Positions 1 through 64,000 of a DNA stretch of 64,000 nt are shown one piece after another (positions within the stretch are counted from its first letter, which is position 1; every line of letters begins with the position of its first letter). Source of the stretch: Candidatus Uhrbacteria bacterium. GTDB taxonomy: Bacteria > Patescibacteriota > Patescibacteriia > JACPHY01. The notes under the pieces were generated by a model. It searched no databases, was not told the DNA's origin, and worked only from the letters and a program-made list of their open reading frames with translations. The stretch spans positions 38,125 through 102,124 of the forward strand of contig JACPHY010000001.1 in assembly GCA_016188355.1 (NCBI GenBank), written 5' to 3'. Both the position numbers and the translations under genes were made by a program.

Positions 1-61
1 TCCGCGAGCAGCGTGCCGCCATCATGCGCGGCGCGCGGAGTACCCCGGCGCAGATGCGGGA

Positions 62-1000
62 ATGGTTTTCACGTTTTTGAGTTATGCTCCGGGTATGTCC
101 GTTGCCGTTGCCACAGCAGGCGTAGTGCTGCCTCGTATGTCGACGACCACATGTTCGCCGCCCTGGGATGTGGTGGCGATCACGGTGAATTACCGCATGC
201 GCGATGAGGTGTTAGCGATGCTGCAGTCGCTCTACCGCGATTGCGCGGGGAGCGCGCTGCGCGTGCAGCCGGTGGTGGTGGACAATGCCTCGAATGATGG
301 CATTGCTCGTGCGGTGGCATCGCAGTTTCGCGGCATGCAACCAGAACCGATCGTCGTGCATGCTCCCCGGAATCTGGGGTTTGGGCGTGGAAATAATCTT
401 GCGCTGCGTCAATTTCGCGCACAGTATTACTTTCTCGTGAATCCTGATCTCCGATTTCTCGCATCGTCACCTGGAACCATTGCGCAGCTCCATGCCTTCA
501 TGGAAGCACGGTCAGAAATCGGAGCAGTGGCGCCGCGGCTCCAGCTGCCGGATGGATCCCTGCAGCCATCCTGCATGCGATTTCCGGAACTGATGGATCA
601 GCCGGTGCACCGACTGAATCTGCATCATCATTTTGCGTGGGCGCGGCGTCGCGTGGAGCGGCTCCACATGATGGATATCGATCACACGCAGACCCGCCCC
701 GTTGATTGGGCGACGGGTGCGGCGCTGCTCCTCCGCGCAGACGCTCTTCGGGATGTGGGGCACTTTGATGAGCGCTATTTCATGTATTTTGAGGATTGTG
801 ATCTCTGCCGCACCTGTTGGCATCGGGGGTGGCCGGTGTACTACAAGGGCGATATCGTGATTTCGCATGGGCATGCGCGATCCTCAGCAAAAATTCCCGG
901 ACTGCGGTCACTGCTCGTGAATCCGTTGACCCGAGCACATTTGAAGAGTTTGCTCCAATACGCCTGGAAGTGGCGCGGATCGCGGGTGGGTTGCTCGTGA
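62..1000 (+). CDS. Glycosyltransferase family 2 (rhamnosyltransferase-like). Start uncertain: ATG at 137 also possible, and the frame is open to the window edge.
   Basis: Translation shows GT2 motifs (VVAITVNY..., NPDLRFL, DWATGAALLLRADALRDVGHFDERYFMYFEDCDLCRTCWHRGWPVYY). Lies upstream of rml genes. Confidence 0.6.
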   Translation: MVFTFLSYAPGMSVAVATAGVVLPRMSTTTCSPPWDVVAITVNYRMRDEVLAMLQSLYRDCAGSALRVQPVVVDNASNDGIARAVASQFRGMQPEPIVVHAPRNLGFGRGNNLALRQFRAQYYFLVNPDLRFLASSPGTIAQLHAFMEARSEIGAVAPRLQLPDGSLQPSCMRFPELMDQPVHRLNLHHHFAWARRRVERLHMMDIDHTQTRPVDWATGAALLLRADALRDVGHFDERYFMYFEDCDLCRTCWHRGWPVYYKGDIVISHGHARSSAKIPGLRSLLVNPLTRAHLKSLLQYAWKWRGSRVGCS

Positions 1001-1029
1001 GTCAGCGATATGCGAGCATAGAGGCGCAA

Positions 1030-1063
1030 TCCCTGGCGCGAAAGCGATTTTTGCAGAGGTCTC
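1030..1063 (+). repeat. Partial copy (right-hand ~34 bp including the terminal inverted repeat) of the MITE-like element family seen full-length at 12677-12838 and 59370-59531.
   Basis: tccctggcgcgaaagcgatttttgcagaggtctc matches the right end of the 162-bp element. Ends 1 nt before ATG 1065. Confidence 0.6.
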
Positions 1064-1064
1064 T

Positions 1065-2228
1065 ATGCGAAAGGCACTCATCACTGCCGGAGGTCGTGCG
1101 ACGCGTCTCCGCCCGATCACGCACACGATGAATAAGCACCTCATCCCACTTGCGGGGAAGCCGATGATCGTGCATGTCATTGAGAAAATCGTCGAGGCGG
1201 GTATCACGGAGATCATTGTGAATGTGAATCCGGGCGATCGTGAGCTGCCCAAATTGCTCGGCGATGGGGGCCGGTGGGGCGCTTCGGTGCGGTGCGTGGA
1301 GCAAACGGGCGGCCCGCTGGGGCTTGGGCACATCCTCCGTGTAGCGGAACCGTATATCGGGGCAGAGCCGTTCCTCTTTTATTTGGGGGACAACATCATC
1401 CTCGGGAGCATTCGTCGGTTCGTGGAACGGTTCCGCGCCGAGCGGTTGGATTGTTTGCTCGCGCTTGCCCGCGTGCCCGATCCGCAGCGGTTCGGGGTAC
1501 CCGAATTACGTGACGGGCGTATTGTGCGGGTGGAGGAAAAACCGAGCGCACCGAAGAGCCCGTATGCGGTGACGGGGATCTACCTCTATCAGCCCGTGGT
1601 CTTTGATGCGGCGCGCGCGATTACGCCGTCCGCACGCGGGGAATTGGAGATTTCCGACGTGCATACGTGGCTCATTGAACGCGGCCACGCGGTTGGGTAC
1701 GAAGAGATAACGGGGTGGTGGAAGGACACGGGCAAACCGCAAGACCTCCTCGAGGGCAATCAGCTGCTCCTCGGTGAGCCATCGTTTCAATCGTCCATTG
1801 GCGACGCCAGCATTGCGGAGGGCGCCGTACTGCAGGGTCGTGTGCGGTTGGGTGCGGGAACGCGCATTGAGGGGCGATCCCTGATTCGCGGCCCCGTGGT
1901 CATTGGTGCGCGTTGCGTGATTCGTGACAGCTACATTGGGCCCTACACCACGATTGGCGATGAGGTGACGGTGATCGACACCGAAGTGGAGCACGCGATC
2001 GTTTTTGACGGCGCGCAGATTACCGCAGGGCGCCGTGTGGTCGATAGCATCATTGGCACGCAGGCATGCGCGTGCTCATCCTGGGGGGATCAGGGATGCT
2101 GGGTGGATACCTGCGCCGTGCGTTTGCCGATGCGGAGGTGCTCGCATGGGGACGGGCGGAGTGCGATGTCACGGATTGCGCTACGATCGCGCCGCTCATC
2201 GCGGCCGCACGGCCGGATGTGGTGGTAA
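1065..2228 (+). CDS. rmlA: Glucose-1-phosphate thymidylyltransferase, long form (RmlA-like nucleotidyltransferase with C-terminal left-handed beta-helix). The 3' ~160 nt overlaps rmlD in another frame and translates to low-plausibility sequence.
   Basis: N-terminus MRKALITAGGRATRLRPITHTMNKHLIPLAGKPMIVHVIEKIVEAGITEIIV... is typical of actinomycete-type long RmlA. LbH hexapeptide repeats in the C-terminal half. Confidence 0.7.
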   Translation: MRKALITAGGRATRLRPITHTMNKHLIPLAGKPMIVHVIEKIVEAGITEIIVNVNPGDRELPKLLGDGGRWGASVRCVEQTGGPLGLGHILRVAEPYIGAEPFLFYLGDNIILGSIRRFVERFRAERLDCLLALARVPDPQRFGVPELRDGRIVRVEEKPSAPKSPYAVTGIYLYQPVVFDAARAITPSARGELEISDVHTWLIERGHAVGYEEITGWWKDTGKPQDLLEGNQLLLGEPSFQSSIGDASIAEGAVLQGRVRLGAGTRIEGRSLIRGPVVIGARCVIRDSYIGPYTTIGDEVTVIDTEVEHAIVFDGAQITAGRRVVDSIIGTQACACSSWGDQGCWVDTCAVRLPMRRCSHGDGRSAMSRIALRSRRSSRPHGRMWW

Positions 2229-2956
2229 ATGCGACCGGCTATACGGCCGTAGATCGCGCAGAGGGAGATCGGCAGGGTGCGGAGCTCCTGAATGCGGTGG
2301 CCGTGGCTGCACTGGCGGAGGCGAGTGCGATGGTGGGTGCGGTATTTGTGCACTGTTCGACGGATTACGTATTCGACGGGACACGATCACAGGGATGGGG
2401 TGAGCACGATACGCCGAATCCGTTGAGTGTCTACGGGTGTTCTAAATTACGCGGAGAGGAACAGGTGCAGTCCATTGCGGAACAGTATCCGGGATGGCGA
2501 TGGTACATCGTCCGAACGTCGCGGCTCTTCGGCGATCCTGGTCGTTCGGAATCGGCGAAGCGTCCCTTTCTTGCATCGATTTTCGCGCGAGCGGAAACGC
2601 AGGATCGCATCGAAGTGATAGATGCGGATATGGCGTCGCCGACGTATGTTGACGATCTCGCGCGTGCCATTGCGGAGCTCGTGTTAGCGCGCGTCGCTTC
2701 GGGCATCTACCATCGGACGAACGACGGTGCCTGTACGTGGTATGGATTCGCGCGATCGGCATTGGCGCGGGTGGGGTGGAAGGGGGTTGTACTGCCGATT
2801 CCTCCGAGCCAATACGCACGACCCGCACCGCGTCCTGCGTATTCCGTGCTGCGTACGACGAAACTGCCGCCCCTGCGGCCCTGGGAATCCGCGTTGCAGG
2901 AATACCTCGCCATGAGTCCATCTGCCCTGCAGCTTCGGAGTCTTCAAGTCCGGTGA
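2066..2956 (+). CDS. rmlD: dTDP-4-dehydrorhamnose reductase
   Basis: MRVLILGGSGMLG...VVVNATGYTAVDRAE...HCSTDYVFDG...YGCSKLRGE matches the RmlD/RfbD Rossmann NAD(P)-binding and catalytic YxxxK pattern. Confidence 0.8.
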   Translation: MRVLILGGSGMLGGYLRRAFADAEVLAWGRAECDVTDCATIAPLIAAARPDVVVNATGYTAVDRAEGDRQGAELLNAVAVAALAEASAMVGAVFVHCSTDYVFDGTRSQGWGEHDTPNPLSVYGCSKLRGEEQVQSIAEQYPGWRWYIVRTSRLFGDPGRSESAKRPFLASIFARAETQDRIEVIDADMASPTYVDDLARAIAELVLARVASGIYHRTNDGACTWYGFARSALARVGWKGVVLPIPPSQYARPAPRPAYSVLRTTKLPPLRPWESALQEYLAMSPSALQLRSLQVR

Positions 2957-4300
2957 TCACTGGAGCGGCAAGATCCACAGCCCCGCGGTGGTACCGCGAC
3001 GACCGGAAATGAGGAGCGCGGTGCCATGGGCTTGTACGGTGATATGGTGGATCACGTCGAATGCAGCGAGCGGAATGGTGATGGGGCGATCGGGTTCGCT
3101 GGTACGGGTGGCGGCGATATCGCGTCCAGTCGCAAAGAACACGTAGGGTGCGGATGGATGCCAAATGGCGTCCACGATCGGCGTTTCTCGTCGCGCGAGG
3201 AGCGCGGGAGGATTGGGGTCGTGCGTCGCCCAGAGCTCGAATGGATTGGTCCACCAAATTTCCCCTGCATGCTCTGGATGGAGACGAGAGAGGAGATGGG
3301 GTTGTGTGCGGGAGGTGCCAGTACGGAGATCAATGGTGATGCGTTGCGCTGGACCTTCGGCGTGCAGCTCGACCGTACGATCCGTCGCCTTCGTGATGGC
3401 GGTGATACGGGTGCGGGGCGGCAATGCCGCGATCGGTTGTGGAGCATCGCCATTGAGCGGCCATGCGTGGACTGTGGCATCCGCTACGGTGTACATCGTG
3501 GTGCGGGTGGCGCCAAATGGAGTGGTGGGCGCAGGAACGGGGAGCGCGGTCGCTCGTCCGGTGGTGCGATGGATGCGATACAGGGTGCGGTTGCTCACCG
3601 CAAGAATGCCGAGGGTGTCGCCGAGTTCCCACTGGATGATCGATGGGAATGCGGGGAGGCTCGCGTGGAGCGTGACGACCCGTTGCGGGTCGGCGGGGTT
3701 GATGAGCAATGCCGTCGTTGGGGTCGTCACCAGCACGAGTGCGCCGGTGGGTGACCAGGTGGTGGTCAGTGGTGCGCGTGGGAGCTCCGGGTGCGCGGGC
3801 TGTGGAGTACGGAGCACGATGCGGCTCTCGAGGGTGCGGAGATCGAGCATCCAGAGCTCGGTGAAGCTCGGGGTATATCGGAGGAATGATGCCCAGCGTT
3901 GGTCCGCGCTCGTCGAGAGTGCCGTGACGTCCCCCGATTGGAGGAGCAGGGGTGCGGTGTCGCGGATGAGGAGCATGTCTCGAAGGAAGGATGCTCTTCC
4001 GTTCGTGACCGTGACCCGCTCCTCAATGGGGTGAAATCCTTCCCGTTCGACGCGGACGGTATAGGTGTTCGCTCCGATGCCACCAATATGGGCAGGGAGA
4101 CGTTGTGCGCGAATGGATCCATTGATGCGCACAATGGCATCAGTGGGAGTGCCATCGATCACCAGGAGGCCGGTCGTTTCGAGACGCCGCTTTCCCGGGT
4201 GATACCGGTATCCCATGCTGTAGAGTGCAAGCATGGGCGCGACAACCAAAAAGAGTACAATGAAGGCGAAATAGATGGTGCGACGAATCCAGAGTGGCAC
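2957..4300 (-). CDS. Membrane-anchored hypothetical protein with N-terminal TM helix and PEGA domain, followed by a beta-rich Thr/Pro-rich domain (GTG start).
   Basis: N-terminal hydrophobic segment IYFAFIVLFLVVAPMLALY. PEGA-like LVIDGTPTDAIVRINGSIR...TYTVRVEREGFHPIEERVTV. Confidence 0.55.
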   Translation of the reverse strand: MPLWIRRTIYFAFIVLFLVVAPMLALYSMGYRYHPGKRRLETTGLLVIDGTPTDAIVRINGSIRAQRLPAHIGGIGANTYTVRVEREGFHPIEERVTVTNGRASFLRDMLLIRDTAPLLLQSGDVTALSTSADQRWASFLRYTPSFTELWMLDLRTLESRIVLRTPQPAHPELPRAPLTTTWSPTGALVLVTTPTTALLINPADPQRVVTLHASLPAFPSIIQWELGDTLGILAVSNRTLYRIHRTTGRATALPVPAPTTPFGATRTTMYTVADATVHAWPLNGDAPQPIAALPPRTRITAITKATDRTVELHAEGPAQRITIDLRTGTSRTQPHLLSRLHPEHAGEIWWTNPFELWATHDPNPPALLARRETPIVDAIWHPSAPYVFFATGRDIAATRTSEPDRPITIPLAAFDVIHHITVQAHGTALLISGRRGTTAGLWILPLQ

Positions 4301-4306
4301 AAATGA

Positions 4307-5668
4307 ATGACGGAAGAGTGTATCTTCAGCTTACCTTACATGCGTTTTCTCATCGATGGCCCTACTACAATTCACGGTAGCATTTCGGTCGCGGGGGCGA
4401 AGAATGCGGCGCTCCCGTTTCTTGCGGCATCCATTCTCCTGGATGCGCCGTTGGAAGTGCATCGGGTACCGATGATTGAGGATGTGCACCGCATGCTCGA
4501 GATCGCGCATCGGCTTGGAATAGCGATTGATGCGGTCGCTCCTGGTGTCTATCGGCTTACTGCTGCTGGATGTACGACGAGCGAGCTTCCTGCAGACCTG
4601 ACCCCGAAGCTGCGCGCGGCAATTATTTTTACGGGACCGCTGCTCGCGCGTTGGGGATCGACGGTGCTCCCGCAGCCCGGAGGATGCACGATTGGTCAGC
4701 GTCCGATCGATCTTTTTTTAGATGGATTCCGCGCATTCGGAGTAACCGTCACCGAGGAGGCGGCAGGGACTCGATTTACGGGGAAGCCGCGATCGGCACG
4801 ATACGTATTTCCGTTGGTGAGCGTGACCGGTACCGAGACGCTGCTCTTGCTCGCCGTGCGAACGCCCGGAGTTTCGGTGCTCGAGAATGCGGCCATGGAA
4901 CCCGAGGTGACCGCACTGGCGCAATTGCTCCAATCCTGCGGCGCGCATATCGAAGGGATCGGCACGCCCACGCTGGTGATTCGCGGCGTGGAGCATCTTT
5001 CGGGTGGGGTGGTGACCTGTATTCCGGATCGCATTGAGACGGGTGCGTTCGCGGCGCTGGTCGCCGCATGCGGCGGGTCGCTCGAAATTCGTGATTGTGA
5101 TCCCACGCAAATAGCGGTTCCCCTCAAACTCCTCGAGGACATGGGGGCAACCATTGCGACCGATGCCACTGCCGGAGTCATCCGCATCAGCGCGCAACTG
5201 CCGTTGCGTGCGATTTCCATTCGGACCCATGAATACCCGGGATTGCCGACGGATCTGCAGCCGCCGTTCACGGTCGCACTCACCCAGGCGAGTGGGCTGG
5301 CGTTGGTGCATGAAACGATTTACGAGGGTCGTCTGTTCTACGTTGATAAATTGAACAAGATGGGGGCGAATATTACCTTATGCGATCCGCATCGTTGCCT
5401 CGTGGCGGGGCCTCGTCCGCTGCACGGTGCGCGTCTCGAATCGCCGGATATCCGTGCTGGTATCGCGCTCCTCATTGCTGCCGCATGCGCGACTGGTCGG
5501 AGCGTCATTGAAAACGTGTACCAAATTGATCGAGGGTTTGAGCGCATTGAGGAGCGCCTTCGGGATATCGGGGTGCGTATTCAGCGAGAAGAAGAGGGGG
5601 CACACCAGCCTAGTGCGCCCATCGCACTGCCTGATTCTCGATCGCCGCAGGGGGTGGTAGGCTACTAG
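4307..5668 (+). CDS. murA: UDP-N-acetylglucosamine 1-carboxyvinyltransferase (start possibly ATG 4340)
   Basis: MRFLIDGPTTIHGSISVAGAKNAALPFLAASILLDAPLEVHRVP... is the canonical MurA N-terminus. Full-length ~440 aa. Confidence 0.9.
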   Translation: MTEECIFSLPYMRFLIDGPTTIHGSISVAGAKNAALPFLAASILLDAPLEVHRVPMIEDVHRMLEIAHRLGIAIDAVAPGVYRLTAAGCTTSELPADLTPKLRAAIIFTGPLLARWGSTVLPQPGGCTIGQRPIDLFLDGFRAFGVTVTEEAAGTRFTGKPRSARYVFPLVSVTGTETLLLLAVRTPGVSVLENAAMEPEVTALAQLLQSCGAHIEGIGTPTLVIRGVEHLSGGVVTCIPDRIETGAFAALVAACGGSLEIRDCDPTQIAVPLKLLEDMGATIATDATAGVIRISAQLPLRAISIRTHEYPGLPTDLQPPFTVALTQASGLALVHETIYEGRLFYVDKLNKMGANITLCDPHRCLVAGPRPLHGARLESPDIRAGIALLIAAACATGRSVIENVYQIDRGFERIEERLRDIGVRIQREEEGAHQPSAPIALPDSRSPQGVVGY

Positions 5669-5680
5669 GGAGCTCCACAT

Positions 5681-6934
5681 ATGTTCGCGCGTGCGCCTCG
5701 ACGATTCCTTGCGGCTTTGGCGCTGGTTGCATTAGCAACCGGTAGCTTTGTTGCGGGATATGTCGTTCGGGAGCGCGAACAGGCGGGTGGGCGGGATCGC
5801 TCGGGCGAGATGCGGGTCGTGAACCGGGACGCGTTGCGTCCACCGCAGGTGCGGCAGCTTGATTTTCAGCTGTTTTGGGATCTCTGGACGTTGATTGATC
5901 GTGATTATCTCCGACAACCCGTGACGGATGATCGGCTGCTCTACGGCGCGCTCGCAGGCATGGTGGAGCATCTGGATGACCCCTACTCTGCATTTTTTGA
6001 TCCGGAGCACGCAAAATTATTCCGTCAGGATCTCGTGGGTCAGCTCGAGGGTATCGGGGCGGAAATTGGGATTAAGGAAAAACAATTGACGGTGATTGCT
6101 CCGCTCCCCGGCAGCCCCGCAGAACGCGCGGGTCTCCGGTCAGGAGATGTGATTCTCGCGATCGATGGTACTCCGACCACCAATTTGACGCTCGAGGAGG
6201 CGGTGGCACGGATTCGCGGATCCAAGGGATCCTCCGTGATACTCCTCATCCGTTCCCATGCGCAACGAGTGCCTCGTGAGGTGACCATCGTGCGTGATGT
6301 GGTGCACATCCAGAGCGTGGCGCATCGCACGATGACGCGGAACGGAAAAACGATTGGCGTGGTGACGATCGCGCAATTCAATGCGGATGCTGTCGAACGT
6401 CTCGACACGGCGGTACGCGAGCTGCTCGCGGCCAATGTGCACGGTATTGTTTTGGATTTGCGTAATAATCCAGGTGGATTTCTTCAGGCGTCGGTCGATA
6501 TTGCGGGCGAGTGGGTGGATCGCCGTGTTGTCGTCCGCGAACGCACGAATGATGGGAAAATCACCGAACATCGTTCCTCGGGCATTGCGCGCCTTGTCGC
6601 GATGCCGACGGTGGTATTGGTGAATCGGGGAACTGCATCGGCAGCGGAAATTCTCGCCGGAGCGCTGCAGGATTACACGCTCGCGGAAATTATCGGAGAA
6701 CGGACGTTCGGGAAGGGGACGGTACAGCACCTTGCCAATCTCCGCGATGGTTCTGCGGTGAAGCTGACGATTGCGGAATGGCTCACGCCGAGTGGTCGAT
6801 CGATCGAGCGCGATGGTGTGGTTCCGGACACCGCAGTGGCGATTCCTGACGGCACCGATCTCACGAAGCGAGACCCGCAAATGGATGCGGCGCTGACTGC
6901 GCTTGATGCCCGCATGCGTGGCGGTGATCGGTAG
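5681..6934 (+). CDS. ctpA: Carboxyl-terminal processing protease (S41 family, PDZ domain)
   Basis: N-terminal signal/TM. PDZ segment ([12 protein letters not shown]). S41 motifs LRNNPGGFL and [13 protein letters not shown]. Confidence 0.8.
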
Positions 6935-6939
6935 CGTAT

Positions 6940-7383
6940 ATGCAGGTCATTCTGCTCCGTAATGTCGCAGGTGTCGGTAGTGAGGGAGAGACGCATGATG
7001 TTGCCGAAGGATATGCGCGGAATTTTCTCTTCCCGCAACATTTAGCGGTTCCGGCAACTCCTGCGGCGCAGCAACAGGTTGCCGCGCGCGCAGCGGCAGA
7101 GCGACGTCAGGCAGAGCGGGAATTGCAGGAGCTCCAAAAGCTCGCGGCGGCGTTGGATGGATTCGAGCTCGTCATGTCCGTTCCCGCGACCGGCGCGGGA
7201 AAACTGTACGGTGGCATTGGGGCTGCTGCATTGGTGACGGCATTGGCTCGTGCGGGATTTACGGTGGATCCCGAGTGGGTGCTGCTTCCAGAGCCCATGA
7301 AAGAAGCGGGTGAGCATGTGGTCCGTTTGCATTTGCCACATGGGTTGGAGGCCGAGGTGACGGTGGTGGTGGATGGGGAGTAA
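6940..7383 (+). CDS. rplI: 50S ribosomal protein L9
   Basis: [40 protein letters not shown]... matches the L9 N-domain consensus. ~147 aa. Confidence 0.85.
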
Positions 7384-7562
7384 TGGCGGCGTGTTTCCCG
7401 AGGATCTGCGGGTGTGGACATGTGGCCAAGGATCCCTTGCTACGATGCATACAGGGTGGGATGTGTGTGGCGAGTTGTTTGCGGTATGACCTCCGGTCCC
7501 TGTGACAGCGGGCGTCTTTTTTATGTGTCCGCATCAAGAGGAGTGGGTTGGATGAGGGTGGT

Positions 7563-9233
7563 ATGACGAAATACATCTTTGTCGTTGGCGGAGTCATGTC
7601 GGGTGTGGGGAAGGGGACGGTCACGGCGTCGCTGGGAACAGTGCTCCAGGGGAAGGGATTCCGGGTGACCGCGATGAAAATCGATCCCTACGTCAATGTG
7701 GATGCGGGGACCATGAATCCCATCGAACATGGGGAAGTGTTCGTGACGGATGATGGTGATGAAACTGATCAGGACATCGGATCGTACGAGCGGTTTCTCG
7801 GACAATCGCTCGGGAAGGTGAACTACATGACGACGGGGCGCGTGTATCAAACCGTGATCGCGCGTGAGCGGAATCTCGAATACGAGGGACGGTGCGTTGA
7901 GGTCGTGCCGCACATCCCCGAGGAGGTCATTCGGCGCATTGATGCGTGCGCGGCGACGCGTGACGCGGAGATCGTGCTCATTGAAGTGGGGGGGACGGTG
8001 GGTGAATATCAGAATGTGCTGTTTTTGGAAGCGGCACGACTCCTGAAGTTGGAACGACCCAAAGATGTCGTGGTGATGCTCGTCTCCTATCTCCCGGTAC
8101 CAGGGCATATCGGTGAGATGAAAACAAAACCAACGCAACACGCGACGCATCTCCTCCAAGCGGCGGGGATTCAGCCGGATTTTATTGTGGCGCGCGGTGA
8201 GCGCGAGTTGGATGCACCGCGACGACGGAAGCTCTCCATGTTCTGTAACGTCGGGCCTGATGATGTGATCGCAGCTCCCGATGTGGCATCGACGTACGAG
8301 GTGCCGATCAATTTTGACCGGGAGGGGGTTGGTGATCGGGTGTTGCGCAAGTTGGGGCTTCGGCCGCGACAGCGGGATCTCTCGGCCTGGAAGGGACTGC
8401 TCGATCGCATCGCCACCGCAACTGATGAGGTCCATATTGCGGTTGCGGGGAAGTATTTTTCTACTGGGAATTTCGTCCTCTCCGATGTGTACCTTTCCGT
8501 GATCGAAGCGATTCGCCATGCGGCATGGGCGGAGGGGAAAAAACCGGTGCTCACGTGGTTGAATACGGAAGTGTACGAACAAGATGCGACGGCGCTTGCG
8601 GAATTGGATGCGTTCGACGGCGTCATTATTCCTGGGGGATTTGGCTCGCGTGGCGTTGATGGGAAAATTCGCGCGATCCAGTATCTTCGTGAACATCGCA
8701 TTCCGTACCTGGGATTGTGCTATGGCATGCAGCTCGCCTGTGTGGAGTTCGCGCGCAATGTGCTGCAGCTCCGCGGAGCACACACCACGGAAATTGATGC
8801 GGACACGAAGTACCCGGTGATTGCGCCCATGACCGATCAGATTGCGAAACTCAAGGCGGCGGCATTTGGCGGGACGATGCGGCTTGGTGCCTATGCGTGT
8901 CGGGTGCAACGGAAGACGATCGCGGCAAGTGCCTACGCAGGAACTCCTGTCGTGCAGCGCTCGTACGCGAATGGCGACCTGGTCATCGCGGAGCGTCATC
9001 GCCATCGGTACGAATTCAATAACGCATTTCGAAAGCAATTTGTGGCGGGCGGGCTGGTCATCGCCGGGGTCCATCCTGAGCGTGATCTTGTGGAGATCAT
9101 TGAGCTACCGAAAACGGTGCACCCATTCTTTGTGGGAGTGCAATACCATCCGGAGCTTATCAGTCGACCATTGCAGCCGCACCCACTCTTTGTCGCGTTC
9201 ATACGTGCGGCGGGTGCGCGAACCACATCGTGA
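7563..9233 (+). CDS. pyrG: CTP synthase (ORF is open from 7548; ATG at 7563 gives the canonical MTKYIF start)
   Basis: MTKYIFVVGGVMSGVGKGTVTASLGTVLQ... Glutamine amidotransferase domain with GLCYGMQ. Confidence 0.92.
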   Translation: MTKYIFVVGGVMSGVGKGTVTASLGTVLQGKGFRVTAMKIDPYVNVDAGTMNPIEHGEVFVTDDGDETDQDIGSYERFLGQSLGKVNYMTTGRVYQTVIARERNLEYEGRCVEVVPHIPEEVIRRIDACAATRDAEIVLIEVGGTVGEYQNVLFLEAARLLKLERPKDVVVMLVSYLPVPGHIGEMKTKPTQHATHLLQAAGIQPDFIVARGERELDAPRRRKLSMFCNVGPDDVIAAPDVASTYEVPINFDREGVGDRVLRKLGLRPRQRDLSAWKGLLDRIATATDEVHIAVAGKYFSTGNFVLSDVYLSVIEAIRHAAWAEGKKPVLTWLNTEVYEQDATALAELDAFDGVIIPGGFGSRGVDGKIRAIQYLREHRIPYLGLCYGMQLACVEFARNVLQLRGAHTTEIDADTKYPVIAPMTDQIAKLKAAAFGGTMRLGAYACRVQRKTIAASAYAGTPVVQRSYANGDLVIAERHRHRYEFNNAFRKQFVAGGLVIAGVHPERDLVEIIELPKTVHPFFVGVQYHPELISRPLQPHPLFVAFIRAAGARTTS

Positions 9234-9268
9234 TTTGGTGTGGTCGCACGAAGGTGATGACATCGTAC

Positions 9269-9296
9269 GCACCCGCCCTCCATGGAGGGCGGGTGC
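9269..9296. terminator. Perfect 12-bp-stem palindromic hairpin (gcacccgccctc/catg/gagggcgggtgc) between convergent pyrG and rpmA. Putative bidirectional terminator (no U-tract).
   Basis: Self-complementary sequence read directly. Sits between two convergent gene ends. Confidence 0.5.
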
Positions 9297-9321
9297 GTGA
9301 TGCTGGAGTAACGGAGTCCGC

Positions 9322-9615
9322 TTATGCGGCGCGTTCGGTTGCGGGGACGACCGAGATGATGCTGCGGAGGTTCCGGGTGCCGTTGAAACCAATTTTTGTG
9401 CGAGTCGTGAATCGGACGATGCCATCGGCTATGGCGAAGAGCGTGTCATCGCTCCCCATGGCCACGTTCGTTCCTGCGCGGAATTTGGTGCCGCGCTGGC
9501 GAATGATAATACCTCCGGCGCGAATGGATTCGCCGTCATTCACCTTCACGCCGAGGCGTTGTCCGTGTGAGTCGCGTCCAAGACTGGTAGAGCCGCCTGC
9601 CTTTTTATGTGCCAT
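9322..9615 (-). CDS. rpmA: 50S ribosomal protein L27
   Basis: [25 protein letters not shown]...[18 protein letters not shown] is the L27 consensus. Confidence 0.9.
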
Positions 9616-9834
9616 ACTATTGCGTGCGCGTCCTCCCGCTGCCGATCGGCGTTCGGGAATGTCTGGGGCCGGCGGGGGTGGAATTTGCCGGCGGTACCGC
9701 GCTCAATTGCGATGAGGGTATTGCATCATGGGATGGGATAACCGTCAAGTCATGCGGGGGACGGCGTACCCAAACACGTGACCATTGTGGTACGCTCTCC
9801 TCTGAGGTGCGTTGTCGCACCTGTTTCTGTATTA

Positions 9835-10005
9835 GACCTGTTGCCCAATAGGTTTCGTCGCGAAATCTGCAGCGTTCGAATGGGAGGGATCCCTCGGCAG
9901 TCCTCGGGATAAACTCCAGAAGAGCAGGGCTCTTTTGAGTATTTTTTTGAAGCGTTGCAGCCGAACGCTGCAGATTGCAGCAGAAAACCTATTGGGCAAC
10001 AGGTC
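9835..10005. repeat. 171-bp imperfect palindrome: 44-nt arms (21 + 14 perfectly paired, 9-nt internal bubble) around a ~83-nt loop. MITE-like or large regulatory stem-loop in the divergent rpmA / membrane-protein intergenic region.
   Basis: Left arm gacctgttgcccaataggtttcgtcgcgaaatctgcagcgttcg. Right arm cgaacgctgcagattgcagcagaaaacctattgggcaacaggtc. Confidence 0.6.
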
Positions 10006-10018
10006 TATTGGTGATCAT

Positions 10019-10456
10019 GTGGCTCATCTGACTGGACGATCGCTCCGTGAGGTATGTCGGATCCTGGGTGCGCACCCGGGAGCACGATGGCTGCTCCTGG
10101 TTGCAGTGGTTTGCACTGCGGGTACATGGATTACGGTTTTGGCAATCCCGAGGATTCCGGGTAACGACACCGTGGTGACGCATTATTCCACCACATTTGG
10201 CATTGATGCGTTGGGCGCCTGGCGGCAACTCTTCCGACTGCCGAGCATTGCCACGATTCTGTTGGGTATGAATGTGGGTATCGCCGTCGCGAGTATTCGG
10301 GCGACACGACCGGATGCGCACCCTGTGCCCCTTCTCCCGCCGGCGGCACAGACCATGCTCATTGCATCGGCACTCTTGAGTGCCGTGGCGCTCGTGGGAG
10401 CGCTCTTCTTGCTCCGGGTGAATCTTCATTATTTCGGAAGCTCGGGTGCGATATGA
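10019..10456 (+). CDS. Hypothetical polytopic membrane protein (ORF open from 9935, but that part overlaps the palindrome; GTG 10019 is a plausible start). Stop overlaps the mraY start (ATGA).
   Basis: Several hydrophobic helices (WLLLVAVVCTAGTWITVLAI, IATILLGMNVGIAVASI, MLIASALLSAVALVGALFLL). Translationally coupled to mraY. Confidence 0.45.
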   Translation: MAHLTGRSLREVCRILGAHPGARWLLLVAVVCTAGTWITVLAIPRIPGNDTVVTHYSTTFGIDALGAWRQLFRLPSIATILLGMNVGIAVASIRATRPDAHPVPLLPPAAQTMLIASALLSAVALVGALFLLRVNLHYFGSSGAI

Positions 10457-11514
10457 TCACGCCGGATCCAGTCGTGCAGGCAACCGGACGGGTGTTCCTC
10501 CTGACCGCCGCAGCATTCGTGGTCACCATGGCGTGGACGCCACTGCTGGCGCGTTTGTTGTACCGCTACAAGCTTGGCAAGAATATCCGTCTCGCTTCCG
10601 ACGCGCCGGTATATGCGAAGCTGCATGCGCATAAGGCAGGGACGCCCACCATGGGCGGCGTGCTCATCTGGGTGACGATGCTGGCATTCGCGGGTTTTTT
10701 CGCACTCGCTGCCGCATTCCACATCCCGGGATTGCGCATCCTCCATTTCGTGAATCGCGAAGAGACGCTCTTGCCGCTCGGGGTGCTCCTTGCTACCGCG
10801 GTGGTGGGCCTGGGAGATGATCTCATGAACATCTTTCGGATTGGTCCGAAAGGGGGGGGATTGCGGATGCGGCATCGGGTGGTCCTGTACGCGGCGATTG
10901 CGGCGGTGGGGGCATGGTGGTTCGTGGATAAGCTCGAATGGACGACCACGCGCATTCCGTTTGTGGGGCCGGTCGATTTGGGGTGGTGGTTTGTGCCGTT
11001 TGCGATACTGGTGCTGTTTGCGACCGCGCACTCCGTCAATTTGATTGATGGCCTCGATGGTCTCGCCGGGGGAACGGTGCTCACGGCGTACGGCGCGTAT
11101 GGGGCAATCGCGTTCGTGGAGGGACGGTACCATCTCGCCGCTTTTATTGGGGTGCTCGTGGGAAGTTTGCTTGCATTTTTGTGGTTCAATATTCCTCCAG
11201 CGCGATTCTTCATGGGAGATACCGGAGCCATGCCACTCGGTATTACGCTTGGGGTCATCGCACTGCTCACGAATGAACCCTTCCTGCTGTTTATCATTGG
11301 ATTCCCCTTTGTCCTGGAGTCGCTCTCAGTGATTGCACAGATGATGGCACGGCGTTGGTGGGGACGTCGTCTTTTCCGATCGTCGCCGCTGCATCATCAT
11401 CTTGAGGCGATGGGATGGCCAGAATCGAAAATCGTCATGCGATTTTGGGTGATTTCCGGTGTCATGGCAGTGGTGGGGCTCACGATATTTCTCCTGGATC
11501 GTAGTGCGTGGTAG
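10453..11514 (+). CDS. mraY: Phospho-N-acetylmuramoyl-pentapeptide transferase
   Basis: N-terminus and conserved DDxxN-containing loops (GLGDDLMNI..., HSVNLIDGLDGLAGG). Confidence 0.9.
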   Translation: MITPDPVVQATGRVFLLTAAAFVVTMAWTPLLARLLYRYKLGKNIRLASDAPVYAKLHAHKAGTPTMGGVLIWVTMLAFAGFFALAAAFHIPGLRILHFVNREETLLPLGVLLATAVVGLGDDLMNIFRIGPKGGGLRMRHRVVLYAAIAAVGAWWFVDKLEWTTTRIPFVGPVDLGWWFVPFAILVLFATAHSVNLIDGLDGLAGGTVLTAYGAYGAIAFVEGRYHLAAFIGVLVGSLLAFLWFNIPPARFFMGDTGAMPLGITLGVIALLTNEPFLLFIIGFPFVLESLSVIAQMMARRWWGRRLFRSSPLHHHLEAMGWPESKIVMRFWVISGVMAVVGLTIFLLDRSAW

Positions 11515-11526
11515 CGGCAGCCGCGT

Positions 11527-12675
11527 ATGCGTACGTGGAAATTGATGGAAGGGGAGCGGCAATTCATGATTGCGCTTGGGGTATTGGTGGTGCTGGGATT
11601 GTTGTTTCTCTCCTCGGCGAGTGCGCCGCTCGCGTATGAGCGGTTCGGCAATCGTTCCACATATGTGCTCCATCAGTTGACCTCCGGGATCCTCCCGGGC
11701 ATTGCGGCGTTTTTCTGCATGCGGAAGGTGCGCACCTCGTTTTTGCAGCGCGCGGCCATTCCGTTGCTCGTGGGGAGTGTAGCGTTGCTGGTGCTCATTT
11801 TCGTTCCGGGCCTCGGAGAAGCGCACCAGCGGACGCGGAGCTGGCTGTCGCTGGGTCCGCTAACGTTCCAGCCGGCAGAAATAGCAAAACTAGGACTCAT
11901 TCTGGCGCTCGCGGCATGGGCGACCGTGCGTCGGCCGGAATGGTTCGTCCTCACGTCTTGGTGGCGCGGGTTGGTGCCGTTTCTCCTCGTGTTCGGCACC
12001 GTGGCGGGTCTGGTTGCTGTGCAGCCTGACGTGGGTACCATGTCGATTCTCACCGCGATCGCGATCGGTATGGCGATTGCCTCCGGCCTGCGTTGGATGC
12101 ACCTTGGTGCATTGGTGGTTGGCGTGGTGGGGGTGATCGGAGCCCTCATCGCCGCGGCACCCTATCGGCTCGCGCGGCTGACCGTGTTTCTCCATCCCGA
12201 ACTCGATCCGCGCGGGATTGGGTATCAGGTGAATCAGGCGCTTTTGGGAATTGGATCTGGCGGAGTGTTCGGGGTGGGTTTGGGGCATTCTCGTCAGAAG
12301 TTCTCGTTCCTCCCTGAGGTGATTTCGGATTCCATTTTTGCGATTATTGCCGAGGAAATAGGATTTTTGGGGTCGTTGGCTTTTATCGCGGTGTTGGTTT
12401 GGGTGATTGCACTGGTGCTGCGCAGGGCCATGACGGCGACCGATGCATTTGAGCGTCTCGTGCTCGTCGGGATCGCAGCCTGGTGGGGATCGCAGTCAAT
12501 CGTGAATATCGGGGCGATTATTGGACTGCTCCCGCTGACCGGTTTACCGTTGCCTTTCGTGAGCTATGGGGGGACGTCCATGGTCGTGGCACTGGCTGCA
12601 GCGGGGATTGTGGCACAGGTATATGCACGCGACCGCGCCGGAGAGCGGGTGCGGGGATCATGGCGGAGGAATTAA
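11527..12675 (+). CDS. ftsW: SEDS-family peptidoglycan glycosyltransferase FtsW/RodA
   Basis: 10 TM pattern. Conserved PEVISDSIFAIIAEEIGFLG and LPLPFVSYGGTS motifs. Confidence 0.85.
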   Translation: MRTWKLMEGERQFMIALGVLVVLGLLFLSSASAPLAYERFGNRSTYVLHQLTSGILPGIAAFFCMRKVRTSFLQRAAIPLLVGSVALLVLIFVPGLGEAHQRTRSWLSLGPLTFQPAEIAKLGLILALAAWATVRRPEWFVLTSWWRGLVPFLLVFGTVAGLVAVQPDVGTMSILTAIAIGMAIASGLRWMHLGALVVGVVGVIGALIAAAPYRLARLTVFLHPELDPRGIGYQVNQALLGIGSGGVFGVGLGHSRQKFSFLPEVISDSIFAIIAEEIGFLGSLAFIAVLVWVIALVLRRAMTATDAFERLVLVGIAAWWGSQSIVNIGAIIGLLPLTGLPLPFVSYGGTSMVVALAAAGIVAQVYARDRAGERVRGSWRRN

Positions 12676-12676
12676 C

Positions 12677-12838
12677 GAGACCTCTGCAAACATCCCGATT
12701 CGCTCCAGGAACGCGCTGCTCGGCTGCGCTGCGTTCCTCGACCGTTCACGAGATCCGCTGGATATCGCTCGGGTCTGCGTCGCGCAGCTCGCTCGAGCAC
12801 CACGTCCCTGGCGCGAAAGCGATTATTGTGGAGGTCTC
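12677..12838 (+). mobile_element. Full-length 162-bp MITE-like repeat element with ~38-bp terminal inverted repeats (gagacctctgcaaa...tttgtggaggtctc). Fills the ftsW-murG intergenic space exactly: starts 2 nt after the ftsW stop and ends 6 nt before the murG ATG.
   Basis: ~93% identical to 59370-59531. Shorter or partial copies at 44884-44945 and 1030-1063. Arms are reverse-complementary. Confidence 0.75.
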
Positions 12839-12844
12839 TCGGAT

Positions 12845-13951
12845 ATGCACGTCTTGTTCGTGGGCGGAGGCACATTGGGTTCCGTTACTCCACTCCTTGC
12901 GATTGTGGAGGAGTTGCGCGACCGTGTGCACGGGGTGCGGTGTTCGTGGTGGGGCACACGATTGGGGCCGGAGCGCGCAGTTATTGCCGCCGCAGGAATA
13001 CCATTTCGTGCAATTCCATCCGGAAAGTTTCGTCGATATTGGGATCTGCAGCAGATGATAGACCCATTCCGCATCCTCGCCGCGGGCGTGGTCGCCCTGG
13101 CGCGGTTGTCGCGTGATCGCCCCGATGTGGTGGTGGGAGCTGGCGCATTTGTGCAGGTGCCGGTGATGTGGGCGGCGCGGCTCCTCCGTATTCCGGTCAT
13201 GATCCACCAACAGGACGTACGGCCTGGACTGGCGAATAAACTCGTGGCGCCCATCGCACAGATCATCACGGGAGTGTTCCCCGCACATGTGGTTGCGTTT
13301 GGGGCGCGGCCGGTGCGTATCGTGGGGAATCCCGTGCGTCGTGCAATGCGCTCCATGAGTTCGATTTCGTCTGGACAAGCCAAGCAGCTGTTGGGATTCC
13401 CACCGCATTTGCCGCTCGTGCTGGTACTGGGTGGAGGAACGGGAGCGCAGGCGCTCAATGTGCTGGCTCACGCTGCACATGGTGTATGGAAGCAGGCGAG
13501 CTTCCTTGTGGTGACTGGGCGCGGGAAGCGTGTGGTGGATCCACCGACGCCTCCACTGGGCAGTAGTAGTTCTGGGGGCGTCGTGACGTATCGGGAAGAA
13601 GAATTCCTCGACGCCGAAACGCTGGTGCTTGCCTATACGGCAGCGGATGTCGTGGTGAGTCGCGCAGGCATGGGAACGGTCACGGAATTGGGCGTGCTGG
13701 GAAAGGTGATGGTGCTCGTGCCGATGCCGGGCACGCATCAAGAGGATAACGCGGCAGCGATTGGGATGCGGCAGGCGGCGGTCGTGTGGAAGCAGCAGGA
13801 GATCACACCGGAGGAGTTCGCGCGTCAAATTCGGGCACTGCTCGCTGATCCGTCGCGAGGTGTTGCATTAGCGGCATCGGCGCAGGCACTGTTTCCTGCG
13901 CATGCCGCGACGCGGAGCACGGAGTTGTTGCTTACGTTGGTGTCGGAATGA
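12845..13951 (+). CDS. murG: Undecaprenyldiphospho-muramoylpentapeptide beta-N-acetylglucosaminyltransferase (the ORF track extends upstream to 12566 across the repeat; real start MHVLFVGGG at 12845)
   Basis: MHVLFVGGGTLGSVTPLLAI... GT28 N- and C-domains. Position after ftsW. Confidence 0.88.
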   Translation: MHVLFVGGGTLGSVTPLLAIVEELRDRVHGVRCSWWGTRLGPERAVIAAAGIPFRAIPSGKFRRYWDLQQMIDPFRILAAGVVALARLSRDRPDVVVGAGAFVQVPVMWAARLLRIPVMIHQQDVRPGLANKLVAPIAQIITGVFPAHVVAFGARPVRIVGNPVRRAMRSMSSISSGQAKQLLGFPPHLPLVLVLGGGTGAQALNVLAHAAHGVWKQASFLVVTGRGKRVVDPPTPPLGSSSSGGVVTYREEEFLDAETLVLAYTAADVVVSRAGMGTVTELGVLGKVMVLVPMPGTHQEDNAAAIGMRQAAVVWKQQEITPEEFARQIRALLADPSRGVALAASAQALFPAHAATRSTELLLTLVSE

Positions 13952-13965
13952 GTGCATCAGCAGTA

Positions 13966-14005
13966 CATCCAAACCCCGCACCGTGCTCGGTGCGGGGTTT
14001 GGATG
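13966..14005. terminator. 17-bp-stem perfect hairpin (catccaaaccccgcaccg/tgct/cggtgcggggtttggatg) between convergent murG and the small minus-strand gene
   Basis: Direct sequence complementarity. Convergent gene ends. Confidence 0.55.
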
Positions 14006-14016
14006 TGGAGTGCCGT

Positions 14017-14385
14017 TCAGTTCTGATTCGCTGGAGGCGGTTCGATGTTACTGGTGTCGGGAACAACGTCTGCGCTCGCCGTTGTTCGGCAGGAGGCGGT
14101 CAGGGTAGTTTCGAGGTTTTCGAGGCGCGCATGCAGCTGCTGGATTTCGGCGAAAATTTGAGCGCGCGATGGCTCTGCGGGGCGAGACTGTGGGGTGAGC
14201 GCAATTCCTGCCCATACATCACCGCCCGCCGCAAAACTCAGCGCGATCGACGCGGAGAGTCCCGCGACCAGCAACGCGAGAGTGGATGGTGCCTCTCCGG
14301 CGGGCTTCGCGGCGGTGATCAGTGGTGCGGGAGGAGTCGCAGTACGGGCAGTGCGTCGGTTCCGTTTCGTGACGAGTTGGTCCAT
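14017..14385 (-). CDS. Small hypothetical membrane protein (basic N-terminus, one TM helix, C-terminal coiled-coil)
   Basis: 122-aa ORF with TM LALLVAGLSASIALSFAAGG and heptad-like AQIFAEIQQLHARLENLETTL. The overlapping plus-frame ORF translates to W/C/R-rich implausible sequence. Confidence 0.4.
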   Translation of the reverse strand: MDQLVTKRNRRTARTATPPAPLITAAKPAGEAPSTLALLVAGLSASIALSFAAGGDVWAGIALTPQSRPAEPSRAQIFAEIQQLHARLENLETTLTASCRTTASADVVPDTSNIEPPPANQN

Positions 14386-14590
14386 AAAGGGCGATTACCG
14401 TGAATCAATATGCAATCGTCGTATAAAATTTACCGCGGCGCCGCTATGGACTTCGTCCGAACCCGAGCGCAGCGACCGGAGTATGTGGGGAAGAAGGGCT
14501 TTGCCCGACCCCGCATACGGAGGGAGCAAGTGACTTGGTTGGAGGGAAGGGGGCACGGGAGGGAAACCGGGAGGTTTCCCCACGATCTTT

Positions 14591-14662
14591 TGGGCCGCCT
14601 GGGAGTCGAACCCAGAACCTCTGGCTTAAAAGGCCATTGCTCTGCCATTGAGCTAGCGGCCC
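14591..14662 (-). tRNA. tRNA-Lys (anticodon UUU)
   Basis: Reverse complement GGGCCGCTAGCTCAATGGCAGAGCAATGGCCTTTTAAGCCAGAGGTTCTGGGTTCGACTCCCAGGCGGCCCA folds as a cloverleaf: 7-bp acceptor, GCTC/GAGC D-stem, anticodon loop CTTTTAA, T-arm CTGGG/TTCGACT/CCCAG. CCA not encoded. Confidence 0.85.
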
Positions 14663-14686
14663 AAGCGGCTTCCCGATGGTGTGCGG

Positions 14687-15364
14687 TTATGGGAGCGCGA
14701 TGGGCATAGTGGTGGTATTTCCTGCACGATCGGTGACATGGAGCTCCGGTGTGATCTCGGGGTCGGTGAGACGTTCGATCGCAATGGAGTGGTGCATGCG
14801 GAACGGCGCGTCGGTCGTGTTTTGGCGATTGCCCGCAATGTCCACCCAGGCATTTGCGGGTTCATTGGTGGAGAAGGTAACGCGGTAATTGTTCGGGGTG
14901 ATGGATGCAGAGGTGAAGGAGAGTACAGTGGGAGCGGTGCGATCAACGCCGGGGAGCGTGAATGGGCAATTACCCGATTGTACGGTTGCTCCGGTATCCG
15001 ATCGTGTGGAGGAAACGCGGAAATGGTAGGTGGTTCCCGGAGTGAGCATGTCCACCACGACGCGATGATCAGTCCCCGGAGTTGCGGGAACGACTCGACC
15101 GTATTGGGAATCAATGCCCAGCATGACGTGATTGACATCCGATGCAAGCGAGGTCGTCCACGAGATTGCCGCTTTGCCGCCCGTTGCAACAACGTGCGCG
15201 CACGGATGATCCGTGAGCGCGAGCGTCCGCATTGATTCAGTGGTGCTCGTTGCGGCGAGCGTGGCGAGCGCGGCGGTGGTACCGCTCGTTGCTGCGACGA
15301 GCGCAACGACCCATGTAGCAATACGAATGCGTGGAGGCGAATCCAATTCGTCAAGTGTTGCCAT
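14687..15364 (-). CDS. Membrane-anchored protein with fibronectin type III-like domain (the longer ORF to 15835 overlaps the divergent giant gene; likely start ATG 15364)
   Basis: N-terminal TM IATWVVALVAATSG. FN3-like ...AAISWTTSLASDVNHVMLGIDSQYGRVVPATPGTDHRVVVDMLTPGTTYHFRVSS. Confidence 0.5.
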   Translation of the reverse strand: MATLDELDSPPRIRIATWVVALVAATSGTTAALATLAATSTTESMRTLALTDHPCAHVVATGGKAAISWTTSLASDVNHVMLGIDSQYGRVVPATPGTDHRVVVDMLTPGTTYHFRVSSTRSDTGATVQSGNCPFTLPGVDRTAPTVLSFTSASITPNNYRVTFSTNEPANAWVDIAGNRQNTTDAPFRMHHSIAIERLTDPEITPELHVTDRAGNTTTMPIALP

Positions 15365-15524
15365 ACCACGCAGGGAGCATCGATGGGACCATACACATCT
15401 CCGTCCCCACCCCACACCTGGAGCATATCGCGAAATCCACAGCGCGACAAGAACACATGGGGGCGGGTGTGTTCGTGATATACTGCAAGGGCATTGTACG
15501 GAGGTAGACTTTGTTGTTTGGCGT

Positions 15525-18500
15525 ATGTTGCGAACCTCATCGCGCGGAGTAGCCGCGTCGTTCGTCGGCGCGAGTTTTGTGCTTTCCGCGATTTTGATCA
15601 TGGTGCGATTGGATGCTGCATCGCGTTCCTTTGTGGCGTCGTTCGCAACGACGGCTACGCGAGATGCGGTAACGACTGCCGTATGGGATACGGAGGCACG
15701 GGAAATTCGATTGCCGGCATCGGGAGCAGCATGGTCGCCATATGCGGGGCTTGCCGAACAGCGCGTTCGCGCGATTGCGTTTTCCCCAGCATTCGCCAGC
15801 GATCGAACGATGCTCGTCGGTGTGGCCGACGGCATCTATCGATCGACGGATGCGGGGGCGAGCTGGGTGCGGAGCGCAACGACCGCCAATGAAGTAGTAG
15901 ACATCGCTCTTTCCCCGGCATTTACGGGCGATGGCGCTGCATTTGCTATTACGAATGGAGATGGATTGTGGCGCAGTGGCGATGGTGGGGCAACGTGGAC
16001 GAAGGTCGATGCGGATGCGAGCGGGCTTGGCGTTGCATTTTCCCCGGCATTTGCAGCAGATCGCACCGTATTTGTTGCGGCATTCACCAGTATCCGAAAG
16101 AGCACAGATGGAGGCACGTCCTGGTCTCCAGCCAATATCGGCATTGATTCCACCGCGCTCGAGAATGGAGACATCCGTGGGATCGCGGTATCGGGATCAT
16201 ATGCAACCGATGCGACCGTGTATGTGTCCGCGCTCGGCATTGGGGTCTACCGTAGTGTGGATGGAGGTGCGAATTGGTCCCCATCGAATCCAAGCGGTGT
16301 TTCCGTCTCCTACGCGGCAGCGATTGCGACGAATGGGGGCGGGACCGTTGCGGCGGCATTCTTGGATGGCGTGTACGTGAGTACGGATCGTGGATTGGTG
16401 TGGACGAAGCGCGTGGATGGCGACATTTTCGATATTGCTTTTGCCACGGATGGATCGATGCTGGTTGCGTCGGCGACACAGCCGATGCGTGTGTTGGTAG
16501 GAACGGAATCAGCGGCGCCATTGGGGACTGGATGGCCCGGTACGGGTTCGTTTTCGATTGCGGTGGCACCGACCTATCCGGCACCTGGGAGCGTGATTGC
16601 GGGACATGCATCCGGAGCGGCGGTCATTCGGGGAGCATATGCGACGACTGCAGTTGCGGTCTCGTCGGTCGTGGATGATGTGCCTCGGAACATTCTCCGT
16701 GCAACGGTGACGCCGACTGCGGATCAACCGGCAGGGACCAGTGTGAGTTATGAATTGAGTGTTGCGGATGGCGAGCCCGCATGGGAGGGGCCGGTGACGC
16801 CGGGCGAGGTGTGGACGTTCCGGGGTTCCGGTTCCTCGCTTCGGTGGCGCGCTACACTCCAAACGACATCCGATGTCGTGACGCCGGTGCTCCGTGGTCT
16901 CACGATTGCGTATACGTCCGAAGATTCGGTGGCGCCGCCGACGATCGCCTCGGGGACGCCGACCACCACCACGATTCGGTGGTCATGGGGCGACCGTCCT
17001 GCAGATGCGACCGGGTTTGTGGTACATGCGGGGACGCACGGGAGCGCGGACGAGCGGGTGATCGGCACGGTGAACACGCGAGAGGCGGATTATCTCGTGG
17101 AGGAGGGACTGACACCGAATACCGCGTTTTGCGATCGCCACGTGCATACGCGACGCAATGATGAACTTTCTGATCCGTCCGCTGCATTCCCCTGTGTGAC
17201 GACGCTCGTATCGGTGCCGCTCCTCACGGCGGCGGAGCGTACCTCCAATAGTGTGGCGCTCCGTTTTCCTCCGGAAGATGCGCCGGTCACGTACGCCATC
17301 CATGAGCAGATTTCAAATCAATTTGTCGGCGCGGATGGGAAATTGGCGAATGGGGTGGTTTGGCAGAGGGGGGTCGGATGGGGATCGGGAGTAGTTCCCG
17401 TGCTCGGTCTCTCTCCGGACACCTCCTACGCATTTTGTCTGCGGGCGCGGAATCGCGCGGGAGCGATGTCGACGTGTGCAGCACCGGTATCCGTGACGAC
17501 GATCGCTGCAGCGCCGCTCGGCGAGATCGCGGTCGGTGCGGGTACGCGAGCATCCGGTGGACGTGTGCGCATGGAGATTGAAGTGCATTCCGTGGGAGCC
17601 GGTTCGGCCGAAGATGTGGTGGTGCGTATTCCTGTTTCCGAGGGTCTCCGTGTGGTACCTGATGCATTGCGTCTGCAGGGGAATGTGCTCACCGACACCC
17701 GAGATGGAGATGTGGGAGATGTGGATGGAGCCGGCTCCGGAGGCATCACGTTTCGACTGGGCACGTTGTCCAGCGGCGCGACGCGTGTGATGGAGTTGTC
17801 CCTGACGTCGGTATCGCCGGGCGCGGTGACCGCCACTGTGTATCCGATCGTGTCCTATCGACCAGAATCTGGCGCAGATATTCGTACCGCGTCACTCCCT
17901 GCTCCGCTGACGATTTCGATTGCACCGCCCTCGACGGACGTCCCGCCCGTGATGACGCCACCAGGAGAGGCGCCGCCCGTTTCGAATGGCGGTGCACCGG
18001 CAGTGATGAATCCGCCGGCTGTGGGGGGTGGCTGGGGATCGGTCGACGCGGCGGGTACGTTTACCATACTTGCGCCACGAGATGGAACCGCGGTCCCTGT
18101 TGGCCCGCTTTCGGTCACGGGAACTGCAACGCCGGGGAGCGTACTGGTGATTGATGTGGATGATCGCCGGATGGCGACGGTCACCACGGATTCGGAGGGA
18201 CGATTTTCGGGTGCGGTGGGGGACGGACTTCCCCTGGGTGACCACCGCATTGCAGCACAGTTGGGTAACGCGCGTTCAGAATTGCACATTGCGGTGGTTC
18301 CATCGGATGATGCCATTCGTATCACCGCGCCGGTGTCCGGAACGTATATCAATGTCGCTGCAGTAGTGGTTGCGGGAACGGCGCCACCGGGCATTACCCT
18401 CCAACTGACGCAGGATGCGGCGCCATTGGGATCGCTGACGGTGGACGAATCAGGAGCATTTACTTTCCCCATTCCTGCTGCTCCCTCGGAAGGGCCGCAT

Positions 18501-20186
18501 CTCATCACGGCGACTGCGGCATTGTCCTCGGGCATGGTATTGGAATCCTCCACATGGTTCCGGGTGGATCGAACGCCGCCTGCTCCGCCGGCTGTGGATG
18601 AGTTGCGATTGCTCCGTCGGACGCCGGCAGCCGCATCGGATGCTCCCACGGCATTTGCGGTGACTCTAGCGTTACGCGGAACTCTTACGGAGGGAGAATT
18701 CGCAACGCTGGACGCGCTCCTCGTGACCGTGGCATCGGATCCGGTGACCTTCACCTTCACCCCATCCACGCGCAACTGGTCTTACGAGACGACCGTTCCC
18801 CTGGAACCGGGATCGCACAGCGTGCGTGTTGCTGCACGGGATCGCGCGGGCAATGTATCGCCCTTACCGCAGGCGCTCACTTTTGATGTGGCTCCCGCAC
18901 AATGCGGGAATGGTATCGATGACGACGGCGATGGAACGATCGATGCGCCGAATGATCCAGACTGTCGCGATGTCCGAGATGATAAAGAAGCATCAGATGC
19001 GATGTTGGTTCGCGCGGCATCCGCAGTTCGCGATTCCGTGGTGACGACTGCAGTCGTGGTGCAACAGACGACCATCGCGGCCGCAAAATCCACCGCTGAT
19101 ACCGCAGCGGCAGTAGCGGTCCTCGTGCAGGAGCGGGTGCTCGATAACCCGGTCGTGGAGGTGGTTACGGAGCGCGCGGTTGCACCGGTGACCACGGTGG
19201 CGGTCGTGGCCAATGCGGCGACGGCGGTGGAGGGATTCCAGCTCGTGAGCTATCTCCAGTACCTCATCAGCCTCGTACTGCAGCCCGGACGGTTGCTCGC
19301 GCGTCGCAAGCGAAAGGCGTGGGGGACCGTGTACGCAAGTCTCACGAAGCGGCCGGTCGACCTTGCGACGGTGCGCCTCGTGGATACGGTCGCCGGTCGG
19401 GTGGTGCAGACCGCGGTCACCGATCATTTAGGTCGATTCACCTTCCTCGTGCAGCGGCCGGGTACCTATCGATTGGAGATCCAGCATCCAAAATTTGCGT
19501 ACCCTTCCGCGCTCCTTCGGGGACGTCCTACCGATGGCGTATTCGCCGATTGTTATTACGGTGCTCCGATTGTTGTGGATACGCAGGGAGCATTTCTCGC
19601 GATGAACGTGCCCGTGGATGCGTACGAAGAAGAGCAAACGACCAAACGGGTGCTGCGCCGGCACTATCGAGAACTGGCGGGTGCGCTCATCGCCCAGGTG
19701 AGCCTCGTGTCCTCGTTGTTCGTGCTCGCGGTGTCCCCCAGCGTACTAACCGTTGTGCTTGCGCTCGTGAATGGTGGACTCTATTTCCTCTTCCGTCGGC
19801 TTGCACGTCGCCCCCGCCTGCCGCATTCCTGGGGAGCAGTACGTGACGCGGCGAAACGTCACCCTATCGGACGGGCCATCGTGCGATTGTTTGATCAAGA
19901 ATTCAATAAACTACTGGAAACTGCAGTAACCGATCGATACGGGCGCTACCAATTCCTCGTCGGCAAGAACGCGTATTACGTGGCTGCCGAGAAGACAGGG
20001 TATGTCGCGGCGCGGTCGTCGGTGGTGGATCTCACGAAGCAAGAGAGTGTGCTCGGGGTGGATTTCCAGTTGCAGCCGAGCGTTTTGGGTGCTGATGTGT
20101 CATCTGCGGAATTGAATCGTCACGTGTCACCATCCGTGCAGATTGCGTCGACAGGGGATACGTCCCATGGTACGCTCGCTTCATAA
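15525..20186 (+). CDS. Giant (~1550 aa) cell-surface protein. N-terminal signal/TM; multiple BNR/Asp-box (S-x-D-x-G-x-T-W) repeats; Ig/FN3-like domains; two CarboxypepD_reg-like domains separated by TM helices near the C-terminus. ORF open from 15213; ATG 15525 precedes the hydrophobic leader.
   Basis: Repeated STDAGASW, SGDGGATWT, STDGGTSWS, SVDGGANWS, STDRGLVWT. C-terminal GTYRLEIQHPKFAYPS and RYGRYQFLVGKNAYYVAAEKTGY motifs. Hydrophobic segments LVSSLFVLAVSPSVLTVVLALV. Confidence 0.7.
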   Translation: MLRTSSRGVAASFVGASFVLSAILIMVRLDAASRSFVASFATTATRDAVTTAVWDTEAREIRLPASGAAWSPYAGLAEQRVRAIAFSPAFASDRTMLVGVADGIYRSTDAGASWVRSATTANEVVDIALSPAFTGDGAAFAITNGDGLWRSGDGGATWTKVDADASGLGVAFSPAFAADRTVFVAAFTSIRKSTDGGTSWSPANIGIDSTALENGDIRGIAVSGSYATDATVYVSALGIGVYRSVDGGANWSPSNPSGVSVSYAAAIATNGGGTVAAAFLDGVYVSTDRGLVWTKRVDGDIFDIAFATDGSMLVASATQPMRVLVGTESAAPLGTGWPGTGSFSIAVAPTYPAPGSVIAGHASGAAVIRGAYATTAVAVSSVVDDVPRNILRATVTPTADQPAGTSVSYELSVADGEPAWEGPVTPGEVWTFRGSGSSLRWRATLQTTSDVVTPVLRGLTIAYTSEDSVAPPTIASGTPTTTTIRWSWGDRPADATGFVVHAGTHGSADERVIGTVNTREADYLVEEGLTPNTAFCDRHVHTRRNDELSDPSAAFPCVTTLVSVPLLTAAERTSNSVALRFPPEDAPVTYAIHEQISNQFVGADGKLANGVVWQRGVGWGSGVVPVLGLSPDTSYAFCLRARNRAGAMSTCAAPVSVTTIAAAPLGEIAVGAGTRASGGRVRMEIEVHSVGAGSAEDVVVRIPVSEGLRVVPDALRLQGNVLTDTRDGDVGDVDGAGSGGITFRLGTLSSGATRVMELSLTSVSPGAVTATVYPIVSYRPESGADIRTASLPAPLTISIAPPSTDVPPVMTPPGEAPPVSNGGAPAVMNPPAVGGGWGSVDAAGTFTILAPRDGTAVPVGPLSVTGTATPGSVLVIDVDDRRMATVTTDSEGRFSGAVGDGLPLGDHRIAAQLGNARSELHIAVVPSDDAIRITAPVSGTYINVAAVVVAGTAPPGITLQLTQDAAPLGSLTVDESGAFTFPIPAAPSEGPHLITATAALSSGMVLESSTWFRVDRTPPAPPAVDELRLLRRTPAAASDAPTAFAVTLALRGTLTEGEFATLDALLVTVASDPVTFTFTPSTRNWSYETTVPLEPGSHSVRVAARDRAGNVSPLPQALTFDVAPAQCGNGIDDDGDGTIDAPNDPDCRDVRDDKEASDAMLVRAASAVRDSVVTTAVVVQQTTIAAAKSTADTAAAVAVLVQERVLDNPVVEVVTERAVAPVTTVAVVANAATAVEGFQLVSYLQYLISLVLQPGRLLARRKRKAWGTVYASLTKRPVDLATVRLVDTVAGRVVQTAVTDHLGRFTFLVQRPGTYRLEIQHPKFAYPSALLRGRPTDGVFADCYYGAPIVVDTQGAFLAMNVPVDAYEEEQTTKRVLRRHYRELAGALIAQVSLVSSLFVLAVSPSVLTVVLALVNGGLYFLFRRLARRPRLPHSWGAVRDAAKRHPIGRAIVRLFDQEFNKLLETAVTDRYGRYQFLVGKNAYYVAAEKTGYVAARSSVVDLTKQESVLGVDFQLQPSVLGADVSSAELNRHVSPSVQIASTGDTSHGTLAS

Positions 20187-20236
20187 TTGTGTACCGGCAG
20201 AGGTGTGTCCGTCGCCTCGCCATGATGATTTGTTGT

Positions 20237-21325
20237 ATGACCCACCTTCGGAGCAGCTGGCTCCGTTCACTCGGCATTGGGGCGATGGCGGTGCTCGTGC
20301 TCGGGGGAGCGGGTTGTCGGAATCCATTTCAGGAAGATGCCACAGCGGTGTTGCAGGAGGGGTATACCCGTGCCGTGCAGGCAGAGCATTCGCGGTATGA
20401 GGCGCAGGGAACGGTGCAATTTGCCGCTGCTCTGGGCAATACCGATGCACCCATCCAAGAACTCTCGGTGCAATTTGATGCGCAGGGATCGGATAGTGGG
20501 CGCGGGGCCGCGGCAACGAGTACTGCCGCACAGCGTATTGCGATTACCGTAGATACGTCGGAAGCCATTGCGCGAGCGAACGTGCAATTGGATTCCCGAT
20601 GGGTGGAAGGAAAGACGTACCTCCGTTTGGGGGATATCACGGCAAAATTAGAGCCGAAAGCAGGCACCGATGCCGTATCTGCGCCAGAGGTGAAGGAGAT
20701 GCAGATGGGGACTGATGCAGCGTTGGGTGCGGTGAAGGGAATGTTGGGCGGAAAGTGGATCGCGATTGATTTGAATGCAATTGCCGGAATGGTTGCCGCA
20801 TTGGATCCGGAGATTGTTCCGCCGAAGCTGCCGACCGGTGCAGAGCTGGATGCGCTGGATGCGCGTCTTCGCGCTGCGTTGCAGGCAAATCCGCTGCTCG
20901 TGCTGCGCACGCGCGTCGGTACAGAAAAACTGGACGGCGTCCGGACGTACCACTACACGGTCGGTTTGAATCGTTCGTCCATTCTTCCGCTCATGGAAGC
21001 GGTTGCGGCCGATCTCCAGCTGACCGCATCCGATCTCGACGAGGCGCGCACGGCACTGGCGGATCCGAAGGTGATTGCGGCGCTAGATCAGATGGTTGGC
21101 GATATTTGGATCGCGAAGAAGAGCAAGGACGTGATGCGCATGCGTATCACGGTGGATTCCGAGCAATTTGCGGATGCCGAATTCAATAAAGAGGGGCGTT
21201 TGACGGGAACGATCGATATGCGATTCCGCGACTGGGGGAAGGCGGCACCGGTAGAAGCGCCTAAGGATGCGGTCCCCATCGAGGAACTGCTCGGAGGATT
21301 ATTGGGTGGCGCTGCGATGTTCTAG
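20237..21325 (+). CDS. Hypothetical secreted/lipoprotein (signal peptide with LGGAGC, possible lipobox). ORF open from 20189.
   Basis: MTHLRSSWLRSLGIGAMAVLVLGGAGC... followed by a soluble alpha/beta domain with no recognised motif. Confidence 0.5.
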   Translation: MTHLRSSWLRSLGIGAMAVLVLGGAGCRNPFQEDATAVLQEGYTRAVQAEHSRYEAQGTVQFAAALGNTDAPIQELSVQFDAQGSDSGRGAAATSTAAQRIAITVDTSEAIARANVQLDSRWVEGKTYLRLGDITAKLEPKAGTDAVSAPEVKEMQMGTDAALGAVKGMLGGKWIAIDLNAIAGMVAALDPEIVPPKLPTGAELDALDARLRAALQANPLLVLRTRVGTEKLDGVRTYHYTVGLNRSSILPLMEAVAADLQLTASDLDEARTALADPKVIAALDQMVGDIWIAKKSKDVMRMRITVDSEQFADAEFNKEGRLTGTIDMRFRDWGKAAPVEAPKDAVPIEELLGGLLGGAAMF

Positions 21326-21377
21326 GTGGAGTTCGTCTCCTCTGGATCATGGCGGTTGATGTGCCGCATGTATTCCT

Positions 21378-23135
21378 GTGACTGCGATGACGTGGCGAAC
21401 GGCACGACGTGCATCGGGGAGACGGGGGTCTTTGGACCCTCGTCTCCTGGTGTTGGCCGTGGGCTTGGGATTGGCGGGCGTCGTGATTGTGCTTCGGTTA
21501 TTCGTCATTCAGGTGCTCGATCGTTCTTGGTACCGCGGACTTGCGCTCGGCCAGCGAGAACTCGTCGAGCGTATTGCTCCCGAGCGCGGCATGATCGTGG
21601 TACAGGATCGCAGGAGTCCCGGAGGACAGTTTCCCATTGCGACGAATGAGCGAACGTACACGATTTACGCGGTACCAAAAGACATCCGAGATCCGCAGGG
21701 CGCGGCACGAACACTTGCGCCATTGCTCCACCTGCCAGAGGATACCCTCCGGGAGCGCCTCGCGAAGCCGGGAGATCCGTATGAGCCGCTGGTGCGTCGC
21801 GCCTCCATTGCAGAGCGTGACGCGATTGCCGCGTTGCGGATTCCGGGCGTCGCAGCGGAAGCCACGCTTTCGCGATTTTATCCCGATGGATCCGCTATGG
21901 CGCATCTGACGGGATTTGTGGGCGACGGTCCTCATGGGATTTCGGGGCGATATGGAATAGAAGCGGCGTACGATCAGGTCCTCTCCGGTACTCCCGGAGT
22001 GCTCGAATCCGAACGGGATCCCCTCGGGCGGTGGATCGTGTTTGGGCAGCGGAGCGGTACGCCGGCGATCCATGGAGCGACGGTGGCATTGACGATTGAG
22101 CGCGAATTGCAGCTTGAAGCATGTCGCCGCCTGGAAGCTGCGGTGACTGCAGCGGGAGGATCGGGGGGAACGATGGTCATCCTCCATCCCATGACCGGTG
22201 CCGTGCGGGCGTTGTGCAGCGTTCCTGCTTTTGATCCGAATCGGTATGGCGCGACGACCGATCTTGCACGGTTCCATGCACCTGCCGTGACGGGGGCGTA
22301 TGAACCGGGGTCCGTGTTTAAGCCGATGACCATGGCCGCGGCCATTGATGCGGGTGTCGTGCATCCGGACACCACGTTTACCGATACTGGTCGTGTGGTT
22401 ATTGGTCGTGCGGTGATCACGAACAGCAATAATCACATTTACGGGGAATCCACCATGGCCGATGTGCTGCGGTTTTCCATTAACACGGGAACGGTGTTCG
22501 TGGCGCGGAAAATAGGCATGGACCGTTTCCGGGCTGCAGTGGAACGCTTTGGGTTTGGCGCATTGACCGACATCGAGCTTCCCGGGGAATCTGCTGGCGA
22601 TACGAGTAATCTCGCCCGGCGGGAAGAAGTGTATTTGGCGACGAGTTCGTACGGACAGGGCATCACGGTGACGCCGTTGCAGCTCGCGGTGGCCTACGCG
22701 GCTATTGCGAACGGAGGGAATCTCATGCAACCACACGTGGTGGATGCGGTGATGCTGTCGGATGGGACGCGGCGGCGTGTGGAGCCCCGCGTCATCCGTC
22801 GGGTGATGAGCGCCCGGACCGCCACACTCCTCCAGGGAATGTTGGTGTCGGTGGTTCGAGATGGATATCCGAAGCGTGCGGGGGTGCGAGGATATCTTGT
22901 GGGGGGAAAGACCGGAACCGCGCAAATTCCTTTACCCGATCGCCCGGGGTATTCGGCGGATACGATCCATACGTTCGCCGGAATCGGTGCGGTAGATCAT
23001 CCGACCTTTGCGATGGTCGTGCGTATTGATCGACCGACCGTACAGCGGTTCGCAGATTCCACTGCTGCTCCCTTGTTTGGCGAAATGGCGAAATACTTGC
23101 TCGAGTACGACGGCATTCTCCCGAAAAAAAATTAG
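21378..23135 (+). CDS. ftsI: Penicillin-binding protein 2/3 family transpeptidase (FtsI-like)
   Basis: N-terminal TM anchor and dimerisation domain. Transpeptidase motifs STFKP-like (SVFKPM), SSN-like (SINTG), KTGT (KTGTAQ). Confidence 0.85.
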   Translation: MTAMTWRTARRASGRRGSLDPRLLVLAVGLGLAGVVIVLRLFVIQVLDRSWYRGLALGQRELVERIAPERGMIVVQDRRSPGGQFPIATNERTYTIYAVPKDIRDPQGAARTLAPLLHLPEDTLRERLAKPGDPYEPLVRRASIAERDAIAALRIPGVAAEATLSRFYPDGSAMAHLTGFVGDGPHGISGRYGIEAAYDQVLSGTPGVLESERDPLGRWIVFGQRSGTPAIHGATVALTIERELQLEACRRLEAAVTAAGGSGGTMVILHPMTGAVRALCSVPAFDPNRYGATTDLARFHAPAVTGAYEPGSVFKPMTMAAAIDAGVVHPDTTFTDTGRVVIGRAVITNSNNHIYGESTMADVLRFSINTGTVFVARKIGMDRFRAAVERFGFGALTDIELPGESAGDTSNLARREEVYLATSSYGQGITVTPLQLAVAYAAIANGGNLMQPHVVDAVMLSDGTRRRVEPRVIRRVMSARTATLLQGMLVSVVRDGYPKRAGVRGYLVGGKTGTAQIPLPDRPGYSADTIHTFAGIGAVDHPTFAMVVRIDRPTVQRFADSTAAPLFGEMAKYLLEYDGILPKKN

Positions 23136-23136
23136 T

Positions 23137-23709
23137 ATGTTGCGTGTGCTCGCGATTGCCGATCGGCCACCACGTCGGCCGATTGCGGAGATTCTTGCGG
23201 AACAATCGATTGATTGTATTGTGACGTTAGGCGATTTGGGTCTTGCGGAGTTGCGAGGATTGGGGGGCGTCACCGGTATTCCGAAGTGGGGAGTGTATGG
23301 GAATCACTGTTCGGGTACTTATTTTCCGGAACTCGGAATCTCCAATCTCCATTGCCGTACGGTTTCGCTGCACGGGGTGACCTTTGGCGGATTTGAGGGA
23401 TCGGTGCGGTACAAAGAGAGTCCATATAGTAAGATGTATACCCAGGAGGAAGCGGCATCGTTGTTGGCTGATTTCCCGCGGGTGGATGTGATGTGCGTGC
23501 ATTGTCCTCCGTACGGTATCAATGACGAGCCAGACGATCTCGCGCACCAGGGATTCCGTGCATTGCGCACCTACTGCGAACAGCAGCGGCCGCGGTATCT
23601 GTTGCACGGGCACACCTATCCCACGGAGCAGCAGCTCGTGCGTCGATATCAGGACACGGAAATAGTGTACGTTTTTAGTGACCGAGTGATTGAGTTGGAT
23701 TTGGCGTAG
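23137..23709 (+). CDS. Calcineurin-like metallophosphoesterase (YfcE/MJ0936-like). Start ATG overlaps the ftsI stop.
   Basis: Motifs LGDLG, GNHC, MCVHCPPYG, GHTY are consistent with the MPP superfamily. The longer ORF from 23008 is out-of-frame read-through of the ftsI 3' end. Confidence 0.65.
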   Translation: MLRVLAIADRPPRRPIAEILAEQSIDCIVTLGDLGLAELRGLGGVTGIPKWGVYGNHCSGTYFPELGISNLHCRTVSLHGVTFGGFEGSVRYKESPYSKMYTQEEAASLLADFPRVDVMCVHCPPYGINDEPDDLAHQGFRALRTYCEQQRPRYLLHGHTYPTEQQLVRRYQDTEIVYVFSDRVIELDLA

Positions 23710-23714
23710 GAGCT

Positions 23715-24992
23715 ATGCGACATCATTTTGAACAATGGGTTGCGCGACTTGCGCGGGGGGTGATTGCGCGGCAGCGGCCGCGTATTGTGGGTGTTACGGG
23801 CAGTGTGGGGAAGACGTCCACGAAGGAGGCGATTCGTGCGGTGCTCGCACGCACGGCGCGCATACGGAGTGCGCCGAAAAATTACAATAATGAGATTGGG
23901 CTTCCGGTGACAATCATCGGCGGCATGGCTCCTGGGCGCTCGCTGTCCGAATGGATCACCCTGCTCCTGCGGGGATGGTGGTATCGACTGTTCCGTAGCG
24001 CTACCTACCCCGAGGTGCTGGTGTTGGAATACGGTGCCGATCACCCCGGGGATCTTGCGCACCTGCTGCGCATTGCCCGGCCGCACATTGGCGTCGTCAC
24101 GGCAGTGGGTCCTGCGCACACCGAATTTTTTGGTACGCTAGATCGCGTGATTGCCGAAAAACGGCGACTCATTGAAGCGCTACCGCAGGATGGCGTGGCG
24201 ATTCTCAACGCGGATGATGCCAATGTTCTCGGCATGCGGGCGCATACCCGTGCGCGGGTGTGGACGTATGGATTTGCCGAATCCGCCGATGTGCGGGGGG
24301 CAGAATACCAGATTGCGTGGCAGGATCACATGCCGACGGGCATCGCCCTGAAGATCCTTGCGGAGGGAAGCGTCGTCCCCGTGCACCTTCGCGGATGCAT
24401 TGGCATGAGTCATGCGAGCGCGGCGCTTGCCGCAGCGACGGTGGGATTGGCATCACGTCAGCATCTCGTCGCGATTTCGCATGCGCTCGAGCAGTATGTG
24501 CCGCCGCCGAGTCGCATGGCGCTCTTGCCGGGCATTAAGCGGACGATATTGATCGATGATTCGTACAATGCCTCGCCGTTGGCTGTGACACACGCACTCG
24601 AAGTGGTTCGTGCAATGCGCACGACTGGTCGGCAATTTGTGGTATTGGGCGACATGCTCGAATTGGGCGCACATACCGATGCGGAGCATGCGCGCGTGGG
24701 CGAGCAGGTGGCGGAACTGCGTCCGGATTATTTTGTGGTTGTTGGTGAAGCGATGCGGATCGCGGCGGCGCGCGCGCAGGAATCCGGACTCCCCAAGGAT
24801 CGCGTGCTGACATTCCGTACCGCAGCAGAAGCGGGTCGGTACGTGCAAGATCTCCTTACCCCTGGGGATGTGGTGCTGGTGAAGGGGTCCCAGGGCGTCC
24901 GTATGGAGCGCGTGGTGGTCGAGCTGATGGCCGAGCCATTGCGGAAAGCGGAGCTCGTGTGCCGTCAGGATTCGGCGTGGGAGCAGCGTTGA
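23715..24992 (+). CDS. murF: UDP-N-acetylmuramoyl-tripeptide--D-alanyl-D-alanine ligase
   Basis: GVTGSVGKTSTKE P-loop. KNYNNEIGLPVTII (MurF-specific NxNNxIGxP). Mur ligase middle and C domains. Confidence 0.85.
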   Translation: MRHHFEQWVARLARGVIARQRPRIVGVTGSVGKTSTKEAIRAVLARTARIRSAPKNYNNEIGLPVTIIGGMAPGRSLSEWITLLLRGWWYRLFRSATYPEVLVLEYGADHPGDLAHLLRIARPHIGVVTAVGPAHTEFFGTLDRVIAEKRRLIEALPQDGVAILNADDANVLGMRAHTRARVWTYGFAESADVRGAEYQIAWQDHMPTGIALKILAEGSVVPVHLRGCIGMSHASAALAAATVGLASRQHLVAISHALEQYVPPPSRMALLPGIKRTILIDDSYNASPLAVTHALEVVRAMRTTGRQFVVLGDMLELGAHTDAEHARVGEQVAELRPDYFVVVGEAMRIAAARAQESGLPKDRVLTFRTAAEAGRYVQDLLTPGDVVLVKGSQGVRMERVVVELMAEPLRKAELVCRQDSAWEQR

Positions 24993-25046
24993 CGAGTACG
25001 GAATCGATTGGCACAGTAGGAGCGATGCGCGAGATGCGCATCGTGC

Positions 25047-25124
25047 GCCGCCATCGTCTAGCCCGGTCTAGGACGTCGCCCTCTCACGGCGAAAACACCG
25101 GTTCAAATCCGGTTGGCGGTACCA
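25047..25124 (+). tRNA. tRNA-Glu (anticodon CUC), CCA encoded
   Basis: GCCGCCATCGTCTAGCCCGGTCTAGGACGTCGCCCTCTCACGGCGAAAACACCGGTTCAAATCCGGTTGGCGGTACCA. Close match to the tRNA-Glu scaffold (TCGTCTAG...CCCTxTCACGGCG...GGTTCxAATCC). Anticodon loop CTCTCAC. Confidence 0.85.
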
Positions 25125-25231
25125 AAAGAGTATTTGACGACCAATACCACCCACGCGAGGGTGGTATTGGTTTTGTTGCACTAGAGCATCGCCAGTGTTA
25201 TTATGTTCCTGCTTTGCGAAAGGAGAGGGCA

Positions 25232-25534
25232 ATGGATCATGGCGAAGTGTTGAGCGACCCTACGGCGTACCTCACGTACGCGCGGAATGCGGATTGCAGT
25301 GATGCCCAGCAATTCCAGCGACTCGTACGGGATGGCATGGCGATTGCGGGTTGCGAGTCAAAAGTGCTGGCGCGCGAATTCGGAACTTCGCTGCCGACCG
25401 TGGCGCGGTGGAAGCAGGGTGTCACAGCGCCGGCGCGATTTTTGCGCCCGAAGATTGTGGCATTTCTCGTGCAGTTGGTGGAACGGCGGCTGGCGCAGAC
25501 GACGGACGGAGATCGTACGCCGCCCAAGGCATGA
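25232..25534 (+). CDS. XRE-family helix-turn-helix transcriptional regulator (~100 aa)
   Basis: Strong SD aggagagg 4 nt upstream of ATG. HTH segment LAREFGTSLPTVARWKQGVTAP is typical of Cro/C1-type HTH. Confidence 0.65.
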   Translation: MDHGEVLSDPTAYLTYARNADCSDAQQFQRLVRDGMAIAGCESKVLAREFGTSLPTVARWKQGVTAPARFLRPKIVAFLVQLVERRLAQTTDGDRTPPKA

Positions 25535-25570
25535 CCTGGGGCGGCGTTCCATGTTGTAATGGGAGACGTT

Positions 25571-26914
25571 ATGCCTGACATGGACCATTTTTTGGATTTG
25601 CCGTATCAAGAGCGCCGGTGGGCGAATCTGGTGCTCACGTTGCCTCAAGCAACGGTGCTTTCCGCTGCGTACACATTTGCACGTGATGCGCACGCCACGC
25701 AGACGCGGAAGGGGAGTCCTGCGCTTCCGTATATTATTCATCCGATGCGGGTGGCGCTGGCGCTCATCGAGGAGTACCGCATTGATGATGCGGCAGTGAT
25801 TGCTGCTGCATTACTTCATGATGTGGTGGAGGATTGTGGGGTCGCGGCGGAGGTGATTCGTCGGGAGTTTGGTGGGCGTGTGGGTGATTTGGTGGCGGAG
25901 CTCACCTGGCCACGGGATCGTATGGCGATGTGGGAGCGTGCAGTGGCCTTGCCGCGCGCGTCGCATGCCGTCCGCATGGTGAAGGCCGCCGATATCATCG
26001 ATAACCTGCGTGATCTCGGATGCACCGCATCGGTTCCTCGTCCGGCAGTATTGCGGAGCGTGTACGGATACGCGCGTTGGGGGCGTGCCTTGCTTACCAC
26101 ATTGGATGCCCGTGCGCAGGAGCAATTTACGGAGGCGCTCGCGGTGGTACGTCGAGTGCATGGTGGGGATGATGGTGCACTGCCGCTGCCGCCGAATCCA
26201 GAAAAAGAATGTCGCATCGTGCTTCCGGATGGGGTATCCGTCGATCGGTATCCGGTTCGGACGCACCTCGTTCGTCCCGCGGATGAGGTACTCGCGTTGG
26301 TGCGTCAGTATGCGATTGCGCATTGCCAATGGGGCGACCTCCTTGCCATTTCTGAGCGCGTCGTTGCTATTACCCAGGGCCGTGCGTATCCCCTTGCGGA
26401 GATCCATCCATCCTGGTGGGCGAATTTCCTTGTTCGGTTTGTCCACAAATCGAAATATGGGATCGGGCTGGGATCGCCATGGACCATGGAACTTGCCATT
26501 CGGGAGGCGGGTCTCCCGCGCATGTGCGTCGCTGCTTTCGCTGCGGCGATGACGAAGCCACTGGGCATTCGTGGCGTATTTTATCGGGTGGTGGGGAAGC
26601 ACATTAATGCAATCGATGGTCCCTGCGACTACACATTGCCGATCGCGGATTCCGATACAGCGGGCAAGCCGACACAGGGAAGCGGGTATGCCAAGCTCGG
26701 TCCCAAAGATCCGGATGGCGTGGCACAGCGCATCGCACGGGAAATTGGCGTGGATGTGGCGATCATTGATGCGAATGATCTCGGGGTGAATGTGCTCGGT
26801 GCATCCGATGGGGTGGATCGCGCATTCGTTGCAGCGGCATTTCGCGACAATCCCCTCGGGCAAACGAATGAGCAGACGCCCATGGCAATCGTGCGGCGCG
26901 CGACATCGGTATGA
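25571..26914 (+). CDS. Fusion protein: N-terminal HD-domain phosphohydrolase (RelA/SpoT-type HD_4) plus C-terminal CofE-like (F420-0:gamma-glutamyl ligase family, PF01996-like) domain. ORF open from 25559.
   Basis: HPMRVALALIEEYRIDDAAVIAAALLHDVVED (HD motif). C-terminal AISERVVAITQGRAYP..., DPDGVAQRIAREIGVDVAIIDANDLG resembles the CofE NAGID/DP...VAVIIxD regions. SD gggaga upstream of ATG 25571. Confidence 0.6.
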   Translation: MPDMDHFLDLPYQERRWANLVLTLPQATVLSAAYTFARDAHATQTRKGSPALPYIIHPMRVALALIEEYRIDDAAVIAAALLHDVVEDCGVAAEVIRREFGGRVGDLVAELTWPRDRMAMWERAVALPRASHAVRMVKAADIIDNLRDLGCTASVPRPAVLRSVYGYARWGRALLTTLDARAQEQFTEALAVVRRVHGGDDGALPLPPNPEKECRIVLPDGVSVDRYPVRTHLVRPADEVLALVRQYAIAHCQWGDLLAISERVVAITQGRAYPLAEIHPSWWANFLVRFVHKSKYGIGLGSPWTMELAIREAGLPRMCVAAFAAAMTKPLGIRGVFYRVVGKHINAIDGPCDYTLPIADSDTAGKPTQGSGYAKLGPKDPDGVAQRIAREIGVDVAIIDANDLGVNVLGASDGVDRAFVAAAFRDNPLGQTNEQTPMAIVRRATSV

Positions 26915-27432
26915 CGCAGCTCGTGGTGGTGTGCGGATTGCCGGGCACCGGAAAAACTACGCTCGCGCAGGCGCTTGCGGCGCGTTGGCATTGGCCATGT
27001 TTCAGTAAAGATGCAACCTGCAAAGAGCCGCTCTACGAGTTGCTCGGCGGATCCACTCTGGAGGAGAGTCGTCGTTTGGGGAGCGTGGCGATTCAGATGC
27101 TCCTGCGTATGGTGGAGATGCAACTGCGCTATGGCGTTTCGTGCATTGTGGAGGCCCCATTTCAGTATTCGGAGGATGGTGTCCGTTTTGCGCAATGGGC
27201 GGAGGAGTATGGCGTCGCGATCACCTGCGTCGTCTGTACCGTGGATGAGGAGGAGCGGTTGCGTCGATTTCGATCACGCACGCGACATCCGGCACATCAT
27301 GATGCAGATCGGACACCACATGCGGCGCATGCGGTGCCCTATCACTCGTTTCCGGGTGAGCTAATCTGGTTGGATACCGCACAGCCCCTGGAGGACGTGA
27401 TCGGTGCGGTCGAGCGTCAGGTTTCGAGGTAA
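26911..27432 (+). CDS. P-loop kinase (AAA_33 / zeta-toxin / gluconokinase-like NTPase). Start overlaps the stop of the upstream gene (ATGA).
   Basis: Walker A VVVCGLPGTGKTTLAQAL. Walker B-like CIVEAPF. ~170 aa, typical of AAA_33 small kinases. Confidence 0.65.
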   Translation: MTQLVVVCGLPGTGKTTLAQALAARWHWPCFSKDATCKEPLYELLGGSTLEESRRLGSVAIQMLLRMVEMQLRYGVSCIVEAPFQYSEDGVRFAQWAEEYGVAITCVVCTVDEEERLRRFRSRTRHPAHHDADRTPHAAHAVPYHSFPGELIWLDTAQPLEDVIGAVERQVSR

Positions 27433-27459
27433 TTAGCAGTCGCTTGACGAGACTGCTAA
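27433..27459 (+). promoter_or_regulatory. CIRCE-like operator (HrcA binding site): TTAGCAGTC-N9-GACTGCTAA, perfect 9-bp inverted repeat, 16 nt upstream of hrcA
   Basis: Matches the CIRCE consensus TTAGCACTC-N9-GAGTGCTAA with a C/G swap in each arm. Location immediately upstream of the hrcA-grpE-dnaK-dnaJ operon. Confidence 0.75.
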
Positions 27460-27475
27460 TCTCGGTACGATAGGG

Positions 27476-28192
27476 ATGTGTATGCTGGATACCCGGAAAA
27501 CGGCCATTCTCTGGTCCGTCATCGAAACCTACGTCGTTTCTGCCGCTCCCGTCTCGTCCCAAATTGTGGTCGAGCGTGGTGGCGTGGATGCGAGTCCGGC
27601 AACCATTCGGAATGACATGGCGCTGCTCGAGGAGGAAGGGTATCTGCATCAGCCACATACATCTGCCGGTCGCGTGCCCACCGAACGGGCGTATCGCGAG
27701 TACGTCGAATATCTCCTGCAGCATCATGCGCAACTCGTTCCGCGTGCCATGCGTATCGTCCTTTCGGTGGTCGAGGATATTGATGATGACGTGCACGTTG
27801 CGGGGAAATTACTGGCGCGCACATTGGCGGATGTGACGGCAGAGGCCATTGTGGTGGGATTTCCAGAGGGAGACGCGTACGCTACGGGCCTCGCCCATCT
27901 CGTCATTCAGCCGGAGTTCCATGATCCCGAGGTGCTGCAGCGGTTTTCGGTGGCGGTGGATCGCCTCGAGGAAACGTTGCAAGTGCTCGGAGAACGCGTG
28001 GGGCGAGCGCCGACGGTGATCCTCGGTGCAGAAAATCCATTTGGACCGCAGTGCGGAACGATTGCGAGTTGTCTCGAGCTGCCGGAGGGCCAGCAGATGA
28101 CACTTGGTATTGTCGGCCCGATGCGGATGGCGTATGACCAGCACCTGGGACTTTTGCGGACAATTGATGGCCTGATTCGCCAAACGATATGA
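27476..28192 (+). CDS. hrcA: Heat-inducible transcription repressor HrcA (alternative start ATG 27482)
   Basis: MLDTRKTAILWSVIETYVVSAAPVSSQ... is the HrcA winged-helix N-terminus. Followed by grpE-dnaK-dnaJ. Confidence 0.85.
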   Translation: MCMLDTRKTAILWSVIETYVVSAAPVSSQIVVERGGVDASPATIRNDMALLEEEGYLHQPHTSAGRVPTERAYREYVEYLLQHHAQLVPRAMRIVLSVVEDIDDDVHVAGKLLARTLADVTAEAIVVGFPEGDAYATGLAHLVIQPEFHDPEVLQRFSVAVDRLEETLQVLGERVGRAPTVILGAENPFGPQCGTIASCLELPEGQQMTLGIVGPMRMAYDQHLGLLRTIDGLIRQTI

Positions 28193-28638
28193 CCGATACC
28201 CCACAGCTCGCCGATGAGGCCCCGCAAGCGGATGATGTCCATGCCGCGTGTCAGCAGCAGTTCGCGGCGATTGAGGCGAAATGGAAACGCGCTATTGCGG
28301 ACTACCAAAATCGTGAACGGGACATCGCGCGGGAGCGTGAGGAGTTCGCGAAGTACGTTGCGGCGGATGTGATTCGAGACTTTCTCCCGCTCATGGATGC
28401 GATTGTTGCGGCGCAATCCCTTCCTGCGCTCCATCAACTTGGACTGGAGATACTGAAGCGCAATGGAGTGACGCCCACGGGTTTGGTGGGCGAGCGCGTG
28501 GACTATCTCCAGCACGAGGTGGTGGCCACGAAAGCGGAATCAGGAAAGGCAGCCGGTGAAATTGTGGAGGTCGTGCAGGTGGGATATGTCATGAATGGAC
28601 GGGTTCTGCGGGTGGCGAAGGTGATCATTGCGGCATAA
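28189..28638 (+). CDS. grpE: Nucleotide exchange factor GrpE
   Basis: RAIADYQNRERDIARER...DFLPLMDAI... C-terminal beta domain (GYVMNGRVLRVAKV). Confidence 0.85.
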   Translation: MTDTPQLADEAPQADDVHAACQQQFAAIEAKWKRAIADYQNRERDIAREREEFAKYVAADVIRDFLPLMDAIVAAQSLPALHQLGLEILKRNGVTPTGLVGERVDYLQHEVVATKAESGKAAGEIVEVVQVGYVMNGRVLRVAKVIIAA

Positions 28639-28759
28639 CGAAAAGATCCCCGCGCGGCGCAGTCGATGATGGTGCCGACGGGAGTGGTTCCCGTCAGATT
28701 GCAAAGAGCTCGGGCGTGCGTCTCCATTGTCCAACGTGGCCTTTTTTGAATTTCGTCAT

Positions 28760-30622
28760 ATGGCAAAAATTATTGGTATCGATTTGGGGACCTCCAACTC
28801 TGCCGCGGCGGTCATGCAGGGTGGCTCGCCGGTCATTATTCCCGCAGCGGAGGGAACGACCATCGGCGGGAAAGCATTCCCGTCCTACGTGGCATTTGCG
28901 AAAGACGGGCAGCTCCTCGTGGGCGAGCCCGCACGGCGGCAGGCGGTCGCGAATCCGGATCGCACATTCCAGGCGTTCAAGCGAAAGATGGGAACCGCAT
29001 TCACCTATAAAGTAGACGAGAAGGAATACACACCGCAGCAGCTTTCCGCATTCATTCTCCAGAAGATTAAGAAAGATGCGGAGGCATTTCTCGGGGAGCC
29101 GGTCACGAAAGCGGTGATTACCGTACCGGCGTATTTCGATGATAATCAACGTCAAGCAACGAAAGATGCGGGCGCGATTGCGGGGCTGGAAGTGGTGCGC
29201 ATCGTCAATGAGCCGACGGCCGCCGCGCTCGCCTATGGACTCGATAAGGTGAGCGAGCAGGATCAGCATGTGTTGGTGTTCGATCTCGGTGGAGGAACGT
29301 TGGACGTTACGATCATGAGCTTCGGACACGGCGTGTTCGAGGTGGAATCCACGTCGGGAGATACGCAGCTTGGGGGCACGGACATGGACCGCGCGCTGAT
29401 TGATTTTTTGGCGGAGGAATTCCAGAAAAAGGAGGGAGTGGATTTGCGAAAAGATCCGATGGCGTTCCAGCGATTGCGTGAGGCAGCGGAAAAAGCGAAG
29501 ATCGAGCTTTCCACGGTACTCGAAACGGAGGTCAATCTTCCGTTCATTACGGCAACCGCCGATGGGCCGAAGCACCTCCTCGTCAAAGTGACGCGGGCAA
29601 AGTTTGAGGATCTCGTGCGTCCCATTATTGAGCGCTGCCGGCAACCCATGGAGCAGGCGATTCGGGATGCGGGAAAGACGCCCGGACAAATTGCGAAGGT
29701 GATCCTCGTGGGCGGTCCGACGCGCATGCCGATTGTCCAGAAGTTGATTGAGGAGTATTTGGGTCCAAAAATTGAGCGCGGCGTTGATCCCATGGAATGC
29801 GTCGCAAAGGGCGCATCCATTCAAGGGGCCATTCTTGCAGGCGAGACGAGCACGAAAGATATTCTGCTCCTCGATGTCACGCCGCTCACCCTGGGATTGG
29901 AGACCCTGGGTGGAGTTGCGACGCCCCTGATCCCTCGCAATACGACCGTGCCGACGTCGAAATCGCAGGCGTTCTCGACCGCGGCAGACAATCAGACCAC
30001 CGTGGAAATTCATGTGCTGCAGGGGGAGCGTCCGATGGCCGCGGATAATAAATCGCTCGGCAAGTTCGCATTGGACGGCGTGCCGCCAGCGCCACGCGGG
30101 ATACCGCAGATTGAGGTGACCTTTGATATCGATTCGAACGGTATTCTCACCGTTTCGGCAAAGGATAAGGCCACGAATAAGGAACAGAAGATCACGATTT
30201 CCGGTTCCGCGCGTTTGGATCAGACCGAGATTGATCGCATGCGCAAGGAGGCGGAGCAGTTTGCGGAAGCAGATCGGAAGAAGAAGGAGCTTATCGATCT
30301 TCGGAATCAGGCGGAGCAGGCCATCTACGCTGCGGAGAAATCGCTCAAGGATCTGGGGGACCAGGTGGATGCGGCGGTGAAGACGGAGGTGGAGGCGAAG
30401 CTCGGGGAGCTCAAGAAGGTGAAGGACGGAGAAGATGCGGGTGCGTTGAAGAAGGCCATGGATGATCTCCAGCCGGCACTCTCGAAAATTGGCGAGTCAA
30501 TGTACAAAAAGGCGCAGGAGGAACAGCAGAAGAGCGGCAGTGCGAACACGAAGGGTGCCGCGCAGAGTGGCGACGCGGGATCACCGCCGAAGGACGCAGA
30601 TTTTGAAGAGAAGAAGCAGTAG
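28760..30622 (+). CDS. dnaK: Molecular chaperone DnaK (Hsp70). ORF open from 28727; canonical [11 protein letters not shown] start at 28760.
   Basis: [36 protein letters not shown] signatures. C-terminal EEKKQ-like tail. Confidence 0.95.
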
Positions 30623-30648
30623 ACCAGGCGAGTGCGCGCAAGAGAAAA

Positions 30649-30670
30649 CGCCCCGTCGTATGACGGGGCG
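30649..30670. terminator. Hairpin cgccccgtc/gta/tgacggggcg between convergent dnaK and the minus-strand hypothetical gene
   Basis: 9-bp perfect stem read from the sequence. Position right after the dnaK stop. Confidence 0.5.
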
Positions 30671-30686
30671 CGGGCGCGGTGATCGG

Positions 30687-31169
30687 TTATTCGTGCGCAG
30701 ACAGGAATGCGCGCGCAAGGATCGCGCAGAGTTCGGGTAGCCGCTCGTTCGGTAGCCCGCCTTCGGCAAATCCCGCGCCCATGAGTTCGGATCTGCAGGT
30801 ACTGGGTCGATCCTCGAAGGTGAAATCCCAGCACCGTGTCGGGATGTGGTAGTAGCAATCGACGACCGGGTCCCGATGCTTGGCAGGGAAGAGTGCGAGA
30901 TTGATGTAGAGGTGGCCACCGGTATCCGCATCATCCGCCATCCAGTTGACGCTCCAGCTCAGCGTGCGGTCGCCATGCTTGGCTTGGTGATCGAACGTCA
31001 CCGATGCAACCGGCCATCCCGGCAGTTCCTGCGGCATCCAACTCCAGCTCGGTGCAGCGGTGATGCCATGGGCCGAGAAGAGCTGCTCGATGGTAGCGGT
31101 GACCTGTAGCGCGTCGGTGAATTGGGCTAAGAGCTGATGCACGGCGTTGCCTCTTTCTGTACTGCGCAT
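30687..31169 (-). CDS. Hypothetical protein (160 aa) on the opposite strand, inserted between dnaK and dnaJ
   Basis: Long ORF with balanced composition; no recognisable motif. W/H/C-containing (HxxxH, CYYH). Divergent from dnaJ. Confidence 0.4.
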
Positions 31170-31304
31170 CCGTGGGTATCACGAATCGAGCTCACTGTAT
31201 CGGTTGGGCTGCATGGTGTCAATGGAGCAGATGGGGAATGTGCGGTATTGATGCGCCGGTATGCTCGTCGGGTGATGCTCTGGTACCCTGTGAATACGGA
31301 ATGT

Positions 31305-32417
31305 ATGGCAAATGACTACTACGAGGTATTAGGGATTCCGAAGCATGCGTCTCCCGACGACATTAAACGCGCGTTTCGAAAACTCGCGCAGGAGCATCAT
31401 CCGGATAAGGGGGGGGATCCGGAAAAATTTAAAGAGGTAAATGAAGCGTATCAGGTGCTTTCCGACGCAGAGAAGCGGCAGCAGTACGATCAGTACGGCA
31501 GGACATTCGAGCAGGCGCGTGCGCAGGGCGGATTCCAGGGATTCGAGGGATTCCGGGATTTTTCCACATGGGCGGAAGCATCCGGCGTCAATTTTGAGGA
31601 TTTGTTTTCTGGGATGTTTGGGGGCGGTCTCGGGGATATGTTTGGGATGGGCGGCGGACGTCGGCGGCAGCGTCGCGGGCGAGATCTCGAAATTGCGATC
31701 GAGTTAGAATTTTCTGAAGCGGTGTTCGGTGTCACGAAGGCGGTTCCCCTCGAACGTCGCGTGCCATGCGATGTGTGCGGGGGAAGCGGTGCTGCGTCGG
31801 GTGCGAGCAAGAAGGCCTGTGCTACCTGCAAGGGGGCGGGTCGCGTGCGCACGGTGCAGCAGACGATTTTTGGTGCATTTCAGGTGGTCACGACCTGCTC
31901 GTCCTGTCAGGGCGAGGGTCAGGTGATCACGGAGCCGTGCGTTGCATGCCGCGGGCAGGGGACGCAGTTGCGTACGGATGAGGTGCAGATTGCGGTGCCT
32001 GCGGGTGTCGAAGCGGGGAACACGCTTGAGCTTACCGGCCAGGGAGAGGCGGGAGAGCGGGGTCTTCCCTCGGGGAATCTCTACGTGCACATTCGCGTGC
32101 GCCCGCACCAGTTGTTCACACGGGAAGGAACCACTATTTTCTCGCGGATCGTGATCACGCCAACACAGGCAGTGCTCGGTGATCGGGTTATTGCCGCAAC
32201 GGTTGATGGTGATGTGGAGGTGAAAATTCCTGCGGGCACACAGCCCGGCGACCAGTTGCGCTTGCGCGGGAAGGGTGTTCCTCGTTCCCACGGGTTTGGT
32301 CGAGGGGATCAGGTGGTGACTGTGATGGTCGATATTCCCCGTAAACTGAATCGCAAGCAGCGAGAACGTTGGGAAGAACTGCAGCGGGTGGAAAAAGAGG
32401 AACGAGAAAAGACGTAA
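31305..32417 (+). CDS. dnaJ: Molecular chaperone DnaJ (Hsp40, type I). ORF open from 31137; canonical J-domain start at 31305.
   Basis: [36 protein letters not shown] (J domain, HPD). G/F-rich region. Four CxxCxGxG zinc-finger repeats. C-terminal CTD. Confidence 0.92.
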
Positions 32418-32536
32418 GATGGTATACTGGTGTGGACAAGTGCACCTCCTTTTGGTTGCCGCATATATCGATGGCGGCGTTTGCGTGAGTATCCGCTCCC
32501 AACGCGTTTGGTGGGCGGGCGAGCACGTACGACGAG

Positions 32537-33562
32537 ATGAGGAGGTGCTTGCATGATCTGCATATGCCGGAGCAGCTCCCGCCATCGTCACCGACGCCCG
32601 TCGTCATTCGTACGGTGCTCGGTATTATTGCTTCGAGTGTGTTTGGCGCGTGGTTGGTGCAGGGAGCAGGGGCGGCGGTGTGGACGGAGCCGGGTGCGCA
32701 GCCGCCCACCGGAAATCCGCCGGGCTTCGTATGGACGCAGAGTCCATCTGCGTCACCGCAAGCAGGAGGTCAATTTAATATTGAAGGAGCAGGGAGGCTG
32801 GGCGGGGTATTAGAGGCGTTGGGCGGTGGTCTCTTTGGGAGTGCCACATTCGATCTCGGGAATGCCGCAGGTGGTCAGAGTGTCATTTCCGGAACGGCGC
32901 AATTCGACCGCATGCACGCGGCCGATGCGTTGTTGCTCCTGCAAACAGATGCAGGTGGAACGAGAACGGATCGTTTTCGCGTCGATCGTTCCGGTGCGGT
33001 CACCGCAAGTACGAGTGTCACGGCGCCGCAGATTTGCATTGGGAACGCATGTCGTACGGATTGGCCAACCGGTGCCATCACCGGGGTGACGGCCGGGACC
33101 AATCTCAGTGGTGGGGGCACTACAGGTTCGGTGACGCTCAACGTAGTCAATAATCCGACGTTTAGTGGGGATGTGAGTGTGGGGGGGCGGCTCAATGTGA
33201 CCGGCTGTTTTGGGCCCGTTCTGCGCGGCAAGACGAGCAGTACGGCAAATGGCAATCGTGGGGGGTATGCGCAGATCAACGTACTGTGCCCCGCCGGTCA
33301 GCACGTATGCACGACTGCGGAGGTGCTGAATTCGATCAACTGTGGAGCGATTGGGGTGGGGGGATTGGGTATCTCGAATGGAACGGATTTGTGGATCGCG
33401 AATCTTGCCCCCTCATTGCCGACGCCGACCAATGATTGCGTGGGATGGACGAAAGACACGGCGGCCTGGAAGGGCATTAAGTGGAGTTTTCATGCAACCA
33501 CCGGCGGTGCGGCATATGCGGAAGGTTGTAATGCCGCACTTTCCTTTGCTTGTTGCGGGTAA
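32537..33562 (+). CDS. Secreted or membrane-anchored repeat protein, paralogue of the downstream giant gene (tail-fibre-like repeats with Cys pairs, Cys-rich C-terminal module)
   Basis: N-terminal hydrophobic anchor. Shared motifs with the 33607-38776 gene: DALLLLQTDAGG, RFRVDRSGAV, QICIGNACRTDWP, ends ...FACCG. Confidence 0.55.
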   Translation: MRRCLHDLHMPEQLPPSSPTPVVIRTVLGIIASSVFGAWLVQGAGAAVWTEPGAQPPTGNPPGFVWTQSPSASPQAGGQFNIEGAGRLGGVLEALGGGLFGSATFDLGNAAGGQSVISGTAQFDRMHAADALLLLQTDAGGTRTDRFRVDRSGAVTASTSVTAPQICIGNACRTDWPTGAITGVTAGTNLSGGGTTGSVTLNVVNNPTFSGDVSVGGRLNVTGCFGPVLRGKTSSTANGNRGGYAQINVLCPAGQHVCTTAEVLNSINCGAIGVGGLGISNGTDLWIANLAPSLPTPTNDCVGWTKDTAAWKGIKWSFHATTGGAAYAEGCNAALSFACCG

Positions 33563-33606
33563 TAGTGCTTATGCTCCGCACGTCCGTTTCCTCCTCCCGT
33601 CGGCGA

Positions 33607-34458
33607 ATGGCGGTCACGCGCATCGGTAGTGTCGCATTGCTGGTGCTTGCCATGAGCGCGCCTTCGGTCGCATGGGGACAATCAACATGTTCAGCGGGTC
33701 AGCAATACTGTCCGTCCGGATCCTATGCGGGGACGTGTCAGGTGAATACGAGGTCATGTCCAACAGGATCGGTGAGTGCGACGGTGGATGGGTGTTCTGC
33801 GTGCGCGTGTCCTGGTGGGCAGGTGGTGTGCAGCAATGCGTGTGTTGCGACTCAGGCGGGAAACGCATGTACGACAGCAACCGGTGATTCTGGGACATAC
33901 AACGCCTGCGGTACGTCGTGCACGGCAACTCCTCCGGAATCGGTGATTATCACGCCATCTGCTGCACAGGCCACCATTCCGGCCCGGTCGTCACGTCCTG
34001 GGATTTTTCTCAATCAGACAGGAACCGGATCCATTGTGCAGCTGCAGCAATCCGGGGCGAATGTACTGACCGTGAATGGAACCGGTCTCCAGATCGGTTT
34101 GCAGGACGGAGGTCTGGGTATTGCGCTTGGGGCGGGTGATGCGGGACAAAATCTCTTGTATGGGGTCGTCGATTACGCGGCATCCAATGCGGGGGATGCG
34201 CTGCTACTGCTTCAAACTGCGGCGAATTCGGGAGGTTCGCAAGTACCCACTACGCGTTTTCGTGTGGATCGTGAAGGAAATGTGGCCGCGAGTGGTGGAG
34301 CAACGATCGCCGGCGGCATCACCGCAGGATCGGGAAGCGTCGGCATTATTGATAGCACCGGCAAAATTCCCGAACTCTCCTCGACCTACCTCGCCAATCT
34401 CTCTGGCGCGAATCTCACAAGCTTGAATGCAGCGAATCTCACGGGAGATAGCGGCTGA
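33607..34458 (+). CDS. 5' fragment of a giant secreted repeat protein (signal peptide, Cys-rich N-module), truncated by a 2-bp indel frameshift at ~34448. Likely continuous with 34427-38776.
   Basis: MAVTRIGSVALLVLAMSAPSVAWG signal peptide. The last ~150 nt are 100% identical to 35501-35650 except for the gc indel that creates TGA. Confidence 0.55.
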   Translation: MAVTRIGSVALLVLAMSAPSVAWGQSTCSAGQQYCPSGSYAGTCQVNTRSCPTGSVSATVDGCSACACPGGQVVCSNACVATQAGNACTTATGDSGTYNACGTSCTATPPESVIITPSAAQATIPARSSRPGIFLNQTGTGSIVQLQQSGANVLTVNGTGLQIGLQDGGLGIALGAGDAGQNLLYGVVDYAASNAGDALLLLQTAANSGGSQVPTTRFRVDREGNVAASGGATIAGGITAGSGSVGIIDSTGKIPELSSTYLANLSGANLTSLNAANLTGDSG

Positions 34459-36592
34459 CCAGGCGCTGTTTGGTGTATTGGTGGGATCCGCCGGAAAGTT
34501 CCTCATCGACAATGAGGGAGATGTGGTGGCGGTGGGTAGCGTGAAGGCACCATCGTTCTGTATTGGGGATGACTGCAAATCGTCGTGGGCAGCGGTGGCG
34601 ACTGGCAGTCCAGTGGTACAACTGCAATCGGCGACGCCGGGTACCGCGCAGGATGGCCATCTCAATATATCGGGAACGATTCGTGGAACGCAGCTTTGTC
34701 TCGGTGGAGAATGTAAAACGACGTGGTCGGAAATCGCGGGGACTTCGGTGTCGCTCCAAGGTTCATATCCTGGGACCGCAGATGCGGGCAATTTCCACGT
34801 GAGCGGGTCGGGTCGTGTGGGCACGGATCTCGCGGTGATCGGGACGACGACGCTAGGCGCCGCAGGGGGCAGTTCGACGGTTTTGAACGCGGTGGGATCA
34901 AATTTTTACCTGAACGGTGAAGGAAACATTCAGCTGCGGGTCGGAACTGCAGGAGCGGCTACGACGGAAAAATTTTCTCTCAATAATGGCGCGAATGCTG
35001 AAATTTTCTCCCTCGATGAGACGGGTGCCCTCGACGTTGCCGGCGGAATCGTCGCAGGAACCGGGAACGTTCAAATCGTGAATGCCACGGGAAAGATTAA
35101 CAATATTTCGTCTACGACGTTCGCTAACCTCTCCGGTTCCAACCTTACCACCTTGAACGCCACGCAATTGACCACGGGAACAGTTAATGCCGCGCGATTG
35201 CCGTCCACCATGACGCAGGCAACGACATTCACTGGAGTTCCCACAGGCACTGGGGTGCTGCAAGGATCGCTCATAGCGAATCCGGCATCTGCGACCGCGA
35301 ACTATGCATTACTTGGCGTGGCCGCCGCGGGTGATGTGGCCGCCGCCGGGCGATTGTGCATTGGATCAGACTGTCGCAGCGCATGGCCTGCCGGCATCCT
35401 GTTGCAGGATTCACTTCCGGGAACTGCACAGACAGGCAATTTCCATATTACCGGTGGGGCGGTGCTCGATGGTGCATTGAGCTCCGCAACGCTCAACGTG
35501 GCCGGCGGCATCACCGCAGGATCGGGAAGCGTCGGCATTATTGATAGCACCGGCAAAATTCCCGAACTCTCCTCGACCTACCTCGCCAATCTCTCTGGCG
35601 CGAATCTCACAAGCTTGAATGCAGCGAATCTCACGGGAGATGCAGCGGCTGACCAGGCGCTGTTTGGTGTATTGGTGGGATCCGCCGGAAAGTTCCTCAT
35701 CGACAATGAGGGAGATGTGGTGGCGGTGGGTAGCGTGAAGGCACCATCGTTGTGCATGGGGGATGATTGCAAGTCCCGTTGGTCGGACGTGACTGCGGGT
35801 ACGGTACTTCTGAGTAGTACTCGTCCTGGCTCGCAGCAGGATGGCCATATCAACATTACGGGTGATGTACGATCGGGAGCATTGATCACGACGGAGTACA
35901 TTGCATCGCTCGGTCCGATCGGATGGGGTCCGATCGGCGGACCCGCCGGATCGCTACAGTGGAATGAATCTACGGTGCAGATGGGTGCGTATTCCAACAA
36001 TGACGTACACATTATTACGGGAGGCGATCAGCCGCGCGTGCAGATTCAGCATGCGACGGGGAATGTGGGTATTGGTAGTGCCCCCAGCCCCGACTATCGA
36101 CTGAATGTGGGCGGTACTTTAAATGCGACGCGCATCTGTATTAATGGAGACTGTCAGACGGCATGGCCGGCGGGTGGTGCCGTCGGCAACTTTGTGCCGC
36201 TCCGTGCCAGCGCACCGACCACCGCCGACGCCGGCCATTTTTACATATCAGGATCTGGCCGTATTGGGGACGCGCTCCAGGTGGACAGCACCGGCGCAAC
36301 CGCCCTCGACGTTGCCGGAGGTATCGTTGCAGGAACCGGGAACATTCAGATCGTGAATGCCGCGGGAAAGATTCCTGTGTTGAGTGCCACCACTCTCGCC
36401 AATCTCACTGGCTCGAACCTCACCAACTTGAACGCTTCGCAATTGGCTGCTGGAACAGTTAATGCCGCGCGATTGCCGTCCACCATGACGCAGGCAACGA
36501 CATTCACTGGAGTTCCCACAGGCACTGGGGTGCTGCAAGGATCGCTCATAGCGAATCCGGCATCTGCGACCGCGAACTATGCATTACTTGGC
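34309..36592 (+). repeat. Intragenic long direct repeats: ~250 bp 100% identical pair (34309-34560 and 35501-35754, only difference the 2-bp frameshifting indel) and ~136 bp pair (35178-35313 and 36453-36592)
   Basis: Direct sequence comparison. The six-frame track shows duplicated antisense ORFs (34204-34824 vs 35411-35848) as a by-product. Confidence 0.8.
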
Positions 36593-38776
36593 TGTCGCAG
36601 CGCATGGCCTGCCGCAGGTGTCCCGAGCGTGGCATTGTTGGATGCACTACCGGGAACTGCACAAACAGGACATTTTAATATCTCGGGAAGTGGTGTATTC
36701 GGCAATGCGGCGAGCGCGCGCCAGATTATCGCATCGGGAACGGCAGGATTTGGTCGCTTGACCTACAACGAAACCACTGGGAAGGTCCAGCTACAGGATT
36801 CATCGTATGCAAATGATGGCAGCGACGGGCTGACACTCGATGGGAGCAATTTGCATGTGGTGGGCGCGTTGAGTGCTACCAGTCTCGACATCGCCGGCGG
36901 CATCCAGGCAGGATCTGGGAACGTCGCGATTATTGATGGCTCCGGAAAAATTCCTGGAATCTCCTCGACGTATTTTACGAGCCTCTCTGGAGCAAACCTG
37001 ACGGAGCTGAATGCGAGCAACATCTCGACGGGCGCCATTAATATTGCACGTATTCCGAACACGGTGGCTAAGCTAGCATTTCCGGCAAAGTTCACGGGAA
37101 GCGCCAGCGCGGCGTGGGATTACGCCACGCTCGTGGCAAACCCAGCATACGCGGACGAAGATGATGCGCTTATTGCTGCGGGAATGGGTACGAGTGCAAG
37201 CAGTAATGCGGTGTTCCGGGTCGACAAGGAGGGCGACGTGACTGCGGCGAGTAGTCTCTCTGCTCCGATGGTGCAGGGCACGAGGCTCTGTATTAGTGAC
37301 TCCTGTATAGATGGATGGAGTGAAATTCCTGGTGGAGGGGGAGGTGGCGGCGGCAGCTTTGTGCCGCTGCGCGCCAGCGCACCGTCCACCGCCGATACCG
37401 GTCATTTCTACATATCAGGATCTGGCAGAATCGGGAGCACGTTGCAGGTGAACAGCACCGCCGCATCCGCGCTTGACGTTGGTGGCGGCATCAATGCAGG
37501 GACCGGGAACGTCGGAATTATCGACGCATCGGGAAAGATACCCGCCATTTCTTCGACGTATTTCGCGAGCACTGCATTAAATGCGAGCGATCTCTCGAGT
37601 GGTACGGTTGCCGCTGCACGGTTGCCTTCCACGGTGATTCTGGAGGGTGAATCCGGATCCACGCTCACGAATTTGAACGCGAGCAATTTGGCGAGCGGAA
37701 CCGTTTCCGCGGCGCGACTACCCACCTCGATTACGCAGGCTACGACGTTCACTGCGTTGCCGGGTGGAGATACGTGGTCAGGATTTACACCCAGCGTCGC
37801 CATTAATCCAAGATCGGATATTACGAACTCAGGATGGCCGCTCCTTCGCGTGGGGATGAATGATGCGGCCATTTTCACGGTACTTGGATCAGGATCGGTA
37901 TCCGTTTCCGGAGGAATTTTTGCGGGTACGTCATCGGGAACGGGAGTGCAAATCGTCAATGGTTCGGGAAAAATACCCGAAATTTCCTCCACGTATTTCA
38001 GTAGTGTATCTGGAGCCAACCTCACCAACTTGAACGCGGCGAACCTCACCGGCACCATTGATGCGGCTCGATTGCCGACGCTCACGAACTTGAACGCGAG
38101 CAATTTGGCGAGCGGAACCGTTTCCGCGGCGCGACTACCCACCTCGATCACGCAGGCGACAACTTTTGCGGCGACACCGAGCGGTGCCGGTGTGTTGCAG
38201 GGTGCGTTAGCAGTGAATCCGGCGAGCGCAGGGTCGGATCGCATCCTGTTTGGTGTGGCGGTGAATGGTGTATCGAAGCTGAAAGTGGATGCAGAGGGCG
38301 ATGTGGAGGCCGCGAGTAGCCTGAAGGCACCGTCGCTATGTTTGGGGAGCGATTGTCGGACCTCCTGGCCGTCCGGTGGTTCGAGCAATGCGGTGAGTTT
38401 GCAGTCTGGCGGATTGACTGCGCAGACTGGTGGTTTATCGGTAACGGGAGAGGGACGGTTTGGGTCGATATCGGTGGACGATCTTGTGGTGTCAAATTCC
38501 TTCTCCGCGCCGACGATCGAGACTGATGGAGAATTTTTTTGGAAGGGCGGTCCATTGATTTCGGGGACGCGCGAGGTGGTGAATAGCGAACCTAGTACTA
38601 CGGGTTCTGCGATGGCTAGGTGTCAGTCGGGATACCTTTTGACGGGCGGTGGGTGTATGTGTAATGGCCCATTGAAGGCCACATGGCCATCGTCTGATGT
38701 TGCGGAGGCATGGCAATGCGTCGGGACGTGCTCTCGGATCACGGCGTATGCAATTTGCTTGAAGAAGACCCAATAA
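34427..38776 (+). CDS. 3' part (~1440 aa) of the giant secreted repeat protein. Many ~40-aa repeats of G(S/T)GNVxIVNAxGKIPxISSTxFANLSGSNLTxLNAxxLxxGTVNAARLP and recurring xLCIGxDCRxxWP Cys pairs. Real reading frame begins ~34452 after the frameshift.
   Basis: Open frame to 38776. Internal near-identical DNA repeats (34309-34560 = 35501-35754; 35178-35313 = 36453-36592). C-terminal Cys-rich module resembling that of 32537-33562. Confidence 0.6.
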   Translation: MQRISREIAADQALFGVLVGSAGKFLIDNEGDVVAVGSVKAPSFCIGDDCKSSWAAVATGSPVVQLQSATPGTAQDGHLNISGTIRGTQLCLGGECKTTWSEIAGTSVSLQGSYPGTADAGNFHVSGSGRVGTDLAVIGTTTLGAAGGSSTVLNAVGSNFYLNGEGNIQLRVGTAGAATTEKFSLNNGANAEIFSLDETGALDVAGGIVAGTGNVQIVNATGKINNISSTTFANLSGSNLTTLNATQLTTGTVNAARLPSTMTQATTFTGVPTGTGVLQGSLIANPASATANYALLGVAAAGDVAAAGRLCIGSDCRSAWPAGILLQDSLPGTAQTGNFHITGGAVLDGALSSATLNVAGGITAGSGSVGIIDSTGKIPELSSTYLANLSGANLTSLNAANLTGDAAADQALFGVLVGSAGKFLIDNEGDVVAVGSVKAPSLCMGDDCKSRWSDVTAGTVLLSSTRPGSQQDGHINITGDVRSGALITTEYIASLGPIGWGPIGGPAGSLQWNESTVQMGAYSNNDVHIITGGDQPRVQIQHATGNVGIGSAPSPDYRLNVGGTLNATRICINGDCQTAWPAGGAVGNFVPLRASAPTTADAGHFYISGSGRIGDALQVDSTGATALDVAGGIVAGTGNIQIVNAAGKIPVLSATTLANLTGSNLTNLNASQLAAGTVNAARLPSTMTQATTFTGVPTGTGVLQGSLIANPASATANYALLGCRSAWPAAGVPSVALLDALPGTAQTGHFNISGSGVFGNAASARQIIASGTAGFGRLTYNETTGKVQLQDSSYANDGSDGLTLDGSNLHVVGALSATSLDIAGGIQAGSGNVAIIDGSGKIPGISSTYFTSLSGANLTELNASNISTGAINIARIPNTVAKLAFPAKFTGSASAAWDYATLVANPAYADEDDALIAAGMGTSASSNAVFRVDKEGDVTAASSLSAPMVQGTRLCISDSCIDGWSEIPGGGGGGGGSFVPLRASAPSTADTGHFYISGSGRIGSTLQVNSTAASALDVGGGINAGTGNVGIIDASGKIPAISSTYFASTALNASDLSSGTVAAARLPSTVILEGESGSTLTNLNASNLASGTVSAARLPTSITQATTFTALPGGDTWSGFTPSVAINPRSDITNSGWPLLRVGMNDAAIFTVLGSGSVSVSGGIFAGTSSGTGVQIVNGSGKIPEISSTYFSSVSGANLTNLNAANLTGTIDAARLPTLTNLNASNLASGTVSAARLPTSITQATTFAATPSGAGVLQGALAVNPASAGSDRILFGVAVNGVSKLKVDAEGDVEAASSLKAPSLCLGSDCRTSWPSGGSSNAVSLQSGGLTAQTGGLSVTGEGRFGSISVDDLVVSNSFSAPTIETDGEFFWKGGPLISGTREVVNSEPSTTGSAMARCQSGYLLTGGGCMCNGPLKATWPSSDVAEAWQCVGTCSRITAYAICLKKTQ

Positions 38777-38815
38777 GGTGCTCCAATGAGCATTGCCCTC
38801 CATACAGCAGCACGC

Positions 38816-40261
38816 ATGCAGTTGCGCTTCCATAACAGTCTTCATCGCCGCACCGAATCATTCCGGCCCCACAAGGGCCGGACGGTGCGCATGTATACGT
38901 GTGGGCCCACGGTGTATGACTTTGCGCATGTGGGCAATCTTCGGACGTACCTGTTCGAGGATGTGTTGAAACGCGTACTCCTGCGGCAGGGATACCGCGT
39001 TCGGCACGTCATGAATATTACGGACGTTGGTCACCTGACCGACGATGCGGATCAGGGCGAGGATAAGCTCGAGCGTGCTGCGGCGCGGCAGCAAAAATCC
39101 GCAGCGCAGCTGGCGGCATTCTATACGCGAGCATTTCTCAAGGACCTGCATCGCCTCCACGTGTTGCCTGCGGACGATCTCCCGCGTGCGACTGCGTACA
39201 TTCCGCAGCAGATCGCGTTGGTGCGGCGTCTCGAGCGCCTCGGTTACACGTACGTGACGAGCGATGGGGTGTACTTCGATACCACGAAGTTTGCTCCATA
39301 CGGGACCGCGTTCGGCGGGCAGGCGCTCACGGAAAAGGAGGCGGGGGCGCGTGTGGAGGTGCGGGGCGAGAAGCGCTCTCCCCATGACTTCGCGCTCTGG
39401 AAATTGACGCCGCCGGGTGTTCGTCGGCAACAGGAGTGGGATTCCCCGTGGGGACGCGGATTCCCGGGCTGGCATCTCGAGTGTTCTGCGATGGGCCGCG
39501 CGCTCCTCGGGCAGCCGTTCGATATCCACTGCGGCGGCATTGATCATATTCCCGTCCATCACACGAATGAAATTGCCCAATCGGAGGCGGCGTATGGAAA
39601 GCCGCTCGCTCTGTGGTGGTTACATGGCGCATTCCTGACCGTGGAGGGGAAGCGCATGGGAAAATCCGAAGGCAATCTCATCACGATTGATCAGTTGGAG
39701 TCGCGTGGAGTGGATCCACTTGCGTATCGCTATTTGGTTCTGGGTGCGCATTATCGCTCCGCGCTCAACTTCACGCAGGAGGCGGTGACGGGTGCGCAAT
39801 CTGCATTGGATCGGCTGCGGGATATCGCACGGGCACTCCCGCGTATTCCGTATGCAGGGAGCGACGCGAACGGGATTGTCCGATTGCAGCGCATGATGCA
39901 ATCGGTCGACGGCCGGAAAGCGCAAGAGCATCTGGATGCGGCATTTGCGGATGATTTGGATACGCCGCAGGCACTCGCGGTGCTGTGGGACGCGGTGCAA
40001 AATGATCAGATTGCGCCATTGGAGCGTGCGGCGTTGGTTGCATCCGCGGATCAGGTGTTTGGTCTGGGGTTGGCGGAGCTCCTCGGAAAGCCGGTGCGTA
40101 TTCCGCGCGCCGTCCGGGCGCTGGCCGATGCACGGGAGGCTGCTCGTATCGCAAAGGACTGGGCACGCGCAGACGTGCTCCGTGCGCAAATTGATGCACT
40201 CGGATTTCGGGTCGAAGATACGAAACGAGGACCAGTGATCAAGAAGCAGACGAACAGTTGA
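38816..40261 (+). CDS. cysS: Cysteine--tRNA ligase (ORF open from 38786; start MQLRFHNSL at 38816)
   Basis: MYTCGPTVYDFAHVGNLRTY (HIGH region HVGN). KMSKS (KMGKSEGN). C-terminal DALRAQ domain. Confidence 0.9.
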   Translation: MQLRFHNSLHRRTESFRPHKGRTVRMYTCGPTVYDFAHVGNLRTYLFEDVLKRVLLRQGYRVRHVMNITDVGHLTDDADQGEDKLERAAARQQKSAAQLAAFYTRAFLKDLHRLHVLPADDLPRATAYIPQQIALVRRLERLGYTYVTSDGVYFDTTKFAPYGTAFGGQALTEKEAGARVEVRGEKRSPHDFALWKLTPPGVRRQQEWDSPWGRGFPGWHLECSAMGRALLGQPFDIHCGGIDHIPVHHTNEIAQSEAAYGKPLALWWLHGAFLTVEGKRMGKSEGNLITIDQLESRGVDPLAYRYLVLGAHYRSALNFTQEAVTGAQSALDRLRDIARALPRIPYAGSDANGIVRLQRMMQSVDGRKAQEHLDAAFADDLDTPQALAVLWDAVQNDQIAPLERAALVASADQVFGLGLAELLGKPVRIPRAVRALADAREAARIAKDWARADVLRAQIDALGFRVEDTKRGPVIKKQTNS

Positions 40262-40289
40262 TTCGCGGGTGCCCGCGAACTGCATACAC

Positions 40290-40319
40290 CACACCACCGG
40301 ACGATCATCCGGTGGTGTG
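40290..40319. terminator. Hairpin cacaccaccgg/acgatcat/ccggtggtgtg between convergent cysS and the corA-like gene
   Basis: 11-bp perfect stem. Convergent gene ends. Confidence 0.5.
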
Positions 40320-40324
40320 TTCGC

Positions 40325-41248
40325 CTATAGCCACCGTTTCACCCTGAAATAGCCGAGCATGCCTACGGCGACCGCGGCCATAGCGCCGGCAATGCGCCAG
40401 AATCCATTTGGGTCATCGACGAAGGGAGTGCCATCGGCGCGGATGGCGAGAATGGCAGCAATCATGGAGATGGGGAAGGTGAGCACTCCGATGACCGCGA
40501 GTGCCGTGCTCACGCGGCTGGTGTGATAGCTGACGAGCGACTGCTGTGCCGCATGAATATCGCTGATCGCGCTCGTGTAATCATCGAGGAGTACGGTGAT
40601 CTCGCGCGCGGCGTCACGGAGTCGAGCGGCCCGGTGTTGTTGCTCCGCGTCCCGTGTATTGGTCAGCGCGGTGCAGAGCCGCTCAATAGCAACGACATTG
40701 GGGAGAAACGCTCGGCGGAACGTGACGACATTTCTCCGGAGGAGTGCAATGTGGACGAGTTGCGTCGATTGGACATGGGCACGGATTTCGCGTTCCTGTT
40801 CCTCGATATCATTTTGGAGGTGCACGAGAATGGGGGAGCAGTACAGGAGGAATCGTTCGAGGAGGAGGAGCGCAAAGGTGTGTGCATTGCGTAATGCCGC
40901 GGTGGCCTCGGGGTCCTGATCGGCGATCGCGGTTTCCAGCTCCGTGAACACCGGAATTCCATTTTCGTGCACGGTAATGATCGTGCGCGGCAGGATGAAG
41001 ATGTCCACTTCTTCGCTTCGGATAGCCCGTTCCGCGCGATCATATCGCGGAAAGAGCAGGATGGAAAAGATGGAATTCGTCCGGATTTCTGTTTTCGGGC
41101 GCTGTTGCGGGGGGAGGCAGTCGCGGATGTCTCGGGGGTCGAGATGGGGAAATTGTGCGTGGAGCGCATGCAGGCGCGATACGTCTCGATCCGTGCAATG
41201 GATCCATTCGATGGTGGTACGCGATCGGCGCGTGGGAGACATATACAA
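40325..41248 (-). CDS. CorA-family divalent cation transporter-like protein (GMN motif not conserved)
   Basis: Cytoplasmic alpha/beta plus coiled-coil domain, two C-terminal TM helices, terminal ...FRVKRWL like CorA KRKNWL. The canonical YGMNF is replaced by AILAIRAD. Confidence 0.55.
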   Translation of the reverse strand: MYMSPTRRSRTTIEWIHCTDRDVSRLHALHAQFPHLDPRDIRDCLPPQQRPKTEIRTNSIFSILLFPRYDRAERAIRSEEVDIFILPRTIITVHENGIPVFTELETAIADQDPEATAALRNAHTFALLLLERFLLYCSPILVHLQNDIEEQEREIRAHVQSTQLVHIALLRRNVVTFRRAFLPNVVAIERLCTALTNTRDAEQQHRAARLRDAAREITVLLDDYTSAISDIHAAQQSLVSYHTSRVSTALAVIGVLTFPISMIAAILAIRADGTPFVDDPNGFWRIAGAMAAVAVGMLGYFRVKRWL

Positions 41249-41325
41249 GAACAGTATACCGCATCTGCGCTGTGGAGATTCGTTCTATGCTACACTGTGC
41301 ATAGGTTGTCCCGCCTTATCGCGAT

Positions 41326-41805
41326 GTGCGTATGGAAGGCCCTCTGCCGGAGCATGCCCGTGGACTCGAACGAGTGGATCATGCGCTCGATCGGCGTGAA
41401 AATCAGGCGGGACCGGTAGCGGTGGAGCGCATGGCGGACCGCGCAGCAAGTGCTGCCCCGGTTGCGCCGCCGGCCGCCCCGGTTGCGCAGGCGGCTGCTC
41501 CGCAAAAATCGCCGCTGCGTGAGGAGATTGAGCAGGCGCTCGCAGATGATCGACTCCGAAAATTGTATCTCCACCTCGCACCGGCGGTGCAGGCGAGTTT
41601 TCGTGAAGCGGCGCTGCGGCTTGCGGAGCGCATCGAGCGTATGCTCGCGAGCGGAAAACTGGATATTCATGATCTCCATGAGGGGATTACGAATTGGCTT
41701 CGCGTCATTCCGAATGTAAATCGGTGGTTTCTGCTGCAGGAAGCCAAAGTGAAGACCGACGCTATCCTCGTACTTCAAGCGAAACGCACCGCTGCTCGTG
41801 GGTGA
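41326..41805 (+). CDS. Hypothetical protein (Ala/Pro-rich N-terminus, helical C-terminus). Alternative start ATG 41431 with SD ggtggag.
   Basis: ORF immediately upstream of and co-oriented with the VirD4-like ATPase (stop 41805, next start 41814). Confidence 0.35.
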   Translation: MRMEGPLPEHARGLERVDHALDRRENQAGPVAVERMADRAASAAPVAPPAAPVAQAAAPQKSPLREEIEQALADDRLRKLYLHLAPAVQASFREAALRLAERIERMLASGKLDIHDLHEGITNWLRVIPNVNRWFLLQEAKVKTDAILVLQAKRTAARG

Positions 41806-41813
41806 GCTGTCCT

Positions 41814-44249
41814 GTGCCCATTGATTTCCTCATCGCCGCCATCGTGCTCCTCCTCGCGATCGTGTGTATCGTTGTGGTGCTGTTTATTGTTCGTGCGATT
41901 GCGCGTCGCTCCGCCATGCTGCGCGCCGCCTTCGATCTCGTGGTGCTCCAGGTGTTGGTGCCAAAGGATGCGCAGGGTGGCGACAAAGGAGATCAAAGCA
42001 TTCAAAAAATTCAAGAGGCGATCGCGAAAACGGAAGTATTTTTTACGTCGATCGGCGGGCTTCGTGCGCAGCGGGGCATGGGTTCTTGGTTTCGCGGTCG
42101 TACGGATCACATCGCATTTGAAATCGTGGCCCATGACGGCCAGGTGAAGTTTTTTGTTGCCGTCCCGAACGCCTTGCGCTCCTTTTTGGAGGAGCAATTG
42201 CATGCGCAACGATCAGACGCGTACATTGATGTCGCCAGGGATTACAACATCTTTCAACCGACCGGCGTGGTGCTGGGTACGACGCTCACCCTGAAACGGT
42301 CGGGGTATTTTCCAGTGAAATCATATAAGAAGTTGGACGCGGATCCGCTGGATGGACTCACGAATGCAATGAGCAAGGTCACGGAACTCGAGGGAGCAGC
42401 GATCCAGCTGGTGGTGCGCTCTGCGCGGAAGGAGTGGCGATCGGGAGGGGTGAGCATTGCGTCGAAGATGCAGCAGGGAAAGACGCTCGACGAGGCGATG
42501 GGCGGTGGATGGATGTCCGGACTCTGGAAGAGTGTGGGGGCGGCATCGGGAACGGCATCCAAACAACCGGAAAAAATACACCAGCTGTCGCCGATGGAGC
42601 AGGAGATCGTGAAAGGGCTCGAAGAGAAGGCGGCGAAGTTTGGGGTGGACGTGAATGTACGGGTGCTCGTGTCCGCAGAAACGAACGACCGAGCCAAAAC
42701 GCTGCTGGCCTCCATCACGCAGGCATTCGCGCAGTACAACATTCCGCAGTACGGCAACATGTTTGTGACCGGCGGCACATCCTCTGCGCCGAAACTCATC
42801 GAGCAGTTCATCTACCGGAAATTTGATGAGAAGAAGCGGTTGGTGCTCAACGTGGAGGAGATGGCGAGTGTGTGGCACTTGCCGCTGCCGACAACGGAAA
42901 CTCCGACGGTGCAATGGCTGTCCTCCCGTCGGTTGCCGCCGCCCGTGAACATGCCGCAGGAGGGTGTGATCCTTGGAGAGTCCAACTACCGAGGGAAACG
43001 GGTGCTCGTGCGTTTGAAGCGCGCGGATCGGCGTCGGCACGTGTACGCCATTGGAGGTACGGGGACAGGAAAAACGACGGTCATGGAGAACATGTGTGTG
43101 CAAGATATCCGGGCGGGGGAGGGGGTGTGCGTCATTGACCCGCACGGCGAATTTGCGGAGCACATGCTGGCGAACGTCCCGAAAGAGCGCGCGGATGACG
43201 TGATCTATTTCGATCCGTCGGATGTGGAGCGCCCTCTGGGACTCAACATGCTTGAGGCGGATACGCCAGAGGCGCAGGATTTTGCCACGCAGGAAATGGT
43301 GGCCATTTTCTATAAGCTCGTCACGGATCCCTCCATGATTGGTCCGATGTTTGAGCATTACATGCGGAATGCGATGCTCACGCTCATGTCCGATCCGAAA
43401 AATCCGAGCACCATCGTGGAGATCCCGCGCATTCTCACCGATCCAGAGTTCCAGAAGCTCAAATTAAAGAACGTTACCGACCCGATTATTCGGGCGTTCT
43501 GGGAAAAGGAATTGCCGCAGACTTCCGGTCAGACCAAGGGAGAGATGCTGCCATATTTGGTTTCGAAGATTGGGCGATTCCTCGAAAATACGATGATGCG
43601 GAATATTATCGGGCAGCAGCGCTCCGCGTTCGATTTTCGGCAGATCATGGATCAAAAGAAAATCCTGCTCTGCAACTTGAGTAAGGGAAAGATCGGTGCC
43701 ATGAACTCAGATCTCCTAGGACTCATCATCATCACGAAGCTCCAAATGGCTGCATTGGCGCGTGCGAATGTGCCGGAGGATCAGCGACCGGATTTTTTCT
43801 GCTACATGGATGAGTTCCAGAATTTTATTACGGATTCCATCGCGATCATTCTTTCCGAGGCACGGAAATACCGTCTGGACCTCATCATGGCACACCAGTA
43901 CATCGCACAGCTGGTCAAAAGCAATGATACGCGCGTGCGTGATGCGGTGTTTGGCAACGTCGGGACCATTATCTCCTATCGTATCGGTGTAGATGATTCT
44001 GAATTGATCGCGAAGCAACTGGCGCCAGTAGTGTCGGAATTCGATGTACTGAATATCGAGAAGTTCAATGCGTATGCACGCATCATGATCGACAACACTG
44101 CACAGAAAGCATTCAACATGCGGGTGTTCGCCCCTTCATTTGGCGATCAGCGGATGTTCGATGCGCTACGTCAGCTGTCTCGACTGAAGTACGGTCGCGA
44201 TCGCGCTATTGTCGAGACGGAAATTTTGGAACGATCGCAGCTCGGGTGA
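41814..44249 (+). CDS. Membrane-anchored VirD4/TraG/TraD-like (type IV coupling protein / FtsK-HerA superfamily) ATPase with a ~350-aa N-terminal extracytoplasmic/unknown domain. GTG start; ORF open from 41694.
   Basis: N-terminal TM IDFLIAAIVLLLAIVCIVVVLFIV. Walker A HVYAIGGTGTGKTT. DPHGEF (T4CP DPxGE). Walker B FFCYMDEFQNF. C-terminal helical lid. Confidence 0.6.
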   Translation: MPIDFLIAAIVLLLAIVCIVVVLFIVRAIARRSAMLRAAFDLVVLQVLVPKDAQGGDKGDQSIQKIQEAIAKTEVFFTSIGGLRAQRGMGSWFRGRTDHIAFEIVAHDGQVKFFVAVPNALRSFLEEQLHAQRSDAYIDVARDYNIFQPTGVVLGTTLTLKRSGYFPVKSYKKLDADPLDGLTNAMSKVTELEGAAIQLVVRSARKEWRSGGVSIASKMQQGKTLDEAMGGGWMSGLWKSVGAASGTASKQPEKIHQLSPMEQEIVKGLEEKAAKFGVDVNVRVLVSAETNDRAKTLLASITQAFAQYNIPQYGNMFVTGGTSSAPKLIEQFIYRKFDEKKRLVLNVEEMASVWHLPLPTTETPTVQWLSSRRLPPPVNMPQEGVILGESNYRGKRVLVRLKRADRRRHVYAIGGTGTGKTTVMENMCVQDIRAGEGVCVIDPHGEFAEHMLANVPKERADDVIYFDPSDVERPLGLNMLEADTPEAQDFATQEMVAIFYKLVTDPSMIGPMFEHYMRNAMLTLMSDPKNPSTIVEIPRILTDPEFQKLKLKNVTDPIIRAFWEKELPQTSGQTKGEMLPYLVSKIGRFLENTMMRNIIGQQRSAFDFRQIMDQKKILLCNLSKGKIGAMNSDLLGLIIITKLQMAALARANVPEDQRPDFFCYMDEFQNFITDSIAIILSEARKYRLDLIMAHQYIAQLVKSNDTRVRDAVFGNVGTIISYRIGVDDSELIAKQLAPVVSEFDVLNIEKFNAYARIMIDNTAQKAFNMRVFAPSFGDQRMFDALRQLSRLKYGRDRAIVETEILERSQLG

Positions 44250-44261
44250 GTTGCATTCAAG

Positions 44262-44840
44262 TTGATTGGTTGTATGTCGATGGCGGTCGCGATCGTGATG
44301 CTCGTTATTCTCGTCATTGTATTGGTCGCGGTGGCGGCATTTGAGGGCGTGCTCGCATGGAGCTTATTTGTGACTGAGGCTCCTTGGGTGCCACTGTCGA
44401 CGCATGGGATTGCGGCGCTCCTCGAGGGTTTGGAGCCCCTCACCTCCGGCGCGGTGGTGGTGGAGCTCGGTTCTGGAGATGGGCGCGTGTTGCGGGCGGT
44501 AGTGGATCGGTATCCGCAGGCGCGGGGCATTGGCTTGGAGCAGTCTCGGCTGCTCACCTGGTTTGCGCGGATACGAAACCGTGGGCGTGCGCTCGAATTT
44601 CGACACGTCGATTGTTTTCGGGAGTCATGGGTGGGGGCGTCGTGCGTGTTTTGTTATCTCCTTCCGCCCTCCATGTCGCTCGTGGCGAATAAAGCGTTGC
44701 GAGAACTCGCCGCCGATGCGCGTGTATTCACGCTGGGATTCCCCATTCCGGGATTGCATCCATTGCGGGTGATCGCGCATGAAAACCGAGAACCGTGTTA
44801 CGAGTACCGGGTTGGGGATATGCGAGATTCTGCGGAGTAA
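44262..44840 (+). CDS. Small class I SAM-dependent methyltransferase with N-terminal TM helix
   Basis: TM VAIVMLVILVIVLVAVAAF. Motif I VVELGSGDGRVL. Post-I acidic GLEQS. Confidence 0.55.
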   Translation: MIGCMSMAVAIVMLVILVIVLVAVAAFEGVLAWSLFVTEAPWVPLSTHGIAALLEGLEPLTSGAVVVELGSGDGRVLRAVVDRYPQARGIGLEQSRLLTWFARIRNRGRALEFRHVDCFRESWVGASCVFCYLLPPSMSLVANKALRELAADARVFTLGFPIPGLHPLRVIAHENREPCYEYRVGDMRDSAE

Positions 44841-44883
44841 GTCCGTTGCGGTATACTAGAAATAGCTTTGCGCGTCAGAGAAG

Positions 44884-44945
44884 GAGACCTCTGCGAACAT
44901 TCAGATTCGCGCCAGGAACGCGAAAGCAATTTTTGTAGAGGTCTC
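44884..44945 (+). repeat. Internally deleted 62-bp copy of the MITE-like element (both terminal inverted repeats retained, central ~100 bp missing)
   Basis: gagacctctgcgaacattcagattcgcgccaggaacgcgaaagcaatttttgtagaggtctc matches the two ends of the 162-bp copies. Confidence 0.7.
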
Positions 44946-44971
44946 TAAGGAATTTTGCGGCATCGCATTTT

Positions 44972-47470
44972 TTGGTTTTGCAAACGTTTTTGTATATGGG
45001 TACGCCTGAATTAGTTTCCTCTGCGCGTGTCGCAGTTCCTCAGGAGCGCGTCCCGGAGACGAAGATCCGGCCGGAATTGCGCGAGGAGCCTACGCGGACT
45101 GACCGTGAACGTCTCCAGCGTGCGCAGGAAGAGTTGGAAATGCTCCAGCGGGATGCAGGTCTGCCGGGTGCTGGTCCTCGGCGCCGCATGGCGGCGCTCA
45201 AGCGATTAACGGGGCGCGTGGTCGAGGATGCGGCGGAGTTGGATCGCGCATACGCGGAGGAGATTGTTCGCATGACCGCGCGTGTCCGTGCGTTGGAACG
45301 ATCACCGCTCCCGGCAATTCGTGAGGAATTGCTGCTGGAGTATCTGTCCGCTGCAGATCAGGAGGCGTTCCGGGAAGGTCGATTGCAGTCATGCGTGGAT
45401 ATCGTGGAACGGGACGCGGCATGGCTGCGGGAAGTAGATGTGGAGCGGACGTATCACGATGATGCGTACTATCGTGCAATGTTCGGTACGGAATCAGGAT
45501 TCACGTACCGTGCACATACCCAAGAGCGGCACAATCGAAAAGAACCCATTGCGGAGACGAAGCATGAGTTTATTGATCGCGTGGTTCGTGAGCGAGAGGA
45601 TCGGTTGCGCGAGACACAAGAAGCGATGCATGTGCTCGGCATGGTTCGTGGACGGGACGGTCTCATTCGTCTCCATACGTTTGATCGACCGCACGATCCC
45701 GGCGTGTTGATCGATGCGGCACTTGCGCATGCGTTCGTGCAAGAGCATCGGCGCATTGAGGAGGCTGCGCGCATGGAAGGGGCGCAGGATACATCGGAGC
45801 GTATCCATGCGGATCGTGCTCGTCTACGGGACAATGTGCAGCGGCTCTTGGGTCGTGCCCCAGAACTCACGGTCACGCCGGAGGTTCTGTTCGAGCCGGA
45901 GGTGTGGCAGGATACGGTTGCGTTGGCGCTTGTGCCGACGGAACGCGATGCAGTGCCAGCCAACGCGGATGCGCCACCGGAACGGCGGCGAGATTTGCTC
46001 CGTGTTGTTCCTGGGGGAAGCGTCGAAGAGTCGGACGATTTTGAGATTACCGAGGATACGGAGCATGGATTGCCGGAAGCACAGAAGGAGGAGCATGTTG
46101 CGCCTGTTGCGTCCCCTGCGGTAGCGGAGCGTCGCGCGACTCCTCCGGATGTGGAGCTGGGACTTCGGGTGTTTGGTGTTCTCGACCGCGCGAAGGCGGA
46201 GGGCTGGAGCGCGAATCGTGCGGAATATGCGGTGCGGGTGACGCTGCAGACCGGCACGGAGCACGTATCCGCCGCCCGATTACAGGAATTGCAGGATATC
46301 GTCGCGGAAGATCTCGCGCAAATGCGGCGCACGGAGACGGAGGGAGGGCGGGGCACTGATACTACGGAGCAGCTTCCAGAGACCGCGCTGAGCGAAAAGC
46401 AGGCTCGTGCGCTGCGACGCTCCACCCGGTTGCAGGAAGCGCGGGATGCCTTGCGGCGTATGAAGACCGAGCTGGATGCGCACCAGGCTCGTGCGCTGCA
46501 AGATTCCGCACATGAGGATGGGCGAGAACGTCCGTCACTTGCGGGGGGAGAGGGAGCTGAGGTCGATCGGGCGCCCATTGGACCGGAGGCGGTTCGGGAG
46601 GCGCGCATCGCATATGCCACCGAGCGGCAGCGGCCATCAAAGTGGGGATGGATCGCGGAGCGGGCGAAGGGCGTTCTCACGGCAGGTTTTTCGGAATTTC
46701 GTCATTTTGTGGGATACGGGCGAGCGGCGTGGCGAGGCGAGCGAGAAATCGACACCTCGTTCCGTGCGCTGCGTGCTGAGGCGGGCGCAACTCCGGAGGC
46801 ACAATCTGCCCGTATTGGACGTCTGGTGGATGAGGCGGAGTTCCATGTGATGCAGCGTCTCACCCATTACCGGGATGAGTTCGGTGACGGCGTGCTCACG
46901 GAGGATCGCATGCAGAAGTTCCGTGAACGGCTGCATCGAAAACTCCATGCGCTCCATGACCAACAGGAGCAGGCGGATCGTGGAGAATTTCGGAATCTCA
47001 TTTTACAGTCATTCGATCCATCCTGGTGGCGTCGTGGGGTGTATGGGGTGGTAGAGTTCGCGCTTGCCGCATCCGGTATCCGCCTGCTCATTGATCATGC
47101 ATTTACGGCGACGCCGATATTGGAGCAGGTGACGCAATCGCCGCTGCCAAAATTACCAGATACTCCACCCGATCTCGTGCGTACCATGCAGGGGACCGTA
47201 TGGGACACGATGCGTCAGATGTTCCCGGGTGCGAATCATACGCAGCTCACCGATGTGGTACGGAAGGTGATGGAACATAATGGCATCGTCGATCCGACGC
47301 CCGGCTCGACCGGATTTACGCATGCGAATGGCACGCCCAATCAGTGGGCAGGGGAGCACGTGCGCCATTTGGTGGAAAGTGGGCGCAATTGGGTGGATGC
47401 GACCAAAATGCCAGAAGGATTTCCGCTTCGTATGCCGAAGGAGGTGCTGCAGTTGGTGGGTTCGCTCTAG
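44972..47470 (+). CDS. Large (~830 aa) highly charged (Glu/Arg/Ala-rich) hypothetical protein. No TM, no recognised catalytic motif; start uncertain (TTG 44972 or ATG 44996).
   Basis: Single uninterrupted ORF of 2.5 kb. Compositional bias and predicted long helices. Confidence 0.45.
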   Translation: MVLQTFLYMGTPELVSSARVAVPQERVPETKIRPELREEPTRTDRERLQRAQEELEMLQRDAGLPGAGPRRRMAALKRLTGRVVEDAAELDRAYAEEIVRMTARVRALERSPLPAIREELLLEYLSAADQEAFREGRLQSCVDIVERDAAWLREVDVERTYHDDAYYRAMFGTESGFTYRAHTQERHNRKEPIAETKHEFIDRVVREREDRLRETQEAMHVLGMVRGRDGLIRLHTFDRPHDPGVLIDAALAHAFVQEHRRIEEAARMEGAQDTSERIHADRARLRDNVQRLLGRAPELTVTPEVLFEPEVWQDTVALALVPTERDAVPANADAPPERRRDLLRVVPGGSVEESDDFEITEDTEHGLPEAQKEEHVAPVASPAVAERRATPPDVELGLRVFGVLDRAKAEGWSANRAEYAVRVTLQTGTEHVSAARLQELQDIVAEDLAQMRRTETEGGRGTDTTEQLPETALSEKQARALRRSTRLQEARDALRRMKTELDAHQARALQDSAHEDGRERPSLAGGEGAEVDRAPIGPEAVREARIAYATERQRPSKWGWIAERAKGVLTAGFSEFRHFVGYGRAAWRGEREIDTSFRALRAEAGATPEAQSARIGRLVDEAEFHVMQRLTHYRDEFGDGVLTEDRMQKFRERLHRKLHALHDQQEQADRGEFRNLILQSFDPSWWRRGVYGVVEFALAASGIRLLIDHAFTATPILEQVTQSPLPKLPDTPPDLVRTMQGTVWDTMRQMFPGANHTQLTDVVRKVMEHNGIVDPTPGSTGFTHANGTPNQWAGEHVRHLVESGRNWVDATKMPEGFPLRMPKEVLQLVGSL

Positions 47471-47479
47471 TGCACATGT

Positions 47480-47812
47480 ATGACGATCCAGGAAAAAGCT
47501 CGAGAACTTGGTCAGCGCCTTGCGCATTCCACATTGCCGCAGGTGCTGAAAGATGCGATTTTGGAAGCGCTTCCTCAGAGTACGGAGCGTGAGGTAGATG
47601 CCTTGCTCCTGGCGCTACGCAACGAGGACGCACAGCTGCAGCAGCTTGAAGACGCGTCGCGCCAGTTTGTGGCTCGGACTGCGGAACAGTGGGACGCACT
47701 TGCCGCAGAGGAGCAGGCGGTTGTGGATGCGGCGGTCGAGGAATTTGTTACGGAAACTGCATCGAGTGTGCTTGCGCATGCGGTGCAGCGAGGCGCAGTG
47801 ACTCGTTCGTGA
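47480..47812 (+). CDS. Small acidic helical hypothetical protein (110 aa)
   Basis: ORF 10 nt after the preceding gene. Coiled-coil-like LLALRNEDAQLQQLEDASRQFVARTAEQWDALAAEEQAVVDAAVEEF. Confidence 0.35.
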   Translation: MTIQEKARELGQRLAHSTLPQVLKDAILEALPQSTEREVDALLLALRNEDAQLQQLEDASRQFVARTAEQWDALAAEEQAVVDAAVEEFVTETASSVLAHAVQRGAVTRS

Positions 47813-47858
47813 TGCAGTCGTGCGCGTGGAATTGACGTAGATAGGCAAGGGAGACGAA

Positions 47859-47890
47859 GAATCCCGTACCGATGATTCGGTACGGGATTC
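47859..47890. terminator. Perfect 13-bp-stem hairpin gaatcccgtaccg/atgatt/cggtacgggattc between convergent genes
   Basis: Direct complementarity. Between the 47480-47812 (+) and 47925-48785 (-) gene ends. Confidence 0.55.
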
Positions 47891-47924
47891 GGGTGGTCAT
47901 CGCTGCAGCTGTGGTGTCGGGGTG

Positions 47925-48785
47925 CTATGGGAGCCGTCCCCAGAACAGCTTCAGTGCTGCTTGTGCGGCGCGATGTTCCCGTGCGTCTTCTATGGGTGAC
48001 GATGTGCAGCGCACGTCGCTGAATTTGGCGTGCGCGGCGCGTCGATCGTGGTGCGCAAATGCGACTGCTCCTGCCACGATCAGGTCATGGAGCGGGTTCG
48101 AGGAATGGCGTTCCTGGTCCGCGAGAAAGTAGAGCGTTTCCGAGACCAAGTTTCTGATGTTGGTGTTGTCGCGCACCTCTGTTTCGGCGAGTGCGTCGAT
48201 GTAGTGGACGAGTGCCTCATTGGGGCGCCTCAGGACGTCGAGGACGCGCGCAAGTTGAAAGTGTACGGCGGGATCATGGCGGTCGTGCCGGAGTGCCTCA
48301 CGGAGCACGACCTTTGCCGCATTGGGATCGCGTAATTCACGGAGCGCAATGCCCAGCGCTGCATTCAATGCGGCCAGTCCTCGAGTGAACTGTCCTTGTT
48401 CCCATGTGGTGGAGGTGCGGTGATCACGCCGTCCCATGGTTGCTGATTTGATCGCATGTCCTGCGACGCGTTTTGCCTCCTCGTGCCGACCGAGGTCAAT
48501 GAGGAGGTGTGCGCGTTTGAGCGGCAGGCAGATGGATTGGGGATAGCGGTCCATCTGCTCTTCGGTCACGGTGAGTGCTTCGTGGAGTCTCTGTTCCTGC
48601 TCCAAGGACTCGATACGTTTGAGCGCGGTGTCGACCGCAACTTCCCAGTGCGTGCAAAGCAGGTCGAGCGCAGCATTGGATGCGGGCATGGCCACCATTG
48701 ACGGGTCTCCTTTGGGTTGGAAATGGACGTGGGCACGAGATCCTCTACGCAGCGCAACTATATCCCGAGATATTTTTGTTGTCAA
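47925..48785 (-). CDS. TPR-like helical repeat hypothetical protein
   Basis: Repeated helix-turn-helix pairs (RVLDVLRRPNEALVHYIDALAE, LALNAALGIALRELRDPNAAKVVLREALRHD). Confidence 0.4.
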   Translation of the reverse strand: MTTKISRDIVALRRGSRAHVHFQPKGDPSMVAMPASNAALDLLCTHWEVAVDTALKRIESLEQEQRLHEALTVTEEQMDRYPQSICLPLKRAHLLIDLGRHEEAKRVAGHAIKSATMGRRDHRTSTTWEQGQFTRGLAALNAALGIALRELRDPNAAKVVLREALRHDRHDPAVHFQLARVLDVLRRPNEALVHYIDALAETEVRDNTNIRNLVSETLYFLADQERHSSNPLHDLIVAGAVAFAHHDRRAAHAKFSDVRCTSSPIEDAREHRAAQAALKLFWGRLP

Positions 48786-48824
48786 GGTCGCGACAATTGT
48801 ATCGCATAAGGTTGTTATGGTGCG

Positions 48825-49745
48825 GTGGGTAAGCGGGAAAGAAAATGCGAAAATAAGCGCAGGAATACGTTATGGGACGGTAGACGGATGCACGTTGACG
48901 CGATGGGAGCTGCCCCGTACGATGGAAGAGTGACTTCTTGTCTTTTCGCTATGGAAAATCAATACCCACCCCCGTTTCCGTTTGATGCGATGGACGGCGC
49001 ACTCGGCGCAGCGGATGATCTCGGCGTCCCTGATCTTTTTCCCATTGTGGCGTCCGCGTCCCCGAGCGATCGTTCCACGGTATTGCATGAGGTTCGTCGA
49101 AAATTAGAGGACGTGCACGCACAGATTCGCGCACTCATTGGCAGCATCGACCGCGAGTTGGAAGGAAATCCGCTCCCGCGTACGGCCATGCCCGATGCGC
49201 ATTACCCCTCGTCGCTTTCGCATGAGGTGCCACGTCCTTCTATGTCGAATCAACGTCCTGTGGATCCGCTCCCCGGCGGTCTCCAACGAGAGGATGAAGA
49301 TGCCCTCCGGGTGATCGAGGGTGTGTTCGATGGGCAGAACATGGTGGGTCCTGATGGGAAGCAATACAGCGTTCCTGCGAATTACGCATCGAAATCGAAG
49401 CTCGTGGAAGGGGATATTCTCAAGCTGCGTATCACCTCACGGGGTGCGTTTGTGTACAAGCAAATTGGTCCCATTGCGCGGGATCGGCGTATCGGCGCAC
49501 TCGAGCGCGATGATGTGACCGGAGAGTATGTTGTATTGGTTCCCGATGTGGAAGGGGATTTGAGCGCATTGACCCGCGCGATTGTGGCGAAGGGCGACCT
49601 GCCGCCGGTTTCCTATAAACGATATCGAACGCTTCGCGCATCCGTTTCTTTCTACCGCGGCGCACCAGGAGATGAGGTGGTGATTTTGGTTCCGAAAGAC
49701 GCACCATCGACGTGGGCGGCAGTGGAGAATGTTATTAAGCGATGA
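48825..49745 (+). CDS. Hypothetical protein upstream of dnaX (alternative start MENQYPPPF at 48951) with an internally duplicated C-terminal beta module
   Basis: GDILKLRITSRGAFVYKQIG and GDEVVILVPKDAPSTWAAV look like a duplicated small barrel. Confidence 0.4.
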   Translation: MGKRERKCENKRRNTLWDGRRMHVDAMGAAPYDGRVTSCLFAMENQYPPPFPFDAMDGALGAADDLGVPDLFPIVASASPSDRSTVLHEVRRKLEDVHAQIRALIGSIDRELEGNPLPRTAMPDAHYPSSLSHEVPRPSMSNQRPVDPLPGGLQREDEDALRVIEGVFDGQNMVGPDGKQYSVPANYASKSKLVEGDILKLRITSRGAFVYKQIGPIARDRRIGALERDDVTGEYVVLVPDVEGDLSALTRAIVAKGDLPPVSYKRYRTLRASVSFYRGAPGDEVVILVPKDAPSTWAAVENVIKR

Positions 49746-49864
49746 GCGGGATTTGGGGTGATCGCCTCCTGTGCGCTCCGCCGGATGCGGGAGCGTCGGT
49801 TGTCGTTTGCGGAGCGGGATGTCCAGCGTTTGGTGGTGTGGTACGGTGAAGAATCGGCATTGCT

Positions 49865-51481
49865 ATGTCCGTCCTCTATCGAAAATACCGGCCACAGAAA
49901 TTTTCCGACGTGGTAGGACAGGCGCATATCACCACGACGTTGATTGCGGCGCTTGCGCGCGATCGGATTGCGCATGCATATCTTTTTTCTGGTCCGCGCG
50001 GCGTAGGGAAAACAACAACAGCGCGACTGCTCGCAAAGGCCGTCAACTGCGCGTCGCGCGGGTCGGAGACGCGCACCGATTCGGATTCGGGGTCGTGGGA
50101 CGGAGAGCCATGCAATACGTGCGTATGTTGTCGGGAGATTGTGGAGGGTCGATGTCTGGATGTAATTGAAATCGATGCGGCATCGCATACGGGCGTGGAT
50201 CATGTCCGAGAACAGGTGATCGATCATGCGCGCATTGCCCCGGTTCGTGCCCCGCGGAAGGTGTTCATTATTGATGAGGTGCACATGCTTTCGGCGAGCG
50301 CGTTCAATGCGCTCCTGAAAACACTGGAGGAGCCGCCGTCACAGGTGCTCTTTATTTTAGCCACGACCGAGTTGCATCGCCTACCGGAGACCATCCGTTC
50401 GCGCTGTCAGCAGTTCATGTTTCGGCGCGTTGCGCCGGAGGTGTTGACGGAACGGCTGCGGGAGCTGGCACATGCGGAGGGCGTGGCGGTAGATCCGGAG
50501 GTATTCCCGTTGGTCGTGCGTGCGGCAGATGGATCGGTTCGAGATGCGGAGAGCTGTTTTGGGCAACTACTTTCGCTCGGTGGGGAGCGGGTGACCGTGG
50601 CGGATGCGATGCTTGTCGTGCCTCGATCCAATGCGGCGTCCGCGCAAGCGCTGGTGGATGTGGCGATTGCGGGAGATTGCGCGCGTCTCCTTGCGGAGTT
50701 GGATCGTGCGGAGTCCGAGGGGGTAGATCCGGAGGCGTACGTCCGCGATTGCATCCTGTCGCTTCGTGATCGCTCGCGTGACGCCGTTCATGCTGCGGAT
50801 CGTGGTTGCGCGGCAATGGTGACGAAGCTCCTGCGTGCTGGTCTTGCGCTCGTGGATAGCGTGGGACGGGTGGATCGCGCTTTTTTCCTGATAGAGTCAG
50901 CGTTTCTGGAGGTGATGTTGAGTACATCGAGCGCGCCGTCGTTGCCGGCAGCACCGCGGTTGGTTACTCCTTCGGTTCCGGTATCGCCACCTTCTCCTCC
51001 AGCACCGGAACCTCCGATCGCGCCTGCGGTATCGGCGCCGGAGACCGAAATGGCGGTGGTATCGCAGGAGCCGGATGTTCCTGCGTCTGCGGGGGTATCT
51101 CCTGTTGCTCCGGTTTTGGCCGTTCCGATCGATACGCTCGATCGGATTCGTGTGGGATGGTCTGCACTACTGGCGCAGCTTGCGGAGGTGAATCGTGCGC
51201 TGCCGTACCTCCTGGAGGGCGGTCGACCGCAGCGGATGGAGGGAGATACGTTGACGGTCGGTTTTCGCTATCGTCTCCATGCGGAGAAGGCGCGACAGCC
51301 TGCAGCGCTTGATGCGATTACCCAGGCGATCCATGGCATGATTGGGGCTCCGGTCCGCGTGCAAATGGCAGTGGTGAGCGCGGAGGAGTTTGCGGTGCTC
51401 GAATCGAGTACTCGTCCTGCCACGGGAGATGCGGTGGCGGATGCGGCACTTGAAGTATTTGGTGGACGCGTCGTAGAATAA
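49865..51481 (+). CDS. dnaX: DNA polymerase III subunit gamma/tau
   Basis: YRPQKFSDVVGQAHI, FSGPRGVGKTTTARLLAKAVNC, Zn-module CxxC...C, IIDEVHMLS, SRCQQF. Pro/Ala-rich linker. Confidence 0.9.
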   Translation: MSVLYRKYRPQKFSDVVGQAHITTTLIAALARDRIAHAYLFSGPRGVGKTTTARLLAKAVNCASRGSETRTDSDSGSWDGEPCNTCVCCREIVEGRCLDVIEIDAASHTGVDHVREQVIDHARIAPVRAPRKVFIIDEVHMLSASAFNALLKTLEEPPSQVLFILATTELHRLPETIRSRCQQFMFRRVAPEVLTERLRELAHAEGVAVDPEVFPLVVRAADGSVRDAESCFGQLLSLGGERVTVADAMLVVPRSNAASAQALVDVAIAGDCARLLAELDRAESEGVDPEAYVRDCILSLRDRSRDAVHAADRGCAAMVTKLLRAGLALVDSVGRVDRAFFLIESAFLEVMLSTSSAPSLPAAPRLVTPSVPVSPPSPPAPEPPIAPAVSAPETEMAVVSQEPDVPASAGVSPVAPVLAVPIDTLDRIRVGWSALLAQLAEVNRALPYLLEGGRPQRMEGDTLTVGFRYRLHAEKARQPAALDAITQAIHGMIGAPVRVQMAVVSAEEFAVLESSTRPATGDAVADAALEVFGGRVVE

Positions 51482-51521
51482 CCACGTTCCGGGTAGGGGA
51501 ACGGTGTGTTCCGCGCAGTGC

Positions 51522-51595
51522 TGCGGGGTCGGCTAACGGTAGGCCGCGACGCTCTGGACGTCGTTATCCTGGTTCGAATCCAGGCCCCGCAGCAT
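51522..51595 (+). tRNA. tRNA-Gln (anticodon CUG), U1-A72, discriminator G. CCA not encoded; 3' end approximate.
   Basis: TGCGGGGTCGGCTAACGGTAGGCCGCGACGCTCTGGACGTCGTTATCCTGGTTCGAATCCAGGCCCCGCAG. Cloverleaf with anticodon stem CGACG/CGTCG and loop CTCTGGA. Confidence 0.75.
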
Positions 51596-51615
51596 TGCAC
51601 AGAACGCCATGACGT

Positions 51616-52254
51616 ATGACTTCTGATGTATCCATGGCCCCGGATCGTCTGACTGCGCTCACCGACTTCATCTACGAGGTGGGCATTTTGAGTAAGACGC
51701 CGCGATCGGGATTGTGGTTTCTTGGTACGGGTCAACAGAGCGTCGCAGAGCACCTCCTGCGTACTGCGTATATTGGATATGTGTTGAGCCACCTCACGCC
51801 GGAAGCGGATCGTGCTCGGGTGCTGCTCATGTGTCTCCTCCACGATTTGGGAGAGGGCCGGACTTCCGATTTGAATTACGTGCATCAGCGATACGGGCGT
51901 CTTGCAGAGGCGCAGGCAGTTGCTGACATCGCCGCGCGCACGCCATTTGGAGCAGAAATTGAAGAGCTGTATCGAGAAGAATCCGCGCGCGCTACGCTGG
52001 AGGCGAAGTTGGTCAAAGATGCGGATCAGCTCGAATGGATCGCGACGCTGCGCGAGGAAGAAGTGAAGGGGAATCAAAAGGCGGCTTCTTGGCTGAAGAG
52101 CAGCATCCAACGGCTGAAGACGCCGGCAGGGCAGCAGATCGGCCAAATGCTCCTCACGACCCACCCCGATCATTGGTGGTACGACGAGGCGGACGCGTGG
52201 TTCGTGGATCGAAAGGAGGAGCATCGGAAGCGCGCCGTGGAGAGGTCTCTGTAG
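51616..52254 (+). CDS. HD-domain phosphohydrolase (YfbR-like 5'-deoxynucleotidase family)
   Basis: HxxxH...HD pattern: SVAEHLLRTAY...LLHDLGEGRTSD...DADQLE. Confidence 0.7.
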   Translation: MTSDVSMAPDRLTALTDFIYEVGILSKTPRSGLWFLGTGQQSVAEHLLRTAYIGYVLSHLTPEADRARVLLMCLLHDLGEGRTSDLNYVHQRYGRLAEAQAVADIAARTPFGAEIEELYREESARATLEAKLVKDADQLEWIATLREEEVKGNQKAASWLKSSIQRLKTPAGQQIGQMLLTTHPDHWWYDEADAWFVDRKEEHRKRAVERSL

Positions 52255-52306
52255 CATTTTGAGCAAATACCACCAAATCCCATAAACGGTGCAGACGCGA
52301 AAAATG

Positions 52307-52327
52307 GCGCTCCTCTGCGGAGGAGCG
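52307..52327 (+). terminator. Hairpin gcgctcctc/tgc/ggaggagcg downstream of the HD gene (no U-tract)
   Basis: 9-bp perfect stem. Confidence 0.3.
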
Positions 52328-52392
52328 GGGTGCTTGCGTCTCAGGAGAAGTTGTGGTAGGATCGAGGTGCTTTCAACGGCGGCACATCCGCT

Positions 52393-52713
52393 ATGGAGAT
52401 GACCTACAGCTTCAAGAAGGTGGGCGAATTCGATCAGCATTTTTGTCGCCAGTACCTCGAAAAGAAGGCGGAGGCAATTGTACGTGCTCTCCCGAAGCTC
52501 GGCCCCGAAGCCGTAGCATTGCTCGCATTTCGCGCAGAGCGATTCGCGAAAAAAAAGGCATTCAAGGTGTCGCTGCACCTGCGCGCCGGCGCGCAGGAGT
52601 GGAATGCGGAGGAGGATGATCACACGCTCCGAGAGGCGATCGACCTCGCCAAGGATAAGCTCGTTCTGCAAATGCGGAAACACCATCGCCTGCAGGGAAC
52701 GGTGCAGGGATAA
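52393..52713 (+). CDS. hpf: Ribosome hibernation-promoting factor / RaiA (YfiA) family
   Basis: ~106 aa, beta-alpha-beta-beta-beta-alpha pattern. ...REAIDLAKDKLVLQMRKHHRL matches the HPF C-terminal helix consensus. Confidence 0.6.
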   Translation: MEMTYSFKKVGEFDQHFCRQYLEKKAEAIVRALPKLGPEAVALLAFRAERFAKKKAFKVSLHLRAGAQEWNAEEDDHTLREAIDLAKDKLVLQMRKHHRLQGTVQG

Positions 52714-52810
52714 GGGAGTTTCGGGCAAAAACGGCGCATTCGGAATCCCCGGATGCGCCGTTGATGCGGTACACTGAACCTATTCATGAGTTCGGACTGA
52801 GACTCCTGTA

Positions 52811-54493
52811 GTGGTCTCGCCATGGTTTTGCATGTCTTCTCCTGATTCTGTCGTGCCTCCCCACTCCGTCGTGCACGCGGTCCCTCGTCCGGTGCGGGGA
52901 ACTTCTGGTGCATCCGCGGTGGTTGCATCTGCTGCGCTCATTGCGCTGCTCTCGTTGGCGAGCCGCGTGCTCGGTCTCGTGCGCGATCGGGTGCTCGCGT
53001 CGCTGTATGGCGCGGGCGCAACGCTGGATGCGTACTACGCGGCATTTCGCATTCCGGACTTCGTGTTCAACCTCATTGGGTTGGGCGCGTTGTCTGCGGC
53101 GTTCTTGCCCGTCTTTGTACGGCTTCGACAGGAGTCGCGTGAGCAGTCGTTCCGTTTTGCGGCGCGGCTTTCAAGCGATGCGGTGGTGGTGCTCGCCGTG
53201 CTCTGCGGCGCGGGGGTGGTGTTCGCGGGATTTTTGGTGCGCATCATTGCGCCTGGATTTACCGATGCGCAACTTGCGTTGACGACGCAGATGAGTCGGC
53301 TGTTATTCGCGGCGACGTTTTTGCTCGGCGTTTCCACAGTGGCGGGCGGCGTACTCCAGGCGGAGCAGCGGTTCGTGGCGTTTGCGGCGGCACCGTTGCT
53401 CTACAACGTCGGCATTATCGCTGGTGCGGTTGGTATTGCGCCATTTTTCGGTCCGATGGGACTCGCCTGGGGCGTCGTGGGTGGAGCGCTGCTCCACGCT
53501 GCCGTGCAGGTGATCGCGGCCTGGCGCCTCGGATTTCGATGGTCATGGTTGCCCACCTGGAAGGATCGCGATGTGCGTGCCACGGCGCGATTACTGCTGC
53601 CGCGCATGTTTGGGCTTGCGTCGCAGCAGATACAGCTCATGGTGCTTTCGGCGATTGCCTCAACCCTTGCGGTGGGCTCGCTTGCGGTATTTACGTTTGC
53701 AAACAATATCCAGCATGTGCCGCTCTCATTGATCGGCATTTCGTATGCGATCGCCGTATTTCCGCAACTGGCGGCGACCGCATCGCGTGATCGCACGGTA
53801 TTCGCGGAGCGTCTGGGATCGACGATCCGGCAGATTCTCCTTTTCGCGATTCCGGCGACCGTGTTCCTGCTTACGCTCAAAGCGCAGATCGTTCGCGTGT
53901 TCCTCGGTGCGGGCGCGTTTGATTGGCAGGATACGCGGCGGACATTGGAGGTGGTGGAGGCGATGGGTCTGGGGCTGACCCCAGCCATGCTCATTCCGTC
54001 GCTGGCGCGGGCGTACTACGCATTGGAGGATACGCGAACGCCCTTTATGATTGGCGTGAGCATCGATGTGGCGGGCATTGTGCTTGCGGGTTTTTTGGGG
54101 TATCGCATGGGACCGCGGGGGCTCGCGCTTGGACTGTCGATCGCGGCAGCTGTGCATATGGCCGTGCTCCTCGCAGTGCTGCGGTTGCGTATATCATCGT
54201 TGGATGGGCGTGCACTCATGGTTGCGGCGGGGAAATACGGCATCGCGGGGTTTATCATGGGACTTGCGATTCAGCAGATGAAGGCGGTGGTAGCGGTATT
54301 TTTTGGTACCGATACATTCTGGGGCATTGCCGTGCAGGGAGCGCTTGCGGGCGGTGTGGGCGGCATGGTGTATCTCGGGATCGGCATACTGCTCCGTTCC
54401 CCAGAAATGATCGACATCATGCGCGCACTGCGGCGTCGCGTGCTGCGCACCATTCGATTGCCGGCGGGTGGTGTGGAGGAGGTGCGGGGATGA
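52811..54493 (+). CDS. murJ: Lipid II flippase MurJ (MviN)
   Basis: LASRVLGLVRDRVLASLYGAGATLDAYYAAFRIPDFVFNL is the MurJ N-terminal signature. 14 TM pattern. Confidence 0.88.
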   Translation: MVSPWFCMSSPDSVVPPHSVVHAVPRPVRGTSGASAVVASAALIALLSLASRVLGLVRDRVLASLYGAGATLDAYYAAFRIPDFVFNLIGLGALSAAFLPVFVRLRQESREQSFRFAARLSSDAVVVLAVLCGAGVVFAGFLVRIIAPGFTDAQLALTTQMSRLLFAATFLLGVSTVAGGVLQAEQRFVAFAAAPLLYNVGIIAGAVGIAPFFGPMGLAWGVVGGALLHAAVQVIAAWRLGFRWSWLPTWKDRDVRATARLLLPRMFGLASQQIQLMVLSAIASTLAVGSLAVFTFANNIQHVPLSLIGISYAIAVFPQLAATASRDRTVFAERLGSTIRQILLFAIPATVFLLTLKAQIVRVFLGAGAFDWQDTRRTLEVVEAMGLGLTPAMLIPSLARAYYALEDTRTPFMIGVSIDVAGIVLAGFLGYRMGPRGLALGLSIAAAVHMAVLLAVLRLRISSLDGRALMVAAGKYGIAGFIMGLAIQQMKAVVAVFFGTDTFWGIAVQGALAGGVGGMVYLGIGILLRSPEMIDIMRALRRRVLRTIRLPAGGVEEVRG

Positions 54494-54513
54494 TGCTACC
54501 ATGACGCAATAAT

Positions 54514-56349
54514 ATGGATGGAGCCCCGATTCGTAATTTCTGCATCATTGCGCATATTGATCACGGGAAATCGACCCTCGCGGATCGCATGCTCGAGTAC
54601 ACCGGAACGATCGCGCGGCGCGAGTTGCGGGAGCAGACGCTCGATCAGATGGATCTCGAACGTGAGCGGGGGATTACCATCAAACTTGCTCCCGTGCGCA
54701 TGCGATGGCGCGATCACGTGCTCCATTTGATCGATACGCCGGGACATGTCGATTTTACGTACGAAGTATCGCGATCCCTCGCTGCGGTGGAGGGAGCAAT
54801 TTTGTTGGTGGACGCGACGCAGGGCGTGCAGGCGCAGACCATTGCGAATTTGTACCTCGCGTTGGGGCAGGACTGCACGATTATTCCGGTCGTCAATAAA
54901 GTGGATCTGCCGAACGCGGACGTGGATCGCACGATTCAGGAATTGGTTGCGCTTTTGGGATGCGCTCCGAGTGCGGTGCTTCGGGTGTCCGGGAAAACTG
55001 GGCAAGGTGTCCCCGAGTTACTGGATGCCGTGTTGGCACGCGTGCCGCCTCCGCGCGCCATGACGATGCCGGTGGCACCGCGCGCATCAGCGCTTCCCTT
55101 GCGTGCGTTGATTTTTGATTCGATCTACGACGACTATCGCGGTGTCGTCGCGTACGTACGCGTCATGGATGGGGAGGCGCGACGTGGGGATCGGTTGCAG
55201 CTCATGGCGACGCGAGCGGCGATCGAGGCGTTGGAGGTGGGAACGTTTTCGCCAAAATTGGTTCCCGTGGCGGAGTTGACGGTAGGCACCATCGGATACA
55301 TTGTGACCGGACTCAAGGATATCCGTTTGGTGCGCGTCGGTGACACGATTACGAGCGCCGCGCGCCCGGCGGAGCAACCGGTTGCGGGGTATGCCGAAGT
55401 GATGCCCATGGTGTATGCGGGAGTATTCCCGAAACGAGCAGATGACACTGCTGCGTTGCGTGAGGGTATTGAGCGGTTGCAGTTGAATGATGCGGCGTTG
55501 ACGTTTGAGCCGGAGCGCTCCTCTGCGCTCGGCGTTGGTTTCCGCTGCGGATTTTTGGGTTTGCTGCACCTCGACGTCGTGCGAGAACGCATTCTCCGGG
55601 AGGCGCGCATCGAAACGATTATCACCGTGCCGAGTGTCGCGTATGTGGTGTATCGAACCACCGCAGCACAATCGATCGTTATCCGTGCGCCGCAGGAGCT
55701 TCCAGATCCTTCCCAGATTCTCCGCATCGAGGAGCCATGGGTGCGGATGGATATCGTGACGCCCGAAGCGTTTGTGGGGGGGCTGATGCAGCTCTGCCAA
55801 GAGCGTCGCGGGGTGTATCAAACCACGGAGTATCTCGGTGCATCTGGAGCGCAGGGAGCAACGGACGGACGGCGGGTAATCCTCCAGTATGAGCTTCCCC
55901 TTGCCGCTATTCTGGTCGATTTTTATGATCGGCTGAAGAGTATTTCACAGGGATACGCTTCCATGAACTACGAGCGTATTGGATATCGTCCCGCAACGGT
56001 CCGTCGGCTCGATATCCTGGTGGCGGGCGAGCAGGTGGAGGCATTGAGTAGTATTGTGTATGAGGATGAGGCGGCAGTCGTGGGGCGCCGCATGACCGAG
56101 CGATTACGGGATTCCATCCCGCGTCAGCAGTTCGAGATACGTATTCAGGCGGCATTGGGGGGGAAGGTGGTCGCGGCGGAGCGGATTGCGCCGCTGCGGA
56201 AAGATGTGCTTGCGAAGATGTCCGGTGGCGACGTGACGCGTAAAATGAAGCTCCTCCAGAAGCAGCGCAAAGGGAAACAGCAGATGCGGTCGGGTGGCCA
56301 CGTCGATCTTCCGCCGGAAGCCTATCTCGCGGTGTTGAAGCGTGCGTAG
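54514..56349 (+). CDS. lepA: Elongation factor 4 (LepA)
   Basis: NFCIIAHIDHGKSTLADR, DTPGHVDF, NKVDLP. LepA-specific C-terminal domain. Confidence 0.93.
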   Translation: MDGAPIRNFCIIAHIDHGKSTLADRMLEYTGTIARRELREQTLDQMDLERERGITIKLAPVRMRWRDHVLHLIDTPGHVDFTYEVSRSLAAVEGAILLVDATQGVQAQTIANLYLALGQDCTIIPVVNKVDLPNADVDRTIQELVALLGCAPSAVLRVSGKTGQGVPELLDAVLARVPPPRAMTMPVAPRASALPLRALIFDSIYDDYRGVVAYVRVMDGEARRGDRLQLMATRAAIEALEVGTFSPKLVPVAELTVGTIGYIVTGLKDIRLVRVGDTITSAARPAEQPVAGYAEVMPMVYAGVFPKRADDTAALREGIERLQLNDAALTFEPERSSALGVGFRCGFLGLLHLDVVRERILREARIETIITVPSVAYVVYRTTAAQSIVIRAPQELPDPSQILRIEEPWVRMDIVTPEAFVGGLMQLCQERRGVYQTTEYLGASGAQGATDGRRVILQYELPLAAILVDFYDRLKSISQGYASMNYERIGYRPATVRRLDILVAGEQVEALSSIVYEDEAAVVGRRMTERLRDSIPRQQFEIRIQAALGGKVVAAERIAPLRKDVLAKMSGGDVTRKMKLLQKQRKGKQQMRSGGHVDLPPEAYLAVLKRA

Positions 56350-56380
56350 GGGGTAACGTGATATCCTGGAAGCAGAGCTT

Positions 56381-56479
56381 ATGCAGCGAGCGCGTACGAT
56401 ACGAGTATTGTGGGCAATGCTCAGCATGATCGTGATTCTGAGCATGCTTGCGTTCACGTTGGGCTTGGGGTTGGGGTAA
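56381..56479 (+). CDS. Possible 32-aa single-TM micro-protein (MQRARTIRVLWAMLSMIVILSMLAFTLGLGLG)
   Basis: ATG-initiated ORF entirely in the lepA / surface-protein intergenic region; basic N-terminus plus one hydrophobic helix. No homology evidence available. Confidence 0.25.
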   Translation: MQRARTIRVLWAMLSMIVILSMLAFTLGLGLG

Positions 56480-56497
56480 CGAGTGCGGACTATTGAT

Positions 56498-57565
56498 ATG
56501 TTGCGTCCGTGGATGCGGGGGGCGCTCGTGGGGATGGTGCTCGTCATGCTTCCGGTATCCGTCCATGCGGCGACGTACGACGTCGCCATCCTGCCGTCCG
56601 ATGTCATATTGGATCCGGCGGTCTTTTTTGTGGGGGACGCGGTGCGGGTGTATGCGCGGGTGAAGAATGTGGGCGATCGGGATGTGCAGGGTAATGTCTT
56701 TTTTTCCGAAAATGGTACAGGGATCGGTACGCCGCCGTTTTCTGTTCGTGCGCACGGCGCGGAAGAGGAGGTGTGGGTTGATTGGCAGCCGGCGACGGTG
56801 GGGGATCGGCAAATATTTTTACGGGTGGTCACGGCACCCGAGACGCGCGATGGTGACCTTTCGAATAACGAGATGATTGTCCCGGTATTCGTGGACCGCG
56901 ATACTGATGGGGATCGGAGCGGTGATCGCGTGGATGCGGACGATGATAATGACGGTCTGCCGGATGATTGGGAAACGGCGCATGGTCTCAATCCCCGCGA
57001 TGCGGCAGATGCGAAGCAGGATCCGGATGCCGACGGTACGGTCACGGTGGAGGAGTATCGTGCGGGCACAGATCCATTCAAGGCGCCTCCCCCTCCTCCG
57101 GTGCCCGCCGCAGCGCCTCGTGCGCCGGTTCCTGCTCCAGCGTCGAGTCCTGCGCCGTCTCCTGTGGCATTGCCCGCTCGGGAGCAGCGTCCCGCGCCAG
57201 TATCTCCGCAGCGTCCCGCTCCTCCTGCATCGCAGCCAGTGAAGCGAGCGGGAGTGTCATCCGGTGCGCCTAAAGCCCCGCTCCGTGCGCCGTCACCCGC
57301 AGCGGATGTCGTCCCTCCGTCTGCGGTGCCAGCTCCGGATGCTGCATCCTCGGCGGTGTCTCCGTCCATTCCTCCGAGTGCCATCGCCTCACCGGAGACC
57401 CGCGATGCCATCGAAATGGTACGCGCGCCGATCGCGGCGCAATTGGAGTCGTTGTTGGGGAAACCGATGCGGGTGCGGAATATATTCCCCATAGCCATGG
57501 GCGGGGTGTCTTTAGCGGCATTGGTGAGCGCAATTTGGGTGTTTCGTCGTGCGCGTCGATCGTAA
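56498..57565 (+). CDS. Surface protein: signal peptide, CARDB-like N-domain, thrombospondin type-3-like Asp-rich repeats (DxDxDGxxDxxD), Pro/Ala-rich linker, C-terminal TM anchor. GTG 56483 is an alternative start.
   Basis: DRDTDGDRSGDRVDADDDNDGLPDDWE...DPDADGTVTVEEY. C-terminal IFPIAMGGVSLAALVSAIWVFRRARRS. Confidence 0.55.
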   Translation: MLRPWMRGALVGMVLVMLPVSVHAATYDVAILPSDVILDPAVFFVGDAVRVYARVKNVGDRDVQGNVFFSENGTGIGTPPFSVRAHGAEEEVWVDWQPATVGDRQIFLRVVTAPETRDGDLSNNEMIVPVFVDRDTDGDRSGDRVDADDDNDGLPDDWETAHGLNPRDAADAKQDPDADGTVTVEEYRAGTDPFKAPPPPPVPAAAPRAPVPAPASSPAPSPVALPAREQRPAPVSPQRPAPPASQPVKRAGVSSGAPKAPLRAPSPAADVVPPSAVPAPDAASSAVSPSIPPSAIASPETRDAIEMVRAPIAAQLESLLGKPMRVRNIFPIAMGGVSLAALVSAIWVFRRARRS

Positions 57566-57577
57566 GGATGACGTGGT

Positions 57578-59371
57578 ATGCCGTTGCCGGAAATCAATAC
57601 AACCGTGACCACTTCCGCTCGCCTGTGCGAGCGGAAGTGGCGGTTTGCAGAAGAGGCGCCTCCGGAATTTCTCGCGACGGCACAGGGGATGCCGGCCCCC
57701 CTCGCGCATCTTTGCTATCAGCGCGGATTGCGCACATGGGAATCGGTGCAAGAGTTTCTCCATCCTGACTACGCGACGCATCTCCATGACCCGTGGAGCT
57801 TCCGTCACATGGAGCGTGTGGTGGATCGTATTTGGTTTGCTCGGGAACGCGGGGAGCATATCTTGGTACACGGAGATTATGATGCGGACGGGGTGAGTGG
57901 TGCGGCGATGCTCTCCGAGACGCTCGAGGCGCTGGGATGTACCACGGACGTGTTCATTCCGCATCGCGAGCGTGACGGCTACGGGTTTACCGCTGCCGCG
58001 CTCGCCTATGCTCGGGAACGAGATATCCGCGTGATCGTCACCTGCGATTGCGGGATTGCTAATGCGGCGACGATCGCAACGGCGCAGGAACGTGGCATCG
58101 ACGTGGTGGTGACGGATCATCACTGCATACCTACCGATGCTACCGGTGCAGCGGTACTCCCGCCGGCATACGCCATCCTGCATCCCGGAGTTCCCGGAGA
58201 AACATATCCATTCCCCCATCTCACCGGCGGCGGTGTCGCATTTAAGCTCTGCGTGGCGCTCGTCCAGCGCGACCGCGCATCGGCTGCGCCTCGTCTGCCG
58301 CGCGGGTTTGAAAAATGGCTGCTCGATTGCGTCGCGATTGCTACGGTGGCGGATCTCGGAGTGCTGATGGGTGAAAATCGAGTACTCGTGCGATATGGAC
58401 TGACCGTGCTCGAGAAAACGCGGCGTCCCGGTCTGCGCGCGCTCTACGATCTCGCGCGCATCACGCCGGAGCGCATCACGCCAACGACCATTGGCTTCCA
58501 GATCGCACCGCGCATGAATGCGGCGGGACGTCTCGCCCATGCGCGTACCGCGTGGGAGCTGTTGCGCGCGACGGAGGCACCGCATGCGCGTGTGTTGGCG
58601 GAGCAGTTGGAGACGTGGAATACGGAGCGCCAACGGCTGGTGGAAGATGCGGCGCGGGAAGCCATTGCGCAGGTCGGTGATCGCGGCGCGCGTCGATCGG
58701 TGGTGGCGGTGGGTGCGGAGTGGTCTCCCGGTATTGTGGGCCTGGTGGCGACGCGTTTGCGGGAACAGTACGCGTGTCCTGCGTTTGCGCTCACCACAGC
58801 GGGGGAGAAGATTGTGGGATCCGGTCGGAGCGTGGAGGGATTTGATATTGTGGAAGCGCTGCGAGCGGCGTCCGATACGCTGGCGGCGTTTGGTGGCCAT
58901 CCGCAAGCATGCGGATTCACGGTCAAGAGCGCAGCGGACATCGCGGTATTCACGGAACGTGTGGATGCATATGCACAACTGCATTGTACGGAAGAGCAGT
59001 TGGTGCCGACGCTGCGGGTAGATCTCGTGCTCGAGTTTGCTGCGCTTTCGTGGGAGTTTGCGGAGCAATTAGCGCAGCTCGGGCCGTTTGGCGTTGGCCA
59101 CCCGGCACCGCTCTTTTGTTTTCGTGCGGTGCGCATCGAGGCGGTTCGGGCGATGGGTGCTTCCGGGCGGCATGCGCGCCTCGGTATGCGCGAGGTACGG
59201 TCCGGCATGGTGCGATCGGTAGTGGTATTCTCGTATATGGATCGTTTCCCGCATCTCGTTCCGGGCATGGTTGTGGATCTTGTGGCTGAAGTGGAGCCGC
59301 GCGAATGGAATGGCCAGCGTGAGGTACAGGTACGCGCCGTGGACATGCGAGTCACGGCAGAACATATATGA
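57578..59371 (+). CDS. recJ: Single-stranded-DNA-specific exonuclease RecJ
   Basis: DHH motifs HGDYDADGVSG, DCGI, TDHH. DHHA1 domain GGHPQACG. OB-fold C-terminus. Confidence 0.88.
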   Translation: MPLPEINTTVTTSARLCERKWRFAEEAPPEFLATAQGMPAPLAHLCYQRGLRTWESVQEFLHPDYATHLHDPWSFRHMERVVDRIWFARERGEHILVHGDYDADGVSGAAMLSETLEALGCTTDVFIPHRERDGYGFTAAALAYARERDIRVIVTCDCGIANAATIATAQERGIDVVVTDHHCIPTDATGAAVLPPAYAILHPGVPGETYPFPHLTGGGVAFKLCVALVQRDRASAAPRLPRGFEKWLLDCVAIATVADLGVLMGENRVLVRYGLTVLEKTRRPGLRALYDLARITPERITPTTIGFQIAPRMNAAGRLAHARTAWELLRATEAPHARVLAEQLETWNTERQRLVEDAAREAIAQVGDRGARRSVVAVGAEWSPGIVGLVATRLREQYACPAFALTTAGEKIVGSGRSVEGFDIVEALRAASDTLAAFGGHPQACGFTVKSAADIAVFTERVDAYAQLHCTEEQLVPTLRVDLVLEFAALSWEFAEQLAQLGPFGVGHPAPLFCFRAVRIEAVRAMGASGRHARLGMREVRSGMVRSVVVFSYMDRFPHLVPGMVVDLVAEVEPREWNGQREVQVRAVDMRVTAEHI

Positions 59372-59531
59372 GACCTCTGCAAAAATCCAGATTCGCGCCA
59401 GGAACGCGCTGTTCGGCTGCGCTGCGTTCCTCGACCGCTCACGAGATCCGCTGGATATCGCTCGGGTCTGCGTCGCGCAGCTCGCTCGCACATCACGTCC
59501 CTGGCGCGAAAGCGATTTTTGTAGAGGTCTC
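59370..59531 (+). mobile_element. Second full-length 162-bp MITE-like element. Left end overlaps the recJ stop codon (TGA); right end stops 2 nt before the rnhA ATG and provides its SD.
   Basis: ~93% identity to 12677-12838, with the same terminal inverted repeats. Confidence 0.75.
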
Positions 59532-59533
59532 CT

Positions 59534-59989
59534 ATGAAACTTCAGGTGTCGACGGATGGTGGGGCGCGCGGTAATCCCGGACCTGCGGCATTGGGATTCG
59601 TGATCCGTGATGCCGCTGGGCGCACGATTGAAGCGGTGGGGGAGTACCTCGGGGAAATGACGAATAATCAGGCCGAGTATCGGGCAATGGTCGCTGCGCT
59701 CACCCGTGCGCGAGAATTGGGGGCGACCGACGTGGAAGCGCTGGCGGATTCGGAGCTGCTCGTGAAACAGCTCAATCGGCAATATCGGGTCAAAAATGCG
59801 GGGCTTGCGCCCCTGTTTCTTGCGGTGTGGAATTTGGCACAATCGTTTCGATCCTGCACCTTTCGGCATATTCGTCGAGAGCAGAATCGCGCGGCAGATC
59901 GTATGGTGAATCTTGCCATTGATCAACGGGGTGTCGTGCGAGAACGGTCGACGGATGCGCAGGACGCTTCCGGTGATGTGTTGCACTGA
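59534..59989 (+). CDS. rnhA: Ribonuclease HI
   Basis: VSTDGGARGNPGPAALGFVI...TNNQAEYRAMVAAL...EALADSELLVKQL... (DEDD residues in RNase H fold order). Confidence 0.8.
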   Translation: MKLQVSTDGGARGNPGPAALGFVIRDAAGRTIEAVGEYLGEMTNNQAEYRAMVAALTRARELGATDVEALADSELLVKQLNRQYRVKNAGLAPLFLAVWNLAQSFRSCTFRHIRREQNRAADRMVNLAIDQRGVVRERSTDAQDASGDVLH

Positions 59990-60061
59990 CGGGTGTGGCG
60001 ACGCGGTGATGGTTTTCCCCCGAAGCCCTTCGAGATTCGTGGTACATTGGAGAAAACCGTT

Positions 60062-62197
60062 ATGCGGCTACGGGTTCGGGTGGTCGTGGGCGCGTGCATG
60101 ATGACGGCAGTGGCGGTGCTCCTGCCGCGTTTTGTATTTGCGGGAGCCCAAGAGAATGCAACGGGATGGGCGTGGAGTGCGGCGGCGGGATGGATTTCCA
60201 TGAACTCCACGAACTGCACGACACTCAACGCACAGCAGGCGAGCGACCCTCCCTGTGGTGCCGGATACTCGTATGGCGTCCATGTGTCGGATACCGGGTA
60301 TCTCACGGGACATGCGTGGTCGCGGACCTTGGGATGGATTTGTGTGGGTGCTTCGTGTACGGGGACCGCAGGAGCGGTGCCGGCGGGAGGATGGCGCGCT
60401 CGTGCGAATGCGCTGACCGGTGAGGTGGTGGGGTGGGCAAAGATATTGTCCTCCGGGGATTCCGGGTGGATTTCGTTTTCTTGTGAAAATACGCGCACCT
60501 GTGGGACGGTGGCCTATCGGACGACGCTCGATGTCGCTATGGGACAGTTCTCTGGTCACGCGTGGAATGGAGCGCGTTCGACCACAGGAACGGAGTTGCC
60601 AGCGATTGGATGGATTGCGTGGCGGCCATCGTACGGTGGAGTATCGACCACATGGCATCCAGAACCGCGATGCTCGGAAACGGGACGTGCGTGCCGCACG
60701 AATTTCGAGTGTGAATTGCCGGGCGAGTTGTGCTGTTTGGGTGGTGCGCCCTGCGGCAGGTGTGGTGGTGCGGGAGCGGAATGTGGTTTGAGCGCAACCT
60801 GTAATGCGGGAACCATCTGCTGTTTACCGGGGATTGCGTGCGGGCGTTGCGTGGCCGACGGAAACACGTGTGGGAACAACGCGGAATGCACAGGTGGTGG
60901 ACGAGATTCCTGCTGTCCGCCGGGCGCGCTATGCACGCGCGACATCGACGCTCGTGGCGGAGGCGCGTCGGGTGGTGGCGTTCCGCTGTCTGCGGTGGGG
61001 TTCTGTTCCGGGACTGGAACGGGGTGCGTGGATGATGCGCAGTGTCCCGCGGGGGTGGCGTGCGTATTTGACCGGGGTATGTGTACCCAGCAGGAAGCGA
61101 GTCAGTGCACGTTGGGATCCGCGTGTGCTGGCGAGGGATCTTCCTGTGATGCCGATATTGGACTTTGCGATCGGAACGATGCGAACGGAAATACGATTCC
61201 TTGTTTGAGTGATGGGTGGTGCGCGTCTATGGTGGGCGCAGGTGCAGAATGTCGGAAAATCGTCGGGAAGTGCACCAATGGAGAGGAGCGGCTCTGTGTG
61301 GATGATCGGAACTGTACGCGCGAGAGCAGTCGTTGTGGTCAGCTGTACCTTCCGTGGGTGCAGACGCAATTCGGAACGGTATACAGCGCGGGTCGAGTGG
61401 GGAGCGTACGGACGCCGCCGCCGCCCGCGGGGCAGTACAATGCGACCTACTGTGTGCTTTCCGGTGGTACGATCGTGAATTTTTTGAGCGCGGAGGGGTG
61501 TGGCGCAGCGTCACAATCGTCCTACGGGCAACTTGCATTGCCGAAGCATCCCGATTATGTGGGTACGCTCGCGCGTTTGGATGTGGACGGCATTCGATCT
61601 GGTCGGTATGGCGCCCCACAGGAGTTGCCGGTGACGCATTCGGGACAGCAGCTATCGCCGTGGACTGGTACGGTGACACTGCGAGGAGCGGTGTATCTCG
61701 TCGAAGGTCGGGATGTGGAAATCGGTGATCAGGGGCTGGTGATGCAGAATGCGGTGGGGGATCAGAGTGGCGCGGGAACCGTGATCATCCGCGGCGGAAA
61801 TCTCCGCGTGCATGGGAATATCTCCTACCCTGTTGCCGATCGTGCACCCACCAACATCCGCCATCTTGCATCTCCGGGTTGGTTGGTGCTGCGCGATGCG
61901 AATGGTCGTGGCGGCGACATCATTATCGATCCCCCCGTCTCCCAATTGGTGGGCGCATTTTATGCGGAAGGAGAGATACGTACGGGATCTACCGGTCGCG
62001 CAGCGACCGATGTGCCGCTTGCGGTTCGGGGTGTGCTGATTGCTCGGCGATTGCTTTTCGAGCGACTGCGATCACGCGGTGGACAGCCCGCTGAACAGGT
62101 GACTGCAGATGGCCGTGTGCTCGCAAATCCGCCACCGGGATTCGGTGACCTCGCGCGTTCGTTGCCGCAGGTACGTGTGGTCGCACCAAATCCGTGA
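60062..62197 (+). CDS. Secreted Cys-rich protein: signal peptide, four GxAWSxxxGWI(x)F-type repeats, a ~230-aa Cys-rich (35+ Cys) central region, and a C-terminal beta-helix-like domain. ORF open from 59993.
   Basis: MRLRVRVVVGACMMTAVAVLLPRFVFA signal. Repeats GWAWSAAAGWISMNS, GHAWSRTLGWICVG, GWAKILSSGDSGWISFSC, GHAWNGAR...GWIAWRPS. Immediately upstream of pilM. Confidence 0.55.
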   Translation: MRLRVRVVVGACMMTAVAVLLPRFVFAGAQENATGWAWSAAAGWISMNSTNCTTLNAQQASDPPCGAGYSYGVHVSDTGYLTGHAWSRTLGWICVGASCTGTAGAVPAGGWRARANALTGEVVGWAKILSSGDSGWISFSCENTRTCGTVAYRTTLDVAMGQFSGHAWNGARSTTGTELPAIGWIAWRPSYGGVSTTWHPEPRCSETGRACRTNFECELPGELCCLGGAPCGRCGGAGAECGLSATCNAGTICCLPGIACGRCVADGNTCGNNAECTGGGRDSCCPPGALCTRDIDARGGGASGGGVPLSAVGFCSGTGTGCVDDAQCPAGVACVFDRGMCTQQEASQCTLGSACAGEGSSCDADIGLCDRNDANGNTIPCLSDGWCASMVGAGAECRKIVGKCTNGEERLCVDDRNCTRESSRCGQLYLPWVQTQFGTVYSAGRVGSVRTPPPPAGQYNATYCVLSGGTIVNFLSAEGCGAASQSSYGQLALPKHPDYVGTLARLDVDGIRSGRYGAPQELPVTHSGQQLSPWTGTVTLRGAVYLVEGRDVEIGDQGLVMQNAVGDQSGAGTVIIRGGNLRVHGNISYPVADRAPTNIRHLASPGWLVLRDANGRGGDIIIDPPVSQLVGAFYAEGEIRTGSTGRAATDVPLAVRGVLIARRLLFERLRSRGGQPAEQVTADGRVLANPPPGFGDLARSLPQVRVVAPNP

Positions 62198-62287
62198 GGC
62201 GGTGCTTGTTCGTGCGAGGGAATTTTGTCCGTCCATGGTACGATGGATGTGGATAATGATCCGCCACAAATCGAGTGAGGCTTCTGT

Positions 62288-63364
62288 ATGGGTTTTTTTT
62301 CACGAAAACCGGAGAACTATCTTGGGGTCGATATTGGCGCAGGGGGCATCAAGGTGGTGGAGCTGCGCAGTGATAAACACCGCGCGCGATTATCGACGTA
62401 CGGTTTTGCGGATGTGGTGACGGCCACGGAGAATCCCGCATCTAATTTGAGCGGAGATTTGGGGGAGACGTCCGCCATTCTCCGGGAGATTCACGCGCGT
62501 GCACATGGGGAGGCGACCCGAGCGGTGGCAAGTCTCCCGATTGCGGCAGTATTCAGTTCGATCATTTCGCTGCCGCGCATGGGTAAAAAAGAGCTGCCCG
62601 CAGCGGTTGCTTGGGAGGCAAAGAAGATCGTGCCACTACCGATCGAGGACATGATTTTGGATTGGAAGTTGCTCACGCCGGAGTCCGAGCTGACGAAGAA
62701 AGACGGTGCGAGTACTATCCGCGTCCTGCTCACTGGTGCCGCGAAATCGCTCGTCGGACAATACCTGACCGTATTCAAGCAAGCGAAATTGGAGCTCGTG
62801 AGTCTCGAGACCGAGGCATTCGCATTGATTCGATCTCTCGTGGGTGATGATCCCTCCGTAGTATTAATTTTGGATATTGGCGCTGCACGAACCTCCATGG
62901 TGGTGGTGGATGATGGGGTGCCGGTGCTGAGTCGAGGAGTGGATGTGGGCGGGAACCACATCACGGCAGCTATCGCGAATGCGCTCGGAACGAGCGCGGA
63001 TGATGCGGAGCAGGTCAAGCTCGATCTCGCGGTAGCGGCTATCGGAAATCCCGCGGCGGCGGCGCTTCCCGCCATCCTCGCGAATGCCGTTGCCCCGGTG
63101 GTGCAGGAGGTGCGGTACGGCATGAATCTCTACCTTTCCCAGGAGAGCGCTCGAGGTCGGGTGGTGGAAAAAATCATCCTTGCGGGGGGAAGCGCGCTGC
63201 TCCCGGGCATCACGGAGATTTTTGCGCAAGCGCTTGATCTCCGGGTGTTTGTGGGGGATCCTTGGGCACGCGTGATTTATCCGGTGGATCTCCGCCCCAC
63301 GCTGGATGCGATTGGTCCGCGATTTGCGGTGTCGGTGGGTCTTGCGATGCGGGAGATCCATTGA
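62288..63364 (+). CDS. pilM: Type IV pilus assembly ATPase-like protein PilM
   Basis: LGVDIGAGGIKVVEL (actin-like phosphate-1). ILDIGAARTS. IILAGGSALLPGI. Typical ~355 aa. Confidence 0.8.
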   Translation: MGFFSRKPENYLGVDIGAGGIKVVELRSDKHRARLSTYGFADVVTATENPASNLSGDLGETSAILREIHARAHGEATRAVASLPIAAVFSSIISLPRMGKKELPAAVAWEAKKIVPLPIEDMILDWKLLTPESELTKKDGASTIRVLLTGAAKSLVGQYLTVFKQAKLELVSLETEAFALIRSLVGDDPSVVLILDIGAARTSMVVVDDGVPVLSRGVDVGGNHITAAIANALGTSADDAEQVKLDLAVAAIGNPAAAALPAILANAVAPVVQEVRYGMNLYLSQESARGRVVEKIILAGGSALLPGITEIFAQALDLRVFVGDPWARVIYPVDLRPTLDAIGPRFAVSVGLAMREIH

Positions 63365-63384
63365 TGGTCTTTCTGGATACCGCA

Positions 63385-64000
63385 TGACGCGTATGTCACG
63401 TACTCCGTCCTTCATTCCAGAAGAGGTGCGTCGTACACCGAAACGAGCAGCTACCGCTTCGGCGGGCGACAAGGATGCGTTTTATATTCCCGCACGATCG
63501 GATAAGAAGGTCGCGGCAACACCGATAGCTGATCCTCCCATTGCGGAATCCACTGCGGAACCGGCGGTAGTACCGCATTCGGTATCACCGCCTGCGGTAT
63601 CGTCGTCTACGCCCCAGCCGACGGAAGTCGGCATCAATACCGACCTGCACATTCCTGCGGCATCCACTATGCGGGGAGAAGGGGGTGGTATCACGCTCAT
63701 TCCGGAGGAACTTCGTGCTACTGCGACTGCGCCGCCGTGGTGGCCGATGTGGGTGGGTGGAATTGCGACTGCCCTTGCGGTTTTGTTGATTGGCGGCACT
63801 TGGTTCACGCTATCGCGGCTCATTGCGCGCGAGTGGGAGGTGGTCGGCGCATTGGAGACCCGGCGGGATGGCCTTCGGAAGCAGTTGGCTGAATCCGAGC
63901 GCGCACTTGAACCGCTCCGTGCGACGGCGCGTCGTGCGACGGCGGTCACGAAATTACTCCCATCGCATCGACGTTGGGGGCCGGTGTTTGCGCTCATTGA
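63385..64000 (+). CDS. PilN/PilO-like pilus assembly protein, partial (runs off the right edge of the window): Pro/Ala/Ser-rich cytoplasmic N-terminus, one TM, then coiled-coil
   Basis: Open frame from ATG 63385 to the window end. TM PMWVGGIATALAVLLIGGTWF followed by REWEVVGALETRRDGLRKQLAESERALEPL. Position right after pilM. Confidence 0.45.

Follow-up and report, generated by a model that had tools for sequence, protein, structure and literature searches.

Correia elements of Neisseria (CREE/NEMIS) are repeats of ~100-160 bp with long terminal inverted repeats (TIRs), which occur in full and internally deleted size classes, lie next to or between genes, form hairpins and are co-transcribed; they are cut by RNase III, and the ERIC sequences in turn modulate decay by RNase E (PMC10969869; PMC3184786). 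The enterobacterial ERIC/IRU sequences are imperfect palindromes over their whole length, known in variants with internal deletions or insertions, and ERIC is found in transcribed intergenic regions. Prokaryotic MITEs are small, non-coding, multicopy elements with TIRs and short flanking duplications whose presence or absence varies between genomes, and the REPINs and REP-BIME repeats (RAYT) are extragenic hairpin-forming doublets characterised by selfish spread and structural symmetry. The REP2 repeats of Neisseria and the IR repeats of Borrelia are placed directly upstream of open reading frames, the former as cassettes comprising a promoter, a ribosome-binding site (RBS) and an ATG (PMC3184786). 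Leaving aside transcription, RNA decay and cassette content, these traits recur in the family of repeats analysed here (family 1), where flanking duplications are seen at four of six copies and vary in length. For bacteria of the Candidate Phyla Radiation (CPR), a full-text literature search for MITEs brought up a single paper, which was unrelated, and the group goes unmentioned in a survey of these elements covering 1,700 genera. The literature searched thus contained no account of MITEs from CPR bacteria, and small non-autonomous mobile repeats are hardly described in CPR/Patescibacteria.

The window, i.e. the whole 64-kb stretch of a Candidatus Uhrbacteria genome that was analysed, has a GC content of ~59%, nearly all of its genes on one strand and spacers of -4 to 12 nt within its operons. 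The MurG and MurJ proteins that it encodes are 100% identical to those of a Candidatus Uhrbacteria MAG. Our analysis of this stretch and of related loci makes it probable that family 1 represents new, lineage-restricted, non-autonomous MITE-like foldback transposable elements of Candidatus Uhrbacteria.

Copies, insertion sites and distribution of the repeat family

The earlier note on this DNA had described a 162-bp repeat family with four copies, and all four were recovered, the full copies being 94% identical (152 of 162 positions) instead of the ~93% first given. Full copy A (12677-12838, plus strand; 182.9 bits) lies between the ftsW stop codon (12673-12675) and the murG ATG (12845), and full copy B (59370-59531, plus strand; 192 bits) between recJ and rnhA, where the recJ stop codon TGA takes its last two bases from the GA at the start of the element. 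Short copy C (44884-44945, plus strand; 49.3 bits) is made up of the TIRs only, its 62 nt corresponding to element positions 1-39 and 136-162 after an internal deletion joined at a CGCG microhomology. Copy D (1016-1063, plus strand) is truncated or rearranged, with homology secure for 1030-1063, a right-arm match 97% identical to copy B. This last stretch had been taken for a right-half copy, but it belongs to a complete insertion whose left part is rearranged, the insertion being bounded by the 7-nt direct repeat TATGCGA (1009-1015 and 1064-1070), whose right unit holds the ATG (1065) of the rmlA-like gene. Pfam searches confirmed the neighbours of the copies, namely GT2 and NTP_transferase, FtsW and MurG, and RecJ and RNase H. 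As a separate observation, the rmlA-like ORF (1065-2228) and the RmlD ORF (2066-2956) overlap by 163 nt (2066-2228); the Pfam match of RmlD begins at residue 1 and that of the rmlA-like protein ends at about residue 335 of 387. This could be a long overlap in different frames, or else the result of a stop or frameshift that was missed.

Family-1 elements measure 62-162 nt and have no coding capacity; their concatenated six-frame translation gave no protein match among 5.8 billion protein clusters. Seven termini match the 18-nt sequence GAGACCTCTGCAAAAATC with at most three mismatches, for a chance expectation of 0.03, and the TIRs of ~38 bp reported before were found, in imperfect form, in copies A, B and C and in a copy from another genome described below (L034a), the termini being invariant at xAGACCT and GGCCT. 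The sequences GAGACC...GGTCTC at the ends (e.g. 12677-12682 and 12833-12838) are those recognised by BsaI/Eco31I, which are type IIS enzymes, a likeness that is probably coincidental since the copies in L034 carry GGGGCC...GGTCCC instead.

The position of the copies with respect to coding sequences is less regular than had been thought. The gap to the ATG, claimed to be 2-3 nt for every copy, is 1 nt for copy D, 6 nt for copy A and 2 nt for copy B, and copy C is separated on its right by 50 nt from ATG 44996 and by 26 nt from an in-frame TTG, and on its left by 43 nt from the stop of the preceding gene. Similarly, the left end was said to start at or inside the upstream stop codon; this is true of the recJ TGA, which copy B does overlap, but the gap to the ftsW TAA is one base, not two. 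Copy A contains no stop codon in any of the three plus-strand frames, the murG frame being open backwards across the whole of it (12566-13951), and gene callers could wrongly lengthen murG by 93 codons through this copy. Short-read Logan contigs of the window organism start or break inside the element (L001 and L002 inside copy B), as expected of a repeat, and family 1 thus breaks short-read assemblies and could serve as a source of strain markers. One contig of the same genome, SRR12113422_92280 (L029), begins inside copy B and stops ~28 nt past the ligA stop (record end 15200), which suggests another repeat copy there.

Read with a right boundary one base past GGTCTC, direct repeats flank four of the six family-1 copies (B, C, D and the foreign copy L034b). 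Copy B is bordered by TAT on the left (59367-59369) and, after one extra base, on the right (59533-59535), the repeats becoming TATGA/TATGA when the first GA of the element is counted; copy C by AAG/AAG (44881-44883 and 44947-44949), or AAGGA/AAGGA with the element's GA; and L034b by CTA/CTA, or CCTA/CCTA without the one-base offset. The register of the duplications needs the extra base at the right end, and their length is not uniform (3-5 bp; 7 nt in copy D). No flanking direct repeat was seen at copies A and L034a, nor at either copy of a second family (family 2, see below). Removal of copy B and one of its repeats restores GAA CAT ATA TGA with an overlapping ATG AAA CTT, that is, an ATGA stop/start overlap like those present at four other junctions of the window. 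Judged from these repeats, copy B would have entered a recJ|rnhA spacer of zero length, the recJ stop being rebuilt by the left TAT plus the GA of the element and the rnhA start being kept by the right TAT-G. At copy D the duplicated segment would likewise be the one that holds the start codon of the rmlA-like gene, and the duplication leaves a second, upstream ATG opening a 3-codon ORF.

Seen in this way, the overlap of copy B with the recJ TGA and its end 2 nt before an ATG both follow from target duplication at the ATGA overlap of recJ|rnhA. More generally, the exact filling of intergenic gaps, from which a role as a linker had been deduced, is accounted for by the short spacers (-4 to 12 nt) into which the element inserts, together with a duplication that regenerates stop and start, and the linker role is not supported. 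The recJ|rnhA junction illustrates that target duplication can render insertion into an ATGA overlap harmless, with a resulting geometry that is easily mistaken for co-option.

A profile search of all fetched loci retrieved a colinear 162-nt copy (L034a; L034 8049-8210) between the dnaX stop and a tRNA-Gln gene in GCA_043805865.1, a distant Uhrbacteria MAG from which the loci L034 and L035 were taken. This copy is 82.7% identical to copy B over 162 nt, whereas lepA, murJ, recJ, dnaX, murG and ftsW of the same two genomes are 58-62% identical at the nucleotide and 48-66% at the protein level. The dnaX-tRNA junction filled in L034 is empty in the window (51482-51521). Conversely, the ftsW-murG junction, which holds copy A in the window, is devoid of the element in the closest relative, GCA_016206015.1 (L003; MurG 74% identical to that of the window), where the region is syntenic, the spacer measures 24 nt and the murG start is conserved (MHVLFVGGG), and also in another Uhrbacteria MAG, GCA_043813445.1 (L036), where the spacer is 2 nt long. 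A MurJ-based genome scan returned only relatives of at most 42% identity and no close genome. The same MAG that contains L034a carries a chimeric relative (L034b; L034 15360-15490), 17 nt upstream of recJ, in which the family-1 termini GGGGCCTCTGCAAAA...TTTTGCGGAGGTTCC enclose an unrelated palindrome, GTCATTGCGAG...CTCGCAATGAC. Common ends enclosing different interiors, together with the 62-nt copy C, indicate that mobility depends on recognition of the ends.

The family-1 set that we examined hence consists of six copies in two genomes only, four in the 64 kb of the window and two in 29 kb of GCA_043805865.1; none was found in ~90 kb from four other Uhrbacteria MAGs. Exact terminal patterns had no match in GTDB representatives (strict left arm), JGI metagenomes (lenient, both arms) or IMG/VR, negatives that understate the distribution of the family since the patterns required GAGACCTC and the sole foreign copies begin GGGGCCTC. 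No match was obtained either in plasmids, phages or 5,426 complete E. coli genomes (blastn in 'distant' mode for E. coli), and a match of locus L012 to a family-1 terminus was discarded as a chance match in coding sequence.

In other MAGs the same junctions are occupied by other repeats. The recJ-rnhA spacer of GCA_030646955.1 (L033 15497-15765) extends over 269 nt and the ftsW-murG spacer of GCA_043805865.1 (L035 9785-10000) over 216 nt, both being filled by small, unrelated repeats (GTCATT.CGAG / GAGATTTCTC type). These junctions therefore behave as permissive landing sites in several lineages, which speaks once more against family 1 having been co-opted for a particular function. The GTCATT.CGAG / GAGATTTCTC repeats also make up the interior of L034b (L034 15385-15472) and are absent from the window. 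Elsewhere in L035 (4040-5447), the mraY-ftsW interval of the dcw-like cluster of this MAG bears the signature of a diversity-generating retroelement (bAvd accessory protein and RVT_1 reverse transcriptase).

Taken together, empty orthologous sites, reciprocal presence and absence, direct repeats and an identity far above that of host genes show that the family-1 copies are insertions. The comparison of orthologous loci, with empty sites at ftsW-murG in L003 and L036 and at dnaX-tRNA in the window, and the patchy distribution of the repeats thus bear out the mobile, MITE-like multicopy element suggested from the sequence of the window. Furthermore, conservation far above any host gene of a non-coding repeat located at non-orthologous sites implies horizontal spread.

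The hairpin and its possible role in RNA

Folding agrees with the earlier proposal that the whole element can form one long hairpin: both full copies fold as a single hairpin with free energies of -81.7 (A) and -86.4 kcal/mol (B) and z-scores of -6.0 and -7.1, respectively, and copy C reaches -28.7 kcal/mol (z = -5.7). The alignment of A, B and L034a supports a consensus of 62 pairs, ten of which are doubly changed yet paired, six of them beyond the TIRs. Copy B and L034a differ at 28 positions, and nine of nine doubly changed pairs stay paired in this comparison against 0.79 expected (0 of 20,000 trials), a result with which shuffle and slide controls agree. Such compensatory change along the whole length exceeds the need of transposase binding at the termini. 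On the other hand, the minus strand, at -94 to -95 kcal/mol, folds at least as well as the plus strand, at -82 to -87 kcal/mol, and G-U pairs show no asymmetry. As both strands fold equally, the constraint is symmetric and covariation does not demonstrate an RNA function; selection specific to RNA, which we considered as a candidate, is not supported on this ground. A symmetric constraint fits DNA-level palindromy, through cruciform or single-stranded DNA intermediates or arm-to-arm correction, as well as it fits RNA function. Even in the absence of selection, template switching at quasi-palindromes can transfer a change between the two arms.

First among the alternatives to a purely mobile element is that the hairpin is co-transcribed and kept for a role in mRNA, as an RNase III site or stabiliser, as a partial terminator, or as a coupling device in which the stop codon lies at the stem base and the ribosome that terminates there would melt the first 8-12 bp of the stem and free the start region. 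The compensatory upkeep of the stem (10 of the 62 pairs, and all nine between B and L034a) would be expected of such a module, as would the location of stop and start codons at the stem base in A and B, and the Correia and ERIC elements offer known substrates of RNase III and RNase E (PMC10969869). All five orientable copies are oriented like the flanking genes, although this is a weak test in stretches that are almost entirely one-stranded. Against these points stand the equal or better folding of the minus strand with no G-U excess on the transcribed strand, and template switching as a means of keeping the symmetry without selection. In addition, a consensus scanner recognised no canonical terminator or promoter in the full copies; the suggestion of a terminator was therefore not upheld for them, and survives for copy C, where the scanner reported a weak terminator-like stem followed by a T-run. 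Rfam models returned three tRNAs only in the window, with one sub-threshold chance match in a permissive scan and no family for the element. On balance, we regard a role of the hairpin in mRNA as unlikely, if still a contender to be reckoned with.

It is tempting to speculate on a narrower version, in which the hairpin is selected as an operon-junction module with its 5' base at the upstream stop and its 3' base at the downstream start. If true, the terminating ribosome would melt the first 8-12 bp and thereby expose the GAGG and AUG of the opposite arm, so that translational coupling would survive an insertion of 162 nt, or even become obligatory. Such a module would account at once for the enrichment of copies near gene starts (see below), their uniform orientation and the compensatory upkeep of the whole stem. 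It is the start-proximal bias and the upkeep of the stem over its whole length that leave a small chance of a hairpin role at operon junctions; selection of the hairpin as this particular module appears quite unlikely to us.

Perfect palindromes also occur in the window apart from the two families. One of them (13965-14006) has 19-bp arms and a 4-nt loop and is placed just within the ORF 13948-14403; another (9267-9298), with 16-bp arms, is located between pyrG and the L27 gene, has a counterpart in L003 (6810-6845) and looks like a bidirectional terminator.

Gene starts and the Shine-Dalgarno question

The terminal GGAGG/AGAGG of the right arm had been considered the only plausible RBS of the downstream gene. 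We assessed the use of Shine-Dalgarno (SD) sequences at 40 rough gene starts of the window and at the starts of called genes, 15 from L029, which belongs to the window genome, and 17 from the relative L003. An SD core 4-mer is present at -18 to -4 in six of the 37 starts without a preceding element (16%), against 15% of random positions, and SD 5-mers in two of these 37 starts, against a background of 5.6%. The mean energy of the anti-SD duplex is -5.5 kcal/mol at starts and -5.2 kcal/mol in the background, for a canonical anti-SD tail, assumed here as the 16S gene lies outside the window. There is thus no SD enrichment at gene starts in either the window genome or the relative, and with most genes lacking an SD the argument of the only plausible RBS carries no weight. 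In L003 the triplet GGT precedes nine of the 17 called starts, which together with the lack of SD enrichment hints at a non-SD initiation context in the lineage.

These data bear directly on the proposal that family 1 was co-opted as a portable initiation cassette delivering an SD (GGAGG/AGAGG) at the right spacing, a possibility for which the REP2 repeats of Neisseria, carrying promoter, RBS and ATG, set a precedent (PMC3184786). The motif GAGG does precede the ATG, by 5 nt in copy D, 6 nt in copy B and 10 nt in copy A. However, it is the mirror of CCTC at the opposite terminus, and the symmetry of the TIR is sufficient to explain it, as its spacing follows automatically from a duplication that holds the ATG. 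Moreover, GAGG is predicted to be paired within the hairpin stem, the probability of being unpaired for positions -15 to -1 being 0.20 in copy A and 0.07 in copy B when folded with their flanks. The earlier suggestion that the hairpin may occlude the downstream SD is consistent with this prediction, as far as the motif itself is concerned. Family 1 is probably co-transcribed with the flanking genes, and its most likely effect on expression would be the occlusion of the 15 nt before the start, unless the stem is opened by a terminating ribosome from upstream or by an RNase.

Neither copy C nor L034a is at a protein start, L034b is 17 nt away from recJ, and murG of L003 works with a 24-nt spacer containing neither SD nor element. 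What does favour the cassette is the placement of the remaining copies. With the elements removed, intergenic positions at 7 nt or less from a start amount to 6.7%, and three of the four window copies, or three of six overall, are located there. This enrichment (P ~0.001-0.005 against uniform intergenic insertion, in a rough and post hoc model) substantiates the proximity to start codons as commoner than uniform insertion predicts, and the compactness of the genome alone does not fully account for it. The tetranucleotide TATG is contained in two of the four recognisable duplications. The simplest reading, short of proof, is that certain targets are preferred and that purifying selection acts as well in this compact genome. 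A role of the right-arm motif as the RBS of the downstream gene is not supported, and co-option of family 1 as a translation-initiation cassette seems improbable.

Mobility and relation to described elements

A second palindromic element provides a hint as to how family 1 may be mobilised. The family-2 element (9833-10007, plus strand) is 175 nt long, with 46-nt arms TAGACCTGTTGCCC...GGGCAACAGGTCTA that include two compensatory pairs, and folds at -95.7 kcal/mol (z = -11). It lies 11 nt upstream of GTG 10019, which aligns with the start codon in L003, and is absent from the orthologous L003 spacer. Its termini (TAGACCTGTTGC) are similar to the family-1 termini (GAGACCTCTGC), with AGACCT invariant in 11 of 11 arms. 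A foreign family-2 copy, 77% identical, was located on the JGI contig Ga0114944_1041958 (L032 1439-1599); it scores 70.9 bits with the family-1 covariance model and is followed, 6 nt downstream of its end, by the ATG of an ORF of 328 aa (L032 1438..455, minus strand). The product of this ORF is a distant IS256-like DDE transposase as judged by NCBIfam (E = 8e-10, 38 bits, below the cutoff), with no Pfam match. No second terminus was found beyond the ORF, and tblastn of the protein against plasmids gave no match that would tie a parent IS family to the termini; by its sequence, this putative transposase is a lead and not an identification. A match of L031 to the family-2 terminus proved to be a chance match in coding sequence. 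Immediately upstream of the window element, the intergenic block 9700-9832 is conserved in L003 (7190-7319), ahead of a 145-aa gene and the mraY cluster, between adjacent spacers that are not conserved; it could be the promoter or leader of the dcw operon.

No transposase was detected in the window by Pfam scans of 38 ORFs, which represent most of the larger candidates and matched housekeeping or uncharacterised proteins only; outside these scans were a 1657-aa and a 1449-aa ORF and pyrG, mraY, murA, CtpB, L9 and PBP, named after the L003 gene table. Likewise, neither the window nor the examined loci contain an autonomous partner with family-1 termini. As to the two long ORFs, the 1449-aa one (34427-38776) is occupied by long internal direct repeats (34300-38400; units of 141-204 nt, 60-100% identity, some identical) and may encode a repeat-rich surface protein, and the nearby 1657-aa one (15213-20186) resembles a 1529-aa Big_13/SdrD-like protein of L003.

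Under the MITE-like reading that we favour, a transposase supplied in trans, presumably of the DDE type, would probably recognise the terminal ~15-18 bp, G(A/G)G(A/G)CCTCTGCAAAA, and insert the element with a short target duplication of 3 bp, or 5 bp counting the terminal GA. In a compact genome with spacers of -4 to 12 nt, surviving insertions would be those sitting at gene junctions, and the GAGG near the end of the element would be nothing other than the terminus of an inverted repeat.

A different route of mobility would be that of REP/REPIN-like repeats, with a single-stranded DNA hairpin moved by a Y1 enzyme (RAYT or IS200/IS605-type) in place of a TIR-type MITE. The extragenic location, a hairpin spanning the whole length and symmetric on both strands, and the two of six family-1 copies and both family-2 copies that have no flanking duplications would all suit this mechanism. 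It is hard to reconcile with the direct repeats at four copies and with termini common to variants with differing interiors, as end recognition predicts. Furthermore, the GTAG head is not conserved, being present in B and C and missing in A, D and the L034 copies, and no RAYT-like gene was seen among the window proteins scanned. These are also the points in which family 1 departs from the REPINs, and we rate this mechanism as highly improbable. Finally, an ordinary conserved 5'-UTR or intergenic regulatory leader, which the position inside operons and directly upstream of genes might evoke, is already refuted and next to impossible, as the same sequence precedes unrelated genes and follows dnaX, and the orthologous spacers of relatives are empty (24 nt in L003, 2 nt in L036).

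As MITE-like elements, the family-1 repeats would mean that even tightly packed CPR genomes of ~1 Mb carry active selfish repeats, as far as their sequences allow us to judge. Their landing sites lie within essential operons, the dcw cluster and recJ-rnhA among them.

Family 1 can be set apart from each of the described systems. The REP2 repeats have no TIRs and bring their own ATG, which in family 1 belongs to the host and lies in the target duplication. Compared with prokaryotic MITEs in general, the interior of family 1 is itself palindromic and kept so by compensatory changes, and neither the window nor the examined loci yielded a parent IS. The ERIC/IRU sequences occur in another host phylum and have different termini, and the 162-nt element has no match in the 5,426 complete E. 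coli genomes. With the Correia elements there is no sequence similarity, the termini of family 1 differing from the Correia TIR; in addition, the flanking repeats are other than TA, no outward promoter was detected and the host belongs to the CPR. By sequence, family 1 is a member of neither the Correia/NEMIS nor the ERIC group, and it is nonetheless to these two that it is closest in its working and looks.

Follow-up and report, generated by a model that had tools for sequence, protein, structure and literature searches.

The gene that follows a tRNA-Glu gene in a Candidatus Uhrbacteria genome encodes an unusual chimera, in which a small-alarmone-hydrolase (SAH)-type HD phosphohydrolase is fused to a divergent domain of the CofE fold. 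We read this protein as a bifunctional housekeeping enzyme of a narrow Uhrbacteria group, combining an SAH-type hydrolase with an NTP-dependent amide ligase, and we give this reading, which leaves the neighbouring kinase and "XRE" genes outside any conserved system, a probability of about 0.55. It draws directly on the identities and folds of the two domains, on the intact catalytic motifs of the HD domain, on synteny, and on the absence of both co-occurrence with the neighbouring genes and signals of mobility. The first-pass annotation of this DNA took the architecture to be undescribed, and indeed no published description of an SAH-CofE fusion was found in the searchable literature. The architecture strengthens a growing case for Mesh1-type hydrolases acting beyond classical alarmone control.

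The whole stretch of DNA analysed, hereafter the window, is 64,000 nucleotides long. Three co-oriented ORFs had been placed after the tRNA-Glu gene, the third overlapping the second by ATGA, and both the ORFs and their layout, all on the + strand, were recovered as follows:

25047-25124, + strand: tRNA-Glu, anticodon CTC (ARAGORN; Rfam tRNA 59.7 bits)
25139-25180, + strand: 14-bp hairpin followed by UUUUGUUG, likely the intrinsic terminator of the tRNA gene
25232-25534, + strand: orphan ORF of 100 aa, the "XRE" of the first-pass annotation
25559 or 25571 to 26914, + strand: fusion ORF with two possible starts, 451 or 447 aa
25571-26185, + strand: N domain, Mesh1/small-alarmone-hydrolase-type HD phosphohydrolase, residues 1 to about 205
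26201-26914, + strand (stop codon included): C domain, CofE fold, divergent uncharacterised branch of PF01996
26911-27432, + strand: AAA_33 P-loop kinase ORF, 173 aa
27433-27459, + strand: CIRCE-like operator TTAGCAGTC-N9-GACTGCTAA
27444-27471, + strand: promoter-like site TTGACG-16-TACGAT from a promoter scan, overlapping the CIRCE-like operator (joint span 27433-27471)

The product of the fusion ORF is 100% identical to an NCBI protein of 447 aa (P0001), and a GGAG lies 6 nt upstream of the ATG at 25571. Its TGA stop is overlapped by the ATG of the kinase. The hairpin behind the tRNA gene, also recovered as inverted repeat I2 in the repeat search and absent from the list of a simple terminator scan, folds with a dG of -26.7 kcal/mol (z -5.6), which none of 200 shuffles equalled. 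Since the tRNA transcript likely ends there, the downstream genes would require a promoter of their own, and in the window the orphan ORF, the fusion and the kinase are probably co-transcribed. On the other side of the locus, the CIRCE consensus finds one match, with two mismatches, as against none in 100 shuffles, and hrcA starts at 27476, after the kinase stop. Having its own CIRCE and promoter behind the kinase, hrcA thus opens a separate hrcA-grpE-dnaK unit, which sets the downstream boundary of the locus. Membership of the locus in the HrcA regulon was considered and rejected, as the CIRCE lies 3' of the kinase, so that the locus stands upstream of this element and not under it.

The N domain had been annotated as an HD domain of the (p)ppGpp-hydrolase type, and profile matches confirm that it is of the RelA/SpoT (Mesh1/SAH) type. 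HD_4 (PF13328) is matched at 44.8 bits (cut-off 27.2), TIGR00691 (spoT_relA) matches with an E-value of 6e-20 confined to the HD region, and the MESH1 structure 3nr1 is matched with an E-value of 1e-17 over residues 5-167 of its 178-residue chain. The AlphaFold2 model behind the domain and fold identities (pLDDT 90.9, pTM 0.89) agrees: Foldseek comparisons of the N domain with 3nr1, 5vxa and 6yvc, MESH1 and the Pseudomonas aeruginosa SAH among them, yield target-normalised TM-scores of 0.79-0.81. The likeness to MESH1/HDDC3 and to the bacterial SAHs (P. aeruginosa SAH, C. glutamicum RelH, XccSAH) extends from end to end, at 32% identity. In MESH1, catalysis and metal binding fall to the HP-motif His, an HD dyad, an ED pair and a distal Asp-x3-Asn. 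Its motifs RKxxxxPYIxHP, LLHDxVED and ADxxxNLRDL are all matched, here with PYIIHP, LLHDVVED and ADIIDNLRDL, and across 17 aligned fusion proteins the HP, LLHDVVED and ADIIDN motifs are invariant or nearly so. Like MESH1 and the SAHs, which share these metal-binding and catalytic motifs, the fusion protein has no match to a synthetase domain among the Pfam and NCBIfam profiles. Contrary to these single-domain proteins, however, its hydrolase is covalently joined to a CofE-fold domain, and it belongs to a lineage without a close stand-alone relative, the next full-length match, after exclusion of fragments from this fusion family, having an E-value of 2.5e-24. Another of the HD homologues, P0268, has a Mesh1-like domain fused to a C-terminus that looks PPCS/CoaB-like by eye.

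The substrates of this class include (p)ppGpp, pppApp and NADPH, the NADPH phosphatase activity being conserved in bacterial and metazoan SAHs (PMC9765508). MESH1 also acts on the 3'-phosphate of CoA (PMC13221220) and, like another SAH, strips pyrophosphorylated tRNA CCA ends of their 3'-pyrophosphate (bioRxiv 10.1101/2021.04.30.441581). The N domain is most likely a Mn2+-dependent HD phosphohydrolase that would remove a 3'-(pyro)phosphate or a 2'-phosphate from a nucleotide, with (p)ppGpp as the default substrate and NADPH, CoA and the pyrophosphorylated tRNA 3' end as the documented alternatives of its class.

The C-terminal half had been called CofE-like, correctly so, as it carries both the PF01996 domain and the CofE fold. 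It is nevertheless far from CofE itself, the F420-0:L-glutamate ligase (PF01996, COG1478) that also forms the N-domain of FbiB: identity is 18-25%, the scores against the CofE equivalog TIGR01916 (23.7 bits, cut-off 180.65) and against NF009809 (12.6, cut-off 274) fail, and a profile search of the PDB reaches an E-value of about 0.01. A single active-site motif can be aligned, VIIDAN in the branch against VIITDTN in CofE, with the Asp and the Asn kept and the Thr replaced by Ala, turning DTN into DAN; the branch has invariant motifs of its own (GIGLGSPWTMELA, AIDGP, DANDLG, DNPLGQ and EQTP). Given this distance and the DAN in place of DTN, ligase activity is assumed from the fold. No F420 biosynthesis genes were seen within the 64-kb window, nor did any turn up as a recurring neighbour across 87 loci, and the DNA available for CPR showed none either. 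The branch itself is characteristic of CPR and of other bacteria that lack F420.

Stand-alone members of the branch, of about 230 aa, come from at least 555 species and share 53-64% identity with the C domain, which in turn retains all the residues that are invariant among them; its best matches are mostly from CPR, and the gene was present as a stand-alone in all but one of 80 loci examined. Judged by these alignments, the branch is strongly conserved and widespread in bacteria, especially in CPR, and its frequency in these gene-poor organisms suggests that a gene so retained is likely to matter. Its surroundings are far less constant. No conserved operon partner emerged from 427 neighbours in 87 loci, which fall into 319 clusters, the largest spanning 4-6 loci, and Pfam searches on the neighbours in non-CPR loci gave the unrelated families UDG, MotA, PdxT, BpsA_C, SBP, PGA_cap and GDE. 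Near the genes Rfam returned only tRNAs and no riboswitch or leader that would reveal a ligand; L082 and L084 do contain T-box and c-di-AMP elements, but these belong to adjacent genes. For the C domain there is no match among plasmids, and its phage-type matches are just two unannotated "Bacteriophage sp." gut metagenomic contigs. A genetics paper on Saccharibacteria, searched with its supplements for essentiality, contains no F420, CofE or PF01996 term. The fusion points to a CofE-like family, annotated as "F420 ligase", whose members keep 50-60% identity across phyla and occur in hundreds of F420-less species; correcting this annotation alone would touch thousands of genomes.

A precedent for such an enzyme exists in Chlamydia, where CT611 (FolC2), a CofE homologue, glutamylates folate without F420 and complements an E. 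coli folC mutant (PMC1971073, PMC4161248). Like the C-domain branch, this folylglutamate synthase of the CofE family, which replaces FolC, is found in an F420-less organism, and its first 8 residues (MEITPIKT, from the published cloning primer) are nearer to the P-[IV]-[RK]-T-H strand of the branch than to the P-V-E-G of CofE, a comparison of 8 residues that serves as a lead only. FolC2, however, sits inside a folate operon, whereas a folate gene is near none of the 80 stand-alone loci and near one of the 10 fusion loci, the gene in question being a convergent folK in L003; there are no folate genes within the 64-kb window. A folate role for the branch is thus a weak proposition.

What, then, would the two halves do together? 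The C domain is most likely an NTP (GTP)-dependent ligase that would activate a carboxylate and form an amide bond, of the gamma-glutamyl type, on a housekeeping acceptor other than F420, folate being, through FolC2, the sole acceptor with a precedent. As for the coupling of the domains, the hydrolase may clear the GTP analogue (p)ppGpp and thereby regenerate GDP/GTP beside a GTP-using ligase; the two domains may otherwise act on the same phosphorylated nucleotide. Substrates, ligase activity and coupling are what we infer from fold and kinship, and the evidence that points to a functional link between the domains is the fusion itself. Taken together, the fusion partner, the precedent of FolC2 and the tRNA clusters around stand-alone genes suggest three hypotheses for the branch, in which it would serve folate, a 3'-phosphorylated nucleotide, or tRNA.

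The fusion was found at 10 distinct loci, all on Candidatus Uhrbacteria-type contigs, where the usual order is PBP2, murF, tRNA-Glu, fusion, a variable slot, and then hrcA-grpE-dnaK-dnaJ. murF lies upstream of the fusion in 7 of the 10 and hrcA downstream in 9; besides the window, L001, L005, L006 and L008 have tRNA-Glu upstream, on the opposite strand in L008. All the fusions fall within one 50%-identity cluster, and a metagenome scan with the HD-domain profile returned only two fusion loci, both of the already known P0009 lineage, alongside 78 ordinary SAH/RSH loci. The fusion is a chromosomal gene, vertically inherited in one small Uhrbacteria group. Elsewhere the two halves keep apart: a CofE-like gene lies within 5 kb of none of the 78 other SAH-type loci, and an SAH gene within 6 kb of none of 79 stand-alone CofE-like loci. 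Together with the single identity cluster, this means that the fusion could have brought two unrelated functions together by accident in a single lineage.

The contents of the slot between the fusion and hrcA vary from genome to genome. It holds the kinase in two loci and nothing in four, and elsewhere the convergent folK (L003), a class-I glutamine amidotransferase 5 bp after the fusion (L007), or a PRTRC/ThiF-like insertion (L002). The kinase had been labelled as AAA_33 or zeta-toxin-like or gluconate kinase-like, and the first of these labels stands: PF13671 reaches 72.5 bits (cut-off 27), and the Walker A motif is GLPGTGKTT. The others do not, as PF06414 (Zeta_toxin) gives 17.4 bits, below its cut-off of 22.3, and the matches to gluconate kinase, like those to Pnkp, shikimate kinase and CoaE, are all below cut-offs. 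The best solved relative is 2rhm, an AAA_33 "putative kinase" aligned over residues 3-160 at an E-value of 6e-18, which shares the Walker A, an SKD motif and an RHP-x-H-x-D motif; we take it to be a structural-genomics target from Chloroflexus aurantiacus. The likeness to phage polynucleotide kinase (phrog_505, E 5.5e-6) and to bacterial Pnkp (E 0.006) is weaker, and against Pnkp-like P-loop kinases the matches remain under the cut-offs of those families. A word search yields only 7 homologues; the kinase accompanies the fusion in 2 of 10 loci, the window and L001 (69% identical), and tblastn finds it in no other locus save the unrelated L097. A homologue 43% identical is located after pyrG, with no fusion nearby, and the kinase has no conserved partner. 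The kinase is thus an accessory gene, a facultative occupant of the slot before hrcA. In the window and L001 it may well work together with the fusion, as the ATGA coupling in the former and its retention in the latter suggest.

The 100-aa ORF had been described as a Cro/C1-type HTH protein with a strong Shine-Dalgarno sequence. The latter is there (AAAGGAGAGGG, 5-7 nt upstream of the ATG), and a motif SLPTVARWKQG looks HTH-like by eye, but the Cro/C1 label falls: all HTH matches are sub-threshold, the best being HTH_28 (E 0.084, 13.4 bits, cut-off 25), NCBIfam has no match, and among 5.8 billion proteins there is no homologue but the protein itself. A tblastn search of 181 related loci found no counterpart, so that among the fusion loci the ORF occurs in one of 10, the window. 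With its HTH-like motif, its strong ribosome-binding site and a codon-position GC pattern like that of the neighbouring genes, it is probably a real gene, specific to this genome.

The first-pass annotation had gone further and seen in the three genes one module at a tRNA integration hotspot, a tripartite toxin-antitoxin-like system with the kinase as toxic effector, the HD-CofE protein as antagonist and the XRE protein as regulator; as what would speak against it, it had named beforehand a trio never found together elsewhere. The genes are indeed tightly packed and co-oriented, with the ATGA overlap, SAH enzymes are known as antitoxins to toxic alarmone synthetases, the kinase does match Zeta_toxin and PNK-like profiles weakly, and the gene set inserted in L002 indicates that the slot can take foreign genes. 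Yet the trio co-occurs nowhere but in the window, which largely refutes the idea. The fusion is fixed in a housekeeping synteny of which tRNA-Glu is a conserved neighbour, and PADLOC has no model that matches the fusion or the XRE-like ORF, while the kinase gives P-loop-level matches only. The toxSAS-SAH pairs (e.g., FaRel-ATfaRel) do contain an SAH-type hydrolase akin to the N domain, of a class able to detoxify alarmones or pyrophosphorylated tRNA; the toxin in those pairs is a synthetase, whereas here there is no toxic alarmone synthetase, no conserved two- or three-gene unit, and a housekeeping chromosomal context. Nor does the hotspot survive. In the window there is no repeat of the tRNA-Glu 3' end, no att-like repeat and no integrase, and neither GC nor codon-position composition shifts, the former staying native at 0.58-0.62 throughout; the adjacency of tRNA-Glu and fusion, shared with relatives, is ancestral synteny and the tRNA gene is not an integration site. 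A mobile origin was considered and rejected, there being no plasmid match, no att repeat or integrase, and two unannotated phage contigs only. Such a system, which would have been a new type of defence or toxin-antitoxin, was not borne out, and we regard it as highly improbable.

Other functions for the fusion deserve more attention. The CofE-like branch may act on tRNA or in translation, with the fused 3'-(pyro)phosphatase healing CCA ends and, in two genomes, a PNK-like kinase completing a logic reminiscent of RNA repair. Among 80 species-level stand-alone loci, 24 have a tRNA gene no more than 300 bp from the CofE-like gene, compared with 82 of the 639 further ORFs (12.8%) in these loci (Fisher p 1.5e-4), though this adjacency is only 2-3 times the local background and the loci are phylogenetically non-independent. 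Of the upstream tRNAs, 17 of 18 are co-oriented with the stand-alone gene, some of these genes lie within tRNA clusters with gaps of 29-45 nt, and the fusion itself comes after tRNA-Glu; the adjacent tRNAs represent about ten identities, and the pattern may reflect co-expression with growth-rate-controlled tRNA promoters, while in the window a strong terminator stands between the tRNA gene and the ORFs after it. Further recurring neighbours (RNase III with NusB, GltX, and the L34/RNase P cluster) and the removal of the tRNA 3'-pyrophosphate by MESH1 and another SAH fit this idea, but known CofE chemistry is limited to small-molecule carboxylates and no RNA-binding domain is present. The polynucleotide kinase-like matches stay under curated cut-offs, in a kinase that is mostly absent. 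AT-rich CPR proteomes commonly abound in proteins of high pI, and the basic character of the stand-alone domains (median pI 9.2) is judged uninformative on that account. We hold a tRNA- or RNA-end function to be unlikely on balance. The bolder claim, that this CPR-widespread branch is an unrecognised translation- or tRNA-linked enzyme which, with a Mesh1-type phosphatase (and the PNK-like kinase in two genomes), would repair or modify the phosphorylated 3' ends of tRNA/RNA, or else a related nucleotide, by GTP-dependent carboxylate/amide chemistry, is a longer shot still. Were it true, the Uhrbacteria fusion would be the Rosetta stone of the branch, such chemistry not being known for RNA.

A role in NAD(P) or cofactor homeostasis is a slim prospect. 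The HD domain would here be an NADPH (or CoA) phosphatase, as in MESH1 and XccSAH, the kinase would re-phosphorylate the same position, and the CofE-like domain would amidate or glutamylate a carboxylate of the nucleotide cofactor. The conserved NADPH phosphatase of bacterial and metazoan SAHs and the CoA 3'-phosphatase of MESH1 speak for this, as do the glutamine amidotransferase next to the fusion in L007 and the PPCS/CoaB-like C-terminus, assigned by eye, of P0268; the kinase, however, is not NadK-like or CoaE-like beyond its P-loop, nor do genes for NAD or CoA turn up repeatedly around the 80 stand-alone loci. In Clostridia (L013-L016), the stand-alone gene is co-oriented 33 bp downstream of the redox sensor gene rex, an adjacency confined to that one lineage. 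Equally doubtful is a gamma-glutamyl chemistry of the cell envelope, in which the CofE-like enzyme would modify a peptidoglycan precursor or a gamma-glutamyl polymer and the proximity of murF and PBP2 would be functional. These two genes do precede the fusion in 7 of 10 loci, but the tRNA gene and its terminator stand between murF and the fusion. The few neighbours that recur beside the stand-alone gene include PBP2, MurG, M23 peptidases and 3D-domain-like proteins, each neighbour type in at most 6 of 87 loci, and cell-wall genes are plentiful in small CPR genomes anyway. The bifunctional housekeeping enzyme remains our preferred reading. In L082 and L084 a PGA_cap (CapA-family) gene precedes the stand-alone gene, joined in L084 by an NlpC/P60 hydrolase gene, although these two loci look closely related, sharing their gene order and their T-box and c-di-AMP elements.

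The window comes from the chromosome of a Candidatus Uhrbacteria bacterium (CPR/Patescibacteria), and the layout reported for this locus in the first-pass annotation is borne out: three co-oriented ORFs lie 3′ of a tRNA-Glu gene, with the start of the third placed over the stop of the second.

25047-25124: tRNA-Glu(CTC), 5′ of the three co-oriented ORFs
25232-25534: XRE-like ORF, 100 aa
25571-26914: fusion of a Mesh1/SAH-type HD phosphohydrolase (N domain) to a CofE-like PF01996 domain (C domain), 447 aa; alternative ATG at 25559
26911-27432: kinase, 173 aa; its ATG overlaps the TGA of the fusion

The fusion protein is 100% identical to the NCBI entry [quoted passage not shown] Pfam searches on the three ORFs gave HD_4 at 44.8 bits, F420_ligase at 31.2 and AAA_33 at 72.5, each score exceeding its curated cut-off, which upholds the RelA/SpoT-type HD, CofE-like and AAA_33 kinase assignments. 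The N-terminal ~205 residues align with nearly the entire chain of human MESH1/HDDC3 (E 1e-17, 32% identity), and carry the PYIIHP, LLHDVVED and ADIIDNLRDL motifs of the RelA/SpoT-type hydrolase site, kept in 17/17 full-length fusion proteins aligned. Three proteins (P0129-P0131) that look like close HD relatives are truncated members of the fusion family. AlphaFold2, run on the fusion alignment, returned a confident two-domain model (pLDDT 90.9, pTM 0.89), in which Foldseek pairs the C domain with Archaeoglobus fulgidus CofE, and the N domain, at a target-normalised TM-score of about 0.8, with MESH1 and small alarmone hydrolases of bacteria. Even so, the C domain stands well apart from true CofE: with 23.7 bits it misses the cut-off of the CofE equivalog model (180.65), and a PDB search with its family profile reaches CofE at no better than E about 0.01. 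About 40 positions are invariant in the CofE-like family, whose motifs include GIGLGSPWTMELA, AIDGP, DANDLG, DNPLGQ and EQTP, and the fused C domains retain every one of these positions. The protein pairs an intact SAH-type hydrolase site with a CofE-fold domain bearing its family's invariant residues, in a fixed and confident two-domain arrangement. What is new is this architecture, which is confined to a small Uhrbacteria group, all fusions falling within one 50%-identity cluster.

The best-supported reading, with a probability of about 0.55, is that the fusion is a bifunctional housekeeping enzyme, phosphatase and ligase, in this general form; any particular substrate that might be put forward is unlikely to be the right one. 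Mesh1/SAH enzymes remove the 3′-pyrophosphate from (p)ppGpp and (p)ppApp and the 2′-phosphate from NADPH (PMC9765508), the 3′-phosphate from CoA (PMC13221220), and the 3′-pyrophosphate from toxin-modified tRNA (bioRxiv 10.1101/2021.04.30.441581). Working with GTP and two Mn2+ at a site in its dimer interface, CofE activates a carboxylate or amide carbonyl and adds L-glutamate (PMC10861534). On the reading favoured here, the N domain would act as a (p)ppGpp-type 3′/2′-(pyro)phosphatase and the C domain as an NTP-dependent amide ligase for a non-F420 acceptor. The hydrolase might clear a GTP-analogue inhibitor, or regenerate GDP/GTP, beside a GTP-using enzyme; alternatively, a single phosphorylated nucleotide might be the substrate of the two domains. 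Such a functional link is weakened by the confinement of the fusion to a single 50%-identity cluster, and by the fact that SAH-type and CofE-like genes are never neighbours outside the fusion in the loci compared. One 544-aa protein from the HD-domain search (P0268) looks by eye like a Mesh1-like HD domain followed by a CoaB/PPCS-like C-terminal region, an architecture that would fit the CoA-phosphatase activity recently reported for MESH1.

Do the three genes form a tripartite toxin-antitoxin-like module set down at a tRNA-Glu integration hotspot, as had been proposed? The observation behind this idea is largely real, and the conservation of the locus can be judged from 10 distinct fusion loci: the window; L001; L002; L003/L004; L005; L006/L007/L017/L102/L103; L008; L098/L099; L100; and L101. 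The gene murF, usually preceded by PBP2, lies 5′ of the fusion in seven of the ten, and hrcA-grpE(-dnaK-dnaJ) lies 3′ in nine; in the window, L001, L005, L006 and L008 the interval from murF to the fusion contains tRNA-Glu(CTC). What varies is the interval between the fusion and hrcA:

Window and its closest relative L001 only: AAA_33 kinase
L003, 7353-7865: folK, convergent to the fusion, bona fide (TIGR01498, 122.7 bits)
L007, 4081-4650: class-I glutamine amidotransferase, 5 bp after the fusion; nearest to GMP synthase subunit A, at a sub-threshold score
L002, 7661-13144: four-gene PRTRC/ThiF-like insertion, including a PRTRC-system protein A-like and a ThiF/E1-like protein
L005, L008, L098, L100: empty

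The ThiF/E1-like protein of L002 has a weak Cap2-like match, and the genes there look like an inserted mobile or defence set. The trio of the window recurs nowhere else, since the kinase is found in two of the ten loci and the XRE-like ORF in the window only, an outcome that the first-pass annotation itself had listed among the grounds for refuting its module. With PADLOC, neither the fusion nor the XRE-like ORF was matched, and the kinase drew only P-loop-level matches; the zeta-toxin profile score of the kinase (17.4 bits) stays under the 22.3 threshold. Nothing in the region points to a foreign origin: it holds no integrase or att-like repeats, the window shows no repeat of the tRNA-Glu 3′ end and no GC or codon-position anomaly, and the C domain has no plasmid matches; the tRNA-fusion adjacency is moreover shared by relatives. 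A tripartite toxin-antitoxin-like or mobile module is thus not supported. Between PBP2 and murF, the window also encodes a 190-aa ORF (23137-23709) with GDLG, GNHC and HGH motifs, which by eye looks metallophosphoesterase-like and has no Pfam or NCBIfam match; L001 has a gene of equal length at the same position, again with no Pfam match.

The kinase may well function with the fusion in the window and L001 (69% identity between the fusions, 59% between the kinases), in view of its ATGA coupling within the window; at the remaining eight loci the fusion does without it. It is tempting to guess that kinase and phosphatase work as a pair on a single hydroxyl. By tblastn, just one further locus carries the kinase (L097, 43% identity), where it follows pyrG with no fusion nearby. 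Among solved structures it comes closest to 2rhm, an uncharacterised “putative kinase” (E 6e-18), with which it shares Walker A, SKD and RHP-x-H-x-D motifs; matches to Pnkp, zeta, gluconate kinase, shikimate kinase and CoaE are P-loop-level or below cut-off. The 100-aa ORF had been called a Cro/C1 (XRE) regulator with a strong Shine-Dalgarno sequence. The latter stands; the XRE identity is not confirmed: HTH matches in Pfam are sub-threshold (E 0.084), the ORF has no homologue but itself among 5.8 billion proteins, and it is absent from every related locus compared. Given these results, the strong Shine-Dalgarno sequence and a native codon-position GC, it is taken to be a genuine gene, though an orphan, that may encode an HTH.

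A 14-bp hairpin with a U-run (dG −26.7 kcal/mol, z −5.6) follows the tRNA-Glu, and the genes beyond it probably have their own promoter; a weak candidate, TTGCAC-17-TATTAT (25177-25205), was picked out by eye and not called by the consensus scan. An inverted repeat (25512-25552; 18 nt, 83% complementary, 5-nt loop) spans the stop of the XRE-like ORF just 5′ of the fusion start, and might serve as an operator, or fold as an RNA hairpin, in the gap that separates these genes. Rfam detected no element 5′ of the fusion or of the stand-alone CofE-like genes tested. Two signals lie beyond the kinase:

27433-27459: CIRCE-like operator TTAGCAGTC-N9-GACTGCTAA, directly 3′ of the kinase stop; perfect arms, 0 in 100 shuffles
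27444-27471: promoter-like site overlapping the operator, just 5′ of hrcA

Because of this operator and promoter, hrcA-grpE-dnaK is taken as a separate HrcA-controlled unit, with the fusion locus outside it. The repeat, with a −35-like TTGACG inside its spacer, directly separates the kinase stop from hrcA; this placement points to an hrcA transcript that is very short or leaderless.

As a by-product, the analysis draws attention to a large, well conserved and mis-annotated CofE-like family, of unassigned function, in F420-less bacteria. The close relatives of the C domain are stand-alone proteins of about 230-270 aa (50-64% identity), and a scan of one genome per species places relatives in at least 555 species. 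The best 80 of these are mostly CPR (Parcubacteria, Saccharibacteria, Kaiser-, Nomura-, Magasanik-, Falkow-, Roizmanbacteria and others), the remainder being Armatimonadota, WOR-3, Thermotogota, Bacteroidota and Bacillota; a single one of these 80 loci is HD-fused, and it belongs to the L006 lineage. The searchable literature yielded no paper on this branch. Chlamydia FolC2 (CT611), able to complement a folC mutant of E. coli (PMC1971073, PMC4161248), is the sole precedent for a CofE homologue where F420 is lacking. Its first eight residues, MEITPIKT, read from a published cloning primer, resemble the strand P-[IV]-[RK]-T-H of the branch, a sequence likeness that amounts to a lead only.

None of the folate, tRNA/translation, redox or envelope leads is strong enough to name a substrate. 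Folate genes are represented by folK at one fusion locus (L003) and by none of the neighbours at the 80 stand-alone loci. A tRNA gene lies within 300 bp at 24/80 stand-alone loci, against 12.8% of other ORFs there (Fisher p 1.5e-4, the loci not being phylogenetically independent), an effect of just 2-3 fold. The tRNAs found 5′ are co-oriented in 17 of 18 cases and of many identities, and several CofE-like genes lie within tRNA clusters with gaps of 29-45 nt (for example L037 5742-7180, L049 5749-6894 and L032 5727-7227). In one Clostridia lineage the gene follows rex by 33 bp. Envelope genes (murF, PBP2, MurG, M23) turn up now and then beside the gene, as do PGA_cap and NlpC/P60 together in L082 and L084. 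These two loci, labelled Ignavibacteriales and Deltaproteobacteria, have a common gene order, a T-box leader and a c-di-AMP riboswitch before the NlpC/P60 gene (riboswitch and T-box sites: L082 4341-4475 and 7624-7833; L084 4381-4513 and 7405-7615); as the shared features look Firmicutes-like, the bins may be mis-assigned.

Elsewhere in the window, a second HD-superfamily protein (51616-52254), of the HD_3/YfbR-like 5′-deoxynucleotidase type, starts 23 bp after a tRNA-Gln (51522-51593). An 851-aa VirD4/TrwB-like type IV coupling protein (41694-44249) lies amid housekeeping genes; for CPR, the literature reports a type IV secretion system akin to the machinery of conjugation.

Follow-up and report, generated by a model that had tools for sequence, protein, structure and literature searches.

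The 64,000-nucleotide stretch of DNA analysed here (the window) derives from an uncultured groundwater Candidatus Uhrbacteria (CPR/Patescibacteria), and between its dnaJ and cysS genes lies a two-gene locus that probably encodes secreted, long repetitive surface fibres. Our ORF listing confirmed three consecutive frames at 32537-33562, 33607-34458 and 34427-38776, all on the + strand, as is every feature given coordinates below. What a first-pass annotation had taken for three paralogues proved, however, to be two genes, here called P1 and the giant, which have just one module type in common. BLASTP of P1 against both giant parts recovered the common motifs proposed earlier (E 4e-8 to 4e-7), and the linking segment is a DALLLLQT / RFRVD..G.V / C-x4-C-x3-W module. 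The neighbouring hrcA-grpE-dnaK-dnaJ cluster, cysS, corA, a VirD4-like gene and mur/fts genes give full-length Pfam matches, and roughly 29 other window ORFs, most of them Pfam-matched, are free of frameshifts. The locus sits directly 3' of dnaJ in five contigs (the window and four others), with cysS directly after it in four of the five and no phage structural, lysis or integration genes around it in this dnaJ-adjacent context; it is a chromosomal, conserved two-gene unit. A profile search for a well-known family, named beforehand as a test, returned no Pfam or NCBIfam match for either fibre protein, and the family is uncharacterised and undescribed.

The P1 gene (32537-33562; HYV74_00310; NCBI start 32564, 332 aa) encodes an N-terminal hydrophobic helix at residues 12-34 (signal or anchor), a low-complexity stalk in which the DALLLLQT-RFRVD-CxxxxC module occurs once, and, at the C-terminus, a conserved domain. 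About 25 orthologues occur in Uhrbacteria and other CPR at 41-77% identity, and their alignment shows eight invariant Cys in the C-terminal tip (33161-33559), along with the motifs HVCTT.E, WI.NLAPSLPTPTNDC.GW and FACC; the tip is strongly conserved across these orthologues, without hypervariability. AlphaFold2 predicted the stalk poorly and the tip at pLDDT 70-89. Nearly all top Foldseek matches of the tip in the PDB were C-type lectin-like domains or endostatin, at weak E values of 0.05-1, which suggests a C-type-lectin-like fold.

The giant gene begins with a 5' part (33607-34458; HYV74_00315, 283 aa) that encodes a signal peptide, a Cys-rich N-terminal domain and the first stalk modules, and that is ended by a premature TGA, the product of a 2-nt gap. 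Its 3' part (34427-38776; HYV74_00320, 1449 aa) continues in frame from 34450. A search of 1.84 billion representative proteins turned up the N-terminal domain (nt 33682-33936; 12 Cys) in only about 13 of them, almost all exceeding 283 aa in length. The stalk, modelled at low confidence, is built from three kinds of short module: A (GKIP...ARLP), B (NPASA..LFGV..F.VD.EGDV..C-x4-C..W) and C (LQ..PGTAQTG.F.ISG). The repeats reported in the first-pass annotation are present as seven GKIP..SST..ANLSG.NLT.LNA..L..GT...ARLP modules, accompanied by eight C-x4-C modules and one orphan Cys. The A module (~55 aa; consensus GG.xAGSG.VxI.D.xGKIPA.SSTYxA.LSGANLT.LNA...) is shared with environmental proteins carrying domains typical of phage tail fibres, namely Peptidase_S74, C1q, Phage_depo_C or collar-like ends, which bears out the earlier description of these proteins as secreted, repetitive and tail-fibre-like. 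The Cys-rich C-terminal module was likewise found as described: an all-beta head of ~72 aa with six Cys (38558-38773), in which the motif C..G....GGGC...W.C....AYAIC is kept in family members and for which pLDDT is 84-91 across the final ~72 residues. Its top Foldseek matches in the PDB were the PCSK9 C-terminal domain and resistin (probability 0.85-1.0, E 0.13-1), superposing at 2.1-2.4 A rmsd over ~70 columns, and it is predicted to be a resistin-like or PCSK9 C-terminal-module-like beta-sandwich. The fold calls for both tip and head are tentative, with Foldseek E values of at least 0.05 and alignments that are shallow (6 and 20 sequences). We saw no cell-wall anchor motif in the giant protein, whether LPXTG, S-layer-homology or otherwise recognisable.

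The second and third frames are one gene, as had been proposed, because the orthologues at syntenic loci are single intact ORFs. After dnaJ these measure 1691 aa (L005), 1079 aa (L006), 852 aa (L007) and 1032 aa (L012), and cysS lies downstream in the first three of these four CPR contigs. All four have the giant-type N-terminal domain, and the C-terminal head is also common to the family members read. The L005 orthologue reads through the point equivalent to the window frameshift; the giant gene is thus disrupted in one locus of five. Inserting GC at 34449/34450 fuses the two frames into a 1723-aa ORF whose N-terminus resembles a signal peptide, and restoring a second, 54-nt gap as well yields one 1741-aa ORF in which the orphan Cys is partnered again and all Cys pairs are complete. 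Length among relatives ranges from 852 to 1741 aa, with strong differences in stalk length and module content.

Both gaps lie within exact internal repeats that had been noted at first pass and that we confirmed at 100% identity. Repeat R has an upstream copy at 34309-34557, consisting of 141 nt plus 108 nt without GC, and a downstream copy of 251 nt with GC at 35501-35751, the latter within a segment inserted relative to the L005 orthologue; 34309-34449 equals 35501-35641 (141 nt) and 34450-34557 equals 35644-35751 (108 nt). The 2-bp indel thus falls at 34449/34450, 141 nt past the left edge of R and outside any homopolymer or simple repeat when the sequence is read directly. Repeat S has a complete upstream copy of 217 nt at 35177-35393, encoding ...GTVNAARLPSTMTQATTFTGVPTGTGVLQGSLIANPASATANYALLGVAAAGDVAAAGRLCIGSDCRSAWP, and a downstream copy at 36452-36614 in which 141 identical nt (35177-35317 equals 36452-36592) are followed by the 54-nt gap after 36592 and 22 identical nt. 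This gap is the reported 18-codon deletion, located at the end of the downstream S copy, and it removes the first Cys of an otherwise invariant C-x4-C pair, a consequence that had been under-described. A third, older pair at 37661-37767 and 38078-38184 (within 37661-38184) is 88% identical, with a longest exact run of 59 nt. Across the 64 kb the longest exact repeats are 141, 141, 108, 59 and 50 nt; a deletion marks the end of each 141-nt run.

At the DNA level the remaining copies of the repeat module share 44-75% identity, and chance is excluded for the exact tracts, since 163- or 249-match runs would arise, at 80% identity, with a probability of at most 1e-16. Intragenic gene conversion, one of the processes suggested earlier, is the best reading of this mosaic because the 100%-identical tracts are embedded in homologous repeat flanks of 45-80% identity. 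Such conversion would have left two exact tracts, probably of 251 and 217 nt, in a stalk whose rapid evolution probably also involves the gain and loss of modules. The independently assembled Logan k=31 contigs, which come from three runs, match the window at 100% identity and stop precisely at repeat edges: L003 and L004 end at 34338, 30 nt inside the upstream R copy, and the first positions of L001 and L002 (38119 and 38090) fall on 30-mers present twice in the window.

The position of the two gaps points to how they arose. The final k of MEGAHIT is 141, its contigs should finish on the complete 141-mer of a branching node, and the IDBA-UD scaffolder presumably trims overlaps according to an estimated distance. 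Each gap opens precisely 141 nt inside an exact repeat, at the point where a MEGAHIT k=141 contig is predicted to end, and assembly error is therefore the likelier reading. The first-pass annotation had offered such an error as a fallback; the 141-nt geometry raises its standing, with a contig join rather than a collapsed repeat as the mechanism. Contigs ending 141 nt into each exact repeat would have been joined by the scaffolder, and over-trimming of the overlap by 2 and 54 nt would reproduce both gaps, leaving a real gene of a single ORF of ~1741 codons; how precisely the scaffolder went wrong is something we infer. The window's MAG belongs very probably to PRJNA640378, and hence to a MEGAHIT/IDBA-UD pipeline, judging from its closest relative (a member of that project), protein accession numbers that fit the same block, and SRA run numbers. 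He et al. 2021 describe that pipeline as MEGAHIT v1.2.9 with defaults plus IDBA-UD scaffolding, with 150-bp reads (PMC7906910). IDBA-UD output has been reported as prone to local errors, one of them in a CPR repeat-containing protein gene (Chen et al. 2020, PMC7111523), and the case here would be alike in breaking such a gene in a CPR MAG. Those errors arise at contig joins and can be detected by the absence of read support for the junction, whereas the present one is deduced from the 141-nt geometry together with the pipeline as published, and not from mapped reads. Altogether a contig-join artefact is, with good confidence, the most likely origin of both the frameshift and the 18-codon deletion.

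The strongest competitor, though an unlikely one, is that both deletions are real, the 2-bp one having inactivated the gene very recently or representing an allele of a sub-population caught in the consensus, so that the giant gene would be a young pseudogene or would yield just a truncated N-terminal fragment of 283 aa. In its favour, the NCBI annotation has two separate proteins here, surface-fibre genes are frequently lost or varied, the giant gene's length varies widely among relatives, 2-nt deletions are not normally a product of De Bruijn graphs, and a downstream frame still open over 1449 codons fits a very young lesion. Against this, two independent mutations would both have had to fall 141 nt, the final k, into exact repeats (chance about 1 in 100 or less), each in just one copy of its pair and each apparently deleterious, the one a frameshift and the other leaving an orphan Cys. 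The four orthologous loci are intact, and the frameshift-specific 49-aa ORF tail had no match in the Logan assemblies, which is weak evidence.

Far less probable is that the identical repeats form a recombination switch, turning the adhesin on and off or changing its length by gene conversion or unequal crossing-over, as had been proposed earlier. Direct repeats that match exactly at distances of 1.19 and 1.28 kb lend themselves well to recombination, and both frame-keeping spacings (1194 and 1275) are multiples of 3; crossing-over in the 141-nt part of R, for example, would delete 1194 nt in frame and shorten the 1723-aa repaired protein by ~398 aa. The variable stalks of relatives would suit such a device, as would the reliance of CPR bacteria on surface structures to contact hosts (PMC11665869; PMC7906910). 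On the other side, nothing points to heterogeneity, the indel lies outside any simple-sequence tract, no invertase, invertible element, inverted repeats or reverse transcriptase was found in the window, and only one locus in five is disrupted. The 141-nt coincidence accounts for the disruption without recourse to a biological cause.

That these are phage tail-fibre genes of a prophage remnant or tailocin, rather than cellular surface proteins, is very improbable: a weak PHROG 1330 'tail protein' match (6.6e-5), the domains accompanying the A module elsewhere and many weakly scoring tail fibres and receptor-binding proteins in Foldseek against viral models speak for it, but we rejected it given the housekeeping chromosomal context in five contigs, a stalk segment with no tblastn match in 50,697 phage genomes, and Sec-type N-termini on both proteins, which virion fibres are not known to carry. 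Hardly credible is a diversity-generating retroelement (DGR) acting on the lectin-like tip or on the repeats, with the repeat pairs as template and variable regions; DGRs are abundant in CPR genomes and mostly target C-type-lectin folds (PMC8144416, PMC11661182), but no reverse transcriptase, whose presence nearby had been raised earlier, occurs among the ORFs scanned across the 64-kb window, the repeat pairs are 100% identical without adenine-specific mismatches, and the P1 tip is conserved.

The reading of the whole as a two-gene surface-fibre locus with a gene-converted stalk and artefactual gaps is, on balance, probable. Two secreted fibre-like surface proteins, P1 with a C-type-lectin-like tip and the giant with a resistin-like head, may attach via C-terminal tips that bind a ligand on a host cell or substrate, and we infer an attachment-fibre or adhesin function. 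A trimeric fibre is plausible because resistin and C1q heads are trimeric.

Among known systems, fibrillar adhesins combine a stalk of repeated modules with a distal binding domain (Monzon et al., PMC8286594, PMC9210967). The proteins here are alike in their signal peptide, very long repetitive stalk and small globular distal domain, and in quick changes of length and modules between close relatives with intragenic recombination among repeats. They differ in that the giant's stalk modules lack a match to Pfam stalk domains (Ig-like, Big) and resemble tail-fibre-like modules, in having no recognisable anchor, in their predicted resistin-like and C-type-lectin-like heads, which are not known adhesive domains, and in the 12-Cys domain at the giant's N-terminus. 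Phage tail fibres and receptor-binding proteins with S74, collar or C1q-like ends likewise contain the A module and share the order of N-terminal attachment part, stalk and C-terminal tip, with a trimer probable, whereas the window proteins have Sec signal peptides, a chromosomal setting, no S74 chaperone or collar domain and no match in deposited phage genomes. The vertebrate resistin and PCSK9 Cys-rich modules resemble the giant's head in its predicted six-stranded, disulfide-rich beta-sandwich of ~70 aa and in the placement of resistin heads at the end of a trimeric stalk. The giant's head is nonetheless bacterial, without detectable sequence similarity to them (no Pfam match), and its Cys pattern differs even inside the giant's own family; the resemblance comes from a predicted model with weak E values. 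Some relatives join a giant-type N-terminal domain to a P1-type tip.

In this window from a Candidatus Uhrbacteria MAG, direct sequence comparison confirmed the three ORFs that a first-pass annotation had described at 32537-33562, 33607-34458 and 34427-38776 (NCBI hypothetical proteins HYV74_00310, HYV74_00315 and HYV74_00320), together with the identical repeat pairs reported within them. The accompanying proposal that the second and third ORFs are one interrupted gene is supported on two counts: inserting GC after 34449 joins them in a single 1723-aa protein whose N-terminus resembles a signal peptide, and four other CPR contigs carry this giant gene intact. In the closest relative, L005 (GCA_016206015.1), where the housekeeping proteins encoded around the locus share 74-90% identity with their window counterparts, the gene order is the same (hrcA-grpE-dnaK-x-dnaJ-P1-giant-cysS-corA-x-VirD4-like, with P1 corresponding to 32537-33562), and the giant is a single intact ORF of 1691 aa that is open across the point equivalent to the indel. 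Intact giants of 1079, 852 and 1032 aa lie directly 3' of dnaJ in the syntenic contigs L006, L007 and L012, with a P1-like gene before the giant and cysS after it in L006 and L007; in L012 the giant directly follows dnaJ, and no cysS was identified there. Databases hold three "hypothetical proteins" where most likely only two genes exist. The remaining window genes are housekeeping in character (rhamnose synthesis, murA, pyrG, mraY, ftsW, murG, PBP, dnaX, murJ, lepA, recJ, pilM), with no other broken gene in the window and no further paralogue among its ORFs in a BLASTP family search.

The two lesions in the giant gene coincide with its exact repeats. The first part of repeat R is a 141-nt exact match between 34309-34449 and 35501-35641; the upstream copy then lacks GC after 34449, and the match resumes as 108 exact nucleotides (34450-34557 and 35644-35751). 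The first part of repeat S is likewise a 141-nt exact match (35177-35317 and 36452-36592), after which the downstream copy lacks 54 nt, or 18 codons, and the next 22 bases match. No other exact repeat in the 64-kb window is as long: both measure exactly 141 nt, each ends at one deletion, and neither pair contains a substitution. Because the remaining copies of the repeat modules share just 44-75% DNA identity, the identical tracts are far beyond chance. A third internal repeat pair, 88% identical, contains a 59-nt exact run (38090-38148 and 37673-37731); at this length MEGAHIT can cross the run, and the k=31 Logan contigs break at it (L001 and L002 begin there).

The frameshift and the 18-codon deletion are probably a scaffolding artefact introduced where contigs were joined. 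The final k of MEGAHIT is 141 by default, and since a MEGAHIT contig should include the whole 141-mer of the branching node at which it stops, one that enters an exact repeat longer than k would end 141 nt in; the IDBA-UD scaffolder, for its part, would trim overlaps by estimated distance. The closest relative belongs to BioProject PRJNA640378, the protein accessions of the window fall in the same block at a plausible offset, and the sequencing runs that contain identical sequence have neighbouring accession numbers, from which we infer that the window MAG was made by the same pipeline. That project assembled 150-bp reads using MEGAHIT v1.2.9 with default settings and joined contigs with the IDBA-UD scaffolder (PMC7906910). 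Both lesions lie at the contig end predicted for this inferred assembler: a MEGAHIT contig would end 141 nt inside each exact repeat, and trimming 2 nt too many from a true overlap of ~31 nt, and 54 nt too many from one of ~65 nt, would produce both gaps exactly. The same research group has described local assembly errors as prominent in the output of IDBA-UD, with one example from a CPR genome in a protein gene that contains repeats (PMC7111523). Restoring both gaps yields a single ORF of 1741 aa, completes the C-x4-C pair that is short of one Cys and extends the exact tracts to 251 nt and 217 nt. As an indirect hint, the 49-aa ORF tail specific to the frameshift is absent from the Logan gene calls. 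Assembly error had been the fallback explanation in the first-pass annotation, and the onset of both deletions immediately after base 141 of an exact repeat makes it the probable one. Where an assembly has passed from MEGAHIT to IDBA-UD scaffolding, a lesion located precisely k nt inside an exact repeat provides a cheap, read-free flag for scaffolding errors. The ~2,000 MAGs from this project could be screened with it, as could other sets made by the same procedure.

Set against this shared onset at base 141, the reading that the frameshift and deletion represent a real, recent lesion of the giant gene is unlikely. Less probable still is a functional recombination switch, in which both gaps would be real, the exact repeats would be kept identical by frequent gene conversion, and RecA-type intragenic recombination would turn the fibre off or on or alter its length. 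If true, an episymbiotic CPR bacterium would vary its main host-attachment fibre without simple-sequence repeats or invertases. The on/off or length switch suggested by the initial annotation finds no hallmark here: the GC indel, in the context GAT[GC]AGCGGC, lies outside any repeat tract, no inverted repeats of >=30 nt occur in 32000-39500, and no recombinase was found among the ORFs scanned in the window, so that neither form of a phase-variable contingency gene, an indel in a simple tract or a segment flanked by inverted repeats and served by a recombinase, is seen. Programmed +1 frameshifting was rejected, as the ORF overlap (AAT GCA GCG AAT CTC ACG GGA GAT AGC GGC TGA) holds no slippery or RF2-like site.

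The identical tracts of R and S sit within longer homologous segments whose flanks are ~45-80% identical, and because tracts of 100% identity inside such diverged flanks are a classic mosaic signature, they point to conversion among diverged repeats, in agreement with the intragenic gene conversion originally proposed. The tract edges are real in the raw data: Logan k=31 contigs of three sequencing runs match the window at 100% identity, with contig ends exactly 30 nt into R and contig starts at 30-mers that the window contains in two places. Relative to L005, the giant has ~53% identity over aligned positions with many whole-module insertions and deletions, one of the insertions on the window side being the segment that carries the downstream copy of R. 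R and S are also interleaved (R..S..R..S) across 34309-36614, so swapping 34558-35176 with 35752-36451 would alter no short-read junction; the deposited segment order in this region would be one of two arrangements, and the L005 comparison fits either.

The giant protein begins with a signal peptide and a 12-Cys N-terminal domain, continues as a stalk built from three module types and finishes in a 6-Cys C-terminal head. Its N-terminus, MAVTRIGSVALLVLAMSAPSVAWGQ, carries a signal read from the sequence. Module A (~55 aa, GG.xAGSGxVxIxDxxGKIPxxSSTYxAxLSGxNLTxLNAxxLxxGTxxxARLP) occurs seven times and module B (NPASA..LFGV..KFxVDxEGDV...C-x4-C-x3-W) 8-9 times, with module C (LQ..PGTAQTGxFxISG) as the third type. 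This secretion signal, followed by a long stalk of tandem modules with internal DNA repeats, is a pattern expected of a fibrillar adhesin; neither an LPXTG nor another anchor is visible in the sequence of the giant. Searches of the three ORFs against Pfam and NCBIfam profiles gave no matches, and their sole library match was a weak one to PHROG 1330 "tail protein" (6.6e-5 over a short stretch). Sequence searches of the PDB with the giant, P1 and a 29-sequence module-A profile returned nothing beyond noise. Exhaustive HMMER searching of 1.84 billion representative proteins with ORF2 produced 195 matches, ~13 of which (nearly all >283 aa) contain the N-terminal domain while the remainder share module A alone. 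When the C-terminal 287 aa served as the query of a word-indexed search for homologues, partial repeat matches alone were recovered, with low-complexity words dominating the candidates and the query itself unrecovered.

The last ~72 residues of the giant are predicted by AF2 to form a six-stranded beta-sandwich (pLDDT 84-91), and the stalk regions of the monomer models, that of P1 included, fall below pLDDT 50. The best Foldseek matches of this head in the PDB were the C-terminal modules of PCSK9 and the resistin head (probability 0.85-1.0, rmsd 2.1-2.4 Å over ~70 columns, with weak E values of 0.13-1), and neither Pfam nor the PDB sequence search gave a sequence-level match. The head may be resistin-like at the level of fold, with weak scores, and since resistin heads are trimeric, a trimeric fibre would fit. 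Compared with the family (alignments A9 and A10), the window head at 38558-38773 is missing Cys one and two and carries two additional Cys, at "GGGCMC" and "GTC", and its disulfide pattern seems to have been rewired in the window lineage.

For P1, which has ~25 orthologues, the AF2 model begins with a helix, passes into a stalk that could not be predicted and closes with a confident C-terminal domain (pLDDT 70-89). Of the top 30 matches that Foldseek gave for this tip in the PDB, almost all were CTLDs or endostatin, all weak (E 0.05-3, TM ~0.4), and the family alignment A3 contains invariant Cys residues, "WI.NL" and "FACC" in the tip. With no Pfam Lectin_C match for P1, the tip may be C-type-lectin-like at the fold level, again with weak scores. 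In alignment A6, three relatives (P0032, P0233 and P0197) join the Cys-rich N-terminal domain of the giant type directly to a P1-type lectin-like tip. Because of these pairings the tips are interchangeable cassettes on a common chassis, and the three relatives show domain shuffling between the P1 and giant gene families.

Several other identities were considered for these proteins. Rather than a phage or tailocin cluster, the surrounding locus is hrcA-grpE-dnaK-dnaJ on one side and cysS-corA-VirD4-like on the other (window, L005, L006 and L007; the dnaJ side in L012), with no capsid, tail or lysis genes seen around it in these contigs and no phage genes among the ORFs scanned in the window. 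A tblastn search of phage genomes with a stalk segment gave no matches, and a viral structure library gave weak, non-specific ones only. Some of the proteins that share module A terminate in Peptidase_S74, C1q, Phage_depo_C or collar-like domains, so that the tail-fibre likeness noted in the first-pass annotation holds as a description of architecture but not as family membership. That annotation had also suggested looking for a reverse transcriptase nearby; none was present among the ORFs scanned across the window, and the repeat pairs lack A-biased mismatches, which led us to reject a DGR target. A pentapeptide-repeat protein was likewise rejected, with no Pfam match and only noise-level similarity (E >3) of "ANLSGANLT.LNA" to designed pentapeptide-repeat proteins.

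The Sec-type N-termini, modular stalks, interchangeable tips of lectin-like and resistin-like kind, rapid stalk evolution and fixed core-genome position of P1 and the giant fit cell-surface attachment fibres. Life attached to host cells is the habit of CPR bacteria, and as determinants of their attachment and host range the fast-evolving fibres described here are reasonable candidates, no more. Patescibacteria rely on surface appendages and predicted adhesins for epibiotic life (PMC11665869), and in cells from the groundwater that is this lineage's own source, fibre-like or pilus-like appendages reach into hosts (PMC7906910), appendages that the present analysis does not connect with the P1 or giant genes. 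Profile scans found two related loci in genome contigs and four in metagenome contigs, and by this measure the family is rare. It seems to be a small fibre family, without a Pfam or NCBIfam profile, that is restricted to an Uhrbacteria-like CPR clade, its genes combining a fixed chromosomal position with lectin-like or resistin-like tips. What remains is an uncharacterised, rare and apparently CPR-restricted fibre family with unusual heads.

Two of the related contigs carry unexpected taxonomic labels. L007 (CAZPCZ010000010.1) was deposited as "Gammaproteobacteria", and its CPR-type dnaK-dnaJ-P1-giant-cysS-VirD4-like synteny probably marks it as DNA of a CPR bacterium that was mis-binned or mislabelled; L008 (DATJFD010000082.1), deposited as "Binatia", matches over just part of the N-terminal region. 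In the window (41694-44249 and 44972-47470), and also in L001, L005, L006 and L007, a VirD4/TraG-like coupling ATPase (DUF8128, precomputed matches) is followed by a ~740-830-aa protein without a Pfam match; the pair, which all related contigs conserve 3' of cysS-corA, is possibly part of a CPR type-IV-secretion-like or competence apparatus. The window also encodes a second huge probable surface protein of 1657 aa at 15213-20186 (+), unrelated to the fibre family, with BNR/Sortilin-Vps10, fn3, Big_6/Big_13, CarboxypepD_reg and MG3-like domains. Finally, a ~75-nt element without an Rfam match occurs twice in near-identical form on the same strand (12730-12805 and 59423-59498; chance expectation 0), and within it 50 nt are exactly identical (12746-12795 and 59439-59488). 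One copy is positioned just after ftsW, either ahead of the murG ORF or inside its 5' end, and the other between recJ and the next gene.
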